DNA of 54,986 bases, taken from positions 1 through 54,986 of the forward strand of contig CAZYCQ010000014.1 in assembly GCA_964645535.1 (NCBI GenBank), in the 5' to 3' direction. The position numbers and the translations under genes are program-made. Source of the stretch: an uncultured archaeon. Its GTDB lineage: Archaea; Asgardarchaeota; Heimdallarchaeia; Heimdallarchaeales; Kariarchaeaceae. Under the pieces are notes generated by a model. It made no database searches. It saw only the letters and a program-made list of their open reading frames with translations, and had not been told where the DNA came from. The first letter of the stretch is position 1, and the number at the start of each line of letters is the position of its first letter. Of this stretch, positions 1 through 54,986 are shown piece after piece.

Positions 1-825
1 AGCCTATTTGGAACTTCGATCCTCTCTCTTGTTCCCAATGCATTGAGTGCTGCAATTCTTTCAGCCATTGCTTTGAATCTGCATGGATTGGTGTTCATCC
101 ATGAAGTGAATCTAAACCAACTTGAATCAAGGCTCGGATTGGTTGGAGGGATTGGATTTACATACCTTGTTGATTCTATATTGGGTCAGATCAATGTGTA
201 TGGAACCCTGATTGGAATGATTATGTATACTCTCATTCTGCTTGGAGGCGGCATTGTGGTACGAATTGGAAAAAATGAGGTCAATCCATCCCTGGATTCC
301 TTTGTTCCATCTTATGGATATTTGATGTTGAATCTTTTGATTCTAGGTGACCCGGGAATATTGGGAACATGGATCATCGATAGTTTTTGGGCGAAATTGA
401 TGAATCCGGACATTTATCTTTTTGTCGTATTGGCAGGTTGCACCATAGGTCTCCTATTGTCGGTCCTATTGATGGACAAAACTGCCTTGATCCAATTCCC
501 CTTGATGGAGCTAGCCTTTCTGATTGCTTATGCAGACATCATCTTTACAAAGATGCTTGTAGTTTTCACAATCCCTATTGCCACTTTCCTTTCAGCAAGT
601 CTGATTTTGAACATCCACCCTGAAAAAGAGAGACAAGGTTTGAAAGAACTCGGTCTTGTCCAAGGTCTCTTTTTCATATTCATGTTCCTTTATGTAGCAG
701 CAGGCAATTGGGCATTCATGCCAGCATTTATCGGGACAATCTCCCGAGGGATGGCAGGGGTCTATCTCTTTCTTGCAGGGATCTTATTTTTAGCCGTCAT
801 CGGTTTCAGGAGGAGAATGCAATGA
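1..825 (+). CDS. Polytopic membrane protein, 5'-partial; resembles the membrane region of Cwh43/PGAP2-interacting proteins
   Basis: Frame is open from position 1 (SLFGTSILSLVPNALSAAIL...), so the start lies upstream of the window. Many hydrophobic segments. C-terminal AAGNWAFMPAFIGTISRG. Stop overlaps the next ATG (ATGA at 822-825). Confidence 0.7.
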   Translation, partial: SLFGTSILSLVPNALSAAILSAIALNLHGLVFIHEVNLNQLESRLGLVGGIGFTYLVDSILGQINVYGTLIGMIMYTLILLGGGIVVRIGKNEVNPSLDSFVPSYGYLMLNLLILGDPGILGTWIIDSFWAKLMNPDIYLFVVLAGCTIGLLLSVLLMDKTALIQFPLMELAFLIAYADIIFTKMLVVFTIPIATFLSASLILNIHPEKERQGLKELGLVQGLFFIFMFLYVAAGNWAFMPAFIGTISRGMAGVYLFLAGILFLAVIGFRRRMQ

Positions 826-1670
826 AACTTCAGACAGTCAAATTGTATTTTGGACTTGGATGTTTGTTTGCCTTGATCTTTTCAACACCAATGCTTCTTC
901 AGCCATTGATTGAAGAACCAGCCAACAATACCATTACAGTCATGAGTTTCAATCTGCACCAATATTATGTGCAGGATCCATCAGACCTGTTTCTTAAAAC
1001 CGGTCTCCATACTTTTGCAAAAGTACGTGACCTGATCAGGAACGTAGGGGCAGACATTGTGGGATTACAGGAAAGTGAGGGGGATCGGCTATCTTCCGGT
1101 AATCAGAATGGAATCCATTGGTTGGCGGAGCAGTTGGATATGTACTACTATTATGGACCCCCGACATCTGCCCAAATCTATGGAGATGCCATTTTGTCTC
1201 GCTGGCCCATCATTGTCCAAGAATGGAAACAACTGCCTACACCAGAAGGTATTGAAAGAGCCATTATCCGGGTTATTATTGATTCCCCATTTGGAGAAAT
1301 TAAGGTGTTCAATACTCATTTTGAAATTGATAGGTTCAAGGAGGCACAACGCCAACAGGCAAATTTCGTGGTGGATTATGTTGGAGATCAAAAGGCCATG
1401 ATACTAGGTGATTTCAATACAAGGGCAGATCTGAATGACGAAGCCTATCATATTTTGAACAATTCATTCACATACGGACTCATCGAGGCAGGATTTCATC
1501 CAAACTCGACAATTGGGTTCACAGCTCCTGCGGCCAATCCAACCCACAAGATTGACTATATATGGTTGACACCGGGAGATTGGAATGTAGTCCCCAATTC
1601 GTATCGTGCCGTCGGTGACCCCCTGACAAGCGATCATCGTGCAGTTGTAATAGACATCAGAATGGGATAA
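822..1670 (+). CDS. Membrane-anchored endonuclease/exonuclease/phosphatase (EEP) family protein, Cwh43 C-terminal-like
   Basis: EEP motifs VMSFNL, DIVGLQE, NTHF, LGDFN, IDYIW, SDH. N-terminal TM helix. AGGAGA SD-like sequence and ATGA overlap place the start at 822 rather than 708. Confidence 0.85.
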   Translation: MKLQTVKLYFGLGCLFALIFSTPMLLQPLIEEPANNTITVMSFNLHQYYVQDPSDLFLKTGLHTFAKVRDLIRNVGADIVGLQESEGDRLSSGNQNGIHWLAEQLDMYYYYGPPTSAQIYGDAILSRWPIIVQEWKQLPTPEGIERAIIRVIIDSPFGEIKVFNTHFEIDRFKEAQRQQANFVVDYVGDQKAMILGDFNTRADLNDEAYHILNNSFTYGLIEAGFHPNSTIGFTAPAANPTHKIDYIWLTPGDWNVVPNSYRAVGDPLTSDHRAVVIDIRMG

Positions 1671-1770
1671 AACATTTTTCGACCATCAGTAAACCATATT
1701 TATCAAGTTATTGTCCAGTAGCCTGTTTCAAACCTATTGTTAATATTCAGGAACCTAGATGGAATCATAG

Positions 1771-2013
1771 TTGCAAAGTTGTTTAGGAAGCCTTATTGTC
1801 CAAGTGCTTGAAAAAGATGAAGCATTGAATCTGATTGAAAGATTGACCCAGAGTGATTTGTCCAATTTTGCAGAGTTGAAGGAAAGAAAGGATTTAGAGT
1901 GGTTGGTAAATCAAGGGATTGTGCAATCCCATCAAGGATGGTACTCGCTTACTGAACTTGGATATCAATTGTCAATTATGATTGAAGATCTGATTGCTTG
2001 GGCCGAGGACTGA
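1771..2013 (+). CDS. Small winged-helix-like protein
   Basis: LEWLVNQGIVQSHQGWYSLTELG matches the wHTH wing pattern L-x3-G-x-V...Y-x-LT-x2-G. Confidence 0.5.
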   Translation: MQSCLGSLIVQVLEKDEALNLIERLTQSDLSNFAELKERKDLEWLVNQGIVQSHQGWYSLTELGYQLSIMIEDLIAWAED

Positions 2014-2864
2014 GAACCATTTTCCACATGGTCGAGAAATTCATTGATCATTCGTGAATGGTCGGGATGGAACTCCATTTTCGAATGGAGAGAATTTGGT
2101 ACGAGCCAGTACCAATCATTCTCTTTCAGGAGGGAGATATTTTTTTGGAAGTCTCGTTCTGGAGGGAACATGGAATCTTTTGCTCCATGGATCAAAAAAA
2201 TAGGCATGTCTAATCGAGGAAGAGTAAATTTTGGTTCGATTTCCTTCCAAGGAAAGTCCATTCGAAGTATAAGTACAACAATCCACCAATAAAGAATTCT
2301 AGGAATATGGAGAACACGCATGAAACCCTCGTACATTCCACGGATATCATGCAGTAAAGCCTCGGCAATAACTGCCCTGACAGGTTTTCTGGAGGCGAAG
2401 ATTGTTGATGCCAAGGCACCAAATGAAAGACCATGGACAATAGGAGATTCAATACCCTCAATTTCACAAATTTTCATTGCATGTTCCGCAAACCAGAGAG
2501 CAGTTGTTGTTTTTCGATATTTGCTTTGTCCATGCGACCAAGCATCCACAAACACCAAGGAATAACCGCGATCCCAGTAGATTTCTCCTCGAGAAACCAT
2601 TCTTGCAGAATTTCTCCCCCATGAGTGAAGAAGCACGACCCAGCGGTCATCTACTTGATTTGGGTTCCTGCAAATCCAATAACGGATGCCTTCGGGTTCA
2701 AGCCATCCTTTCTTCAGACTTCCATCTTCTGCAGTTCCAAACGGGATGAGATAGTCTTTTGATCTCCAAATGAAAATATTGTTGGTCAGCATCCAGAAAA
2801 CGATGATTACGGAGATTAAATACAGAACCACCACTGTAATGATCAAAGTGGAAAGAAACGACAT
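1965..2864 (-). CDS. Membrane-anchored alpha/beta hydrolase
   Basis: N-terminal TM; HGLSFG nucleophile elbow; IHGAKD acid; H in SLHSK. Confidence 0.85.
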   Translation of the reverse strand: MSFLSTLIITVVVLYLISVIIVFWMLTNNIFIWRSKDYLIPFGTAEDGSLKKGWLEPEGIRYWICRNPNQVDDRWVVLLHSWGRNSARMVSRGEIYWDRGYSLVFVDAWSHGQSKYRKTTTALWFAEHAMKICEIEGIESPIVHGLSFGALASTIFASRKPVRAVIAEALLHDIRGMYEGFMRVLHIPRILYWWIVVLILRMDFPWKEIEPKFTLPRLDMPIFLIHGAKDSMFPPERDFQKNISLLKENDWYWLVPNSLHSKMEFHPDHSRMINEFLDHVENGSQSSAQAIRSSIIIDN

Positions 2865-2929
2865 TAAGCAGCTTTGAGAAAAACCATTACATTAGTTTTC
2901 CTTCCGAGGGCATTTGATCCTGATGTGAA

Positions 2930-3619
2930 CTAAGACATTCTCAATCCACCATCAACTAAGATTGAGGTACCCGTTATATAGGAAGATTCGTCTGAAATGA
3001 GAAAATTGATGAGATTGGCCACTTCAGACGGGTTGCCAGCCCTTCCGAGAGGAATTAGGTTTAACAGGAGATCCATTCTTTCTTTGGGAATTTTTGCGGA
3101 CATTGGAGTTTCAATAAGACCAGGGATTATGCAATTTATTCTGATCCCATACCGGGCAAGTTCTCTGCTTGCAGATCGAACCAATCCTTGAATTCCTGCC
3201 TTAGAGGCACTGTAATTTGTTTGGCCAAAGTTTCCGTTGAGGGCTGCGGTGGAACCAACCATGACGATTGAACCTTTTCCTTGATTCCTCATATGTTCAG
3301 CGCATCTCTTCAGGACATTGAAACTCCCTGTTAGGTTTGTGGAGATGACGGAATCCCATTCTTCTTGGCTCATTTTGAAAAGGGTTCTATCTCTTGTAAT
3401 TCCTGCAAGGTTCACAAGTCCCGATATGAAAATGTTTTCATTTTCCAATTGATCAAAAAGGGCATTCACCGAATCCCAATTGGAAACATCAATGGGAAGG
3501 CAATGCTGACCGGAAAGTTGAGGGATATCCGCAGAAATAACATTGTATCCTGCCTCTTCCAGTCGAACGACAGTTGCCTTGCCAATCCCACCTAGAGCAC
3601 CAATTACCAGAACGTTCAT
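2930..3619 (-). CDS. SDR family oxidoreductase (FabG/3-hydroxyacyl-CoA dehydrogenase-like)
   Basis: GALGGIG Rossmann motif, NLAG, YSASK catalytic motif, PGLIET. ATGA overlap with the upstream gene. Confidence 0.9.
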   Translation of the reverse strand: MNVLVIGALGGIGKATVVRLEEAGYNVISADIPQLSGQHCLPIDVSNWDSVNALFDQLENENIFISGLVNLAGITRDRTLFKMSQEEWDSVISTNLTGSFNVLKRCAEHMRNQGKGSIVMVGSTAALNGNFGQTNYSASKAGIQGLVRSASRELARYGIRINCIIPGLIETPMSAKIPKERMDLLLNLIPLGRAGNPSEVANLINFLISDESSYITGTSILVDGGLRMS

Positions 3620-5196
3620 CTCAACACACCCAATTTGTCGAAACTGCGTAAAACAGAAAGTTCTTCCTTGCTTGGAGGTTGAGTCGTAGGAATTTCAGAA
3701 GGAATGTCGAAATCAAATCCAGTATTCTCAACGACAGTATCCAGTGACACACCCGGATGCAAGGATTTCAATGTCCATTTTCCATTCCACTCGAAGACGC
3801 AAAGGTTAGTCACAAGAAGTGCAGGTCGGGAACCACCATTCCCCACAGCACCAGGTCCGGAGACATATGAAACCTTTTCGACCAATGACCGAGGAGAATG
3901 ACCTAATGTGTAGAGATACATCCGACCGGCTTTAGGGAGAAAGGGGAGTCCCACACTTCCAGGCCCACGTAATTTCCACCCGGTATGACTTGGAATACCT
4001 CCAAGATTTGCACTGCCTATTGAGTCTATCTGAAGACCTCCAGCGAAGAAGAAATCGATCTTGGTCATCTCAATTCCAATTACCTCGTCCATCGAGAGTC
4101 TTGCAATAGCTCCCTTTGACATTTCATAATCTGTCGAAGATGGATAGAGAATTCCATGAGGATTGACATAACCGGATCCTCCTGCAATCCATCGGAGATT
4201 GGGGGCATGCAAAGCTTCAGCAAGCCGCATTGCAGCCATGGGGATTTCTGCAACGGCACCACAGATCCCAATTTCACCATCTCTTATTTCTCTGCTGAAA
4301 ACACACGCAATCAATTCTGAAATGGTGTAGTCACCATCATTTGGAGTACCGGTGAGTTCTGTCAGAAAAGTCTGTTGTGAAAGGAATTTTTCCTCAGAAA
4401 CATTCCTGAATTGATTGATCCAATTTGAAAGAGCATTTGGGTCCTTTGAAGCCTTAAGATATTCATGGATAGCAACCTCATTGTAGGCATAAACACCATG
4501 GGAAGAGGTTGGGAATGCGGCTCCTCTAAGAGGGATAACGTAATCAACCATGAATCCGGGAATAGTGACCAGTCGAGGATCGACCTTATCGATTAGATAA
4601 TCACAGGTCACTATTGTAACTTTTGCGGCTTCAGCCATTAAACGATCCAATACTACAGAGCCCAAATGCTCACAATCGCCAGTCTTGGTTGCCCGCTGGA
4701 CATGGATTAATGCAATATCAGGCACAAGAGCCGGAACGGCATAGACTTCCGTTCCAGTGAATGGATCGGAGACTTTCCGGTAGTATTTCGATTGGGAAGG
4801 GATGTCAGAGGCTTCATGTATTTCTTGGGGAAATGGGTGAAAAAGAAGCCCGTTGGCAGCAGCTCGAAGGCCATAGATTGGAAATGCTTCACATACATCG
4901 GGAGCTTCGACCAGTCCTTGCTCAACAGCCTTCCGGTAGTTGGGAGCCAAGCCCCACATTTCCATTCCTACATAGGGAGCCAAGATTTTCTTTACTGCCT
5001 TTGCAGCCACCAGTAGATCAATGGGAAGCCCTGTAGAAATTGATCCCAAAACCGTGAGATTTTTTGTCTCGTTTCTGATGATCTGTCGTATAAGGGACAT
5101 GGGGCCATTATGGGAATGGACACCACCTATTGCGACGAATGATCCATCAGGAACCAAATCTTTGGTAACTTGCTCAATTGTGATCAAATCCGCCAT
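3616..5196 (-). CDS. Fused alpha+beta family I CoA-transferase-fold protein (GctAB/AibAB/IpdAB-like)
   Basis: Alpha half: DGSFVAIGG, LRAAANGL, PDIALIHVQRA. Beta half: ELIACVFSREIRDG, HAPNL, GGLQIDSIGSAN, LVTNLCVF, HPGVSLDTVVENTGF. Confidence 0.88.
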   Translation of the reverse strand: MADLITIEQVTKDLVPDGSFVAIGGVHSHNGPMSLIRQIIRNETKNLTVLGSISTGLPIDLLVAAKAVKKILAPYVGMEMWGLAPNYRKAVEQGLVEAPDVCEAFPIYGLRAAANGLLFHPFPQEIHEASDIPSQSKYYRKVSDPFTGTEVYAVPALVPDIALIHVQRATKTGDCEHLGSVVLDRLMAEAAKVTIVTCDYLIDKVDPRLVTIPGFMVDYVIPLRGAAFPTSSHGVYAYNEVAIHEYLKASKDPNALSNWINQFRNVSEEKFLSQQTFLTELTGTPNDGDYTISELIACVFSREIRDGEIGICGAVAEIPMAAMRLAEALHAPNLRWIAGGSGYVNPHGILYPSSTDYEMSKGAIARLSMDEVIGIEMTKIDFFFAGGLQIDSIGSANLGGIPSHTGWKLRGPGSVGLPFLPKAGRMYLYTLGHSPRSLVEKVSYVSGPGAVGNGGSRPALLVTNLCVFEWNGKWTLKSLHPGVSLDTVVENTGFDFDIPSEIPTTQPPSKEELSVLRSFDKLGVLR

Positions 5197-5207
5197 TCAG
5201 CCGACCC

Positions 5208-6185
5208 CTATAGTTCCTTACCGCATACTCCACAATGCCTGAAGTTTTTTGGAAGACCCTTAGCTCCGCAAGATTGACAAGTTTTTGATGGAGGGCCCCA
5301 CATCAATTCAGAAGACCCACCATCTCTTGCAATTTCTCGGATCATTCGATAGTTGGGAGGACGTTTCTCAACGAAGGCAGTCATCCCTTCATATGGTTCC
5401 CAATTGGCATAGTGCAGTGTCAACCATTCCTTGGCATGGTTGATGGTTTGATACCATGAGAAATTTTTCCAGAAGTTGACCTGTTCTTTTGTATATCGGC
5501 TACATTCAGGGAACTTTTCAACGAGTTTTGCAGCCATTTTGTCCACAGCGGCATCCAATTCCTCGTAAGGAACAACTTGATTGACCAAGCCCCATTCCAT
5601 TGCCTTCCTTGCAGGAATAGGTTCGTTGAGAAAGAGGATTTCTCTTGCCCGCCTGTCACCGACAATGATTGGAAGCCATTGAGTCGCACCCCCTGCGGCA
5701 ACAGAGCCGACCCTTGTTCCGACTTGACGAATTGTCGCATGTTCCGCGGCAATTGCAAGATCACAGGCCATGTTCCATTCATTTCCCCCTCCAGCAACAA
5801 TTCCATTGATTCGGGCAATAGTGGGTTTACCAATGTTTCTGAAACGATCATGTGCCTCAACAAAAAGGGACATCCATTTGTAATAGTCTCTTGGTTTTTG
5901 GGTGAAGATACTTTGGTATTCTTTGACATCCCCACCTGTGCAAAATGCCTTGTCTCCTGCACCAGTAAGTATCACAACAGCTACTCCATCATCCCACATG
6001 GCATCCAAAAAAGCCTGAGACATTTCACGTAATGTTTCAGTTGAATAAGCATTGTAAACATGCGGACGATTGATTGTCACCTTTGCGACAAATTTGTCTC
6101 TATCCTTTTCATAGATTATTTCCTTGAAATCGTATTCTTCAGCATCCTTTGGTTGGAATTTCTCCTTGAATGTGTAGTCACTCAT
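5208..6185 (-). CDS. oah: 6-oxocyclohex-1-ene-1-carbonyl-CoA hydrolase (crotonase fold, ring opening)
   Basis: AFCTGGDVKEY, AGGGNE, QVGTRVGS-x-AAGGATQWLP, and a C-terminal CxxC...CxxC (CQSC...CGVC) as in Oah/BzdY/BamA. Located in the bcr cluster. Confidence 0.85.
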   Translation of the reverse strand: MSDYTFKEKFQPKDAEEYDFKEIIYEKDRDKFVAKVTINRPHVYNAYSTETLREMSQAFLDAMWDDGVAVVILTGAGDKAFCTGGDVKEYQSIFTQKPRDYYKWMSLFVEAHDRFRNIGKPTIARINGIVAGGGNEWNMACDLAIAAEHATIRQVGTRVGSVAAGGATQWLPIIVGDRRAREILFLNEPIPARKAMEWGLVNQVVPYEELDAAVDKMAAKLVEKFPECSRYTKEQVNFWKNFSWYQTINHAKEWLTLHYANWEPYEGMTAFVEKRPPNYRMIREIARDGGSSELMWGPPSKTCQSCGAKGLPKNFRHCGVCGKEL

Positions 6186-6198
6186 AATGGTTACCTCT

Positions 6199-6999
6199 TT
6201 AATTTATGTTTTTGATTTTTTGGAGTCGTTGAAAACCAAGACGTGCTGCACCAATGGCAGCGGAGAAGTGTGCATTCGGATCGGAGATGACTTCATGATC
6301 CAGAACCTCATCCAATGCCTTTTTCATGGCAGGCATGTGAACCAAACCACCTGCCAAAAATACAGGGGCATCCAGCTTCACTCTTTTCAAGAGGGTTCCA
6401 GCTCGATCTGCAATACTCATGAATACACCCATCAGAATATCTTCCACAGGAATCCCTTGCGACACATGGTTGATGATTTCGGTTTCAGAAAGCACTGCAC
6501 AAACACTTGATATTTTCTGGGGGTTCGTACTTTTCATGGCGGTTTCGGAAATCCGATCCATAGGGACGACCAAGTATCGTGAACATCGTTCGATGAAACG
6601 TCCGCTGCCTGCGGCACATCGTTCATTCATCTTGAATTGCACAATCTTGCCCCGCTCATCTATCCGGATGGCACGTGAAGACTGCGTACCGATATCCAAA
6701 ACGAGTGTGGGAAGATACTCATCATAGACAAATTTTGCCCCGCGACCGGTGGTAGTTAGATCACTGATCTGGATCTGTCTTTCATCCATCATATATCGTC
6801 CATAACCGGTAGAAGCGATGTAATCAATATCATCCCTAGAAAGTTTGGCTTTCTCAATCATTTCATTTAGAATTCGTGTTGCCATTTTACCGGGGGATCC
6901 TTTGGTGGGATGAATGGATCGGACAAGGATCTTTTCATTATCCTCAAGAAGAATCCCCTTTGTGGAACCGGTACCGATGTCAATCCCAGCCGTAATCAT
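6199..6999 (-). CDS. bcrD: Benzoyl-CoA reductase ATPase subunit D (BcrD/BadG)
   Basis: ASKHA motifs GIDIGTGSTK, STGYGR, LDIGTQ; cluster Cys in NERCAAGSG and SVCAVLSE. Confidence 0.82.
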   Translation of the reverse strand: MITAGIDIGTGSTKGILLEDNEKILVRSIHPTKGSPGKMATRILNEMIEKAKLSRDDIDYIASTGYGRYMMDERQIQISDLTTTGRGAKFVYDEYLPTLVLDIGTQSSRAIRIDERGKIVQFKMNERCAAGSGRFIERCSRYLVVPMDRISETAMKSTNPQKISSVCAVLSETEIINHVSQGIPVEDILMGVFMSIADRAGTLLKRVKLDAPVFLAGGLVHMPAMKKALDEVLDHEVISDPNAHFSAAIGAARLGFQRLQKIKNIN

Positions 7000-7823
7000 G
7001 GTTTCACCTCCATTGGCATGAATGCAGGATCATTTCCTTTTTCAAGTTCTTCTAATGCGAATAGAGCACCACCAATTGCACCGAACCATTGGGACAGGGG
7101 AGAGACATTGATTTTTCTTCCCAACCTATCTTCAAGTGCACGTACCATGCCCGTATTCCTTGAAACCCCTCCGGTGAAGGTGATCTCGTCTACAATCCCG
7201 ACCCTTCTCATCAATGAGATCGATCTTTCTGCAATGGAATAATGGAGGCCATTGACAATGTCTTCTGGTTTACGACCCCGTGCCAGTTGATTGGAAACTT
7301 CCGTTTCCGCAAAAACAGTACAGGTACTGGTTATCTTTACAGGTCTTTTGGATTTTTCCGAAATCGGACCCAAATCACCAACGGAGAAACCCAGTGCATC
7401 AGCACAGACATCCAAAAATCTCCCAGTCCCAGCGGAACACTTGTCATTCATGCTGAAATCAATGATTTCACCGTTCTCTCCAAGACGGATTGCCTTTGTG
7501 TCTTGCCCACCAATGTCAAGAGTGAGCCGGGTTTTGGGGAAAATGAATTGTGCACCCTTTGCATGGCATGAAATCTCAGTGACGATCAATTTTCCGAAAC
7601 GAACTTTTAATCTCCCATAACCGGTACCTGTAATGAGGGCAACCTGATCGCGATTGATTCCTGCATCTTCACAGGCTTTGAGGAATGCTGTTTCAGCGTC
7701 TTCAGCCACTCTCGGAGAAACATCCTGCAATGATTTTCCGATAATGTTCCTTTCAGCATCCAATATGATCGCTTTTGCGGTAGTACTCCCTACATCTACG
7801 CCTGCAACATATTCTGCCTTCAT
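6996..7823 (-). CDS. bcrA: Benzoyl-CoA reductase ATPase subunit A (BcrA/BadF-like, short form)
   Basis: GVDVGSTTAK, TGYGR, EISCH, DIGGQDTK, NDKCSAGTG, STCTVFAE. Confidence 0.82.
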   Translation of the reverse strand: MKAEYVAGVDVGSTTAKAIILDAERNIIGKSLQDVSPRVAEDAETAFLKACEDAGINRDQVALITGTGYGRLKVRFGKLIVTEISCHAKGAQFIFPKTRLTLDIGGQDTKAIRLGENGEIIDFSMNDKCSAGTGRFLDVCADALGFSVGDLGPISEKSKRPVKITSTCTVFAETEVSNQLARGRKPEDIVNGLHYSIAERSISLMRRVGIVDEITFTGGVSRNTGMVRALEDRLGRKINVSPLSQWFGAIGGALFALEELEKGNDPAFMPMEVKP

Positions 7824-7827
7824 TGTC

Positions 7828-9078
7828 TCACCTTTTCATCTTCAATGCCTCGAAAAAGGCATCAACTCGATTGAGAATTTGTGCTTCTGCCCAATATCGA
7901 GGGTCTTGGTGGTCTGATTCCACATAAAGGGCAGGATAACCAAGTTCGTTGATCACATAGTCCCGAAGATCACCCTGCCCTGCTGTGAAACTTCGACAAC
8001 TTTTGATCCCGTGAATGACCAAGGCATCGGCCTGAAAATCCTTGAGATATCTTTTGATGGTTTCTCGCCGGAAATCCCATGAAAGATTGCAATAACTGAA
8101 GATGCTGTAGCGGGCAATGCTTTCCCATGGGTTTGAAGGATCGTGCCGCAATTCAGGAAGATCAAACATTCCGCCAACTTTTGGATAGGTGGCTGCGACT
8201 GATACTGCATTCCATTTCTTGAACATATTCCAGAATGAACGATAGCCAGGATATGGGGGAACCCCCTCAATGACAGTCCTGAATTCCTCATTTTCAATGG
8301 GTCCAATCCCATGAGCCACGCGTTCGTCCAGTTCCATATTCAGAAGTTCGTAGAAGTCTGCCGCTTCTTTTGTACCTCTTAATGCATTAATGGGAAACAT
8401 GTAAAAGATAGATTCGAAATATGCATCGATTGGAGAAGGTACATGTTTTGCCATTTCAAAACTTCTTCCCCATCCATCTTCGGCTTTTCTGGAGTATGTC
8501 AACACCTCCTTGAGTCGGTTCATATCGAATGTGATATCGAACAGTTGTTCGATCTTCTCTACCATTTCCTGAAGCTGACCGATTATGTATTCAATATCCT
8601 CTTTCTGTGGGTCATTGAATCTATGATATGGTACATCAAGCATGATCAAGGGAACCTTATAGAATTCTGCCAATGCTTCCCACCATTTGGCATAGACAGA
8701 ACACCCAGAATAATTGCAAACCAAAAGATCGGGTCTGGGAATCTTTCCCATATCACTTTCTCCTCCCGATAGATGTGTAAGTCCAATATCTGTCTTGACA
8801 TAACCGCAAACATCCAAACCATATCCAATGGATTCAGCCTTTAGGATATATTGTAATGATTGGTGCCTAATAGCCATTGTAAGAGCTGTGATTTCTGGCA
8901 TGTAAACTTGGAAACCCAAGGCTCTCAGAAGTTCAGCAGGATTTCCACCTACAAAAAGGTAGACCACAGGTTTGGTTACATCCTGCCGATAGAAATCTCG
9001 GACAAGTTGCCTCTGCAATTTCCGTGCAGCACCTGCATATTTGAGATCTTTTTTTTCGGAAGCAACTATAGTTTCCAT
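7828..9078 (-). CDS. bcrB: Benzoyl-CoA reductase subunit B (BcrB/BadE)
   Basis: DVCGYVKTD, YSGC, ATYPKVGG...RHDP, IKSCRSFTAGQ; HgdD/BcrB family with Thauera/Rhodopseudomonas-type signatures (recalled). Confidence 0.85.
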   Translation of the reverse strand: METIVASEKKDLKYAGAARKLQRQLVRDFYRQDVTKPVVYLFVGGNPAELLRALGFQVYMPEITALTMAIRHQSLQYILKAESIGYGLDVCGYVKTDIGLTHLSGGESDMGKIPRPDLLVCNYSGCSVYAKWWEALAEFYKVPLIMLDVPYHRFNDPQKEDIEYIIGQLQEMVEKIEQLFDITFDMNRLKEVLTYSRKAEDGWGRSFEMAKHVPSPIDAYFESIFYMFPINALRGTKEAADFYELLNMELDERVAHGIGPIENEEFRTVIEGVPPYPGYRSFWNMFKKWNAVSVAATYPKVGGMFDLPELRHDPSNPWESIARYSIFSYCNLSWDFRRETIKRYLKDFQADALVIHGIKSCRSFTAGQGDLRDYVINELGYPALYVESDHQDPRYWAEAQILNRVDAFFEALKMKR

Positions 9079-9098
9079 AGTTCAATCACAAATTCGTA

Positions 9099-9106
9099 CT
9101 ATTTAA
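9099..9106 (-). promoter_or_regulatory. TATA-like box for an internal promoter upstream of bcrB
   Basis: Minus strand TTAAATAG about 28 nt upstream of the bcrB ATG, within the 193-nt bcrC-bcrB gap. Confidence 0.4.
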
Positions 9107-9271
9107 CTCCTTAGTGCCCCGAATATCGAAAATTACTATACCAAAATTACTTTATTTGCGTTTCTCCGAAGCCGAAAATCGCACGAGGTGCACTAACTTC
9201 ATGGGAGGATGGGTAGATAGGAAGATGTCCAAAACATGTGTTTTTGAGAAATGGTTTACTAAAAGTAAGAT

Positions 9272-10438
9272 TCAATCGAATAGCAGAGATTCCACAAAGG
9301 TTTCCAATGAAAGCCGGATATTTTCATATCCAGAACCTCGTTCTTCAAATTCAATGTGCACACTTGGGATTCCTTGTTCCTGCAATGCCTGTTGTTGCAA
9401 CACCAAGTCATCCAAAGCAGGTTCACAGAATTTGGCAGTCAGAAAGATAACTCCATCGGCATTGGCGTTTTTGACGCGTTCTAGAATTACAGCTCCTTTT
9501 TCACCTTCGTGAAATCTGGTAGCAGTTTTTGCACCTGCCTTTAGGTAATGGGCAGCTAAGGCTTCAAGAGGGTTCTCATCAACATTGACAGGGGTCTGAT
9601 AGAATCTTCGGCCAATCATAAAATCATCATCAATAACATAGCACCCAACCTGTTCAATCAGCCGAATAATGTCAATTGGGGGCTGTTCACAGAAATTGCC
9701 GGTAACCACCACTCGGATTGCGTCTTTTTTAGTTCGAGAACTCTTTTCGTATTTAGTCAACTTTTCTAGAAGCAGGGCATTGTGCTGAACAACATCCAAG
9801 TTTGATCCAATTCTCATAGTCAGATAAAGATCATCGAGGGGAACCTTCCAAGGCTCAGTTGACCGGAGTTCGTATAACCTGCGGTAGAGCTCCCGATTTT
9901 CATTGTAGAGTGTAATTGCATTCTTCAGTCGTTCCATATCAAGATCTTCCTCTGGGAAAAGAGTCTTTACCATTCTTTGGAATTCATTTGTCAGGTAAGG
10001 AATCGAGTGTTGTGATTGGACGTTTTGAGCCAGATGGAGCATGTAAACTGGTTTCGAAATTCTTCGGCTGAAAATTCCAGAAAGATTGCGTGCCACATCA
10101 CAGATAAAGGGGAATACAAAACCGTCAAATGCATTATTGAATGGTTCATGTGATAGAAGAAGTTCTGTAGTTGATTTGGATATACTACAAATGAACGACC
10201 CGAGAATGGCATCTGCGTGGCTGATCGAAATCTCCTCCCCTCCCCCATAGATATTTACCGGAAGATGCCCAAATGCATAAATCAATTCGTGAGGAACATA
10301 AACTGGAAAGGTAGCAATGGCCTTTTTTCCAGGATGGGCTTTCTTCCACTTGTGAACCTCCTCAAAATCTATATCATAGGTAATTTCTTGCAGATTTGTT
10401 AGGAGAGGAACAATATCTGGAGATGCAGAAGTGGTCAT
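9272..10438 (-). CDS. bcrC: Benzoyl-CoA reductase subunit C (BcrC/BadD)
   Basis: SFICSI, FPFICDVARNLSG, GNFCEQPP, KFCEPAL, ETFVES. Confidence 0.85.
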   Translation of the reverse strand: MTTSASPDIVPLLTNLQEITYDIDFEEVHKWKKAHPGKKAIATFPVYVPHELIYAFGHLPVNIYGGGEEISISHADAILGSFICSISKSTTELLLSHEPFNNAFDGFVFPFICDVARNLSGIFSRRISKPVYMLHLAQNVQSQHSIPYLTNEFQRMVKTLFPEEDLDMERLKNAITLYNENRELYRRLYELRSTEPWKVPLDDLYLTMRIGSNLDVVQHNALLLEKLTKYEKSSRTKKDAIRVVVTGNFCEQPPIDIIRLIEQVGCYVIDDDFMIGRRFYQTPVNVDENPLEALAAHYLKAGAKTATRFHEGEKGAVILERVKNANADGVIFLTAKFCEPALDDLVLQQQALQEQGIPSVHIEFEERGSGYENIRLSLETFVESLLFD

Positions 10439-10497
10439 AGATAACTGATGATTACATATGCTTATTATAGTTTTTGGGGAGGAATGAATTTTTTTGG

Positions 10498-11532
10498 CTA
10501 ATGATCACCTATAGTTACCACAGTTCTGATGCCTCTACCGCCCCTCAGTTCATGGAATGCTTCATTGATTTTCTCGAGAGGATAACGAGAGGTTACAAGA
10601 GGCTCTAATTTCACCTTTCCTTCCTTTACCAAATGGATGACTCTTGAAAAGTCTCTGGGAGGACATCCTAAACTTCCAAGCACTTCCAGCTCACGAAACA
10701 TGACCTTTCCTGAATTGAAGCCATCCCATTTTTTGGGAGAATACCCCACTAAAACCAATTTACCACCTGCTGAAAGAAGGTCATACCCCATTTGCTGGGT
10801 TTTAGGATTGCCTACAACCTCAAATACAACATCCACTCGTGAAAAAGACGATTTCAGAACTGTCTTGGGATCATCGTTTTGTGGATTAATGGTAACATGA
10901 GCACCAAGTTTCTGTGCCAATTCCAATTTGTCATCTTGAAGATCAATGGCAACCACTGTTGCACCCGCAACGCTCAGCATTTGGACAACGTTGATTCCAA
11001 CACCTCCACAACCGATGACCACTGCAATGTCACCGGGGGTTACTTGGGCTCGATTGAAAACGGCATGGTATGGGGTAGCGATTGCATCAGCAATAATCGC
11101 GGATTCAATCAGAGGCAGACGTAAAGGAAGTTTAACAATATCCCTTGCAGGAACAGCCACATATTCTGCAAAAGCACCATCAATATGATTCCCCAACATT
11201 TGCTGGTTTTGGCACAGGGTTTCTCGACCATTTCTGCAAGCAAAACAGGAACCACAAGTCAAAACGGGGGGGATAAGAACCCTATCCCCTTCTGTGAAAC
11301 CAGAGACATTTTCACCGACCTCCACAACATATCCGCTAGGTTCGTGCCCTAAAATAATTGGTGGTTTTTTGAATGTAGGAACTCCTTCAAGATATCCTTC
11401 ATCAGTATGACACACACCGCATGCCATGATTTTGACAAGGATGTCTTGAGAAGAAGGTTGGGGAATGTCAATGTCGCGGATTTCCAATGTTGGAACCCCA
11501 GTATAGACTGCTGCCTTCATTTGTGATGTCAT
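10498..11532 (-). CDS. had: Zn-dependent alcohol dehydrogenase, probable 6-hydroxycyclohex-1-ene-1-carbonyl-CoA dehydrogenase
   Basis: CGVCHTD, GHE, structural Zn CGSCFAC...C, IADAIATPY, GCGGVG, GSLGCPP; first gene of the bcr cluster. Confidence 0.78.
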   Translation of the reverse strand: MTSQMKAAVYTGVPTLEIRDIDIPQPSSQDILVKIMACGVCHTDEGYLEGVPTFKKPPIILGHEPSGYVVEVGENVSGFTEGDRVLIPPVLTCGSCFACRNGRETLCQNQQMLGNHIDGAFAEYVAVPARDIVKLPLRLPLIESAIIADAIATPYHAVFNRAQVTPGDIAVVIGCGGVGINVVQMLSVAGATVVAIDLQDDKLELAQKLGAHVTINPQNDDPKTVLKSSFSRVDVVFEVVGNPKTQQMGYDLLSAGGKLVLVGYSPKKWDGFNSGKVMFRELEVLGSLGCPPRDFSRVIHLVKEGKVKLEPLVTSRYPLEKINEAFHELRGGRGIRTVVTIGDH

Positions 11533-11677
11533 GGAACCCCTTAGATACAATACTATTTATACCATTCTTGGGAAGAAATCCAAGTTTGTCAAGTTTGTCC
11601 CTATTGGAAGGAAAAGAAACATGCATCCATAGTCTCATGACAGGGAGTTTATTTAGGCAACTGAACGGAGAGGCATA

Positions 11678-12580
11678 TTGAAACCGGAAGATTATCGAGG
11701 GTTCAGGAAGTTTCATAGCGTCCCTTGCAAAGATGGGATAAGAGTTAGAGTAATTGAATTTTCACCAGCAAAGGCAACAGCAAAACCAGTTCTTTTCATT
11801 CCGGGATGGGTAACAAGACTGGAAGTGATGTATGATGTCATCAAGGTTCTTCTTGAATATGGATTTCCAGTCTATTACTTCGAGAGCAGAGACAAAAAAT
11901 CCTCTGAGATACCCGAGGAATTACTAAAACCAGAAACGTTTACGATTGCGGAACAGGCTGAAGACCTTAGGAAAACTATTGAATATCTTGCATTTCAGGA
12001 CAGAGATTATTATTTGTTCAGTAGTTCATATGGCTGTCTTCTGGCCACACATCTGCTGAACCTGAATGGAGTTCCGTTTCCCAAAAAGGCTGTTTTGGTG
12101 GTGCCAACCCTTGAGATCAAATTTTCGTGGTGGCAAAAGCTTCTCATTAGAATGCCAAGGGTTTTAGAAAAACCTGCAATTTCAATCGTTGAATTGTATA
12201 TGAGAAAAAGGTTTGCCAATCCAAAAGAACCGGAGGAGCATTATAAATTCAAAGCACAACTTTATGAGTTTGATTTGAGGAAGGTTCAGCTTACAGCAAT
12301 CGCATTGGATCGACATGGTGCCCAAATCAAGAAATTCAGGGGATTGGAAGGAAAAACCTTAGTCATTGCAGCCAGTCTTGACCTACTCCACCCAATAGAA
12401 AATGTCGAACAGCTTGCTGACGGGATGGGGGCAATATTCCTAGACCTTCTTTCCAATAAATTCACACATGGTGAATTAGGAGGGAGGATAATAGCCCATT
12501 TTTTCAAGGAAGAAAAATTTGATCCCACTCCGATTCTGCAAAGTGATGCCAAGTATCAAGATTTTTTGTCCAAAGAATAG
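11678..12580 (+). CDS. Alpha/beta hydrolase fold protein
   Basis: VLFIPGW oxyanion region, SSSYG elbow, D in SLDLLH, H in KFTH. Confidence 0.7.
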   Translation: MKPEDYRGFRKFHSVPCKDGIRVRVIEFSPAKATAKPVLFIPGWVTRLEVMYDVIKVLLEYGFPVYYFESRDKKSSEIPEELLKPETFTIAEQAEDLRKTIEYLAFQDRDYYLFSSSYGCLLATHLLNLNGVPFPKKAVLVVPTLEIKFSWWQKLLIRMPRVLEKPAISIVELYMRKRFANPKEPEEHYKFKAQLYEFDLRKVQLTAIALDRHGAQIKKFRGLEGKTLVIAASLDLLHPIENVEQLADGMGAIFLDLLSNKFTHGELGGRIIAHFFKEEKFDPTPILQSDAKYQDFLSKE

Positions 12581-12895
12581 GTTGATTGGACTCATCGCCA
12601 TTTCAAGATGATCAAGAATTAAAAACGTTCATTAATTACAATGCAAGAAGCAGTATGCACAATCTCCATGAATTCAGAATGGGAAGAAGGCGATACAATG
12701 GAGAACAGACCAAACGAGGCACATAGATTGACTGCAATCGGCGAAAATTCCTCCCAAGAGTGCAAAATACGGAGAATCATTTTGGTGATATCAAAAATAC
12801 TATTTCTGCACCACTCACTTCGACACTTAACCAACAAAAATGTGCAAATTAGACATCCACGGACAGCAAACATGCCTTGCTGACAAATTGTGTCC

Positions 12896-14026
12896 CTATT
12901 CTTTGAGCGTCTTGAGCATCCCACCAAGACCAATCAAAAGAAAAATGCCCATAACTGACGCCATAAGCGCACCCAAATCGAGGAACAAGAGAATGACAAA
13001 AAGAATTGCAGAAAGGTTGAATCCATACACAAAAATCTTGTGGGAATTTGTAAACAGTTCCGTAGGCGATCCATAGACCTGTAACATAAGAGCGAAGATG
13101 GCATTTGCTGCTATAATGAGAAAAACCAAATGACTTGATGCAATAAAGAGGTGGTCGGGGACAGCTTTGTCCTGAGAAAGAAACCTAACGACCATATAGA
13201 CAAGAAAGGCAGCATAGCCGACAATCCCCAATAGTGAAAATGTCAAATGTGCCTTCTTTTCATCCTGAAAGCCAATTTCCTTGGCGCTCATAATCACATG
13301 CACCAATGTACCTATGACAAAGAGCGGAAGTGAAAGGTTCAATAAAATATCATTACCAAATCCCACCCCTACACCAATCACAATCCCATAACCAGCAAAG
13401 AAGTAGGTCTGGATTCCAATGCCTTCCCTACCATGAACAGCTTGGGCAAAACCAACTGAAGCAAGCACCAGAAAACCCCCTTCCAAAACTGCCGGATGTG
13501 CAGATATAAACTCCACAGGAATATCCAAATTCATCATTTGATCAAGTCCATACAAAAAGCCGAACAGAATGCCGAAAAACAGTGTGCCGACAATCATCAC
13601 AGCATGCACGAATTCGAACGAAGAGCTCCGCTTCATTTCCAATAATATCAATGAGCCGCCGTACAACACACCAATGAATCCGATCAGAGCACCCAACCCT
13701 AGCAAAAATGGTTGATCCAATAAATACCTGAGAAGAATGAACACTATGAAAATGGCTATGGCAGAACCTGCAATCCGAAAGGTTGATCTTGATTTCTCCA
13801 CAGACATGTCTGAAAATGATGAAAGACCTGCAAAGATTGCAAGTGTAAGAAAACCTAAAGTCCCCATATGCGCATGCGCCAAATGAAATCCGTGTGCAGC
13901 CAATGATCCAAAAAGATCCCAAAATTCAAAAGCATTCAACATCCCCATTATTGTTACCAATACAAAAAAATACAACGACATCTTGAAACCAAGTGTCGAG
14001 TTTGCCTGCAAGTTTTTTGTAGACAT
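12896..14026 (-). CDS. 12-TM membrane protein with His in helices 2, 6 and 10 (possible heme-copper-oxidase-subunit-I-like fold)
   Basis: 12 hydrophobic segments; HLAHAHMGTLG, SAHPAVLEGG, ASSHLVF. TATA-like CTTAAGTA about 28 nt upstream of ATG 14026. Confidence 0.65.
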   Translation of the reverse strand: MSTKNLQANSTLGFKMSLYFFVLVTIMGMLNAFEFWDLFGSLAAHGFHLAHAHMGTLGFLTLAIFAGLSSFSDMSVEKSRSTFRIAGSAIAIFIVFILLRYLLDQPFLLGLGALIGFIGVLYGGSLILLEMKRSSSFEFVHAVMIVGTLFFGILFGFLYGLDQMMNLDIPVEFISAHPAVLEGGFLVLASVGFAQAVHGREGIGIQTYFFAGYGIVIGVGVGFGNDILLNLSLPLFVIGTLVHVIMSAKEIGFQDEKKAHLTFSLLGIVGYAAFLVYMVVRFLSQDKAVPDHLFIASSHLVFLIIAANAIFALMLQVYGSPTELFTNSHKIFVYGFNLSAILFVILLFLDLGALMASVMGIFLLIGLGGMLKTLKE

Positions 14027-14322
14027 ATCAAACAAACAAGAGATCAAGTACTTAAGTTTATTGAGAGTAAAATAATTTTAAAACAAGACTAGGATAACCA
14101 AGTCACATAAATTCATGGAAAAAAACATGAAAATGAAATGAACATTGAAAACTAAATTTTAAGGAAGAAAAGGATCTCTCCAGTGTTTTTCATATGGTGC
14201 CTTCTGACTACGCATCTCCTGAATCTGATAGGGAATGTTGCGGCTAAGTTTAATGGAAAATGTTTCTTACTGCTTGGAAGCCCATTAAAAGTTTCTTCTT
14301 CAGTTAGTTTTCACCACAACCA

Positions 14323-14985
14323 TCAGACTAGATTTGTCTTGAAAAATTCAAGCGTCTTTTCCCAAGCATCTTTGGCAGCCTCCTCATGGAAGTTTCTGGA
14401 ATTGAAATTCAAGAATCCATGACCAGCTCCTTCATACACTAGGGATTTGTGGGGTTTACCCTCCCCTTCGCTTGCCTTTCTGTATTCTTCGACTGCCTCC
14501 ATTGGAATTCCCCGATCCTCACTTCCAAAGATGCTTAAGACAGGGGCAGAGAATGATTGCACCAGATTGGTAGGAGTGTTTTCAGGGGAACTACCTCGAT
14601 GTGGAAAACCATAATACGAAACAACCGCCTTGAAAACATCCCATTTTGCATTGGCAAGGTATGCATGTCTTCCACCCATACAAAATCCGATTGCACCAAT
14701 CCGATTGGAATCCACATCGTCCCGGTTTTTAAGGGTGTGAATGAGTAGATCTGCAGCCCCTAAAATTGCATCATCATTACGAGTTTGGAAGGAATAGGTT
14801 CCATTAAGGTATCCATCGGCACCAACTGCAAGAAAACCTGCTTCTGCAAGATCATCACATACTTTTTTTGAGAAATCATCCAATCCATGTGCATGCATGA
14901 ACAATACAATGGCTGGAAATGGCCCGTCACCATCTGGCTTACTTTCGTAACTATGCACTATAATGTTGTACTTGCCTTTTGGCAT
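14323..14985 (-). CDS. Dienelactone hydrolase family protein
   Basis: GFCMGG nucleophile, SYYG, GSED, GAGHGF. Confidence 0.92.
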   Translation of the reverse strand: MPKGKYNIIVHSYESKPDGDGPFPAIVLFMHAHGLDDFSKKVCDDLAEAGFLAVGADGYLNGTYSFQTRNDDAILGAADLLIHTLKNRDDVDSNRIGAIGFCMGGRHAYLANAKWDVFKAVVSYYGFPHRGSSPENTPTNLVQSFSAPVLSIFGSEDRGIPMEAVEEYRKASEGEGKPHKSLVYEGAGHGFLNFNSRNFHEEAAKDAWEKTLEFFKTNLV

Positions 14986-15034
14986 GAGGAAAGATCAATT
15001 ATCCTGAAAAAAGGTTTTCCAAACAGGATAATCT

Positions 15035-16096
15035 TCAAGGGGAGGTTTCCAAGACACGTTTTCGGAGATCGTCAAGATTGAAGAGATATGTCGTATTGCC
15101 GATGTATTTTTTGAAACCCATCCTCGTATTGATCGACAGCATCGGGGCGTTTGTTGCATCATTTCCTGTTACAATAACTTTTATCTCAGGATGTTTTTGA
15201 ACGATCCAAAGGAACATATGTGCCTTTAGGAGTTTGCCAAGCCCTCTTCCTCTAAATTCCTGTTTGACGCCAGTCAGGTTTTGAAAAGCCTTTTGGGGAA
15301 TGGAGGGATGGTAGAGGATTTCGGTCAAACCAGAAATTCTTCCGTCAGCTTCGCGGGAAATTAAAGTGTACCACTTGATTCCTCTTTCTTTGTTTCGCTT
15401 CTCTTCCAATCGGCGAGATTCAGGAGTAATTGTGATCTCTCCGTCAAAATCACCCAAAGGTTGTTGATTCATCGTCTCCTGATAAACCAGACAATATTCC
15501 TCAAGAATCTCATCAGGACAATCCTCAAAAAATTGGAGGGTAATTCCTTCTTTTTTGGCAAATTCAAGACCTTTCATGTCCCATTCACGAATCATGTCCC
15601 AGTTCACATCTTTGAGATATAACCTATTTTCTGCCCCTTCCTGGGAGAATTTGCCACCGAACCTTTCACAAAACTTCCGACCAGCATCATTCCATGAATC
15701 CCCAAATATGGTTGTGAGGATGGGGTTGTTGGCGGAAGCATCCACAACATGTTCCAAAAGACGTTTGCCAACTCCGTTTCGGCGATATTCCTTCAAAACC
15801 CTTACATTGATTGACCCAATGTGTTTATTCTTGGCATACCCAGGAGCCTCTTCCTTCATCCATCCCAAATCACCAGCACCTATGATTTGATCTCCCTTCC
15901 AAGCCAAAAAGCGAACTTGCATGAAGTGGGGATGGGGATTCTTAATTTCCTTTTTGATAAGATCACGGGGAATAGGTGGATCATCAGGTGCTCTTTCTTT
16001 CCGTATGATCTCTTGAAAGCCAATGTATTTTTCGATTACGTCTTCAGAGGCAGTCAATGGATCGAATGGTTGTACTATAATAGACGCAGTCTCCAT
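15035..16096 (-). CDS. Tandem-domain GNAT N-acetyltransferase
   Basis: Two acetyl-CoA motifs (EYRRNGVG, EFRGRGLG) and NAPMLSINTRMGF. Confidence 0.88.
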   Translation of the reverse strand: METASIIVQPFDPLTASEDVIEKYIGFQEIIRKERAPDDPPIPRDLIKKEIKNPHPHFMQVRFLAWKGDQIIGAGDLGWMKEEAPGYAKNKHIGSINVRVLKEYRRNGVGKRLLEHVVDASANNPILTTIFGDSWNDAGRKFCERFGGKFSQEGAENRLYLKDVNWDMIREWDMKGLEFAKKEGITLQFFEDCPDEILEEYCLVYQETMNQQPLGDFDGEITITPESRRLEEKRNKERGIKWYTLISREADGRISGLTEILYHPSIPQKAFQNLTGVKQEFRGRGLGKLLKAHMFLWIVQKHPEIKVIVTGNDATNAPMLSINTRMGFKKYIGNTTYLFNLDDLRKRVLETSP

Positions 16097-16281
16097 TGAA
16101 AAAAGAAATCCAACGGCAGTTTTTAAAGTAAATTTAACGGGTAGGTTGAAACAGCATCTCCAAAGTGAAATAAACCAAAGAAAACTTCTGAAAGCATCCC
16201 CAATGATGGGGATTGGCCAAGAGATAAAGATCAGATGACCCCCAATAATCTTTTATCCAAAGAAATTCAAATGTGTTAAGA

Positions 16282-17421
16282 ATGAGTGAAGGACTATTAT
16301 TGATGTTTGGTTACATTTCTGTATGGATCACTGTATTTTTGATTCCCATATTCATTATAGCGGTTATCAAATTTTTTTCCCGAAAGAGATTGGACATTCA
16401 ATATGCCCTCCTTCTTCTTTCCACCATATTTATTTTTCCGGTTTTTGTGTACGAAAGCATTCTTTTTGTTCATTTGTTTCAATTCCCTCTTCCACTTCAA
16501 TTTTCGCCATCCCTTCTAAAGCTGTGTTTCGGACTAGGACTGATTGGAATTGTCTTCTACAACCTACAATTCATGTTGATGAAGGATTTCCCCACATTCC
16601 CCATAGGATTGATTGCCATTTGGACCGGCATTGCAATTGGTGGAATGATGGTCGCCCTTCGCCTCAACCCTGCTGATCCTGTTCGTCCCATCTTTTATGA
16701 TCCTTTGACTGGCGGACTGGAATTCGTAATAGGCATGGTTGCCTTCAATTTGATCGGTTATTACATTCTGATCGCAAGTACGATTCAACAGAAAAGAAAA
16801 ATGGAATTGAGGCTTCCCCATCTTCTGACAATATTGGGGATTGCCATTTATTTCACAGCACCATTTGTCGTGGTTGTACAGAGAATTTTGCAATTGGTTC
16901 TACAACCGTTCAATCTCCTGCTCTTCCCGTATGAGCTGGGGCTGTTTCTCCATCTAATTTCACAGGTTTTATTTGATGAAAAGGCATTCTTCTCGACTGA
17001 ATTGTCATTACGTAGTATTTCAATCATTGAGGTGGAATCACAGACCGTTATTGCAGGGTATTCCCACACTAAGGAAGATTCATGGACAAAGCTCAGTTCG
17101 ATGGTAGTTATGGCCACGGACTCAATCCTTAAAGAAATAATGAGCATGACATTGCCGTCTGAAATCGGGAAGTACAGAATGACGTACGGTGATACAATTT
17201 TCTTGAAAAATGAAAAACATATCATCTTTGCATTATTTGGAGAGGCAGGAAACAAAATCGGGAAGTTTCTAACAGGAAGAATGCTCCAGAACGGCAAAAT
17301 TTCACACCTAACCAACGAAGAGGAACTAAGAACCTTAATCCTTCAGACATATTATCCCTTTTTCCAGAATCGCAACAAACCAGATTCCAGTCAATTCTTC
17401 TTTCAAAAATCATTGAAATGA
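16282..17421 (+). CDS. 7-TM membrane protein with C-terminal longin/roadblock-like domain (paralog of 39757-40884)
   Basis: About 7 hydrophobic helices, then a soluble beta-beta-alpha-beta-beta-beta-alpha pattern (LRSISII...LSSMVVMATDSILKEI...IFLKNEKHIIFALFG). Confidence 0.65.
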   Translation: MSEGLLLMFGYISVWITVFLIPIFIIAVIKFFSRKRLDIQYALLLLSTIFIFPVFVYESILFVHLFQFPLPLQFSPSLLKLCFGLGLIGIVFYNLQFMLMKDFPTFPIGLIAIWTGIAIGGMMVALRLNPADPVRPIFYDPLTGGLEFVIGMVAFNLIGYYILIASTIQQKRKMELRLPHLLTILGIAIYFTAPFVVVVQRILQLVLQPFNLLLFPYELGLFLHLISQVLFDEKAFFSTELSLRSISIIEVESQTVIAGYSHTKEDSWTKLSSMVVMATDSILKEIMSMTLPSEIGKYRMTYGDTIFLKNEKHIIFALFGEAGNKIGKFLTGRMLQNGKISHLTNEEELRTLILQTYYPFFQNRNKPDSSQFFFQKSLK

Positions 17422-17470
17422 CAGAGGTTCAACAATAGACAAAAATGCATAAGAGATTTTGGCATGTTGA

Positions 17471-17857
17471 ATGAAAGAACTTAAGGTTACCACATCTCAA
17501 CATTCTGAATTCATCGATATCACAAGTCAGATTCAGGGGATACTTCCTAAAGATCATACGGGAATTGCACTTATTTACGTTCCACACACTACATGCGGCA
17601 TTTTCATCAATGAAGGGGCAGACCCTGACGTCATGAAAGATTTAAAGAAAAAGATCGAAAGTTTGGTTCCATGGAACGAAACATATTACAAACATCTTGA
17701 AGGGAATTCCGCGGCACACATTAAGTCAATCATTGTGGGAAATTCAGTGACAGTCATTGTGGAAAACGGACAATTAATGCTGGGAACATGGGAAAGAATA
17801 TTTTTGGGGGAATTCGACGGTCCGAGACAAAGAAAGCTATGGATAAAGATAGTGTAG
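17471..17857 (+). CDS. yjbQ: YjbQ/UPF0047 family protein (secondary thiamine-phosphate synthase)
   Basis: PHTTCGIFINE, H-x-EGNSAAHIKS, LGTWERIFLGEFDGPR. Confidence 0.92.
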   Translation: MKELKVTTSQHSEFIDITSQIQGILPKDHTGIALIYVPHTTCGIFINEGADPDVMKDLKKKIESLVPWNETYYKHLEGNSAAHIKSIIVGNSVTVIVENGQLMLGTWERIFLGEFDGPRQRKLWIKIV

Positions 17858-17898
17858 TCCATGAATAAATTTAAAGAGGAAGATTGAGATGGGAATCT

Positions 17899-18987
17899 AT
17901 GTTTGGAAAAGAGCTCGAAATAATTGAATTTATACCACATGTAGAGACAAATGAAAGACTCAACCGATATATTGATTTTCAGGAGCGGATCATGAAAGCC
18001 TATTTTCCCATGGACATAATTGAGCCTAGGACAATTATGATTCAGGAGCTTCAACGTGCACCCTCAAGGACATGGAAAAACATTCGGTATATCGTTGAGG
18101 ACAAGCAGAAGATTATTGCAGAGGGACAATTGGGATTTCTTATGTTGAGCCATGACGCCAATCCTGAACGATGTCACCTATGGGTGGTTGTGGATCCGCA
18201 ATATGCAAGAAAGGGGATTGGAAAAGCCCTTCTTTCAATCTTAAGCGAAAAAGCGAAAATATATGGGAGAACCATATTCACCACAAACATATCTACTGCA
18301 ACTCCAGAAAAGGCAGGAATAAAGTTGCTCGAAAAAGTGGGTGCAAAAAAAGTTCTTGAAGAGAAAGAGAATAGGCTTTATCGGAACAACGTCAATTGGG
18401 AATTTATCAATGAAACAAAACCCAGACTCCTTGAAAAACTCAATAAATATAGGTTTGAATTCATGACATCTAAAGAACATCTTCATAGGATTGAAACAGA
18501 TGACGCCTATGCGGAAGAACGAGCCGATTTTCTCACAGAGGTGGGAAATTTAGTGCCAAGAGGGGATGCGGATGAAGAGGATGAAGTGGTCACAAAAGAG
18601 GATTTACGGAAGGATCTGGAACGGAGTAAAAACTCTCCTTGGGAAACCCAGTTCATCTTTGCTTTCGAAGGAGACAAGATGATTGGACAAACAGGGGTTT
18701 TCCATTGGAAAGAAATTGATTTCCCGTATGTTGAAACAGGCCTTACAGGGGTAAGAAAGGCCTACCAAGGACAAGGATTAGCTAAATTGCTAAAATGTAT
18801 GATTACGGAATACATCTTTGAAAAGTATCCTACAGTCCAGTTCATTGGCACCGAAAATGCAGATACCAACGCGCCGATGCTTTCAATTAACCAAAGACTT
18901 GGATTTGAGGAGGCCTATCGCTGGATAAAGTATGAAGGAAAGATCAAAGAAATAGATCTGTTTTTGAATGATCAAAAATCTACGTGA
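17899..18987 (+). CDS. Tandem-domain GNAT N-acetyltransferase
   Basis: QYARKGIG, TGVRKAYQGQGLA, NAPMLSINQRLGF; paralog of 15035-16096. TTTAAA at 17870 supports a start at 17899. Confidence 0.88.
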   Translation: MFGKELEIIEFIPHVETNERLNRYIDFQERIMKAYFPMDIIEPRTIMIQELQRAPSRTWKNIRYIVEDKQKIIAEGQLGFLMLSHDANPERCHLWVVVDPQYARKGIGKALLSILSEKAKIYGRTIFTTNISTATPEKAGIKLLEKVGAKKVLEEKENRLYRNNVNWEFINETKPRLLEKLNKYRFEFMTSKEHLHRIETDDAYAEERADFLTEVGNLVPRGDADEEDEVVTKEDLRKDLERSKNSPWETQFIFAFEGDKMIGQTGVFHWKEIDFPYVETGLTGVRKAYQGQGLAKLLKCMITEYIFEKYPTVQFIGTENADTNAPMLSINQRLGFEEAYRWIKYEGKIKEIDLFLNDQKST

Positions 18988-19098
18988 AATGTGGTCAAGA
19001 ACAGAAAAATCCAAAACTCAGAAACGGGGGTGAGGTCAATACGTTTTTAATTTGAATGAGGAAAATACAATAGCAAGGGAATTTCCCGTGATGAAACA

Positions 19099-19845
19099 AT
19101 GAAATTAGGCATCTCTGCACAATTTGTTATTGGTAGCACGGTTTTTTCGGAAACCAAGCAGTTTATGGATCAATTGGGGTTTGTTAAAGTTGAAGAGGGG
19201 AAATCACCCAGCAAGGAAAAATTTGTGCTCTATACTGATGGCAGGGCAAATATTTTACTGAATGAAACAGCTGAGTTCGATTATTCAGGGATCATCTATT
19301 TCACACCCAATATAGAAGAGGTTGTGGAACGATTGGAGACAGTAGGAATTCCATTGACCATCCAAGAGGATAAGAACGAGATCCGATCTGCATTTTTCAT
19401 GACAAAGGATAAAATTCCGGTCAACATAATCCAGGCACAGCATGATCTGAAACCAAACCCATTTGGAAAGTCGGTGGTAGACTGGGGCCATTTTGGAGAA
19501 TATGCAATCAAAGTAGGAGACTTGGATGAATCAATTGAATATTGGGAAAAACTTGGTTTTGAAACTTTATTCAGGGATGAAAAATGGGATTTTGCCATTC
19601 TCTCAGATGGCCTGATTATTCTCGGTCTTCACGCTCATGACATGGGGGTCAAATCGGCGTTGACCTATTTCCATCCAGATATGAAATCCATGGTAAATCA
19701 ATTGAAAGATCGAGGTCTAAACTTTGAATCGGAAACCGAGTATGAGATGAACGGAGAGAAAGCCATCGATGCAGCCATTCGAGCACCAGGGGGACAGGTT
19801 TTCTTTCTTTTTACAGGTGATGTTTCGCAAATCGATTCAACCTAG
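19099..19845 (+). CDS. VOC/glyoxalase superfamily protein (two domains)
   Basis: Repeated VOC pattern: IKVGDLDESIEYWEKLGF, LKDRGL, RAPGGQ. Confidence 0.75.
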   Translation: MKLGISAQFVIGSTVFSETKQFMDQLGFVKVEEGKSPSKEKFVLYTDGRANILLNETAEFDYSGIIYFTPNIEEVVERLETVGIPLTIQEDKNEIRSAFFMTKDKIPVNIIQAQHDLKPNPFGKSVVDWGHFGEYAIKVGDLDESIEYWEKLGFETLFRDEKWDFAILSDGLIILGLHAHDMGVKSALTYFHPDMKSMVNQLKDRGLNFESETEYEMNGEKAIDAAIRAPGGQVFFLFTGDVSQIDST

Positions 19846-19879
19846 ATGTATTTATTAAGAAAGAAATGAAAAGAAGCAC

Positions 19880-20536
19880 ATGGAAGGAAAAATCACAAAA
19901 GAAACATTGCCAGAAGGTATTTTAGGGATTGTATTGGTCTATTCATTGCTTCGGGTAGTGGGCTCACTGATTCCTTATTATTTATTTGAATTTGCCTTAT
20001 TCATAGACGTAGTGTTGAAACCTGCCGGAGGAATAGGGCTGATGATTATGGTTCTTATCACCATGAGAAAAAGAGTATCGCGGAAGAAAGGAATCATTGT
20101 TTGGTGGATATTGTTCTTTTCTTTTTTGGCACCATGGTTTAGTTTATTCATTTTGATAGATCAAGACCCCTTTTCCATTCCATTGAGTTATATTATAGGG
20201 GTCACTCTTTTGGGTGTGGTCATTGGAACGGACATGCAGTACAGACTACCGAACAATTACAGAATAGTTGCATATCCTTTGGCATTGATCAATAGTCTTA
20301 CGTCTAGCATGATGATTCAATACCTCTTCGTTGAAAACACTGGAATCTCCACCTTCAACCCGTTGGTTTATTATTTGAAGCAGGCAACCGAAATCATCTT
20401 TTGGGGAGGATTGTTCTATCTCATCCAAAACGACAAACTATTCATCTTTTCACGTGAAGAAGTAGAAACCGGAGAAAGAGAATCTATCATTGGGGAAGAT
20501 TTATTGTTTCCAGACACCAAAAAACAGGAATCATGA
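19880..20536 (+). CDS. Hypothetical membrane protein (about 6 TM)
   Basis: Hydrophobic ORF filling the gap; TTTATTAA at 19851 (-29). Confidence 0.6.
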   Translation: MEGKITKETLPEGILGIVLVYSLLRVVGSLIPYYLFEFALFIDVVLKPAGGIGLMIMVLITMRKRVSRKKGIIVWWILFFSFLAPWFSLFILIDQDPFSIPLSYIIGVTLLGVVIGTDMQYRLPNNYRIVAYPLALINSLTSSMMIQYLFVENTGISTFNPLVYYLKQATEIIFWGGLFYLIQNDKLFIFSREEVETGERESIIGEDLLFPDTKKQES

Positions 20537-21799
20537 AGTCAACACTCCATCGCCATTTGGGGGAAGGATTTTCAAATATCCGAAAGACAGAAAGAAACGA
20601 AATGTTGCAGAAATAAAAAACATTTCAGGATAGCCGAAAGGAGTGGATGTCAGCAAAAGATCGACAATAAATCCGAAAAGCAATGACCCAATGAATGTCG
20701 AGATGCCAAAAAAGAAGGCATGAGTTCCCAAAAACCATCCTTTTTTCTCTTCTTGACCAGATGATCTTGCACATTCCAATGCATAATCTTTTTGGAGGGT
20801 CGTGTAGAACCCAAAGGTTAGTCCTGCAATGATCCGGGCAAACAGTAGATGAGTCCAGTCAGTGGCGATTGCAAAAGAGAAGGGAACCAACCAAAGAAGG
20901 AACCTTGAAGAATAGAACGATAGCCGGTATGATTTGAACATTTTTTTCAAATGAGGGGTCAAATGCGCCGAAACGCTGAAGCCCAAAAAAGTCACTGCCC
21001 ACATGATAGTCACTTGTCCAGTAGTGGCAAGGGCATTGGTGACCTTGGGGAAAAGTGGCCAAGCGGTGGACATTGCAAAACCGAATATTGCATCAATTAA
21101 AACATATCTTCGGAAATAATTCACTTTCAGGGGTTCAAATAGGGAGGTTCCCGCAGTCTGATCAATCGGTTGAGAGGGAGCCTTTCCAGTAGACGAGAGA
21201 ATGATGACAGATAAGGCTGCAAAGCCGAAACTTATTCCGGCAATGATAAACAACAAAGGGTATGGGTTAACCAGCAAATCGCTAGCAATGCCAACAATAA
21301 GGAATCCTAAACCACCCAAAAGACTTCCAACAGAGGAAATTTGTCCCAGCATTTGTGCCTGTTTCTCACGGCTATAGGTATCACCAATCAGGGCACTGAA
21401 GCTAGGCTGGATTGCGGAAAAACCGAGACTATATGATGCATACACCAATATTATCAGGAGAGGTGAAGAGACGCCTGTTAAAGCAATTGAAGACAATGTT
21501 GAAAGGAGAAAGCCAAACAGCAGAACGATTGAACGACCTTTCTTGTCAGACAATCGTCCAAAAGCCTGTTGTCCCCCAAAACTCAAGATATTTCTGAAGG
21601 ATGCAAGAATACCCTGTTCTGTGGCACTGGCACCATTGTAGTCTGCATAGAGTTGAACAAAGGAAAACATGATACGCTCACCAAGATTCTGAAAAGAGGA
21701 AATAATGGAATAAAGACCCTTATTTGATGGCACCAATAGTGAACAGTTTATTCTTGGAAATAAGTTTACAGGTATCACACCATGGCAATCAGTAACCAT
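20531..21799 (-). CDS. MFS transporter
   Basis: Motif A FGRLSDKKGR, about 12 TM, ALIGD...QMLG. Confidence 0.88.
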   Translation of the reverse strand: MVTDCHGVIPVNLFPRINCSLLVPSNKGLYSIISSFQNLGERIMFSFVQLYADYNGASATEQGILASFRNILSFGGQQAFGRLSDKKGRSIVLLFGFLLSTLSSIALTGVSSPLLIILVYASYSLGFSAIQPSFSALIGDTYSREKQAQMLGQISSVGSLLGGLGFLIVGIASDLLVNPYPLLFIIAGISFGFAALSVIILSSTGKAPSQPIDQTAGTSLFEPLKVNYFRRYVLIDAIFGFAMSTAWPLFPKVTNALATTGQVTIMWAVTFLGFSVSAHLTPHLKKMFKSYRLSFYSSRFLLWLVPFSFAIATDWTHLLFARIIAGLTFGFYTTLQKDYALECARSSGQEEKKGWFLGTHAFFFGISTFIGSLLFGFIVDLLLTSTPFGYPEMFFISATFRFFLSFGYLKILPPNGDGVLTS

Positions 21800-21845
21800 T
21801 TTCCGAAGGACGAACCCTTTTATTCCTTTGAATGAATTTCAATTC

Positions 21846-22319
21846 ATGGAAGATAAGCAAATTGCCGTCCAAGACAAGTATGGTCCTGAGGGAATCTGCT
21901 TCGGTTGTGGACCGAAAAATCCCAAAGGTCTGCAAATCAAGAGTTTTTGGGAAGGCGATGATTTCGTATTGAGGTTCAATCCAAGAGAAGAACATCAGGC
22001 ATTTGAAGGAGTCGTCAATGGTGGGATAATTGGAGCCCTGTTTGATTGTCATAGCAATTGGTGTGCTGCCACTGAACTTTTCAGACGACACCCAGATGAG
22101 GAATTCCCATCCACGGTCACATCGGAATTCCATGTAAAGTTGAAAAGACCTACGCCATTCGGACCTACACTAGTAGTAAAAGCAAGACCTGTAGAAGTCG
22201 ATGGCAATAAAGTTACCGTAGAAGCTGAAATGGAGGCTGATGGGAAAATTACAGCAACTTGCCGCGGGGTGTTTGTTGCCGTTAAGGAAGGTCATCCAGC
22301 ATACCATAGATGGAAATAA
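21846..22319 (+). CDS. PaaI/hotdog-fold thioesterase
   Basis: CFGCGPKNPKGL, GVVNGGIIGALFDCH, VKLKRPTP. Confidence 0.88.
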   Translation: MEDKQIAVQDKYGPEGICFGCGPKNPKGLQIKSFWEGDDFVLRFNPREEHQAFEGVVNGGIIGALFDCHSNWCAATELFRRHPDEEFPSTVTSEFHVKLKRPTPFGPTLVVKARPVEVDGNKVTVEAEMEADGKITATCRGVFVAVKEGHPAYHRWK

Positions 22320-22380
22320 TAAAGGTAGCATGCAGGTAACCTGAAATTTAAATGTCTGAAAACCAATTTCAAAAGTGATC

Positions 22381-22947
22381 ATGAATACAAAGCAAATAAT
22401 CGATGAGCTATTTCCCAAAGGGATAACCTATGAGGATTATTTGAAGAGAAGTAATTCGAAGTTAGGCAAAATGAAGGCAGGATATGAGGCAACAGAACAA
22501 CTCCTTACAGATCATGAAGATGTTATCGACTTTATCAATCGCCCCATGAACGTATTGCTTTTCGCAGAAAACTGGTGTGGGGATTGTGCAAACGGAGTTC
22601 CAGTCATTGCAAAACTAGCAGAAGTTTGCGACCAATGGAACTTTCGAATCCTACCAAAGGACGATCACGAAGAAATCTTTTCCAAATATTTCACAACAGC
22701 AGGAAAGAAGAAAATACCTCTGCTTATCTTCATGGATCAAGAAAACCATGAAATCGCACGGTGGTTTGAGCGACCAACGGAGGCTTACAAATTAATCACC
22801 AAGTATAAAAAATTACCTCAGGAAGAATTCATACAAAAGTTGAGGGAAGCACCAGAATTTCAGGTTCCAGGCATTACAAATCTTGTTTTGAAAGAAGTTT
22901 TGGCAGTTGCCGAAAAATCCGCAGCCTTGCTTGAATCATTCAAATAA
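22381..22947 (+). CDS. Thioredoxin family protein (WCGDC type)
   Basis: AENWCGDC, KIPLLIF, WFERP. Confidence 0.85.
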   Translation: MNTKQIIDELFPKGITYEDYLKRSNSKLGKMKAGYEATEQLLTDHEDVIDFINRPMNVLLFAENWCGDCANGVPVIAKLAEVCDQWNFRILPKDDHEEIFSKYFTTAGKKKIPLLIFMDQENHEIARWFERPTEAYKLITKYKKLPQEEFIQKLREAPEFQVPGITNLVLKEVLAVAEKSAALLESFK

Positions 22948-23174
22948 ATCTTAAAGCCACGCACTAAAAAACTTCCGAATTTTTGAAAATTACTGCATTT
23001 CACCAAATCAGACCGGTTAGCATAGATTCAAATTCGACAAAAGGAAAAAAGAGACCAGATCCGTTACGAAAAACGGACGACAAGTTATCGAAATGCGCAA
23101 GATGTGAAACAATGAGCGAAATATTTTTAAATTGACTTAAATTCATGTCAATCAGCTGAAAACAGGTGAAAAAA

Positions 23175-24248
23175 ATGAGAAAACTATTGGGCCTATCAGT
23201 AATCATGATTTTCGCTCTGTCCTCCGTATCGTTGGCTTTGGCAGCGAACATTGAGGTCATTCCGAAAGTCGAATTGTTAAAGGGGAAACCCCCCGGTAAA
23301 GGAGGCGGCGGAGGTAGCACCACCCAAATCCTTGATTGGGGATATGTGAGAATTGGAGCCGCGGATGCCAGATCAAGAACTACCGGCGTAGTACAGGTCG
23401 CGGTTTTAGACACAGGTATAGATTTTGACCATCCAGATCTTGCAGGAGTGGTGACATGGTGCTATTCCGCAATTAAGAAAACCGAAGGGTGTGATCGAAA
23501 TACCGATGACAGTGACGGCCATGGAACCCATGTAGCGGGAACCATTGCAGCTCTTGACAACAGTCAGGACATTGTCGGCGCTGCCGCAGGTCATGTTGAA
23601 ATCTATAACATCAAGGTACTCGGAAGAAGAGGAGGCGATTGGAATGATCTTGCCCATGGCATCAGAGTTGCTGCCGAAGGACCTGACAGGATACTTGGAA
23701 CCGCAGATGATGCAGAGGTAATTTCCATGAGCCTTGGGGGTGACATCAGTGCTTTCCCAGACATTCAACAGATGTTGCAGGACGCCATTGATTATGCACG
23801 TTCCGGTGGATCGGCAGTCGTTGCTGCAGCGGGGAATGAGGGAACATGTGATCCGGGTGATGTCCAACATTCCTGGCCCGCAGAAAACCAAGGAGTCATC
23901 ACAGTTGGAGCAACAGGCATTTATGCAAACGGTGCATTTGTCAGGGAATATACAGGAGCAGAGCAGGATGTCATGCCTTGCTTCTCAAATGAAATGCCCC
24001 CTGGTGTTGTCGATGTAGCCGCACCGGGAGTTTACATTACCTCCTTGAAGAGAGGAGGAGGCACCACAGAAATGAGTGGTACATCCATGGCTACACCATA
24101 CACATCTGCAATTGTCGCATTGTTGATGGCAAACGGCTATTCTGCAGATCAAGCTCTTAACAGACTCAAGGCAACTGCAATCGACATGGGATATCCCTCA
24201 ACCCTTCAAGGCGCAGGATTGATTGATGCAGCAGCAGCAGTTATTTGA
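23175..24248 (+). CDS. Secreted S8 subtilisin-family serine protease (Tk-subtilisin-like)
   Basis: Signal peptide; catalytic DTG, HGTHVAG, GTSMAT; AAAGN oxyanion; AEVISMSLGG; AGGTGA SD before ATG 23175. Confidence 0.95.
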   Translation: MRKLLGLSVIMIFALSSVSLALAANIEVIPKVELLKGKPPGKGGGGGSTTQILDWGYVRIGAADARSRTTGVVQVAVLDTGIDFDHPDLAGVVTWCYSAIKKTEGCDRNTDDSDGHGTHVAGTIAALDNSQDIVGAAAGHVEIYNIKVLGRRGGDWNDLAHGIRVAAEGPDRILGTADDAEVISMSLGGDISAFPDIQQMLQDAIDYARSGGSAVVAAAGNEGTCDPGDVQHSWPAENQGVITVGATGIYANGAFVREYTGAEQDVMPCFSNEMPPGVVDVAAPGVYITSLKRGGGTTEMSGTSMATPYTSAIVALLMANGYSADQALNRLKATAIDMGYPSTLQGAGLIDAAAAVI

Positions 24249-24323
24249 GTAACCATCAAAAGCCGAAATCTAAATTGAGAATTTTTAATGCAAATTAAAA
24301 TCGAAGGCAAGGTTTTATGTCAA

Positions 24324-25676
24324 TTATCCAATTATGTTTTTCAGCATTTTTCCAACCTTATAACCAGACAATGAGGCCTGAATAACAGACGGGGCAAATT
24401 TGACTTCAACACTTGCTCCAGACATATAAACTCGATTGGTCAACTTAGGCTCAAAAACAGGGAAATCGATTGTGGGACCAATATTTGCCGTCATGCCAGG
24501 ATCATTGTAGAAGGGAGTGAATGAAGAGGGGGATTGATAGCCAAGAAAGCGTGCCTTCTCTTTGAAATCTGGTAGAAAATGGATATACTCAGACTCAACA
24601 AAATTTCGCATTTTCTGGATATCAGCTTCAGAGGGAGAGGGAGGAGTAACGAACCAAAAGCTTACGGGATAAGCGCCATTGTTCACCAAAGTCTTATCAA
24701 CTAAAGCGGGGAAATGAACATAACATCCATTTACAGACAATTGGCCATTCATTGCAGAAACAAGAATTGAATTCACCTCATCAATCGTATCAACGGGATA
24801 ATAGTTCAGAAGGGGAGCTCTTCCCTTATAAGAGGTGTTCGCATCACCTTCATAGGCATAGAGGAGGTGAGTGGTTTGGATGGAGGGACGCGTCTGCTTA
24901 ATCAATTTTCTAGCCCTTTTGATTTGTTTGGACTTTGCCTTGATGCAGTTGAGGGTATGGGGAACACCCATAGCAGAGACCACGTAATCTGCTTCTAAAA
25001 GCCCTTCAGAAGTTTGGACTTCGACCCCTTTTTTCTTTGGCTGGATTTTCTCCACCTTGTGGTTAAGTAGAAGCTGACCACCATGTTCTTGGATTTTTTG
25101 CCACAGTCTTTGTGGGATTTGATTTGTACTTCCCACAGGATATTTGAAGTGATGGGCATATTCGAGTAATTTCAGTGTAATCGCCGCAGCCTGATTTGTC
25201 GGAAGACCGGCATCAACTGCACCTGTAGAAAGGAAAAGCTGCAATTTAGGGTCTACTTCAATGTCTTCAAGGAAACGTTCAATGGAGGCAGTTTGGAACT
25301 CATGGAGATGAGTCAGGAAAAGAAGGGCACTCCAAAGGGTAGTGTACCATTTTTTCCCGGTAATCCGGAACAGATCCTCTATGGATGTCAGTGAGGTATC
25401 GATTCTCAATGGAATTCGTTCCTTGGTGGCAATGATGTCCCATGTGATATCAAGAACATCAATTTCGACACCTAACCGGTGATTCAGGAAATCAATGAAA
25501 AAAGGAGTTAAAAGAGTGGCTCCGATATCAAAATTGAATCCTTCTACTTCAGTAGCCTGCAATCGACCACCGATTGTATGAGCTTGATCCACAAGAGTGA
25601 TTTCATGATCCTTTGCCAAAGTCAAGGCAGTGACAAGCCCACCCACCCCAGTACCGAGAATGATAATTTCTGCCAT
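24324..25676 (-). CDS. FAD-dependent oxidoreductase, phytoene desaturase (CrtI)-like family
   Basis: GTGVGGL dinucleotide motif, IGGR, FDIGAT, YPVGS, ADYVVSA, C-terminal VYMSG...SG. Confidence 0.75.
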   Translation of the reverse strand: MAEIIILGTGVGGLVTALTLAKDHEITLVDQAHTIGGRLQATEVEGFNFDIGATLLTPFFIDFLNHRLGVEIDVLDITWDIIATKERIPLRIDTSLTSIEDLFRITGKKWYTTLWSALLFLTHLHEFQTASIERFLEDIEVDPKLQLFLSTGAVDAGLPTNQAAAITLKLLEYAHHFKYPVGSTNQIPQRLWQKIQEHGGQLLLNHKVEKIQPKKKGVEVQTSEGLLEADYVVSAMGVPHTLNCIKAKSKQIKRARKLIKQTRPSIQTTHLLYAYEGDANTSYKGRAPLLNYYPVDTIDEVNSILVSAMNGQLSVNGCYVHFPALVDKTLVNNGAYPVSFWFVTPPSPSEADIQKMRNFVESEYIHFLPDFKEKARFLGYQSPSSFTPFYNDPGMTANIGPTIDFPVFEPKLTNRVYMSGASVEVKFAPSVIQASLSGYKVGKMLKNIIG

Positions 25677-25771
25677 ACATTAAGAAAATGCATCAATCTA
25701 AAATTTTTAGGGGCAAAAATTTTGTAGAAATGCAAATACTGAAGGAAAATTTAGTGGGTAGTCACGAAATC

Positions 25772-26662
25772 CTACCAGTCCCGTCCCTCAAGAAGTTTGA
25801 CGGGAACAAAAGGAAGATCACCCACTTGGGGATCAAAATCAGGACTGTCTGCCATCATTTCCTTTGTAGGAATGAAGAGCTCCCTTGTTTTGATATCGAA
25901 CCCATAATGGTTTCCTAGTACATGGATACGGACATCTGTGACACTGAATGGTTTGTTATCAGGAAGTGAGGCAATGTTGGTATGTGAAATGCTACTTCCA
26001 TCCACAACAATAATCTGACGGCTCCCCATAACCTGAATCATGCTTTGTCCCTCCTTGAAAAGGATACCAGTGTTTTCTGAAAGTCCAAGCCCAATTGTGC
26101 CAGGATTGAGGCTCACTACATTCAGGAGGCGGGTGATTCGGCCTCTTTTGATAAAATGTGAATCAATGACTGCATTTGAGATAAAACCCAAGCCTGGACT
26201 GAGGTCAACACTTCCCTTGAACATCACATCCGATTTCCCTCCGGCAATCATGGTGGAACTCATAGCGGAGGCACCAGCAGAAGTCCCGGCGATGAAGACA
26301 CCCCGAGACCGTGCGCGGTTGATGGCTTGCATCAAGGGGGATCCTCCTAAAAGGGAGGTAATGCGCAATTGATTTCCTCCTGTAAAAAATATTCCAGTAG
26401 ACCGGTCAATACGATCGATCAGCCGAGGGTTTTCGGTATGATCCCTGCGATCAATGACATAATATTCCACATCGTTCGACAGCTTTGAGAAAAGAGATTC
26501 ATACAAGGGACCAACCTCATTGGCATAATCGGATGCAGTAGGCAGAATGGTGATGACACTGTCCTCGCCGCCAGAACCTTTGATGAATGCATCTACCAAG
26601 GGGTTTTCTGGGGTCAGTTCCATGGCTCCACCGATAGCCAAGTAAGTCGTTACATCAGCCAT
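25772..26662 (-). CDS. cphB: Cyanophycinase (peptidase S51)
   Basis: IGGA, LPTAS, FFTGGNQLR, catalytic GTSAGA, DSHF-x2-RGR-x2-RL, GLSENT. Confidence 0.92.
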   Translation of the reverse strand: MADVTTYLAIGGAMELTPENPLVDAFIKGSGGEDSVITILPTASDYANEVGPLYESLFSKLSNDVEYYVIDRRDHTENPRLIDRIDRSTGIFFTGGNQLRITSLLGGSPLMQAINRARSRGVFIAGTSAGASAMSSTMIAGGKSDVMFKGSVDLSPGLGFISNAVIDSHFIKRGRITRLLNVVSLNPGTIGLGLSENTGILFKEGQSMIQVMGSRQIIVVDGSSISHTNIASLPDNKPFSVTDVRIHVLGNHYGFDIKTRELFIPTKEMMADSPDFDPQVGDLPFVPVKLLEGRDW

Positions 26663-26750
26663 TTACAAACCTTGCAATGAATTCACCCTTATTATACCTA
26701 GAGATTCTTTTACTTCAAAATAGTTGATATTTTCCTGCTTAGAGAGGTAT

Positions 26751-26763
26751 AAAAGTTTTATTT
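26751..26763 (+). promoter_or_regulatory. BRE/TATA-like promoter of cphA
   Basis: AAAAG followed by TTTTATTT (26756-26763), 29 nt upstream of ATG 26785; no SD, consistent with a leaderless transcript. Confidence 0.5.
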
Positions 26764-26784
26764 GGAGAAGATTGAGAAAACAAA

Positions 26785-29577
26785 ATGGATTTGGATCTTC
26801 AACTAGAGATTGTTTCAAAAAGGGTCTACCGGGGACCTAACCTTTACCATTATGATAAGGCAATGTTGGTTGTTGTCGATATCGGAGATCTTGAGGATTT
26901 TCCCTCAATGAAGCTTAAGGGGTTCAATGAACGTTTATTGAAGTTGATTCCCTCTTTGGACACACATACATGTAGCCTTGGGGTTCCGGGAGGGTTCATC
27001 AGAAGACTTACAGAGGATGAAGGCACGTGGATGGGTCATATTTTTGAACATGTGGCTATCGAAATACAGAATTTGGCGGGAATTGATGTTTCCTTTGGAA
27101 AAACGAGGCAAAGAAAGGGCGAGAAAGGAAGAACTGGAAAAGAAAGTGTCTATAACGTTGTTTTTGAATATAAGAATGAAGAAACTGCATTATCTGCTAC
27201 GACACTGGCTCAACGGACGGTCAATTATTGTGTAGACCCCAAGCAGGTTCCTGATTTTGATTTTGAAAAAGAATTGAAGGAAGTCATTGAAATTGCACAG
27301 GAGTTCGCCTATGGCCCTTCTACCGGGGCAATTGTTGCAGAGGCAGAACGAAGAGGGATTCCAACAATACGACTTCAAAAACGATGGTCTCTTGTTCAAT
27401 TTGGATGGGGAAATAGGCAAAAGAGAATATGGGCATCCACTAGCTCCATGACACCATATATTGCTACAGAAATAGCTCAGGAAAAGGAATTGACATTACA
27501 GATGCTTTATGATGTTGGAATCCCGGTGCCAAGGGGGGGAGAGGTTCGAACATATGAGGGTGCATTGGAAGAGGTAAGGAGGATTGGCTATCCAGTTGTC
27601 ACAAAACCTTCAGATGTTTCTCATGGAAGAGGGGTGTATCTAAACATCAGGGATGACAAAGCCTTGAAGAAAGGATTTGAGATTGCAAAAGAATATTCTA
27701 GAGACGTGATTGTTGAACAATACATTGAAGGTAACGATTATAGGGTATTGGTCATCAATGGTGAATTTGTTGCCGCAGCTCAGCGAATTCCAGCCCATGT
27801 CATCGGAGACGGAGAGCATACCATTGAAGAGCTGGTGGAAATCGTCAATCAGGATCCAAGACGAGGAATCGGCCATGAAAAAGTTTTGACACAAATCGTT
27901 ATTGACCAGCCATCCCTAGACCTCCTTGAAGCGCAAGGATTAACCCTTTCCAGCATTCCCGAAAAAGGAAGATTTGTTCAGTTGAAATCAACAGCAAACC
28001 TGTCAACTGGAGGAACTGCAATTGACGTGACAGACATTATCCATTATGACAATATCCGGCTTGCAGAAAGGGCAGTCAAGACTATTGGATTGGATATTGC
28101 GGGAGTTGATATCATTGCGGAAGATATCTCCAAACCAATTCTTGCACAAAGAGGGGTCATCATTGAAGTCAATGCCGCACCGGGTTTGAGGATGCATCTT
28201 GAACCCACAGAAGGAACGCCAAGAAATGTTGCAAAACCAATTGTCGACATGTTGTTTCCAGATGGAGATGCCGGTCGAATTCCGCTCATTGCGGTCACAG
28301 GAACCAATGGAAAAACCACTGTTTCAAGATGGATTGCTCATGTTTTGAAACTGGCAGGGAAAAAGGTCGGTCTAACCACCACAGATGGAATCTATATTGA
28401 TGGAGAACTGCAATATAGTGGTGATTGCACGGGACCATGGAGTGCAAAGGCAGTTCTGAAAGATCCCACAGTTAATTTTGCAGTTTTAGAGACTGCAAGA
28501 GGCGGAATCATCCGGGAAGGATTAGGCTGGGATTTCTGTGATGTGGGATGCCTTCTGAATGTTTCTGAAGACCATCTAGGTCTTGGAGGTGTTAAAACCC
28601 TAGATGATTTAGCTGATGTGAAGGCTGTGGTCTTGGATCAGGTGAAGAAAGATGTTGGATACGGGGTAATCAATGCAGATGATCCATTAGTCATGGAACG
28701 TCGAGGAAGAATAAGAGGAAAGACAGTGTTAATATCACTTGATTACAGGAATCAGGACTTGCAGGAACATGTGGAAACCGGAGGAGATGCAGTCACCATT
28801 ACCCCAAATGGTGTTATCCAATTGATTCGAAACAATTCTCAAACACCAATCCTCCATGTTAAGGAAATTCCAGCTTGTTACAATGGTCATGCAGTATTCA
28901 ATATTGTCAATGCCATGTTTGTTGTTGGAGCCACCTTTCCTTTTGTTTCAGTTGAAGACATTAGAACAGGACTTTCTTCCTTCAATACCAGTTTCAGCCT
29001 CAGTCCGGGAAGGATGAACATTGAATATGTCAAAGGTGCAAGAGTTGTCATTGACTATGGCCATAATCCCGAAGCATTGAAGGCACAGATTCAGTTGATT
29101 GAAGGATTGCACAAAGACCAAAACCATGTAGGAAGGAAAGCCATTGTCTTTGGTATGCCAGGAGACAGACCAAACCAAACGATCATCAATGCGGCAAAGA
29201 TTGTTGCCAATCATTATGACAGGTATTTTCTCAAGGAAGATTGGAATCTTCGAGGACGGAAATCAGGTGAGGTTCCGCAATTGATTGCAGAAATTCTCAT
29301 GAAAGAAGGGGTTTCCAATAAAGCCATTGAAATCTTTGCAGGAGAAAAAAATGAACTTGATGCTGTAACTGCACTTTATGAGTGGTTACAGCTAAATGAT
29401 CTTGCTGTTATCCAAGCAGATGATATTCCGAAGGTCCGCCATCATTTACTTTCAAGGTTGGCAAAAATGAAAGACACAACATTTGAGACAATGCCAGTAC
29501 ATGAACCAAGGGATGAGCATGAATTCAATTATGAAAGAATAGCGGAATACACTAAAAGAGATGAACCATCAGATTGA
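26785..29577 (+). CDS. cphA: Cyanophycin synthetase (CphA1)
   Basis: N domain RGPN, HTCS...GTWMGHIFEH, GPST. ATP-grasp KP-x3-SHGRGV, EQYIEGNDYR, ANLSTGG, EVNAAPGLRMH. Mur-ligase-like VTGTNGKTT, LETARGG, EDHLG, PGRMN, DYGHNP, PGDR. Confidence 0.97.
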   Translation: MDLDLQLEIVSKRVYRGPNLYHYDKAMLVVVDIGDLEDFPSMKLKGFNERLLKLIPSLDTHTCSLGVPGGFIRRLTEDEGTWMGHIFEHVAIEIQNLAGIDVSFGKTRQRKGEKGRTGKESVYNVVFEYKNEETALSATTLAQRTVNYCVDPKQVPDFDFEKELKEVIEIAQEFAYGPSTGAIVAEAERRGIPTIRLQKRWSLVQFGWGNRQKRIWASTSSMTPYIATEIAQEKELTLQMLYDVGIPVPRGGEVRTYEGALEEVRRIGYPVVTKPSDVSHGRGVYLNIRDDKALKKGFEIAKEYSRDVIVEQYIEGNDYRVLVINGEFVAAAQRIPAHVIGDGEHTIEELVEIVNQDPRRGIGHEKVLTQIVIDQPSLDLLEAQGLTLSSIPEKGRFVQLKSTANLSTGGTAIDVTDIIHYDNIRLAERAVKTIGLDIAGVDIIAEDISKPILAQRGVIIEVNAAPGLRMHLEPTEGTPRNVAKPIVDMLFPDGDAGRIPLIAVTGTNGKTTVSRWIAHVLKLAGKKVGLTTTDGIYIDGELQYSGDCTGPWSAKAVLKDPTVNFAVLETARGGIIREGLGWDFCDVGCLLNVSEDHLGLGGVKTLDDLADVKAVVLDQVKKDVGYGVINADDPLVMERRGRIRGKTVLISLDYRNQDLQEHVETGGDAVTITPNGVIQLIRNNSQTPILHVKEIPACYNGHAVFNIVNAMFVVGATFPFVSVEDIRTGLSSFNTSFSLSPGRMNIEYVKGARVVIDYGHNPEALKAQIQLIEGLHKDQNHVGRKAIVFGMPGDRPNQTIINAAKIVANHYDRYFLKEDWNLRGRKSGEVPQLIAEILMKEGVSNKAIEIFAGEKNELDAVTALYEWLQLNDLAVIQADDIPKVRHHLLSRLAKMKDTTFETMPVHEPRDEHEFNYERIAEYTKRDEPSD

Positions 29578-29655
29578 CAAATTTATCAAATTACGATTAC
29601 ATTAGCCGACCGACTATTCGAAGGACAAATAACTGATACATATATGAGACGATCT

Positions 29656-30012
29656 ATGGTAGACCTTGAAGGAACACCAAAAGTCATATTTGAAGAAATA
29701 ATGGATGAAATTGATGAAGAAATCAGAGATGCACTTGAATCCCTTTTGGCAGAACAAGTTCTTGCAGAAACCATCAGAAAAATCCAAGAAAATACCGCCA
29801 ACGATGTAGAAAGCATAATCAGGGAGCATTACTCTGAAGATATGAGAGGCGTGCACAAGCTTATTTTGGGAGAGAAGGCCTCAAGAGTGGTTGCAAAGGA
29901 AGCAAAAAAGGAATTGGTAAGCCTCACGGAACGTATCCTTCGCAATTCATTTGATCTTTTAGATGAATTGAGGAATGAGATCATTGGAGAAGTCTTTGAA
30001 GAAACCGAGTAG
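29656..30012 (+). CDS. Small, highly acidic alpha-helical hypothetical protein downstream of cphA
   Basis: About 118 aa, Glu/Asp-rich amphipathic helices; co-directional with cphA (start 29644 or 29656). Confidence 0.7.
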   Translation: MVDLEGTPKVIFEEIMDEIDEEIRDALESLLAEQVLAETIRKIQENTANDVESIIREHYSEDMRGVHKLILGEKASRVVAKEAKKELVSLTERILRNSFDLLDELRNEIIGEVFEETE

Positions 30013-30016
30013 TGTC

Positions 30017-30565
30017 CTATCCAAAGAAAGTCGATAATGATCCTTGGTTCGAATGCGATCGTTCCAATGCCAATAATTTTCTCTTTACATTGATTCCTCC
30101 GCCATATCCATGCAATTTTCCGTCTTTACCGACAACCCGATGGCAGGGGATGAGAATTGCAATGTTATTCGCACCATTGGCCGCCCCAACAGCTCGAATG
30201 CTCTTCGGAGTGCCACATTTGACAGCCAATTCGGAATATGTCATGGTTTCACCATAAGGAATGGTACAAAGCGTATCCCAAACTTTTTCTTGGAATGGAG
30301 ACCCTTTCAGCAGAATAGGAATTTCAAAATTTTTCCGTTTCCCTGAGAAGTATTCTATGATTTCTTTTTCTATTTGATCATGGAGCATAACTCTTTTTTC
30401 AATTATTTGGCTTTTCAACAGCTTTTCTTTCTTTTTGAGAATACTCGGCAATGATGTACGACCCTGATATTCAAGGAGACAACATTTCTCATTGAATTCC
30501 CCTACAACCATCAATCCGACAGGAGTTTGAATAGAATCGATGCGAATCAATAACTCAAATGTCAC
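30017..30565 (-). CDS. ogt: Methylated-DNA--protein-cysteine methyltransferase
   Basis: GSPFQEKVW, IPYGETMTYSELA, RAVGAANG, active site IPCHRV. Confidence 0.93.
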   Translation of the reverse strand: MTFELLIRIDSIQTPVGLMVVGEFNEKCCLLEYQGRTSLPSILKKKEKLLKSQIIEKRVMLHDQIEKEIIEYFSGKRKNFEIPILLKGSPFQEKVWDTLCTIPYGETMTYSELAVKCGTPKSIRAVGAANGANNIAILIPCHRVVGKDGKLHGYGGGINVKRKLLALERSHSNQGSLSTFFG

Positions 30566-30591
30566 TGAATTTTTTGAAAAGCATTTCTGTC

Positions 30592-32163
30592 CTATCCATA
30601 GGCCTGAATTATTTTCTTAACCAAATCAAGATATTCCCTGATCTCCGAATGTCGAAGCTCTTCTGCGATATTTGTGGTATTGAACGCTTTGACGAATAGT
30701 TCGGAGGCTTTGGCTTTTTGGATAAGGTCACGCTGTTCCTCCTTAACGGCTTCAATAAGAGTCGGAATTCCCCATTGAATCGCCTTTTCATATGCTTCGG
30801 AAATATATTCCTCCGCCATGGATGCATCATGCACAATTATTGAAAATCTTGCCTTAAGCAAGAGCAATTTGATTTCGAAGAATTTTGACGGGAAAGATTT
30901 TGAAAGGTCAAGCAAGGAAGAGAATGTTCTATTGATGTCTTTTAGGACATCTTCATTGAAGAAGATTAAAAGTTCAGTGATATACATGACCAATAGCTCA
31001 TACTGCGAATAAAGTTTCAAAATGAAGGGAAGATCATCAACATTCGCCAGATTTTGAAGGAGTCCCAATGCACGTGAAAAAGGGATCAATCGGTCTTGTG
31101 ACCGATATCTTAGGAATTTCCCAAATTCAAGATAAGGAACAAGTTGTTTGGTGTTTGGCTTTTGGCATAGAGTTTCAAGTTTCAAGTAATACATTTCCCC
31201 AAAATCAAAATCTTTGGTGGAATATCCCAATTCTAGAAGGCGGAAATAGATTTTACCGAGCTCAATTGGATTATTGGAGTGGGAGATCAAGTCCAAGGCC
31301 TTGAATAAATCTTGTTTGGCTTGTTCAATCTCACCAAACTGAAATTTCAACTTGGATCTCGCCTTATGGAGAAAGGCTTTTTCGATGAAATGACCTTCAA
31401 CCTTGCTGAACTGTTCCATTGCTTGATCAAAGGCAATGATGGCGTTGTCAAATTCACCGAATTCTTGAAAAAGACGTCCTTGTCTTGCAAACACCCTTCC
31501 AGAGTAGGAGTGCTGCTTTATCTCAGACAGCAAATCACCAGCCTCCTTCAATAAAGAGAGTGTCTCAATATATTGTCCATGGAAATATGTCCACTCTGAT
31601 TTTGAGATCAGAAAAATTGATCTGAGATATGCATTTGGATGAACATCCAATAACCCCAAGAACCGACGTTCCTGTTCGAAGAAAGCGTTTTCATTTTGCA
31701 CGTCCAAATATAATTCCATTAGAGTCACTCGAGCTTCCATTTCCAACAACCCAGAACAAACAATGGAATCATCTAGTTCCGCAACTTGAAGGTAAATCAT
31801 TTCTGCTTTCGAAAAATTTCCAATACTGTGGTAAGCAAAACCCATGGTAAGAGTGTTAAATAGAACCCAAAACAGGTCAATGGAAGAAGAGGAATCCAGA
31901 TTATCCAAAGAGGGAAGAGTTTTCGATTTTTTGATGACATCAATGAAATCACCAGATTTCCGATAATAACATCTTATTTTTGCAGCCTTGACCGGAATCG
32001 GGTCTGAGGGGAGGAGTTCAGAGCATTCATATCTTTCATTGATTTCATCCAAAAGGAAACGATATGCAAAGACAAGATTTTCAGGAATTGATCCAAGCAT
32101 GGTCTTTGCGGTTTCGAATTCTCCATCCGCGATGAGTTGAATAAATCTGGAATGAAAATCCAT
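30592..32163 (-). CDS. Tetratricopeptide repeat protein
   Basis: TPR-like units (MGFAYHSIGNFSKAEMIY; QGRLFQEFGEFDNAIIAFDQA; FQFGEIEQAKQDLFKAL). Confidence 0.75.
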   Translation of the reverse strand: MDFHSRFIQLIADGEFETAKTMLGSIPENLVFAYRFLLDEINERYECSELLPSDPIPVKAAKIRCYYRKSGDFIDVIKKSKTLPSLDNLDSSSSIDLFWVLFNTLTMGFAYHSIGNFSKAEMIYLQVAELDDSIVCSGLLEMEARVTLMELYLDVQNENAFFEQERRFLGLLDVHPNAYLRSIFLISKSEWTYFHGQYIETLSLLKEAGDLLSEIKQHSYSGRVFARQGRLFQEFGEFDNAIIAFDQAMEQFSKVEGHFIEKAFLHKARSKLKFQFGEIEQAKQDLFKALDLISHSNNPIELGKIYFRLLELGYSTKDFDFGEMYYLKLETLCQKPNTKQLVPYLEFGKFLRYRSQDRLIPFSRALGLLQNLANVDDLPFILKLYSQYELLVMYITELLIFFNEDVLKDINRTFSSLLDLSKSFPSKFFEIKLLLLKARFSIIVHDASMAEEYISEAYEKAIQWGIPTLIEAVKEEQRDLIQKAKASELFVKAFNTTNIAEELRHSEIREYLDLVKKIIQAYG

Positions 32164-32188
32164 TTTTCATCTTTTTTATCCTTTTGTC

Positions 32189-33751
32189 CTATTTACGTTT
32201 GTCTATGTCTATGTAAGAAAAGTAATGGGATGCAACGTTCCATGCAACAATATTTTCATCAATCCTTGCAATAGGCCATCGAAGCGGATGCTCTGAAAGG
32301 GAGACCCGTAATCCCTTGATGCTGGCTTGAGGATTTAAAAGAACTGGGAAACGAATGGCTTTTTTGTTTCCTTCAACTTGAACATGCACCCCTATTTCAG
32401 AAAAAGATGTTGTTGGCAGAACTGCGACTCCCTTAACAAGGTGAATTTTCCCAACCTCTTGTTTCAGATACTCAATCAATTGCGTAAAACGCTGAATTCG
32501 AGCTTGTGTTACTTCTTTATTTTGGGTAAATGAAAATGCCTTTTGGAATTCCCCGGCTAAAAGGGCATTGACCCATTGTTCGGCTGTCGAGACATATGTA
32601 TCTTGGTTAGGAATTGAGTGTGGATACAATTCTGAAAATGATTCGAGATCAGGGGCAACTATCCACCATCGTCGGATACGATCCTTGGAAATAACCAAAC
32701 CATTGGACAATCTTTGAGGCTTTAAGTTGGATCCAAGTGGTTTAATGCCTTCAGGGATTTCTATATTTTCTCCAGCAAGAATCTTTTCAACTGCGTCTTC
32801 GGTAGCAAAAGCCCATCCTTGACCATTGTCTATCAAATTTGACATGAGGATTGTATAGAGATTTTTTTCAGGGTAGTATTTCGCAACGGCATTGACACCC
32901 AAAGTGCTTCCTCCATTATGGGTTACCATCAAGCCCAAGGGAGATTGTTCTATTACCCATCCATATCCATAATTTTCCAATCCAGGAGTCAACATCAATT
33001 TTCGAGAATTGGAATCAAGAAAATCACTTTCAAAAATGGCATGCATCCAAACATAGAGGGAACGAGCACTTAGACAAATGCCCCCATTACCAAGGATTGC
33101 CCAGTAAGGTCTTGTTCCTGAACCGGGCCATGAATAGGGACCACCTGTATTTTCCCCATCCAAATAGTAGGTAACCGAATTTTCTTTTGTCCATTTCCTG
33201 TCGGAAAACCAACCTGCATTATCTATCCCTAATGGGAGGAATAAACGTTTCAAGACGAAGTCACGAAAATCTTCTCCCGTTATGCTTTCGATTATCATCG
33301 CCAAGAGGGAATATCCAGAATTGGAATAGGAATATGAAGAACCAGGTTCAAAACCTAGTGGACTAGAAAACACCAAATCAAGAAATTTTTCCTTTGGCAC
33401 GTATTCAAAATCATCAATGGGGACATCAGAAATTCCAGAGGTATGAGTAAGAAGATGGTGAATTGTCACTTGAGAAAATTCCACGGGAATGCCGTCAAAA
33501 TATTCGGTGATAGGATCTGAAACAGAGAGAGAGCCTTGCTCACCCAATTTGAGGATTCCGACAGCAGTAACCTGTTTAGAAATTGAACCAATGCTCATTA
33601 CAATTTCAGGGGAATTTGGGATTGCATCTTCATAGTTTGCATATCCGATTGCCCTTTCGAATTTGATTTCTTCTCCTTTAGCGATTAAGGAAGTTATAGT
33701 CCCTCCAAATTTATCGATGGTTTCAAAATATCTTTCCAATTGGTTAATCAT
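32189..33751 (-). CDS. Serine hydrolase, beta-lactamase/AmpC-like family
   Basis: SISK (SxxK), LLTHTSG, YSYSN, HNGG. A GGTGGTG SD places the start at 33751. Confidence 0.9.
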   Translation of the reverse strand: MINQLERYFETIDKFGGTITSLIAKGEEIKFERAIGYANYEDAIPNSPEIVMSIGSISKQVTAVGILKLGEQGSLSVSDPITEYFDGIPVEFSQVTIHHLLTHTSGISDVPIDDFEYVPKEKFLDLVFSSPLGFEPGSSYSYSNSGYSLLAMIIESITGEDFRDFVLKRLFLPLGIDNAGWFSDRKWTKENSVTYYLDGENTGGPYSWPGSGTRPYWAILGNGGICLSARSLYVWMHAIFESDFLDSNSRKLMLTPGLENYGYGWVIEQSPLGLMVTHNGGSTLGVNAVAKYYPEKNLYTILMSNLIDNGQGWAFATEDAVEKILAGENIEIPEGIKPLGSNLKPQRLSNGLVISKDRIRRWWIVAPDLESFSELYPHSIPNQDTYVSTAEQWVNALLAGEFQKAFSFTQNKEVTQARIQRFTQLIEYLKQEVGKIHLVKGVAVLPTTSFSEIGVHVQVEGNKKAIRFPVLLNPQASIKGLRVSLSEHPLRWPIARIDENIVAWNVASHYFSYIDIDKRK

Positions 33752-33761
33752 AGCACCACCA

Positions 33762-33800
33762 GTATCATGGTAAGATACCATGGGTATCATGACAAGATAC
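33762..33800. promoter_or_regulatory. Tandem palindromic operator: two GTATC-N7-GATAC boxes
   Basis: GTATCATGGTAAGATAC (33762-33778) and GTATCATGACAAGATAC (33784-33800), 22 bp apart, between the divergent hydrolase and wHTH regulator genes. Confidence 0.75.
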
Positions 33801-33827
33801 TTATACTTTGTGATCGGTGATTGATCA

Positions 33828-34442
33828 ATGGACTTTCAGGAAAGGATTGAATACATGCTGAAGATCATAGATTCCTTCCGATGGGATTCTTGTGCAGAGA
33901 TATTGGTATATCTTGCTTTGCGAGGGAGCATGAGTGCAAATCAACTGAAAAGACATCTTGGCATGAAAGGGGAGAAGTCCATCTATAAGCCTTTGAAAGC
34001 CCTATTGGAAGGGGGATTCATCAAGAAGAAAGAAGGAGATAAACCGGAATACTATCTATCGGGTCAATATATCCATGATCCTGAATTCGATAAAGATTTC
34101 TTGGAATATCTTCTGGAATCCGGAAATTTTGAGGTACTTTCAGACTACTTTGAAGCAACAAACAGGATTTCACGGGTATTTCTTAGATTGACAGATCGAT
34201 TGATCTCTGAAAAGGTGAAAAGCACCAAGGATGTGGCAATTGCACAAAAGTTCCTTGAAGGATCAGTATTTTATGAAAATCTAATTTCGATCGACAACCC
34301 AGAAACATTGGGGAAGAAGATACAGAATCTTATTGAAAAAGAGGTGGCCAAGCATGTGCCCCCTCCTGAATTTTGGGAACAAAAAGTCCCATTACCGAAT
34401 CCTGCTGCCATCTACATTGCCTTTATTCCACTACCGGAATAA
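33828..34442 (+). CDS. Winged-helix transcriptional regulator (ArsR/TrmB-like N-terminus)
   Basis: ILVYLALRGSMSANQLKRHLG...SIYKPLKALLEGGFI...YYL. Confidence 0.75.
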   Translation: MDFQERIEYMLKIIDSFRWDSCAEILVYLALRGSMSANQLKRHLGMKGEKSIYKPLKALLEGGFIKKKEGDKPEYYLSGQYIHDPEFDKDFLEYLLESGNFEVLSDYFEATNRISRVFLRLTDRLISEKVKSTKDVAIAQKFLEGSVFYENLISIDNPETLGKKIQNLIEKEVAKHVPPPEFWEQKVPLPNPAAIYIAFIPLPE

Positions 34443-34502
34443 AATTTCGAAAATATTCCTCGATCATCATGTTTTAATTTCTTGCTCCAAAATCAAATCC
34501 GT

Positions 34503-35030
34503 ATGGAACTAGGAGATCAGATAATTGATTTCAGACTGAAAGGAACAGACGGGGAATTCCATTCCCTCAAAGAATATGCAGACAAGAAAGTGATTGCAGT
34601 GGTATTCAGTTGCAATCATTGCCCGTATGTTATTGCCAGTGAAAGGGAGTTGGTGGCACTTCAATCGGAATTTGGCCCGAAAGGTTTCCAACTGATTGCA
34701 ATCAATTCTAATGAAGACAAGAATTATCCTCAGGACAGTTTCGAAGAGATGGTCAGACGTGCAAAGGAGAAAGGGTTCAACTTTCCCTATTTAAGGGATG
34801 AGACACAGGAAGTAGCAAAGGCATATGGAGCAGGAAGAACACCCGAATTCTTCATTTTCGATGAACATCACAAGTTGCGTTATCATGGCCGCATAAATGA
34901 CAACCCTCGTGAACATGACAAAATCACCAGACATGATGCCCGAGAAGCAATTGCGGCATTGCTCGAAGGACGAGATATAGAGGTACCGATAACAAATCCC
35001 ATAGGATGCTCCATCAAATGGTGGAGTTAG
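34503..35030 (+). CDS. Thioredoxin-fold AhpC/TSA-like protein
   Basis: FSCNHCPYV, AINSN, FPYLRDETQEVAKAYGA-x-RTPEFF, GCSIKW. Confidence 0.92.
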   Translation: MELGDQIIDFRLKGTDGEFHSLKEYADKKVIAVVFSCNHCPYVIASERELVALQSEFGPKGFQLIAINSNEDKNYPQDSFEEMVRRAKEKGFNFPYLRDETQEVAKAYGAGRTPEFFIFDEHHKLRYHGRINDNPREHDKITRHDAREAIAALLEGRDIEVPITNPIGCSIKWWS

Positions 35031-35255
35031 ATCTCTCCTTTGTTCCGGAAGCTAGTCCTTTGTTTATTCTTTCTTGAATGGATTTAAATGTCCACCAGCC
35101 ATTATCAGAACGTGAAAAACAAAAAATTCAGATGGTATGACCTCCGTACCTGACATTGGTTTCATTTTCTCGAATCGCTAAGTATATTCTTTTACATAGG
35201 TCTTCTTGTTCTGTCTTACAGAACTAATGAAGCAATATATGGTCACACCTTCAAA

Positions 35256-36305
35256 ATGTGGGTTACCCATTTTACACGATCTTTTGTTGCAGCCATACTC
35301 CTTTATCTTGCAATGGTGCAAGTATTGGGGAGGGAAGACTACTTTTCAAAATTCATAGTCCATCTTGCAAATATGATTGTTTTTGCAATGACATTTGGTT
35401 TGATAATGCCCAGCATCGGCATTAATAATTCCATTGGTTTTGAGCCAGAACCCATGAGCCAGTATATTCCACTGGTAATTCTGTCTGTTCTGATCTACAT
35501 TGGAAGTTTCTATGCCATTATGAGTTTAACGGATCCGTATTTGAACCCTATAAGGGAGCTAAATGCAAATCTGGAAAAAAGAAAATTCAAAGCGGAGTTT
35601 TCTGAAGAAATATTGAAAGATTCCTTTTTTGGACCGATCTATCACCTCCTTCAAGAAATGCTTCGTGGTATGGAATTGTTGATTAGTGAAGCATCAAAAG
35701 TGGTGAACACAATAGAGGTTTCTTCAGAAAGCCTTGCAAAAGAGACTCAGGAAATTGCCAGCATCATTGAGGAGGTAGCTTCCACCTCAGATTCTGCAAG
35801 TCAAGCCGCAAATACACAAGCAATACAGATATCTGAGCTGTTAGAAGAGGTAATGCAGAGTTCTTCGAGAATTGGAAAGGTTGTTGAAGATATCAGTTTG
35901 GCAACAGATGCAGTTAGAGAAGTTTCCATTCAAACAAGCATAATTGCACTCAATGCAGCAGTGGAGGCATCAAAAGCAGGAGAAGCCGGCAAAGGCTTTG
36001 CAGTGGTTGCAGATGATATACGAAGATTGTCAGAAGAATCAAGAAAATCGGTCGATACCATCAGTGAAATATCGTCAAATATTATGAAGGAATTGGATAG
36101 CCTTTTTGTCCGAATTCAGGAAAAGGTAGAAAATGTTGCAACTATATCTGAAGAGACAGCCGCATCATCGGAGGAGATATCAGCATCTGCACATGAGATA
36201 AAGACAACAATTGAAAGAATTGCACAAGATACAAGAAAATTGTCTGATGAAACTGAGAGACTGAATACGGCGATGAAATCACTGCTTTTGCAATCTATGG
36301 ACTGA
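35256..36305 (+). CDS. Methyl-accepting chemotaxis protein (possibly extends to ATG 35088 through an in-frame TGA)
   Basis: MCP hairpin tip QTSIIALNAAVEASKAGEAGKGFAVVADDIRRLSE; N-terminal TM helices. Confidence 0.9.
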   Translation: MWVTHFTRSFVAAILLYLAMVQVLGREDYFSKFIVHLANMIVFAMTFGLIMPSIGINNSIGFEPEPMSQYIPLVILSVLIYIGSFYAIMSLTDPYLNPIRELNANLEKRKFKAEFSEEILKDSFFGPIYHLLQEMLRGMELLISEASKVVNTIEVSSESLAKETQEIASIIEEVASTSDSASQAANTQAIQISELLEEVMQSSSRIGKVVEDISLATDAVREVSIQTSIIALNAAVEASKAGEAGKGFAVVADDIRRLSEESRKSVDTISEISSNIMKELDSLFVRIQEKVENVATISEETAASSEEISASAHEIKTTIERIAQDTRKLSDETERLNTAMKSLLLQSMD

Positions 36306-36326
36306 TTTATCAGATAGGGATTTCAT

Positions 36327-37223
36327 TTGCAAATGTTAAAGAGAAACATCGGCAACAATCAACCTGTGAGAAAACGGTCAAAATTGATTTCATTGCTGTA
36401 TTTGGCCAGAGTGTTTGAATCTTCATTGATTGCGGTAACAGGATCCATAGAGTTAGTGATGTTGGGAGAGAAGAATTTGGAAAGATTGGCCATCATGATT
36501 CTTGGGGCATTTTTTATGATGACAGGAATTTATGCGTGGAATGACGTATTGGATATCGGTGAAGATACAGTCAGTCATCCGGAAAGGCCAATTCCAAGAA
36601 AGGAGATCACGATCCATGAAGCAAAAATAATTGGAACTGTTTCATTATTGATATCCCTGACGTTCTTTCTGTTTTTGGGTTTCGAGTACATTATTCTGTC
36701 AGCATTGGGGGCCTTCGTAGGAATAGCCTACTCAAGGACTACGAAACAAATCACTTTCGGAAAAACATTGACTGTGCTTTTTACTGCGATTGTCGGAGCA
36801 TTCAGTGTAGCCTATGTGGAAAGGAGGGAGATCCCAGTCACAATTATTGCATTCTCGTTTTCAATTGTGCTACTTCTGCTGGGCTATGAAATCATGAAAG
36901 ATATGAGAGATGTCAGAGGGGATGCTGAAGTGGGCATTCGGACAATCCCAATGATTTTGGGGGCAGAAAAGGCGACCATCCTTGCAGGAAGTGCATTTGT
37001 TGTCTCGTGTCTTGGAATTGGAGCATTTTTTTTGCAGATCGGATTGAATTTCGAAGGAGTGATTTCATTTATTACCGGCATTATCATAATTCCCAGCTTC
37101 GTTTGGCTTTATCAAAAACCAAGTGAAAGAACAATTGATGTTGTCAGACTTTTTGCAATTGGAGCAATTGGACTCTCCCTGAATGCAGTAGCGGTTTCGA
37201 TCTATTTCAGGTCGGCATTATGA
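36327..37223 (+). CDS. UbiA prenyltransferase, DGGGP-synthase-like
   Basis: NDVLDIGED...HPERPIP, YS, EIMKDMRDVRGD...GIRTIP; multiple TMs. Confidence 0.85.
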   Translation: MQMLKRNIGNNQPVRKRSKLISLLYLARVFESSLIAVTGSIELVMLGEKNLERLAIMILGAFFMMTGIYAWNDVLDIGEDTVSHPERPIPRKEITIHEAKIIGTVSLLISLTFFLFLGFEYIILSALGAFVGIAYSRTTKQITFGKTLTVLFTAIVGAFSVAYVERREIPVTIIAFSFSIVLLLLGYEIMKDMRDVRGDAEVGIRTIPMILGAEKATILAGSAFVVSCLGIGAFFLQIGLNFEGVISFITGIIIIPSFVWLYQKPSERTIDVVRLFAIGAIGLSLNAVAVSIYFRSAL

Positions 37224-38583
37224 ACATAAATCGTTCAAACCGTTTTTTGACGAAGGGATCAAAGAATTCAGCATATTCAGTAAGGGAAACCAATCTGTTC
37301 TCAAATTTTCTGAAGAAATCGGCAACCAGGATGTCTGCCATGAATCCCTGCATTTCCTGCCGAAGCTCGACAGTCTCCCGATCTGCGATCACGAACAGGG
37401 AAAGTTCTTTTTCAGTTTCAATTAGAACAGTCTGAGAACCATGTTGGATTTGTTTGATGTCTTCAGATTCATTGAGGGTTTCTTTCATGGATGTGGAAAC
37501 CGCAGAAATCAGGGCAGAAATCATTACTTGACCATCCTTACTATAGATATTCGTACTCCTTTTATCGTTTTCAAGGGTTTTGGTTGACTTGGAATAGATC
37601 ATAGTCCCATTCCAAATGAGGAGCAGAACGTCGACAGTGGGTCTGAAAGCAATGTCACAGTAATTGAGAAAGGTGTTTGCACATTCCAAGAGTTGGTTTG
37701 ACGATAGTTTACTGGTCTTTAGCAACTCGAGAACTTCAATGGTTTCAATCTCATCCGGAGTGAGATTTCGGGTTCTAGATAACACCTTTATTATTTTTTG
37801 GACAATTTGGGAAATTTCAGGAGTGAGCCGCTGTTTCGCTCGAAGAAGGAGAGACATTGCCCTGAGGGAATTGATAATGAAGTTCTTGGTGCCTACATCA
37901 TTTGATTGCCAAGAAAGCGCCTCAGCACCATTAAGGTATGCCATTGCCAATTTATAACCTGAAAATTCGAGGATACGTTCAAAAGCGATTTTCCATGGCA
38001 AGGATGATTCTTCAGCCATTGAGTGGCCTAGAACAGCCATTTCGAAAACACTGTTTATATCCTCTAGTAATTCAAATAATTCAATTGAATCATAGATGCC
38101 CCTCAATTGAAAATTCTGGTCAATATTGAATGTTTTTCCTATGGAAATCATGCTTTTGTAGAGATCAATGGCAGTCTGGTAGACTTTTTTTTCAACAAAA
38201 ATCCGTGCCATAATCGTCAATATTCCATAGATTTGGGAATAATGATCCTTGGTGAGATCCGCCCGTTGAAACACATCGTTAATGAAATTTTTTATGGTTG
38301 CCAAGATTTCGAACAGGAACATGTCATCCTTGCAATTTAAGATGATAAATTCCAGATTGGCGAGTTTCCATTCAATCGTCATCCAATTGTTCTCAATTTC
38401 AACCAATTGGGTAGCGAAGTCAAGAAGGGCACCATCATTATTCTGGGTTGCAACCTGCCTGATGATTTCCTCCATTGCCACTCGTCTACTATCAGGACTG
38501 CCATGATTTTTTTCAATTGCTTCAATGATCTGCTGCGGGCTGGAATGAAACATACGTGCGATTAGTTTTCCTTTCTTATTCAT
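37207..38583 (-). CDS. Alpha-helical repeat protein with C-terminal longin-like domain
   Basis: Helical N-terminal region; C-terminal LLLIWNGTMIYS...MISALISAVSTSMKETL...IKQIQHGSQTVLIE...LFVIADRET, a pattern typical of Asgard longin domains. Confidence 0.7.
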   Translation of the reverse strand: MNKKGKLIARMFHSSPQQIIEAIEKNHGSPDSRRVAMEEIIRQVATQNNDGALLDFATQLVEIENNWMTIEWKLANLEFIILNCKDDMFLFEILATIKNFINDVFQRADLTKDHYSQIYGILTIMARIFVEKKVYQTAIDLYKSMISIGKTFNIDQNFQLRGIYDSIELFELLEDINSVFEMAVLGHSMAEESSLPWKIAFERILEFSGYKLAMAYLNGAEALSWQSNDVGTKNFIINSLRAMSLLLRAKQRLTPEISQIVQKIIKVLSRTRNLTPDEIETIEVLELLKTSKLSSNQLLECANTFLNYCDIAFRPTVDVLLLIWNGTMIYSKSTKTLENDKRSTNIYSKDGQVMISALISAVSTSMKETLNESEDIKQIQHGSQTVLIETEKELSLFVIADRETVELRQEMQGFMADILVADFFRKFENRLVSLTEYAEFFDPFVKKRFERFMFIMPT

Positions 38584-38616
38584 CTTAAATTTTTTGTATA
38601 TGAATCCCTTCGTTTT

Positions 38617-38931
38617 CTATGGGGGCCAACATCTGATCTCGTTTTCTGCAAATCTTAGTTGTGCGGCCAGCTCGCTATCAAACAATCCCCTATCAATTAA
38701 TTGTTCCCAAAGATTGTAACCTCCTTCTGCTTCGAGCGGAATATCATAATGGGTTCCATCATCAAGGTAAATTCGGATTACATCAACCGAATAGATATCT
38801 GTTGCCTTGAAACAGACCTTTGTTATTTGTTTCCATGAAAATGATGCATCCCAATGGTCATTGTCGGGTCGATTAACAGATAAATGAACTCCATCTTCTG
38901 CAAGACTACAGCAAAACCAAGGGATGGACAT
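38617..38931 (-). CDS. Small hypothetical protein (PH-like beta-rich fold possible)
   Basis: FSWKQITKVCF...IRIYL...IPLEAEGG-x2-LW-x2-L pattern. Confidence 0.6.
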   Translation of the reverse strand: MSIPWFCCSLAEDGVHLSVNRPDNDHWDASFSWKQITKVCFKATDIYSVDVIRIYLDDGTHYDIPLEAEGGYNLWEQLIDRGLFDSELAAQLRFAENEIRCWPP

Positions 38932-39000
38932 TATTTCATGGTTCTATCACAGATTGAAAAGTCTAACGTCCATTTTTCGGCGGAGGTATATTTGAGGAAA

Positions 39001-39735
39001 TTAAGAGCCGTACTGAATTGCTTCCCGCAACAGGCTGTTGAAAGGATATGCCTTCTGGCAAAGTGAAACCACAATATCTGCAAAATTATCGGAAAGAAGA
39101 ATTAAGGGGTCAAGTTCCTTCATGAAATAGAACTGCTTGTTAGCAACTTCGGGAATTCGATCAGCAATAATTCGAAGTTCTTTTGGGAGTCGTTTCAATC
39201 TATCCCCCCTGATCTCCCCAAATGTTTCATGAAATTCGGAGTCATACACGATAGATTCAAATTTATCTGGCTGGTCGACAATAAACCTGCGGATTGAGCG
39301 AAGCCTCTTTGAATTGGTGAAGTATACGCCACCTCCAACATAAACCTCAAATGGGGATACATGCACATAATATCCCGCAAAATCTTCCTCTTTACGTTTG
39401 TTCCTGGAAATAGATGCAGCCATATGGGTCTTGTATGGAGTTTTGTCCTTGGTAAAACGGATATCCCTATTGATACGGAAAATTGATGCCTTGGGAGAAA
39501 TATGAATCTCAGGATCAAATTCAGAAACTTTCAGAATAATTTCCTTGATGAAATCCTCAAATGGTTTCTTGACAAATTTCTGGTATCGGGATCTGTTCTC
39601 ACCAAACCATGTCTTGGAGTTATTGAATCTCAAATCATCGAAAAAATCAATGTAATCTTGTGTAAAATAACCCACAATTTTATCAGAAAGCTCAACTTTT
39701 GAATGATACGAAATGGGAAATATTGCCTTTTGCAC
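39001..39735 (-). CDS. DUF2461 family protein
   Basis: NNSKTWF-x2-NR-x2-Y, IFRINRDIRFTKDKTPYKTH, GYYVH, GGG. Start position uncertain. Confidence 0.88.
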   Translation of the reverse strand: MQKAIFPISYHSKVELSDKIVGYFTQDYIDFFDDLRFNNSKTWFGENRSRYQKFVKKPFEDFIKEIILKVSEFDPEIHISPKASIFRINRDIRFTKDKTPYKTHMAASISRNKRKEEDFAGYYVHVSPFEVYVGGGVYFTNSKRLRSIRRFIVDQPDKFESIVYDSEFHETFGEIRGDRLKRLPKELRIIADRIPEVANKQFYFMKELDPLILLSDNFADIVVSLCQKAYPFNSLLREAIQYGS

Positions 39736-39756
39736 CAGTACCGATAAAGGGATGCT

Positions 39757-40884
39757 TCATTTGGTTTCAATGGGTTCAGCTATGAAAAAATGATCTCGTG
39801 GAATTTCTTGGCCATTCCAAAAGGGATAGAAGGTTGTCGTGAAAAGCTGAATGAATTCGTCCATGGTTTGGGGAAAATTTTCCATCAATCTTTTTAAGAA
39901 AATCTTGCCGCAAAATCTAGCGATGGATGTACCATAGCCATCCAAACTGGTAACTAAAAGGAAATCATTTTTTTCAATGAAAATGACCATATCGTAATCA
40001 AAAGCAAAGGTACCGCCTTTACTGATTTCATGGGTCACCATTGATTGAACGACAGAATCTGCAGCCAACATGGCCATTCCGGTCATCCGTAGCCAATCAT
40101 GCTCACCAGTCCTTTGGTATCCCCCTATAACCAAATGTCTTTCCCGATGCATTACCACCAAAAGATGGATGTTCCCAAGAATTGGATAACCAAGATAATT
40201 GAACAGGTAGATAAACGATTCAATCAAAAAAGCAAGAAGAAAGGGAAAAAACAAGAAATTCATTGGAGTTTGAGGAATGTGTACAATCCTAGTTGCAAAA
40301 ACAAAGACAGGTCCAATGAAAAAGATGATTGAAGCAAGTAAATGATATTTTGACAATTGCTGGGAAGACTTGTTGAATTGGAAGATGGCAAGAGACAATC
40401 CTGTCAAGCCAATCACATTAAAGAACATCAGCCCTCCAATAAAAATCATCCCAGAATAGAGAGGCAGATAGAATATTGGATTTGCAGCATTTTTGTCCAA
40501 TTGTACACCTACAATCATTGCTCCACCCGAAAACCCCATGATCATCATAAGAAAGGCAAGCTGCCATTCTGGTAAATCTTTCAAAAGCAATAGTTGTAGA
40601 TTGAAGGAAATGATTGCAAGCATGGCAAAGATAAAAGTGATTTTCAGAAGAAGAAGAGAATATGGCACAGGAATTGGGACAATGCTTGTATCAATAAAAA
40701 TCAGGTTTTCATAAATCATGACAGGTTGAGCAAGAATGATGGACAGAAACAGAAATCCCCTGCTTAGATCGACAACACCTTTTAGGAGGGAATTGAGGAA
40801 TTTTCCAACCATAAATGGAAGCAACAGCAAAACTAGGACATTCAACGCTACAATCGACAAACCTAATGACAATCCAATGTCCAC
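39757..40884 (-). CDS. 7-TM membrane protein with C-terminal longin/roadblock-like domain (paralog of 16282-17421)
   Basis: Shared motifs with the paralog (PVMIYE, LLKITF, NLQ, PIFY-x-PL, VIGGY, DS, FYPF). Confidence 0.65.
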   Translation of the reverse strand: MDIGLSLGLSIVALNVLVLLLLPFMVGKFLNSLLKGVVDLSRGFLFLSIILAQPVMIYENLIFIDTSIVPIPVPYSLLLLKITFIFAMLAIISFNLQLLLLKDLPEWQLAFLMMIMGFSGGAMIVGVQLDKNAANPIFYLPLYSGMIFIGGLMFFNVIGLTGLSLAIFQFNKSSQQLSKYHLLASIIFFIGPVFVFATRIVHIPQTPMNFLFFPFLLAFLIESFIYLFNYLGYPILGNIHLLVVMHRERHLVIGGYQRTGEHDWLRMTGMAMLAADSVVQSMVTHEISKGGTFAFDYDMVIFIEKNDFLLVTSLDGYGTSIARFCGKIFLKRLMENFPQTMDEFIQLFTTTFYPFWNGQEIPRDHFFIAEPIETK

Positions 40885-41017
40885 ATCAAATCTAATATTT
40901 GGTATTTTTTATATGTTGAGAATCTTTTTTTCTTTGCAAATTATTTGTCTGCTTTCATCAATAGCTATCCTCATTTTCTTAGTTAACCTTCATAAGTGGC
41001 AGATTTAAGAAAAAGAT

Positions 41018-41404
41018 GTGGTCACATCTAAAGAGGCAGAGGAAAAGGCCATCAGAAACCAAATGTTGTTGGATATAGTTAGAAAAATCCCTGAATCAGA
41101 AATTAAAATTTTCACTGAAAACTTGAAAGGTCTTTCAAGTTGTGATGTTGAGAGGGGAACTGAACAATATTGGCTTTCTTCAGGAAAAGAAAGGTTCGAA
41201 CGATTGTGGAGAATTTATTCGATTATTTTGGATCTTGTCGACAAATTGAAAACAGATCAGCAGGAAGCGATTGGTGCATTTCGCATTAGGCAGAAAGAAT
41301 GCATGGGAACCGCGAATTTGAGTATTGGAAGGTTCAAGGACATCAACAGGCTCGTCACAAGGCTTAAACCTATGATGAATGATAAGGAGGACCAAAACCA
41401 TTAA
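41018..41404 (+). CDS. Hypothetical protein
   Basis: 128-aa ORF filling the gap between opposite-strand genes; no recognisable motif. Confidence 0.45.
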   Translation: MVTSKEAEEKAIRNQMLLDIVRKIPESEIKIFTENLKGLSSCDVERGTEQYWLSSGKERFERLWRIYSIILDLVDKLKTDQQEAIGAFRIRQKECMGTANLSIGRFKDINRLVTRLKPMMNDKEDQNH

Positions 41405-42101
41405 AGAACTGTGAAGTTTCTTTATCAACGACAAAGGTATAAAGGATGAATGAGGAGGTGACTAGGAACAATATGCCCATCGGATCAAATGAGGCAGATG
41501 AAATGATGAAGAGAAGAGTGAAGGAAACCACCAATCCATGATAGAAGGCTATAAGAATTCTTGCACCCGCAGACCGATACTGGATTTGGCGTGTGAGATA
41601 GGCGACTAAAAGTCCCATGACTGCAAGAAATGCGAAAATCACAAATAATCCCGGAGGAATATCATCACCCGAAAATAAAGAAAATATTGTCGCAATCGTA
41701 TAAACAAGAAGAATAAGACCCACAAACACAATGATGATCATTATATATTGGATAACCATGGCAATTTTCAGCATTCGAGGAAGGCTTTGGAATGAAACGA
41801 AATTAGCGTTCCTTGTTGGCAATTGTTGTGCCGGAAAAGAGGTTTGATACAGCATGGGATTTGCGGAAGGAGATATTTGAGGATCACCACTTGCGGGAGG
41901 AGAAAATGCAGGGGGTTTTGGGGGGGAATCATTTACAGGAGAGGAAGACTCATACCCCTCTCCCACGTTGGGAGGTCCAATTTTGGGTTCAGAATTTGGG
42001 ACTGTGGAAGGTTGGTGATTGACTTTTGATCCGCAATGGGGACAAAAACGATCTGCAGGAGAGAGCTTGCCACCACAATTTGTGCAATAGGTTGAGTCCA
42101 T
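41370..42101 (-). CDS. Zinc-ribbon domain membrane protein
   Basis: CTNCG...FCPHCG, a Pro-rich linker, then 4 TM helices. GGAG SD supports a start at 42101. Confidence 0.8.
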   Translation of the reverse strand: MDSTYCTNCGGKLSPADRFCPHCGSKVNHQPSTVPNSEPKIGPPNVGEGYESSSPVNDSPPKPPAFSPPASGDPQISPSANPMLYQTSFPAQQLPTRNANFVSFQSLPRMLKIAMVIQYIMIIIVFVGLILLVYTIATIFSLFSGDDIPPGLFVIFAFLAVMGLLVAYLTRQIQYRSAGARILIAFYHGLVVSFTLLFIISSASFDPMGILFLVTSSFILYTFVVDKETSQFFNGFGPPYHSS

Positions 42102-42201
42102 AACTCCAAATCCCTCGAGCAAATAAATTGATTTCGTTTTCAAGCATAAATCAGTATTCAGGGTTCCCATTTGAATAGGAAACATTTCGTTGAAATAATG
42201 A

Positions 42202-42681
42202 TCAATACAGACGCCTAGCATCATAAAGAAGAAGAACAATGAATATGAGATTTGATCCAATTATATAAAAAAGCCAAACCAGCGATGAATATTGCCTCCA
42301 ATAAATGAAAATGGCAGCAAAGATTGAAAATAATGCGTGGTACGCATATAAAAGAATCCTAGGTACTTGGGTTCCCGCAACTTTTACGTGATCCTTTAAG
42401 GAACCCAATCGTACAGGATTTCCATCAATGTAATATTTTCCATCGACCTGTTTTTTGACCAAATTGGCATCTACCAGCCTATTGAGATGGTACAACCCCA
42501 TTGATGGGGAGGAGAGACCAAGAGATCGTTGAATCTCCCTAGGACCAACGGCCTCATTTTTTTCTGCAAGAAAGTAATATACACGAAGGGTGGTGCCTTT
42601 CAAATCCTCAATTTTGATTTGACTAGACATATCTTGAGTTGGGAGAGGGTATGGAGAGATATCCAGTTCATTGTCTTTCAT
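42202..42681 (-). CDS. Membrane-tethered winged-helix regulator
   Basis: GTTLRVYYFL...GPREIQRSLGLSSPS-x3-YHLNRL...GKYY plus two C-terminal TM helices. Confidence 0.8.
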   Translation of the reverse strand: MKDNELDISPYPLPTQDMSSQIKIEDLKGTTLRVYYFLAEKNEAVGPREIQRSLGLSSPSMGLYHLNRLVDANLVKKQVDGKYYIDGNPVRLGSLKDHVKVAGTQVPRILLYAYHALFSIFAAIFIYWRQYSSLVWLFYIIGSNLIFIVLLLYDARRLY

Positions 42682-43417
42682 AGATCAATGACCTCATCAG
42701 AAAAGTGGAAAAAGTAGATGTTGTATTCCCCATGAAACGATTGACTCGGATTATATGTGGCTACCGCCATTAGGTCGACTCCGCCTTCACGATAGTTAAA
42801 TCCGAGTATCCGCCGAAAACCCCAACCAGGGAGAGATGAAGGGATTTCCGTAGAAGTTGGATAATATCTCTCAAATTCAGAACGAGAGCCAAGAATCGTG
42901 AGCACTTCAGTAACCTCAAATTTAAGATTGAACCAGATGACTGTAAGGGATTTTCTGCCCCCTGAAATTACCCTACCGTCAAAATTTCTCCGACGGACAG
43001 ATAAACCCATCCATCTTGCAGAGCGATAATTTTAAACCAATACAAATTGGTTTGATAATGTTCGTTGGAAGCAGTTGTCCTTACTTTGAATAAGGGGATA
43101 ATTTGAAGTGATTTCTCTACAAAGTCAAAAGTGCCAAGAAAGTATTCAAAGGTATCATTTTCATTTATGATGGAATTTCCTTCTGAATCCTGTGTTTGCA
43201 AGGAATCTTCACTATGATGCAATGCAATGAAATAGGCTTTCGAACCTGAGAAGTAGATTGTGTTCTGTAATATCGATAAATTCGTTTTACCCGACGATTG
43301 GAGATTCTCCTCATAAACAGGAACTTCGGTTAGGATGGCTGAAAATAGAAGGATGTTAATAATTGTCAAGGTAAGCAATGACCTCACTGATGGAAAAAAG
43401 ATTGTTAACGATTTCAT
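42678..43417 (-). pseudogene. Probable frameshifted gene for a membrane-anchored/secreted protein (ORFs 42968-43417 and 42678-43010)
   Basis: Two overlapping ORFs in different frames. The first has an N-terminal signal/TM; the second lacks a convincing start and ends in an ATGA overlap with the next gene. Confidence 0.5.
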
Positions 43418-43490
43418 CCAGATAACCTATTGTGAAAGGAAGATTTTTAATCTACAAATTAGAACAGGGTGTTCTATTTTCTTAAACAGC

Positions 43491-44066
43491 TCATGATATT
43501 ATCCTTCTACCATCTAGAAATTTTTTGACATGGTTTTCAATATCCAATGGAGGAACATCCATTGCAGATTGCAAATTGCCGAGAAGCAATGTAAAAATAA
43601 TGGGGCTGAACAGGGATCCTACAGCATGCAACGGGTGTTCTTTTTTTAGTTTCCCTTGTTGCTGATATTTTGCGATGACTTGACCGAATTTTTGGAACAT
43701 TCGTGAGGGAGCCATGAATAGGGTTTGCAATTCAGGAGTTTTCGAACCCTCACTAATTATTACTGTGACAAAGTCCCCTATTTCCTTGATCGCATCATAA
43801 TAGGCCTTAACCATCCTATGGAGGTCCGTTTCAAGGTCACCCGTGAATTTTGCTGCTTCATAAAGCCCAAGATGCCCAATAACGAATTCAATGGACTGTT
43901 TAACCAAATTCACCTTGGTATCGAACTTTCTGAAAAGGGTCACTTCACTAATTCCTGCATTTTCCGCGATCTGGCGAGTTGTAGCACCAGAGTAACCTCG
44001 TTCTGCAATTGTCCTAATCACTGCCAAATAGATTTGCTCATCATCAAGGATTTTTGGCATTCCCAC
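43491..44066 (-). CDS. TetR/AcrR family transcriptional regulator
   Basis: AERGYSGATTRQIAENAGISEVTLFRKFDTK. Confidence 0.92.
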   Translation of the reverse strand: MGMPKILDDEQIYLAVIRTIAERGYSGATTRQIAENAGISEVTLFRKFDTKVNLVKQSIEFVIGHLGLYEAAKFTGDLETDLHRMVKAYYDAIKEIGDFVTVIISEGSKTPELQTLFMAPSRMFQKFGQVIAKYQQQGKLKKEHPLHAVGSLFSPIIFTLLLGNLQSAMDVPPLDIENHVKKFLDGRRIIS

Positions 44067-44191
44067 CCATTATAGGTCAGTGAGGTAATATGTCCTTTGA
44101 TTTTGCTACGCATAAAAATTCAGCTGAGAAGAAACCTTTGCCAAATCGATTTGATGAAATGATTGAATTCCCTTTGGAAGGGTAGGAAGGG

Positions 44192-44224
44192 TTTTATATT
44201 TATTGTTAGTGATTACTTACAATA
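44192..44224 (+). promoter_or_regulatory. TATA box plus adjacent 24-bp imperfect palindrome (probable TetR operator)
   Basis: TTTTATAT (44192-44199), then TATTGTTAGTGATTACTTACAATA (44201-44224), which matches its reverse complement at 20/24 positions; followed by AGGAG and ATG 44235. Confidence 0.65.
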
Positions 44225-44234
44225 GGAGAACAAT

Positions 44235-44912
44235 ATGTCACTCGTTGCTGTTTTGGTTGAAGCTTTAATCCTTGCATCTTCAGGACTGATTTCAGTAGGC
44301 TCAATCCTTATCGTAATTCTTCTACTCATCTCAGAGAGAGGATTGAAGAATGGGATTGGGTATGTAGCTGGTTACATTTTCGGATATTCTCTGATCTCAA
44401 CTGGGATGATTCTTCTTCAACAGCGTACGGCAAATCAAGGCGGATCAAGTAGTAATATGACATTCAACTATATTTCGATATTTTTTGGATTGGTATTACT
44501 CTATTTGGCTTTCAAAAATTTCAGGAAACAACCGGATCTCGAGAAGAAAGAAGATCCAAAATTGTTTCGAATACTAGACGGAATTACACCTGTTAAGGCA
44601 TTTTCTTTGGGATTGGTTGTGACAATACTGAATTTCAAGAATTTGGCCCTTTTTCTGACATCGATCTCTGTTGTAGCCTTTAGCGGATTGTCAATTTCGG
44701 AGAAGATTTTCGCGGCTGTTCTCGTTATCATAGTGTTCACTATCTCCGTAATGACACCGGTCTTCATCTACCTACTCTTCCCTACTCGGGGAAGGGAGAT
44801 TTTAGAAACGATCAGAGATGCTCTTAAGCGACATAGTCGACCCATTTCCATATGGGGACCATTAATTTTTGGTGTAATCCTATTGTTCAGAGGAGGAATG
44901 GCAATATTATGA
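44235..44912 (+). CDS. Gap/Sap family (LysE-superfamily) membrane protein
   Basis: About 6 TM; ILIVILLLIS-x-RG-x2-NG-x2-Y-x2-G and LNFKNLAL resemble the Gap/Sap family pattern. Confidence 0.7.
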   Translation: MSLVAVLVEALILASSGLISVGSILIVILLLISERGLKNGIGYVAGYIFGYSLISTGMILLQQRTANQGGSSSNMTFNYISIFFGLVLLYLAFKNFRKQPDLEKKEDPKLFRILDGITPVKAFSLGLVVTILNFKNLALFLTSISVVAFSGLSISEKIFAAVLVIIVFTISVMTPVFIYLLFPTRGREILETIRDALKRHSRPISIWGPLIFGVILLFRGGMAIL

Positions 44913-47569
44913 AAAAAGAAAAACTTGTTTTGAAATTTAGTGAAGTTGATGCTTCAGACCTACCCTTGGTGGGAGGAAAAGGTGCCAATTTAGGAGAGAT
45001 GACTCAGGCACGATTCCCCGTTCCACAGGGGTTCTGTGTTACAACAAAAGCATATGAGTTGTTTATTTCCCAAAATGGCATTGGAGATGAGGTGAATGAC
45101 CTTCTCAAGGGTATTTCCACATCAACCCTTGATGAAATCAGGACAGTGGGTGAAAAGATAAGACAAAAGCTGACGGAACTACCCATGCCAGAAAAGATCA
45201 AGAACGAGGTTAAGAGGTATTGGGAAGAATTGGGAGTGGAAAAGCCCTTAGCAGTGAGGTCGAGTGCAACTGCAGAGGATCTCCCTGACGCATCTTTTGC
45301 TGGACAACAGGAAAGCTATCTCAATATTCTCGGATTTGACCAATTGATGGATGCCATCAAAAAATGCTGGATTTCACTTTTTACAGATAGGGCCATAGCC
45401 TATAGAATTACCAACAATTTTGACCATAGGGAAGTAAAGTTGTCTGTGGTAGTCCAAGAGATGGTCATGGCGGAGAAATCGGGCATCCTTTTTACGGCAG
45501 ATCCCTTAACCGGTCATCGTCTAACCTTGACAATTGATGCAAGCTATGGTTTGGGCGAAGCTCTTGTCAGCGGGATTGTTGAACCAGATACATACCGGAT
45601 CGATAAACGAGATCTGAAGATTGTGGATCAAATAATCGGGAAGAAGGAAATTGCAATTTTCCCCACCAAAGAAGGTGGTACGGAACAGAAATTTCTGGAC
45701 AAGGAGTTAAGTCGAAAACCCGTTTTGAATAAAGAAGAAATCAAGGAACTTGCAGAACTCGGAAAGAAAGTTGAAAAGCATTATGGGACACCTCAAGACA
45801 TCGAGTGGGCGATTATGGACAAGAAACTCTATTTATTGCAGACACGTCCCATCACCTCCCTTTATCCAATCGAAGGACTGCAAAGGCCAGATGGAAGATT
45901 CAGTATCTTCTTCAGCATGGGACATCAGCAGGGAATGACAAGACCAATGACTCCATTAAGCATTTCTGCAATTAGGGTTCTTGCACCGATTGGAGATCAA
46001 CAAGAGAGTGAATACATCCGAGTAGCCGGGAGCAGACCTTACGCAGACATAACACTACCACTCAAACATAGACTCATGCGGAGGGTGGTGATGAGAGTTG
46101 TATACCAATTTGATGTTTTAGCACCCGAAGCATTAAAGCAACTAATGAAGAGGAAGGAATTCAAGAAGGTAAAGGGGAAAAGGGTTCCGCTCAGAAATTA
46201 TAGGTTCATTTTCAGAAATATTAGGAGAGTATTTTTCGCCCTTTGGTTTAGGGATCTCACGGGAATAGTTTCGAGAACCAATAATCTTTGCGATCATTTT
46301 GTACAACAAATTTCAGATGACTTGAATGGAATTCCACCGACGAAGGAGAAAATAGAGGCAATTACCAGAATCCTCCCCTCTATACCAGAAATTTTCCTCA
46401 ATTGGGTACCAGAAGCGGCTGCCGGAATTGCAGCTACGCGATTGCTTGAAAAATGGGCGAAGAAATGGCTGGATGAGGAACATGTAGAGGCACTGACATT
46501 AGGAATTCCAGGCAACGTTGTCAACGAGATGAATATGGCAATTAGCGACCTTGCATCGATCGCGAGAAAAAACCCACAGCTAGTTAAGGCGTTCGATCGA
46601 TTAGAAGATGACGCAATTTCATGGCTTAATGAAGCAAGGAAAATTGACGGCACTGCCGAGTTCTTTGAGGCATGGGATAGTTTTATTGAATTCTACGGAT
46701 GCAGAGGTCCATCTGAAATTGACATCGCGCAACCTCGCTGGTATGAAAACCCTCTGCCTGTGTTGAAGGTAATCCATGAACACATCCTGAGAGAGGAGAT
46801 CAGTCAAAGAGACCGATATGAAGAATACGTCCGAAATAGAGAGGAAGCTTACCGAATGCTGATGGAAAAGGCTCGAAAGGGGATTTTTGGTCGGATGCGA
46901 ACAAGAAGGTTCCGAAGAATGTATCATGTAATGACGGAAGCCGGAGGTATGCGTGAACACCACAAGTTCCTAGTCATCCGTATTTTAAGAGTGTTCAAAG
47001 AACATTTCAAAGAAGTGGCCAAAGAGTTGGTAAGACAAGGGAAACTAGAACACGAAGAGGATATTTGGTTCCTTACTTGGCCAGACTTGCAAGAAATTTG
47101 GGAGAATGATGCAACTGATTGGAAATCAATTGTCACAGAAAGGAAAAAGGATTTCGAACGCCATCAGCATCTCAAGCCTCCACTGATAATAACCAGTGAC
47201 GGTGAAACCCCAGTTGTCCAGTTCAAGGTCAAAGATGCGCCGGAAGGGGCAATTTTGGGCAATCCAGTCTCTCCGGGAATTGTTGAAGGAACCGTGCATG
47301 TCATTCGTGATCCACACCAGGAAAGCTTAGCTCCAGGTGAAATATTAGTCGCAGAATTTACAGACCCAGGATGGACCCCTCTGTTCATCAACGCTAGCGG
47401 GCTGGTGCTGGAGGTTGGAGGAGCCTTGACACATGGTGCGGTTGTTGCAAGAGAGTATGGGATACCTGCAGTTGTGGGAGTGAGAAATGCGACAACCCTG
47501 CTCAAGACAGGCCAAAAGGTACGAATTGACGGGAACCGAGGGATTATTGAAATAATAGAACACGAATAA
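44909..47569 (+). CDS. Rifamycin-phosphotransferase-like PEP-synthase-family enzyme
   Basis: N-terminal ATP-grasp (VGGKGANLGE, AVRSSATAEDLPDASFAGQ, QDIEW, LQTRPIT); central domain with YGCRGPSEIDI-x2-PRW; C-terminal His swivel TDPGWTPLF...THGAVVAREYG. ATGA overlap gives a start at 44909. Confidence 0.88.
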   Translation: MKKEKLVLKFSEVDASDLPLVGGKGANLGEMTQARFPVPQGFCVTTKAYELFISQNGIGDEVNDLLKGISTSTLDEIRTVGEKIRQKLTELPMPEKIKNEVKRYWEELGVEKPLAVRSSATAEDLPDASFAGQQESYLNILGFDQLMDAIKKCWISLFTDRAIAYRITNNFDHREVKLSVVVQEMVMAEKSGILFTADPLTGHRLTLTIDASYGLGEALVSGIVEPDTYRIDKRDLKIVDQIIGKKEIAIFPTKEGGTEQKFLDKELSRKPVLNKEEIKELAELGKKVEKHYGTPQDIEWAIMDKKLYLLQTRPITSLYPIEGLQRPDGRFSIFFSMGHQQGMTRPMTPLSISAIRVLAPIGDQQESEYIRVAGSRPYADITLPLKHRLMRRVVMRVVYQFDVLAPEALKQLMKRKEFKKVKGKRVPLRNYRFIFRNIRRVFFALWFRDLTGIVSRTNNLCDHFVQQISDDLNGIPPTKEKIEAITRILPSIPEIFLNWVPEAAAGIAATRLLEKWAKKWLDEEHVEALTLGIPGNVVNEMNMAISDLASIARKNPQLVKAFDRLEDDAISWLNEARKIDGTAEFFEAWDSFIEFYGCRGPSEIDIAQPRWYENPLPVLKVIHEHILREEISQRDRYEEYVRNREEAYRMLMEKARKGIFGRMRTRRFRRMYHVMTEAGGMREHHKFLVIRILRVFKEHFKEVAKELVRQGKLEHEEDIWFLTWPDLQEIWENDATDWKSIVTERKKDFERHQHLKPPLIITSDGETPVVQFKVKDAPEGAILGNPVSPGIVEGTVHVIRDPHQESLAPGEILVAEFTDPGWTPLFINASGLVLEVGGALTHGAVVAREYGIPAVVGVRNATTLLKTGQKVRIDGNRGIIEIIEHE

Positions 47570-47889
47570 ACAATTGCGTTTAGCGGGACTTATACGCAAA
47601 AAATCACTTTTCCAGATGACCGACTTTGTTGGACTCATCCATTTTTTCACCGCCAAGACGTTTTCTCAGAAAGGGGTCTTTGGATGTGATGCGGTCCACT
47701 TCATGCAAATCATAGTGGGGAGGATTGCCATGTGCCGTATAACCTTTTCCGGGAGTGTCCAGTAATGTAATGATATTTGGTGGAATCGACATCACCCGCC
47801 TTTGTGTTTTTGTTGTACTTACCAGGAGCCATAAGCATATAATTTCGTATGAGTAAAAAAAAATTATTTTCAGAGGAGAGAAGTGAAGA

Positions 47890-48300
47890 TTAAACCATGG
47901 AATTGATTTCTAACCAATAGGAAAAAGTCGTTTTCAAAATACGGATCAATTCCCCAAATTCCAGTGGTTTGACAATATAGGAGTTGGCATAGTTCGAGAG
48001 GCAAAACTCGATGTCTTTTGGAGAGTTGGAGGTAGAAAATATCACAACAGGGATTTTCCGGAGATTGGGATCCTTTTTGATTTGAACAAGGATTTCCCTA
48101 CCATCAGTATCAGGAAGGTTAAGATCAAGAAGAAGGAGAGAAGGCAGTGGATTGCCTTGTGTGAGAAAAAGCATTGCATCCTTTCCCGTATCAAAAAATT
48201 CGAGATGGGCTGGAGAATCAAGATATTTGAAACTTTCTTTCAGAAGGTAGATGTCGTCTGGATTATCCTCGATGATCAAAATGACATCTTGGTGGGACAT
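47890..48300 (-). CDS. Single-domain response regulator (Rcp1-like)
   Basis: IIEDNPDD, LLDLNLP-x2-DG, IPVVIFSTS, ANSYIVKP. Confidence 0.93.
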   Translation of the reverse strand: MSHQDVILIIEDNPDDIYLLKESFKYLDSPAHLEFFDTGKDAMLFLTQGNPLPSLLLLDLNLPDTDGREILVQIKKDPNLRKIPVVIFSTSNSPKDIEFCLSNYANSYIVKPLEFGELIRILKTTFSYWLEINSMV

Positions 48301-48351
48301 TCAAAAGGAAAGGCATTTTGAACTATATAACCTTTCACCAAAAAGGAATAA

Positions 48352-49665
48352 CTAAATGTTGGCTTGCAGGAGGTGATCATGGATAGATCTCCCCAATTCG
48401 AGGGATCGTTCAGGGCTGATGAAAATAAGAAAACTACGTTTGTCCGGAAGCGGTATCGACCACAAGTCATGAAACCATTCCAGATCATGGAATTCCGAAG
48501 GGGAACTGCCATATGCAAAGATTGCAGCCGCATCTCGGTACACCAAATCCAAGTACGGAAACATTTTGGCAACATTGTTGAAATGGGTTTGGTGGCTTCT
48601 TTCAAATGCAACAATAACCTTTCCGCCAATGAGGAGCAGACCATATGTTGGAAGGCCATCATTGGTGAATTCCTTCAGTAGTTGTTTTCGAAATTCAGAT
48701 GCAGTCTTGGCGGAAGAAAAGAAAATTGTTGCGAGCACCAAGTCTTTTTTGATGGATATGACGGGGAGAATTGACTGTTCATCCGAAGAAGAGCTGATAA
48801 GGGTGTAATTTGTTGGATCGTAAAGGTTGCGCACATAGAGAGGAATTTTTTTGGTTCTCAATGGGGTTAAAGCCTTGGGATGTATCAATTTTGCACCGAA
48901 ATGGGTCAAGAGTTCTGTGGAATCATAATCAAGAAAGGACAGGGGTTTGGCGTTCGGAATAAGTTTAGGGTCTGCGGTCATGAAGGCTGGAACTTCTTTC
49001 CAGATTGTCAAGCTTTTGGCCTCCACAAGATTGGCGATTGATGCAGCGGAATAGTCGGTTCCAGAACGGCCGAGAAGTGTGACATTGCCGTCTTTATCAC
49101 CACCGTAGTATCCAGGGATGATGATTGGTTTCTTCTTTTCAAGGAGCGGTAACAGGTTTTGTATCACCAATTCCTTGGATTCCTCGTGTTGAACGGAAGC
49201 CTCATAATATACCCCATTGGTTCTCAAAACATTCACGGGATCCAATAGGAATGGAGATAGATTCTTTAAGGCAAGCATAAGGATATACGATGAGAGTCTT
49301 TCTCCGAAGGAAAGAACATAGTCACGCATTCGGGAACTGGTTTCTCCAGTTAGCACCATTCCCTTGATGAGTTTTTCGAGGTCAATGAATAGTTGGTCGA
49401 TTTGCCCCAAGGAATTTTGAGAGGCAGAACCCCCTAGAATTTGCAAGTGAAATGTTTTGAGATCGGCAATTTCATTAGAAATCTGACTGGCGGATGTAGA
49501 TTTCAACAAAGAATGCAAGGAATCAGTCACACCATAAAATGCAGAAGGAACAATAATCATGGGAGGTTCAATGTTTTGGAGGATTTTCAAAACCAACTGA
49601 AATGAGGACGTAGTTCTGAAACATGCGCCGCCAAATTTGTGCACTTCGACGTTATGGGATGACAT
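48352..49665 (-). CDS. Aspartate kinase family protein (divergent regulatory region)
   Basis: KFGG, SA-x2-GVTD, SFGERLS, TLLGRSGTDYSA, MTADP, FGAKLIHP. Confidence 0.85.
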   Translation of the reverse strand: MSSHNVEVHKFGGACFRTTSSFQLVLKILQNIEPPMIIVPSAFYGVTDSLHSLLKSTSASQISNEIADLKTFHLQILGGSASQNSLGQIDQLFIDLEKLIKGMVLTGETSSRMRDYVLSFGERLSSYILMLALKNLSPFLLDPVNVLRTNGVYYEASVQHEESKELVIQNLLPLLEKKKPIIIPGYYGGDKDGNVTLLGRSGTDYSAASIANLVEAKSLTIWKEVPAFMTADPKLIPNAKPLSFLDYDSTELLTHFGAKLIHPKALTPLRTKKIPLYVRNLYDPTNYTLISSSSDEQSILPVISIKKDLVLATIFFSSAKTASEFRKQLLKEFTNDGLPTYGLLLIGGKVIVAFERSHQTHFNNVAKMFPYLDLVYRDAAAIFAYGSSPSEFHDLEWFHDLWSIPLPDKRSFLIFISPERSLELGRSIHDHLLQANI

Positions 49666-49667
49666 TG

Positions 49668-52460
49668 CTAACCCTCATGGTATTTGGGCAGTATAACTTT
49701 GAAGGTTGATCCATTTTTTCCACTTTCCAAATCAATTCTGCCGTTATGCACCTGAACAATTTTGGAGCAGATTGCCAAACCCATACCAATTCCTTGAAAT
49801 TCATGCCTATTATGTAGACGTGTAAATGCCTTGAAAATTTTATTGAAATTTTTCTCATGGATACCGATCCCATTATCCGAAAAATTGATCTGAATTTCCG
49901 TTGCAAGATCCAAAAGAGTTATTTCAACAGTGGGTTGCTCGGATACATTGAATTTTAGACCATTTGAGATGAGGTTTTGGAAAAGCGTCACAAGCAATGA
50001 AAAATTCCCGTAAATTTGTGTGTCTTCAGGAACTGAAATGATGATATTTGAATTTGTTTCAACGATTTGGTGGTGAATGTTTTTAATGGCTGCCTGGATG
50101 ACTATGTATAAGGGATGATGGGAAAATTCCAATAAATCCCTTCCAATCATGGAATAATTCCTGAGATCTGAAATTAGATTCCGCAATCGTTTTGATGCGG
50201 AAATTGCGGTTTCAATGTGGGAAAGGACATCAGGATAATCGTTTTGGGGGAGTTTTAGTCGGGCAAGATCAAGATAGCTTGAAATGGTACGTAAAGGTTC
50301 CTGAAGGTCGTGTGAAGCGGCATAGACAAATTGTTCCAAATCTTGGTTCAATTGGGTGAGTTTTTCGGTTTGGTCCATCAATCTTCTTTCAGCTTCTTTT
50401 CTTCTTTTGAGTTCTTCCTTCAGATTTTCCATGATCATTAATTTGTTGAAAGAAAGCTGCATGATATTCGCCAAGTTCTGAAATTTTCTTTCCACAAGGG
50501 GCTGAGCCATGGAAGGATCATGCAAGAAGACTGCAACCATCCAATTCATAGATCCTTGCAGATATAGAGGTGAAACCAGAACAAGGGAAACTGGCATGGA
50601 AATCCTTTCTGCAACCGCGGTACCAAAAATGGATGCCAGATCGAATGAGGAAGGCTCAAGTGAAAAAATTTGTTGGGAAGAAGAACCCATATATGCAAGA
50701 ATAGGAAGAATATACCTACGATGCTCATCCAAATGGTGTTCAACCAATCCATGAGCGTTGTGTTCCACCATTGCCTCTAGAGAAAAAGAATCATCATTAC
50801 CATGAAATATCGCGGTGGTTGCGTCAAAACTCTCTGAGAGAAAGCGAAGGGAGGAACTGAAAAAGCCTTGCAGATCGGAGCGTTTGCCCAAGACCTCAGA
50901 AAACAAACTTAGGTTCCGATATTCATTTATTACCTCAATTTCAGTAGTCAGATTGTATAGAAAAAGCACCAATCGATAATTTGACGTATCCAATCCATAA
51001 AATGAATTGGCCATTACACGAAATTGCTGATGTTGAATTTCGGATATGAAGGAGAAGGAAAAGGGGTTATCCCCCCAATCACCAACTGTTGAGGAAATTG
51101 CAGTCTTTAGTTGGGAAGAAAAGGAAGGAAACCGGTCAAAGATGAATTTAGTTAAGTTGGAGATGTCCTCTTTCGAATGGGAAATTGTGAAGAGATCCAT
51201 GGCCATTCTATTCATTGATTTGATTTCAAATACAGGATTTTTCTTTCCCATGACCTCCATGGTGATCATGGGGATAGGAGCCTTTTCAAAAATAGAGAAG
51301 ACAAGATCCTGTTCCGTTTCCAAAAATTCTTCGACAATCTTTTCGGCAGTAATATCTTCAATCAGTGCAATAGATGCAGGTTCTCCCATTATGGGTTCAG
51401 GTATTTTTTTGACCCGTAAACGAACCCATATCTCCTCTCCTGTTTTACGGACGTACTTTTTTTCGAATATCATTTCAGAGGTCTTACCGGTCATCAATTT
51501 TTTCAGAGAATGAGTGTTTTGTTCAATAAAGTCAGGATGTGTAAAATCCGTAAAAGGTCTGCCGATAATTTCTGATTTGGAATAGCCAATAAGCACTTCA
51601 AATGCATGATTTACAAAAATTAGTATCCCTTGAGAATTGGCGATTGTGATTGCCAGAGGACTGTTTTCAAAGATTTGACCATAAATTTTTGACGTAGCAA
51701 GAACTTGTTGGAATTTTTCTTGTTCAGGGGTAATATCGATGAGGACGGAGGGAGCGGAGTGCGGTTCAAATTCATTAGTTAACCAATTGACTTTGACAAT
51801 TTTGATGGTTCCTTTAATGGTTCGTATCCTAGTGATGACACTGAATTTTGAGAAATCCTTCTCCTTTACCATTTGAATTAACTTGATTGTACTTATGTTC
51901 TCGTAGGTATGAACCACCCTATTCAAGTATCTTACAACTTCATGTTCGGTTTCCCCTTCGTACAGGGCTACAGCAAGAGGATTGGCAGAAAGCAATTTAA
52001 GTTGCGATCCGGCCTCAAGCACAATGTCTGGTCTTTGTGCGAGATATTGAACTAGATCAGTCCCGGGAGGAATAGTCAAGTTCTCAACATATGCAATGAA
52101 ATCTCTTAAGTCAAAAACCATTAACGGAATTGGAATTTGACTGATGATACGGGTTGTGGGAAAATGAAGGGAGAAGAATTGCGTGATTAACTCATCAAAG
52201 CAATTTTCGAGATCTGCCAAGTCTATGACCTTAATGAGTGCGGGGGATCTTAGGATCTCTTCTGTTACATTTTGGGGGAGAGGAGAAATTGCCATGCCGT
52301 AATGAACCTTCTGCTTTGCAAAGAGATTTTTGATTTTAATCCATTTATCGGATGAAAAAAGGATTATGTCTTCGGGAAAGAAATTTGTCACAGATGAGAG
52401 AGAGATGATGGGGAATGTGCTTTTCGGAGGTTCACAACCTGCAAGCAAAATCCGAACCAT
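49668..52460 (-). CDS. Multi-PAS sensor histidine kinase (Cph1/BphP-type kinase core)
   Basis: PAS (IFENSP...FVNHAF..LIGYSKSEIIGRPF..FTHPD), H-box SHDLQEPLR, N-box QNLISNGLKF, DNGIGI, GIGMGLAIC; possible degenerate REC domain at the N-terminus. Confidence 0.93.
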   Translation of the reverse strand: MVRILLAGCEPPKSTFPIISLSSVTNFFPEDIILFSSDKWIKIKNLFAKQKVHYGMAISPLPQNVTEEILRSPALIKVIDLADLENCFDELITQFFSLHFPTTRIISQIPIPLMVFDLRDFIAYVENLTIPPGTDLVQYLAQRPDIVLEAGSQLKLLSANPLAVALYEGETEHEVVRYLNRVVHTYENISTIKLIQMVKEKDFSKFSVITRIRTIKGTIKIVKVNWLTNEFEPHSAPSVLIDITPEQEKFQQVLATSKIYGQIFENSPLAITIANSQGILIFVNHAFEVLIGYSKSEIIGRPFTDFTHPDFIEQNTHSLKKLMTGKTSEMIFEKKYVRKTGEEIWVRLRVKKIPEPIMGEPASIALIEDITAEKIVEEFLETEQDLVFSIFEKAPIPMITMEVMGKKNPVFEIKSMNRMAMDLFTISHSKEDISNLTKFIFDRFPSFSSQLKTAISSTVGDWGDNPFSFSFISEIQHQQFRVMANSFYGLDTSNYRLVLFLYNLTTEIEVINEYRNLSLFSEVLGKRSDLQGFFSSSLRFLSESFDATTAIFHGNDDSFSLEAMVEHNAHGLVEHHLDEHRRYILPILAYMGSSSQQIFSLEPSSFDLASIFGTAVAERISMPVSLVLVSPLYLQGSMNWMVAVFLHDPSMAQPLVERKFQNLANIMQLSFNKLMIMENLKEELKRRKEAERRLMDQTEKLTQLNQDLEQFVYAASHDLQEPLRTISSYLDLARLKLPQNDYPDVLSHIETAISASKRLRNLISDLRNYSMIGRDLLEFSHHPLYIVIQAAIKNIHHQIVETNSNIIISVPEDTQIYGNFSLLVTLFQNLISNGLKFNVSEQPTVEITLLDLATEIQINFSDNGIGIHEKNFNKIFKAFTRLHNRHEFQGIGMGLAICSKIVQVHNGRIDLESGKNGSTFKVILPKYHEG

Positions 52461-52755
52461 TAAAGGAGCATTTGGAAATAACCATATAACATTAATCACA
52501 TGTGAATAGATAAGAGAAAATCAATAAAGGTAAAAAACAAAGATGTAAAATATCCAAACCGATTTTCGGATTTTAACTGCAATTGATTTTGTACGATATA
52601 TGTGGTATTCCGTGTAAAAGACAAGTGTTAGAAGGAATAGTATCGCAAAAACATTGCAACGAAATGATGGGATGCCTGTTCATTGTTTTTGTAACAGAAA
52701 CCATGCATTTTTTCCATAAAACAATCTATTAAATCTCTATTCGATTTATTGAAGT

Positions 52756-53292
52756 ATGGAATCTATCGTTTTGGGAGGCGGCTGTTTTTGGTGCATCGAG
52801 GCAGTTTTCAATCAAGTGAAGGGAGTGAAATCCGCCATATCGGGTTATGCAGGAGGCCATGTGGAAAACCCAACATATGAACAAGTATGTAATGGTACTA
52901 CAGGTCATGCAGAAGTAGTCAAAGTTGAGTTTGATCCGAATATCATCAGCTTAAGAGAAATCCTTGAAATCTTTTTCACCATCCATGATCCAACTACATT
53001 AAATCGTCAAGGAAATGATGTGGGGCCCCAATACCGATCTGCGGTATTTTGGGAGACTCACGAACAGAAGGAGGTCACGGAGCAGGTCATTCAGGAATTT
53101 GAAGAGAAGGGCATTTGGAAGAATAAGATCGTGACTGAAGTCAGCCAATTGAAAGCCTTTTATCCTGCCGAGGAATATCACCAACGTTATTTCGAGAGAA
53201 ACAGGGACACTAATGGCTATTGTAGGTTTGTGATAGAACCCAAGGTTGCCAAATTCCGAAAAATGTTTCTTGAGAAGCTCAAAAAAAGTTGA
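52756..53292 (+). CDS. msrA: Peptide-methionine (S)-S-oxide reductase
   Basis: GGGCFWC, GHAEVV, HDPTTLNRQGND-x-G-x-QYRS, AEEYHQ. Confidence 0.97.
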   Translation: MESIVLGGGCFWCIEAVFNQVKGVKSAISGYAGGHVENPTYEQVCNGTTGHAEVVKVEFDPNIISLREILEIFFTIHDPTTLNRQGNDVGPQYRSAVFWETHEQKEVTEQVIQEFEEKGIWKNKIVTEVSQLKAFYPAEEYHQRYFERNRDTNGYCRFVIEPKVAKFRKMFLEKLKKS

Positions 53293-53362
53293 GATCATCC
53301 GTCATATCTGATCTCCAAGAATTTAATGACAACCCTTTTCAAAAGATTTTATTGCAGAATGA

Positions 53363-54823
53363 TTGGATTTAATGACCTTTTGGCTCTACACCCAAGCAAA
53401 AGAAAATCCACAAAAGACATATCTCTTTGAAGGGGATAGAGAAATTTCATTCCTTGAAATGGAATACATAGTCAGACAAGTGGTTGCTCAAATGAAGAAA
53501 GTCGGCATAAGGCAGGGAGACCATGTTGCCATTCGTGCATATAATAATTCAGCCTATATCGCGTTATTGCACGCCATTCCGCGTATCGGAGGGATGGCAG
53601 TCCCCCTTAATGTCAGACTTTCGGAAAAACAAGTGATGGGACAATTGGAGCAATCAGAAGCGACAGTACTAATCGAGGAGAGTACGTTTCATCTGAATAC
53701 AGATCTCCCTCGATTCGCTCTTGAAAGCCTGATGGAACCCTATACTGAGAATATGACGATCAAAAGCTATGAGGAGGAATATGTACCATGGGATTTGAAA
53801 AGGGACTTTGCAATTTTTTTTACATCTGGAACAACAGGAAAGCCAAAAGGAGCTGTTTTAACCCTATCCAATATTTTTCATAATGCAATTGGATCGAAAG
53901 AGAGACTTGGGATTAAGCCAGATGATTTGTGGATAATTACCTTGCCGATATACCATGTAGGCGGCATGAGCATTATTTTTAGGGGAGCCATTTATGGGAT
54001 CGGCAGTATCCTGATCAAAAAGTTCGATATTGAAGGGATATGCAAGGCGATACAATCAGGTGGATCCATTCTTTCCCTTGTTCCAACCATGCTCCACCGG
54101 TTCCTTAAGGAAGGGCAGGGGAAATGCCTAGCTAAGCTGAGATGTCTGCTTCTTGGCGGAGCAAAAGCCAACAAATCCCTTGTCAAAAGGGCATTAAATG
54201 AAGGGATACCCATATACACGACATATGGTCTTACTGAAGCTGCATCACAAGTAACCACAGCAACTCCGGAAGAAGTCAGACAATTTCCGGATACAGTGGG
54301 GTATCCTATTGATGGAGTCGAAGTAAGGATTGCAGCCAAACCATCAGAAATAGGGGAGATTTCAGTTCGAGGTTCCACAATCATGAAGGGCTATTATAAA
54401 GACAGTCAGAAAACCTCGGAATGCTTCAGGGATGGATGGTTTTTTACAGGAGATTTAGGGAGGATCGAGAATGGAAGGCTTTTCACTTTTGGAAGAAGAA
54501 AGGATTTGATTGTTTGTGGAGGGGAAAACATCTATCCCGCAGAGATAGAAGCATGTCTTCAGGAAATGGAAGGATTAAAGGAAGTCTGTGCAGTCGGAGT
54601 TGAGGACGAGGAGTGGGGTGAGGTTGTAGGATTGGCAGTGGTGCCAAACACATCGGAAGATTTGAAGCACCTTCAAGAACAAATCATCGAAATAGTTTCA
54701 AATGAACTGGGAAGATTCAAGAGACCGAGAAAATTCATTTTCTTGGAAAAACTACCAAAGACTGCAACGGGAAAGGTGAAACGAGAGGAAATTCTGGATC
54801 TTTTCTATAAAAAAAGGAGATGA
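53363..54823 (+). CDS. menE: o-succinylbenzoate--CoA ligase
   Basis: FTSGTTGKPKG, NAIGS...LG...DDLW...LPIYHVGG, LLGG, YGLTEAASQV, TGDLG, GGENIYP. Confidence 0.78.
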   Translation: MDLMTFWLYTQAKENPQKTYLFEGDREISFLEMEYIVRQVVAQMKKVGIRQGDHVAIRAYNNSAYIALLHAIPRIGGMAVPLNVRLSEKQVMGQLEQSEATVLIEESTFHLNTDLPRFALESLMEPYTENMTIKSYEEEYVPWDLKRDFAIFFTSGTTGKPKGAVLTLSNIFHNAIGSKERLGIKPDDLWIITLPIYHVGGMSIIFRGAIYGIGSILIKKFDIEGICKAIQSGGSILSLVPTMLHRFLKEGQGKCLAKLRCLLLGGAKANKSLVKRALNEGIPIYTTYGLTEAASQVTTATPEEVRQFPDTVGYPIDGVEVRIAAKPSEIGEISVRGSTIMKGYYKDSQKTSECFRDGWFFTGDLGRIENGRLFTFGRRKDLIVCGGENIYPAEIEACLQEMEGLKEVCAVGVEDEEWGEVVGLAVVPNTSEDLKHLQEQIIEIVSNELGRFKRPRKFIFLEKLPKTATGKVKREEILDLFYKKRR

Positions 54824-54986
54824 TCAAAGGATCAGTCATTTGGATCAGAATTGTCGATTTCTTAAAGTGGACAGAATTTACATCTTTCCATGAGGTCACC
54901 CCAATCAATTTAACTAATGGCTTTCGGGAATGAACATGGCTTGGGATGCCAGTTTCAAGAATTTTCTCAAAACCTTTCTCAATACG

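Follow-up and report, generated by a model that had tools for sequence, protein, structure and literature searches.

Genes at the locus

Within the window, which is the whole 54,986-nucleotide stretch analyzed here, a tight run of co-directional genes extends from had to an SDR gene. The successive gaps along this run are 59, 193, 4, −4, 13, 11, and −4 nt, and the genes are as follows.

10498..11550, minus strand: Had (best family TIGR03201, 257 bits)
9272..10438, minus strand: BcrC-like subunit (TIGR02263, 308 bits)
7828..9078, minus strand: BcrB-like subunit (TIGR02260, 318 bits)
6996..7823, minus strand: short BcrA-like ATPase subunit, 275 aa (TIGR02259, 207 bits)
6199..6999, minus strand: BcrD-like ATPase subunit of class I benzoyl-CoA reductase (TIGR02261, 183 bits)
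5208..6185, minus strand: Oah-like ring-opening crotonase, 325 aa (named by synteny; under the TIGR03200 cut-off)
3616..5196, minus strand: class I CoA-transferase-fold protein of 526 aa with fused alpha and beta halves (proposed dienoyl-CoA hydratase in place of Dch)
2930..3619, minus strand: FabG-like SDR (4-nt overlap with the stop of the fused gene; same position in loci L001–L004)

The CoA-transferase fold and the benzoyl-CoA pathway are already known, as is the presence of benzoyl-CoA reductase (BCR) genes in Heimdallarchaeota (PMC8163825). The BcrB and BcrC subunits are of the Thauera type, and the short BcrA aligns with TIGR02259 over the C-terminal portion alone. The Oah-like protein gives 190 bits with MenB, 187 bits with BadI, and 182 bits with Oah, all of which are below the cut-offs, and it is 69% identical to its Firmicute orthologue. 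Proteins of this short type carry a C-terminal CxxC..CxxC zinc-ribbon motif, and relatives are encoded on 340 metagenome stretches. The SDR is likely to be a 3-hydroxypimeloyl-CoA dehydrogenase. An alpha/beta hydrolase gene (1965–2864, minus strand) begins 65 nt past the SDR gene; it is not kept beside the operon in relatives and probably lies outside it.

The steps of the pathway are catalyzed in the order BCR, Dch, Had, and Oah, and Oah does not accept the unsubstituted dienoyl-CoA (PMC5742626). The operon contains no Dch gene, and nothing in the genome, which is 89% complete, scores above 97 bits with the Dch family model TIGR03189. Dch-like genes of sister clusters score 137–192 bits with this model.

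Fold and closest structures of the fused protein

The open reading frame of the fused gene is intact and begins with ATG. Its product matches PF01144 twice, with the alpha half first and the beta half second, and the genome has no other gene of this kind. A family profile search returned no ECH family match, and hence the protein shows neither a crotonase fold nor TIGR03189 membership. Its close relatives are from Heimdallarchaeia, several of them named Kariarchaeaceae.

The top PDB matches are AibA/B, GctA/B, and IpdA/B. These are, respectively, the 3-methylglutaconyl-CoA decarboxylase of Myxococcus xanthus (5MZW), the glutaconate CoA-transferase of Acidaminococcus fermentans (1POI), and the IpdAB ring hydrolase that acts on COCHEA-CoA (6CO6 and 6COJ from Rhodococcus jostii, 6CON from M. 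tuberculosis). AibA and AibB are the best sequence matches (E values of 2.5e-25 and 2.8e-17), whereas the identity to IpdA is only ∼25%. An IpdA-like sequence (P0034) falls outside the 22-row clade of the subfamily in a quick tree, although on a long branch.

The structural comparison with GctAB, AibAB, and IpdAB that was proposed in the initial annotation established a shared fold but did not discriminate among the three. The AlphaFold model (pLDDT 90.4) matches IpdA with a Z-score of 31.6 (rmsd 1.7 Å over 271 aligned residues), which is the top match but is effectively tied with GctA (31.2) and AibA (30.3), and the beta half matches AibB with a Z-score of 26.4. These values describe whole models, and the residue equivalences given below are from sequence alignments.

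Active-site positions

Three motifs singled out in the initial annotation were recovered at the expected places: DVCEAF at residues 100–105, HAPNLRWIAGGSG at residues 330–342, and LYPSSTDY at residues 350–357. In class I CoA-transferases such as GctB, the beta-subunit residue Glu54 forms the CoA anhydride, and IpdB has Gly57 at this position (PMC5380842). The fused protein carries Gly339 in the column of the glutamate of GctB 'IIVESG', an alignment bridged through a GctB-like homologue. In the C56A/S/N crystal variants of AibB, this column holds Ala, Ser, or Asn. Glycine is found here in all bcr-linked members. The earlier claims that the catalytic beta glutamate is missing and that the protein is not a canonical CoA transferase both hold.

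In the alpha half, Glu103 occupies the column that is the sole difference between IpdA in 6CO6 (REMDEGMV) and its E105A mutant in 6COJ (REMDAGMV). The glutamate, which had been described as near the catalytic position of IpdA, therefore coincides with that residue exactly. AibA has glycine and GctA has glutamine in this column. IpdA Glu105 reportedly acts as a catalytic base, a role attributed to work by Crowe in 2018; the sole backing used here is the PDB title of the E105A–substrate complex. Glu103, His27, Tyr75, Glu79, Arg88, and Asp184-Arg185 are invariant among the 120 close alpha relatives. Every bcr/oah-linked member for which the region was sequenced has the alpha glutamate and lacks the beta glutamate, so the pattern did not arise by chance. 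As judged by alignment, the active-site signature is of the IpdAB type and not of the AibAB type.

These positions bear on the possibility, raised initially, that the protein is a lower-pathway glutaconyl-CoA decarboxylase that resembles AibAB and works without biotin. The likeness to AibB is genuine with respect to sequence rank and the shared PSS-x-D segment, and no clear decarboxylating glutaryl-CoA dehydrogenase was found among the acyl-CoA dehydrogenases tested from this genome; the search for lower-pathway enzymes yielded no assignments. However, the proton donors of AibB are Cys56 and Glu72, the latter being the second proton source (PMC7756340), and both are absent from the fused protein, which has Gly339 and Thr355 in these columns. 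In addition, AibA lacks the glutamate that is invariant in the subfamily, the gene context differs, and the genome encodes two biotin-type carboxyltransferases. Since AibB Cys56 variants remain active, the Gly339/Thr355 pair lowers the probability of decarboxylation without bringing it to zero. Given that Gly339 and Glu103 together define an IpdAB-like anatomy, we regard a decarboxylase as very unlikely.

Glu103 might instead serve as a relocated nucleophile in a CoA transferase or thioesterase, for example one that takes over the activation of benzoate from a ligase. No ligase gene is present in the operon, and none of the five family genomes yields a TIGR02262 match above the cut-off. In Firmicute clusters, however, the homologous pair adjoins a benzoate-CoA ligase gene (662 bits), and no CoA transfer was seen with IpdAB, which shares the residue pattern (PMC5380842). 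We consider this explanation very unlikely.

Distribution of the subfamily

The adjacent oah and fused genes are kept in L001–L005. In Peptococcaceae CEB3, Acididesulfobacillus acetoxydans, Paradesulfitobacterium ferrireducens, and uncultured bacteria, the bcr/oah clusters carry a pair of separate alpha and beta genes that retain the motifs of the fused protein. Across the locus survey, the subfamily gene usually directly follows oah. An alpha-subunit profile retrieves 505 proteins at E≤1e-70, for some of which the gene context was examined. Close relatives also reside away from bcr genes (P0050, P0021, and L030), and in one case (genome G051, locus L005) oah and the subfamily gene were present but no close BcrB was found. 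A plasmid search returned relatives at 40–44% identity only, and a search for shorter homologues missed subunits of 214–288 aa. Lokiarchaeal CoA-transferase pairs are 32–38% identical and have different motifs, and those that were mapped lie ∼55–60 kb from oah; this search scored at most three candidates per genome and is therefore not exhaustive with regard to absence.

Several additional arrangements were observed. Several other Asgard CoA-transferase-fold subfamilies (L026–L047, L023–L025, and L006) also lack the beta glutamate and have the alpha glutamate, and they include SEESEA/IMGNT and WECDEA/LQFRA types. A second alpha-beta fusion of the subfamily under study, in a Firmicute (L199, G456:C13), resembles the split pair of Firmicutes more closely than it does the archaeal fusion. 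Class II BCR-like genes (AFOR, HdrA-like, and NuoG-like) share a cluster with the pair and oah in L173 (A. acetoxydans), L007, and L200 (G510), and the first two of these loci additionally hold bzd-type class I BCR genes. A hemerythrin-domain gene, perhaps for oxygen protection, recurs beside bcr clusters (L055, L083, L119, and L003).

Mutual exclusion with Dch

A survey of co-occurrence with bcr and oah had been recommended at the outset. In the present survey, 80 metagenome loci were gathered by way of the Oah-like gene rather than the subfamily gene, and six earlier loci were added to give 86. The subfamily is present in 31 of these loci and a Dch-like second crotonase in 29, and no locus has both. 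After dereplication, each type is represented by 23 loci. Among clusters that are fully visible, flanked by 1 kb or more on either side, 14 have the subfamily, 18 have the Dch-like gene, one has neither, and none has both. A Fisher test on the 23/23 loci gives a p-value of 2e-13, which is an overstatement because kin are not independent. The number of changes on the Oah tree is a fairer measure: The label switches five times, and at least three of these switches are forced by well-supported branches. Within a single clade whose Oah proteins are ∼80% identical, the order crotonase-bcrCBAD-oah-SDR (L059, L073, and L095) contrasts with bcrCBAD-oah-alpha-beta-SDR (L055, L062, L066, and L101). In L086, the order is alpha-beta-had-oah. 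One locus (L069) appeared to be a counter-example, carrying Dch together with a CoA-transferase pair. This pair belongs to another subfamily that retains the beta glutamate, and therefore L069 does not contradict the exclusion.

The names 'Dch-like' and 'Oah-like' reflect the best family plus synteny, with scores under the curated cut-offs. TIGR03189 ranks first or second for the second crotonase in eight of 10 cases tested, at 163–192 bits against a cut-off of 292.5, and it is missing from the families listed for the second crotonase of L059 and L073. The latter observation could favor a different hydratase activity, of the BadK type, acting on cyclohex-1-ene-1-carbonyl-CoA in a Rhodopseudomonas-like route. 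Consistent with this, the gene after the pair in soil-type clusters encodes a BadH-like SDR (TIGR03206, 252 bits), and the ring-opening crotonase scores about equally with BadI and Oah. However, the window operon carries Had, which takes the product of Dch, and TIGR03189 is the best match of the swapped gene in most sister clusters. A BadK-type function is thus quite unlikely.

The same pattern is evident in genomes, all of which are incomplete drafts and include kin that are not independent. This type of Oah occurs in 55 of 400 Asgard genomes. In the family represented by the window, all five Oah-bearing genomes have the fused gene and lack a Dch-like gene, and no close orthologue of the fused gene was found in the seven genomes without Oah. 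In two other Asgard families, a Dch-like gene is present in 43 of the 46 genomes with Oah, frequently in the order oah-dch-had-bcr. In four Firmicute genomes, the cluster includes the subfamily and no score with TIGR03189 exceeds 102 bits. Hence, the subfamily and Dch are mutually exclusive in the surveyed loci and genomes, and by this measure the subfamily fills the hydratase slot of bcr-had-oah clusters.

Neither gene was found in eight Oah-bearing genomes, of which three have a more distant Oah and five are drafts; genomes and loci of this kind include G002–G004, G078, G586, and L081. Other solutions or gaps therefore exist, and these cases possibly reflect a third hydratase or missing assembly. 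The four Firmicute clusters also carry a crotonase near had that scores 332 bits as a short-chain ECH and 87 bits as Dch. The example in P. ferrireducens was considered as a candidate Dch and was rejected, since it scores as an ordinary short-chain crotonase. Such an enzyme could nevertheless perform the hydration.

A proposed dienoyl-CoA hydratase

Across archaea and bacteria, the subfamily is found where Dch is missing and therefore probably does the same job with an unrelated fold. We propose that the fused protein is a non-crotonase cyclohexa-1,5-diene-1-carbonyl-CoA hydratase that replaces Dch and uses Glu103 as the water-activating base, a reading based on gene context and alignment to which we assign a probability of about 0.6. 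In a broader form that we consider similarly plausible, an undescribed and widespread group of proteins with the class I CoA-transferase fold would consist of dienoyl-CoA hydratases, with repeated exchanges between this group and Dch across Asgard archaea, Firmicutes, and soil bacteria. Several facts speak against these proposals, including the ordinary crotonase of the Firmicute clusters, the relatives without bcr genes, the naming of Dch and Oah partners at scores under the cut-offs, and the Oah-bearing genomes with neither gene. Moreover, A. acetoxydans did not grow on benzoate despite having the cluster (PMC8982180).

The initial annotation had also offered a new ring hydratase or hydrolase, and the comparative evidence favors the first of these. 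An IpdAB-like ring hydrolase would be compatible with the Glu103 equivalence, with the top (although tied) structural match, with the usual position of the gene directly after oah, and with the failure of A. acetoxydans to use benzoate. The substrate of IpdAB also shares the oxocyclohexene-CoA core (PMC5380842). Such an enzyme, however, would repeat the work of Oah, found in every cluster, and would leave the step from dienoyl-CoA to Had empty; the low identity to IpdA is a further difficulty. A ring hydrolase is therefore unlikely. The exclusion with Dch is unexplained by a ring hydrolase, a decarboxylase, or a transferase alike.

In the mechanism that we infer for the hydratase, the thioester of cyclohexa-1,5-diene-1-carbonyl-CoA would bind in the alpha-beta cleft with no covalent enzyme-CoA intermediate. 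Glu103 would activate water for attack at C2, and the resulting thioester dienolate would be protonated at C5. The net 1,4-hydration would yield the substrate of Had. The C5 proton may come from the protonated Glu103 or from the conserved His27 or Glu79, the last two being candidates for this role. This proposal fits the precedents that IpdAB adds water across a cyclohexenoyl-CoA ring system (PMC5380842) and that AibAB protonates an enolate at the gamma carbon (PMC7756340).

Relation to known enzymes and pathways

The subfamily lacks the defining residues of class I transferases and of AibAB; it has those of IpdAB but not the IpdAB gene context. GctAB shares the fold and PF01144, and AibAB shares enolate chemistry in that fold. 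IpdAB has the same key positions in both halves and probably the same class of substrate, a cyclohexene-carbonyl-CoA. In contrast to IpdAB, the archaeal protein is a single fused chain for which hydration without ring cleavage is proposed. IpdAB belongs to a steroid C/D-ring cluster (echA20, ipdC, ipdF, and fadA6), whereas the genes here are bcr, had, and oah, and a ring-opening crotonase is always present. With Dch (Thauera; TIGR03189), the likeness is in the proposed reaction and the slot between BCR and Had. Because Dch is a crotonase and the fused protein has an unrelated fold, this would be a non-orthologous replacement. No account of the subfamily, or of a CoA-transferase-fold or other non-crotonase Dch, was found in the literature searched, a set that mostly excluded subscription journals.

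In the prevailing view, anaerobic aromatic degradation requires a crotonase, Dch, whose presence genome surveys use to score the pathway. If the hydratase proposal is true, there is a non-crotonase route through the anaerobic benzoyl-CoA pathway, and many seemingly incomplete clusters labeled 'glutaconate CoA-transferase' represent complete pathways. Hydration would then be a third non-transferase reaction of this fold, beside decarboxylation by AibAB and ring hydrolysis by IpdAB, and the enzyme would provide a simple model for the water-addition step of IpdAB. Cultured carriers include P. ferrireducens and A. acetoxydans.

Other genes in the window

The window also encodes a cyanophycin synthetase of 930 aa (26785–29577, plus strand), and a similar-looking open reading frame is present near the same operon in L001. 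Other genes encode a protein with an MCP signaling domain (35256–36305, plus strand), a PEP synthase/PPDK-like protein (44852–47569, plus strand), and a PAS histidine kinase (49668–52499, minus strand).

Follow-up and report, generated by a model that had tools for sequence, protein, structure and literature searches.

An uncultured archaeon of the Heimdallarchaeia carries adjacent, intact genes for cyanophycin synthetase (cphA) and cyanophycinase (cphB). We consider it very probable (about 0.85) that they form a genuine, chromosomal cyanophycin module descended from an old bacterial transfer, the operon having since been split and cphA now standing on an archaeal promoter. This reading is built on the identity of the two genes, their intact motifs, their residence in an archaeal genome, their phylogenetic position, and the match and conservation of the cphA promoter. 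The window, i.e., the whole stretch of 54,986 nt that was analyzed, lies on contig C14 (CAZYCQ010000014.1) of genome G000 (GCA_964645535.1); other G numbers denote the related genomes that were compared.

Results

Both genes of the module are complete and lie head-to-head. The cphB gene (25772..26662, minus strand) encodes a 296-aa cyanophycinase, and the cphA gene (26785..29577, plus strand) encodes a 930-aa cyanophycin synthetase 1 with N, ATP-grasp G, and Mur-ligase-like M domains; the 122-nt spacer between them (26663..26784) holds both promoter candidates. These are exactly the ORFs, orientation, and spacing that an earlier note on this DNA had described, and both proteins exceed their equivalog cut-offs, with every catalytic motif that was checked in place. 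The end of the module, placed by that note at 30012, has to be moved back, as cphA itself ends at 29577 and the remainder includes an unrelated 122-aa ORF (29644..30012, plus strand) with a marginal Pfam match only (TrwB_AAD_bind, 20.9 bits). G003, which is of the same genus and lacks cphA and cphB, has a gene with 56% amino acid identity to this ORF; no homologue was found beside cphA in G001, G002, G005, G008, or G009. By these comparisons, the ORF is a real gene and does not belong to the cyanophycin module.

CphA matches the cyanophycin synthetase equivalogs TIGR02068 (1098.7 bits; cut-off 850) and NF010623 (1067.5 bits; cut-off 877), with Pfam domains Cyanophycin_syn (residues 29–148), RimK/ATP-grasp (231–338), Mur_ligase_M (504–661), and Mur_ligase_C (742–851). 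A single alignment joins its residues 9–854 to residues 3–835 of SuCphA1 (7LG5) at 742 bits and ~48% identity. The M-domain P-loop GTNGKT occupies residues 506–511 (TGTNGKTT, 505–512). A metallopeptidase-like N-domain site, Cx19HxxEH, generates primers and marks primer-independent enzymes (PMC9262961). All four of its residues are present here (C63, H85, E88, and H89), with a spacer of 21 rather than 19 residues (C63-x21-H85xxE88H89), and primer independence is therefore uncertain. CphA is 79–81% identical to same-genus orthologs, 61–68% to those of other Kariarchaeaceae genera, 66% to that of LC_2, and 50% to that of LC_3; the closest bacterial CphA is at most ~50% identical.

CphB exceeds the cut-off of the cyanophycinase equivalog TIGR02069 (216.7 against 126.6 bits) and aligns nearly full length with 7UQV (175 bits) and also with 3EN0. 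Its triad of Ser128 (in GTSAG), His169 (in DSHF), and Glu196 (in GLSENT) falls at the same alignment positions as in both structures. By inspection only, no signal-peptide-like hydrophobic stretch was seen at the N-terminus MADVTTYLAIGGAMEL, and the N-terminus MADVTTYLAIGGAMELTPEN likewise appears to lead straight into the conserved core. We thus class the enzyme as the intracellular type as opposed to the extracellular CphE. CphB is 72% identical to its G002 ortholog (dS saturated, dN 0.22) and 28–40% identical to the CphBs adjoining the nearest bacterial CphAs. Relative to G002, both cph genes have saturated dS with dN of 0.17–0.22, and the genes are intact across four genera, a pattern that points to purifying selection.

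The later steps of cyanophycin use would be encoded elsewhere in the genome. As the earlier note had observed, the window holds no isoaspartyl dipeptidase: no match to this family was found among 47 ORFs scanned against Pfam, with three ORFs of 128–178 aa left out. A candidate IaaA-type isoaspartyl peptidase, unlinked to the cph genes, is present at G000:C13:54008-54910 (PF01112, Asparaginase_2, 334 bits); it scores 236.7 bits against the beta-aspartyl-peptidase equivalog NF007589, below the cut-off of 567. Enzymes of the IaaA type are housekeeping enzymes. No IadA was found in the genome, which does encode an arginase (TIGR01229, 279.8 bits; cut-off 227.6) and an agmatinase (193.5 bits; cut-off 174.3).

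The close homology of these enzymes suggests a route into and out of the polymer. Using ATP, CphA1 would add Asp through its G domain and Arg through its M domain to give multi-L-arginyl-poly-L-aspartate, and the metallopeptidase-like site of its N domain would probably supply its own primers. In the cytoplasm, the Ser-His-Glu peptidase CphB would release beta-Asp-Arg dipeptides, the IaaA-type enzyme from the other contig would split them, and the arginine would be catabolized via arginase and agmatinase. An alternative is that the genes are archaeal and serve no internal store. The product of CphA would then differ, being either short oligomers only or an Asp backbone bearing some other basic amino acid, or CphB, together with IaaA, would scavenge environmental cyanophycin. 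CphA1 enzymes do accept lysine in part, and cphB and cphA are not co-transcribed here. Scavenging has some precedent, as some bacteria use a cyanophycinase without a synthetase (PMC10206079) and such a role has been proposed for Culexarchaeia (PMC9723716). However, the lack of a signal peptide on CphB argues against extracellular scavenging. Two further observations count against this alternative: cphB shares a contig with cphA in each of the five Kariarchaeaceae genomes having both, and CphA is full length and retains all three active-site motifs at 48% identity to a characterized enzyme. We judge the absence of an internal store to be improbable.

The CphA phylogeny places the archaeal proteins among bacterial ones. 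In the LG+C20 tree, Kariarchaeaceae and Hodarchaeota/LC_3 form one clade among bacterial sequences (100% SH-aLRT), which shares its half of the tree with sequences of the Chloroflexota, Acidobacteriota, and Gemmatimonadota types; this nesting agrees with the horizontal acquisition from bacteria that the earlier note had suggested. Kariarchaeaceae also form their own clade in the CphB tree, which singles out no bacterial sister, and neither tree identifies a bacterial donor. The locus is no recent island: it stems from an old transfer, and its genes have ameliorated fully. It is very unlikely that cyanophycin genes entered Archaea only once, in ancient times, and then spread among archaea as a single ancestral CphA clade with no separate Heimdallarchaeial acquisition. 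A FastTree phylogeny of 144 sequences does group all Asgard CphAs with the group containing Thermoplasmatota (95% local support), but the LG+C20 tree puts the Heimdallarchaeial clade in its other half, and the AU test (LG+G4, 38 rows) rejects a joint archaeal clade (delta lnL 63.7, p-AU 0.0098), which makes the CphA of Thermoplasmatota and of two other Asgard families (f25 and f31) a lineage separate from the present one. The old bacterial transfer would thus be common to Kariarchaeaceae and LC_3/Hodarchaeota-type archaea, and the Heimdallarchaeial acquisition would be independent of the branch with Thermoplasmatota, f25, and f31. We infer the direction and number of these transfers; neither is directly seen.

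The contig belongs to the archaeal genome in which it was binned. The bin encodes a TATA-binding protein (TBP) and two Snf7/ESCRT-III proteins, and no sigma-70 gene was found in it. C14 is the 7th closest of 115 contigs to the tetranucleotide centroid of the bin; the cph windows fall at the 24th–39th percentile of distance, and no tetranucleotide break was found at the cph locus. An archaeal TATA element at about −30 precedes 38% of C14 ORFs, against 37% in the rest of the genome and 4–8% at a control position. Counterparts of cphA, cphB, and 12 more window genes, at 62–96% amino acid identity, lie together on one contig of G002 (WAKA01000020, "Ca. Heimdallarchaeota archaeon"); two weaker matches to window genes also occur on it. 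Contigs bearing homologs include ones of 221 kb, 348 kb, and 1.13 Mb, labelled Heimdallarchaeota, Kariarchaeaceae, or LC_2. The host is thus an Asgard archaeon, as the flanking genes had suggested, most likely of the Kariarchaeaceae (LC_2 lineage). That C14 is mis-binned bacterial DNA, or a chimera joined at the cph locus, was one refutation that the earlier note had named, and its probability is now negligible. In its favour are the fragmentation of the MAG (176 contigs, with contamination estimated at 1%), the absence from the window of a universal archaeal marker, tRNA, or rRNA, and the mostly bacterial occurrence of cph genes otherwise. Against it, the unbroken signature is among the most typical of the bin, the contig's own genes show archaeal promoter geometry, the module recurs in independent MAGs from other studies (in G002 with many flanking genes), orthologs reside on contigs as long as 1.13 Mb, and the nearest bacterial CphA is no more than ~50% identical.

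The module is accessory and its gene order is variable. The cphA gene occurs in 6 of 12 Kariarchaeaceae genomes, i.e., half of the family, and in none of the 71 genomes of the other families of the class. G003 is 93% complete and has neither gene, so the module is dispensable. Where both genes are present, cphB and cphA point away from each other in G000, G001, and G002 and toward each other in G008 and G009. Co-orientation, which the earlier note took to be usual, was found in 17 of the 17 nearest bacterial loci. In the present locus, the two genes are separate transcription units; the bacterial cphB-cphA operon would have been broken up after its arrival in the archaeal lineage. The two genes may be regulated independently, and their separate promoters may give the reciprocal control that the earlier note had proposed.

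The cphA promoter is a strong match to the archaeal BRE/TATA pattern of this genome. Across the genome, TATA-like hexamers are most frequent at −30 to −28 (161 per bin against a background of ~18), and in the matrix learned from the genome's own promoters the first base falls at −36. The cphA element TAAAAGTTTTATTT (26750..26763, plus strand) scores 8.13, the 99.99th percentile among all window positions, with its T-tract starting at −29, where the earlier note had placed it. Its first base lies at −35 from the ATG, the modal position of the genome, and a site as good as this occurs there in only 3.6% of 1292 ORFs. The element fits the archaeal layout of an A-rich BRE leading into a T/A-rich box some 26–30 nt before the start. 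Within 130 nt of the orthologous cphA genes, the best site starts at −35 in G002, −34 in G001, and −36 in G005, and three of the four orthologs checked retain the element. We predict that cphA is read off this promoter as a leaderless or near-leaderless mRNA. The element is nearly palindromic, scoring 8.22 on the minus strand at −98 from the cphB ATG. For cphB, the candidate TCTAGGTATAATAA (26689..26702, minus strand) has a matrix score of 3.0 and its first base at −40, ~4 nt upstream of the modal position; alone, it is weak evidence, since 37% of ORFs match or beat this score at the modal position (−38 to −34). Sites of cphB orthologs lie at −34 in G009 (score 4.4) and −36 in G008 (score 4.3). 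The BRE/TATA that the earlier note described for cphA stands, and cphB has a weak candidate.

Discussion

Cyanophycin is still called a bacterial polymer in reviews and surveys. The main genome survey covered bacterial genomes only (PMC10206079), and archaeal cyanophycin degradation is without an assay to date (PMC9723716). The present module is not the first report of cph genes from Heimdallarchaeia, and its novelty is modest. Bulzu et al. (2018, bioRxiv 10.1101/385732) stated in one sentence, with no analysis, that LC_2 and LC_3 encode cyanophycin synthesis and degradation, and NCBI records are already titled [quoted passage not shown]. With its intact enzymes, which are under purifying selection, and its well-supported archaeal context, the locus makes a clean candidate for asking whether Asgard archaea bank nitrogen and arginine-derived energy as cyanophycin, a matter that bears on feast/famine survival in slow-growing sediment organisms. 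The origin of the Heimdallarchaeial clade apart from the other archaeal clade implies that archaea took up the trait more than once. The locus also exemplifies a bacterial operon domesticated in an archaeon, which was split and reshuffled in order and which gained, and then kept, a leaderless BRE/TATA promoter.

A broader scenario is possible, though we hold it doubtful. The genes may have entered Heimdallarchaeia once, before the Kariarchaeaceae/Hodarchaeales split, and may serve today as a true polypeptide reserve of nitrogen, carbon, and energy, while the near-palindromic BRE/TATA of the 122-nt spacer may confine assembly of the transcription machinery to a single direction at any moment. 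If so, synthesis and breakdown would be mutually exclusive, cyanophycin metabolism would have been in the gene pool of the lineage of the presumed archaeal ancestor of eukaryotes, and this would be the first polypeptide reserve of its kind shown in the archaeal domain.

CphA shares with SuCphA1 of Synechocystis sp. UTEX2470 (7LG5/7TXU/7TXV) the N-G-M architecture, the GTNGKT P-loop, the ATP-grasp, and the C...HxxEH residues; it differs in the Cys...His spacer, which is two residues longer, a 7-residue loop insertion in the N domain, and an acidic C-terminal tail of ~45 residues. Unlike bacterial and cyanobacterial CphA1, it has an archaeal host, and its gene would be transcribed singly from a BRE/TATA, probably leaderless, outside any cphBA operon. 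The CphBs of Synechocystis (3EN0) and of 7UQV/7UQW have the same peptidase S51 fold, the Ser-His-Glu residues in GTSAG, DxHF, and E, and no signal peptide, and here the gene is transcribed divergently from cphA. The cph genes of LC_2 and LC_3 are of the same family, come from the same archaeal group, and fall in one CphA clade with the present locus. In contrast, the present locus belongs to another genus and has the two genes directly adjacent and head-to-head, whereas those of LC_2 are apparently on separate contigs (32.7 and 60.6 kb). Thermoplasmatota, f25, and f31 likewise have intact archaeal cphA genes of patchy distribution. A co-oriented cphB accompanies cphA in the one f25 locus checked, and the genomes of f31 have, in tandem with cphA, a second and diverged cphA-like gene, a paralog that the present locus lacks.

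Cyanophycin genes and their archaeal host

Contig C14 of the archaeal genome G000 carries an intact pair of cyanophycin genes. The cyanophycinase gene cphB (25772-26662, minus strand) encodes a protein of 296 aa and the cyanophycin synthetase gene cphA (26785-29577, plus strand) one of 930 aa, and in the ORF list their start codons face each other with 122 nt in between. Both products exceed the NCBIfam equivalog cut-offs of their families (cyanophycinase TIGR02069, 216.7 bits against 126.6; cyanophycin synthetase TIGR02068, 1098.7 bits against 850). CphA has the expected Pfam architecture (Cyanophycin_syn N domain, ATP-grasp, Mur_ligase_M, and Mur_ligase_C), and its residues 9-854 align with the solved SuCphA1 (7LG5) at 742 bits; CphB aligns nearly end to end with the solved structures 7UQV (175 bits) and 3EN0 (153 bits). 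A script located the diagnostic CphB residues Ser128 (GTSAG), His169 (DSHF), and Glu196, and the CphA P-loop GTNGKT at residues 506-511. Together, these results confirm the earlier note, which had described an intact cphB and a 930-aa CphA1 placed head-to-head over 122 nt. The conserved core of CphB begins at the N-terminus without a signal peptide, so the enzyme is of the cytoplasmic type. Between congeners, dN of the cph genes is 0.17-0.22 and synonymous sites are saturated, hence no dN/dS ratio is given; the combination indicates purifying selection on both genes. Downstream of cphA, a 122-aa ORF (29644-30012) has only a marginal TrwB_AAD_bind match and is 56% identical in G003, a congener without cph genes.

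The G000 bin is archaeal and Asgard-like, containing a TBP gene and two Snf7/ESCRT-III genes above the Pfam cut-off, and no sigma-70 gene was found in it. The MAG (3.62 Mb, 176 contigs, 89.4% complete, 1.0% contamination) yielded no SSU rRNA, and the window, which is all of C14, holds metabolic genes only, with no tRNA, rRNA, Rfam match, or universal marker. Mis-binning or chimerism of C14 is effectively excluded by composition, promoter geometry, synteny, and long contigs, four independent lines that tie the contig to the G000 organism. In composition, only six of the 115 contigs lie nearer than C14 to the tetranucleotide centroid of the bin, and 5-kb windows spanning the cph genes fall at the 24th-39th percentile of tetranucleotide distance, which means that they bear no island signature. 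The archaeal pattern of TATA-like hexamers near -30 is seen in 38% of C14's own ORFs and 37% of the other ORFs, compared with 4-8% at a control position. G002 (WAKA01000020, 'Candidatus Heimdallarchaeota archaeon'), an independent congeneric MAG, carries on one 32.8-kb contig cphA (79% identical), cphB (72%), the 2-hydroxyacyl-CoA dehydratase operon of the window (75-96%), a subtilase gene (89%), thioredoxin-like, thioesterase, and MFS genes, and another ORF common to the window. The cphA gene also occurs in G001, G005, G008, and G009, which represent three further genera of Kariarchaeaceae. Public CphA homologs at 61-88% identity, named Heimdallarchaeota, Kariarchaeaceae, or LC_2 (a Heimdallarchaeota lineage), come from contigs 221 kb, 348 kb, and 1.13 Mb long, and a cphB homolog is recorded for contigs of these same lengths. 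The host most likely belongs to Kariarchaeaceae, the family of LC_2. The taxonomic assignment that the earlier note had proposed thus finds C14 neither bacterial nor chimeric, and its suggestion of an Asgard host, drawn from the flanking genes, is borne out by TBP, ESCRT-III, the lack of sigma-70, and the synteny with G002.

Distribution and origin of cphA

The cyanophycin module is an accessory trait with a patchy distribution: within the class (83 genomes), cphA is present in 6 of the 12 Kariarchaeaceae genomes (four of six genera) and in none of the 71 that represent six other families, and in the rest of the phylum it occurs in two families. A survey of archaeal genomes, also suggested in the earlier note, covered 400 genomes of the phylum and located cphA outside Kariarchaeaceae only in the Asgard families f25 (three of five genomes) and f31 (two genomes). 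Five of the six cphA-bearing Kariarchaeaceae genomes have cphB, each time on the cphA contig; the sixth offers only a 7.5-kb contig. Both genes are absent from G003 (93% complete, 10 contigs), and a search there for the empty site returned only single-gene matches, the genome being too rearranged to tell gain from loss. Around the cph locus, G003 and the window have hardly any gene order in common, indicating extensive rearrangement inside one genus. Both f31 genomes have a second, strongly diverged cphA-like gene in tandem (L047/L050 on G387:C34; L048/L051 on G335:C4), encoding ~850 aa at 29-30% identity to G000 CphA.

The topology of a better-model tree (LG+C20 with PMSF, 68 rows) and an AU test suggest that archaea took up cphA at least twice. 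In the tree, the CphAs of Kariarchaeaceae and Hodarchaeota/LC_3 form one clade (SH-aLRT 100%) in the half that holds Chloroflexota-, Acidobacteriota-, Gemmatimonadota-, and Planctomycetota-type sequences, and those of f25 and f31 form a separate clade in the other half, beside the Thermoplasmatota group, where P0061 and P0074 are counted as archaeal solely from clustering with a protein named Thermoplasmatota. A single pan-archaeal clade, as in a FastTree phylogeny of 144 CphAs that grouped all Asgard sequences with a set including Thermoplasmatota, is contradicted by the LG+C20 tree and by the AU test (38 rows, LG+G4), which rejects the all-archaeal grouping (delta lnL 63.7, p-AU 0.0098).

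The Heimdallarchaeial cphA is probably old, given an identity of only 50-52% between the Kariarchaeaceae and Hodarchaeota/LC_3 groups of the clade, fully ameliorated composition, and synonymous saturation between congeners. In an exhaustive HMMER search over 1.84 billion cluster representatives, G000 CphA forms its own 50%-identity cluster, with the next representative at most 48% identical. The nearest named bacterial CphAs (45-50% identity) come from Gemmatimonadota, Planctomycetota, Acidobacteriota, Lentisphaerota, Myxococcota, and Chloroflexota, and the exact bacterial donor is not pinned down by the LG+C20 tree. The horizontal acquisition from bacteria put forward in the earlier note agrees with the position of the clade among bacterial-type CphAs, the transfer being an old one and the genes ameliorated. 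Kariarchaeaceae CphB is likewise monophyletic (95%), with a topology within the family resembling that of CphA. A different donor for cphB, raised by best named bacterial matches in Bacillota, is not claimed, as the CphB tree does not resolve the bacterial sister of the family clade. One CphB, P0331, is the sister of this family clade, and P0194 is an LC_3-type CphA (64% identical to LC_3); the two may lie on one 4,481-bp contig, which, if so, would fit joint inheritance of cphB and cphA.

Gene organization and promoters

The pair never stands in the bacterial arrangement in Kariarchaeaceae, and cphA and cphB are therefore separate transcription units there. At the nearest named bacterial loci, cphB is co-stranded with cphA in 17 of 17 cases and immediately upstream of it in 15, as expected from the earlier note, which had given co-orientation as the usual arrangement. 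None of five Kariarchaeaceae genomes shows this order: the genes are head-to-head in G000 (122-nt spacer), in G001 (a Mur-ligase-like ORF in between), and in G002 (4.2 kb in between, with a UbiA-family gene and a gene of no assigned function), and tail-to-tail in G008 and in G009 (an ABC transporter in between). At most of the nearest bacterial loci, a ~570-620-aa M-domain-like gene follows cphA. This third gene (536-622 aa; bacterial loci L025-L041) resembles the CphA M domain in its C-terminal part (30-36% identity), has an unrelated N-terminal region of ~180 aa, and looks like a conserved member of these cphB-cphA operons. The Mur-ligase-like ORF of G001 as a relic of this ~590-aa gene is unsupported, since it resembles every CphA M domain to about the same degree. 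In G001 (C172, locus L020, 5776-7106 and 2206-2610), it is a stand-alone M-domain ORF of 322 aa, continued for ~100-130 aa past a TGA, and the C-terminal end of cphA is also broken by TGA codons; these interruptions may reflect decay or assembly error.

The cphA gene is probably expressed from an archaeal promoter as a leaderless or nearly leaderless mRNA, as supported by the position and conservation of an upstream element. Across 1292 G000 ORFs of at least 200 aa, TATA-like hexamers peak at -30 to -28 from the ATG (161 per 3-nt bin versus a background of ~18), a pattern characteristic of leaderless transcripts from archaeal promoters. An A-rich BRE precedes the peak genome-wide, and a second gene class has SD-like tetramers at about -14 to -9; many G000 genes appear leaderless. 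With a position weight matrix from 160 G000 genes (A-rich BRE at -36 to -32, TTTTAAA at -30 to -24), the highest-scoring spacer site is TAAAAGTTTTATTT (26750-26763; score 8.13, 99.99th percentile of window positions), which begins at -35 relative to the cphA ATG, where only 3.6% of ORFs have an equally good site. Shuffled spacers attain this score on one strand or the other in 16.7% of trials, so the evidence lies in position and conservation: in the 130 nt preceding cphA, the top-scoring site begins at -35 in G002, -34 in G001, and -36 in G005, with differing sequences. The archaeal-style BRE/TATA that the earlier note had described thus holds against a genome-derived matrix.

For cphB, the candidate TCTAGGTATAATAA is weak (first base -40, score 3.0). 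The cphA element is nearly palindromic (TAAAAGTTTTAT, 26747-26763), scoring 8.22 on the opposite strand and lying in the top 0.01% of the matrix on both strands, and could in principle nucleate transcription towards either gene; opposite-strand use would give cphB a leader of ~60 nt with AGGT at -10. As a shared switch the palindrome is a speculative curiosity, because the two head-to-head genes are not directly adjacent in G001 or G002.

Polymer breakdown and other genes of the window

A complete route from polymer to Asp, ornithine, and urea is plausible but only partly supported in G000, given its IaaA-type protein, arginase, and agmatinase. The Asparaginase_2/IaaA-type protein is on contig C13 (PF01112, 334 bits) and scores 236.7 bits versus the 567 required for the beta-aspartyl-peptidase equivalog; arginase (279.8 versus 227.6) and agmatinase (193.5 versus 174.3) exceed their equivalog cut-offs. 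IadA was not found in the genome, and the 47 window ORFs scanned gave no match to isoaspartyl dipeptidase families, as the first reading had reported.

Elsewhere in the window, a minus-strand operon (2930-10438) encodes two HGD-D 2-hydroxyacyl-CoA dehydratase subunits, two BcrAD/BadFG activator ATPases, an enoyl-CoA hydratase, a CoA-transferase, and an SDR. It resembles a module for fermenting amino acids or 2-hydroxy acids, which is of note for an Asgard archaeon. Further genes encode a 349-aa protein with a methyl-accepting chemotaxis signalling domain (35256-36305; MCPsignal, 87.7 bits), which adjoins a UbiA prenyltransferase gene, a 905-aa PEP-synthase/rifamycin-phosphotransferase-like protein (44852-47569; NF004878, 980.7 bits versus a cut-off of 945), and a 437-aa aspartate-kinase-like protein under every equivalog cut-off (48352-49665).

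Relation to known systems

The G000 module is real and is another instance of a kind already noted, not the first. Genes for making and degrading cyanophycin were reported from Heimdallarchaeia LC_2 and LC_3 in a 2018 preprint (Bulzu et al., bioRxiv 10.1101/385732). Cyanophycinase homologs were reported in Culexarchaeia, some Euryarchaea, and Asgard archaea, with experiments lacking (Kohtz et al. 2022, PMC9723716), and a large survey of cph gene clustering covered bacterial genomes only (PMC10206079). We found no paper with further analysis of archaeal cph genes, and public records already name LC_2 and LC_3 proteins. The earlier reading of an archaeal cyanophycin system is right. Three points were not found published: that the Heimdallarchaeial CphA clade arose apart from the other archaeal one, that the bacterial cphB-cphA operon was broken up in Kariarchaeaceae, and that cphA has a predicted conserved leaderless BRE/TATA promoter. 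The locus would be a good candidate for testing predicted archaeal cyanophycin synthesis. A metallopeptidase-like Cx19HxxEH site generates primers in primer-independent CphA1s (PMC9262961), and the motif C63-x21-H85xxE88H89, located by script in the N domain of G000 CphA, corresponds to this site with a spacer two residues longer.
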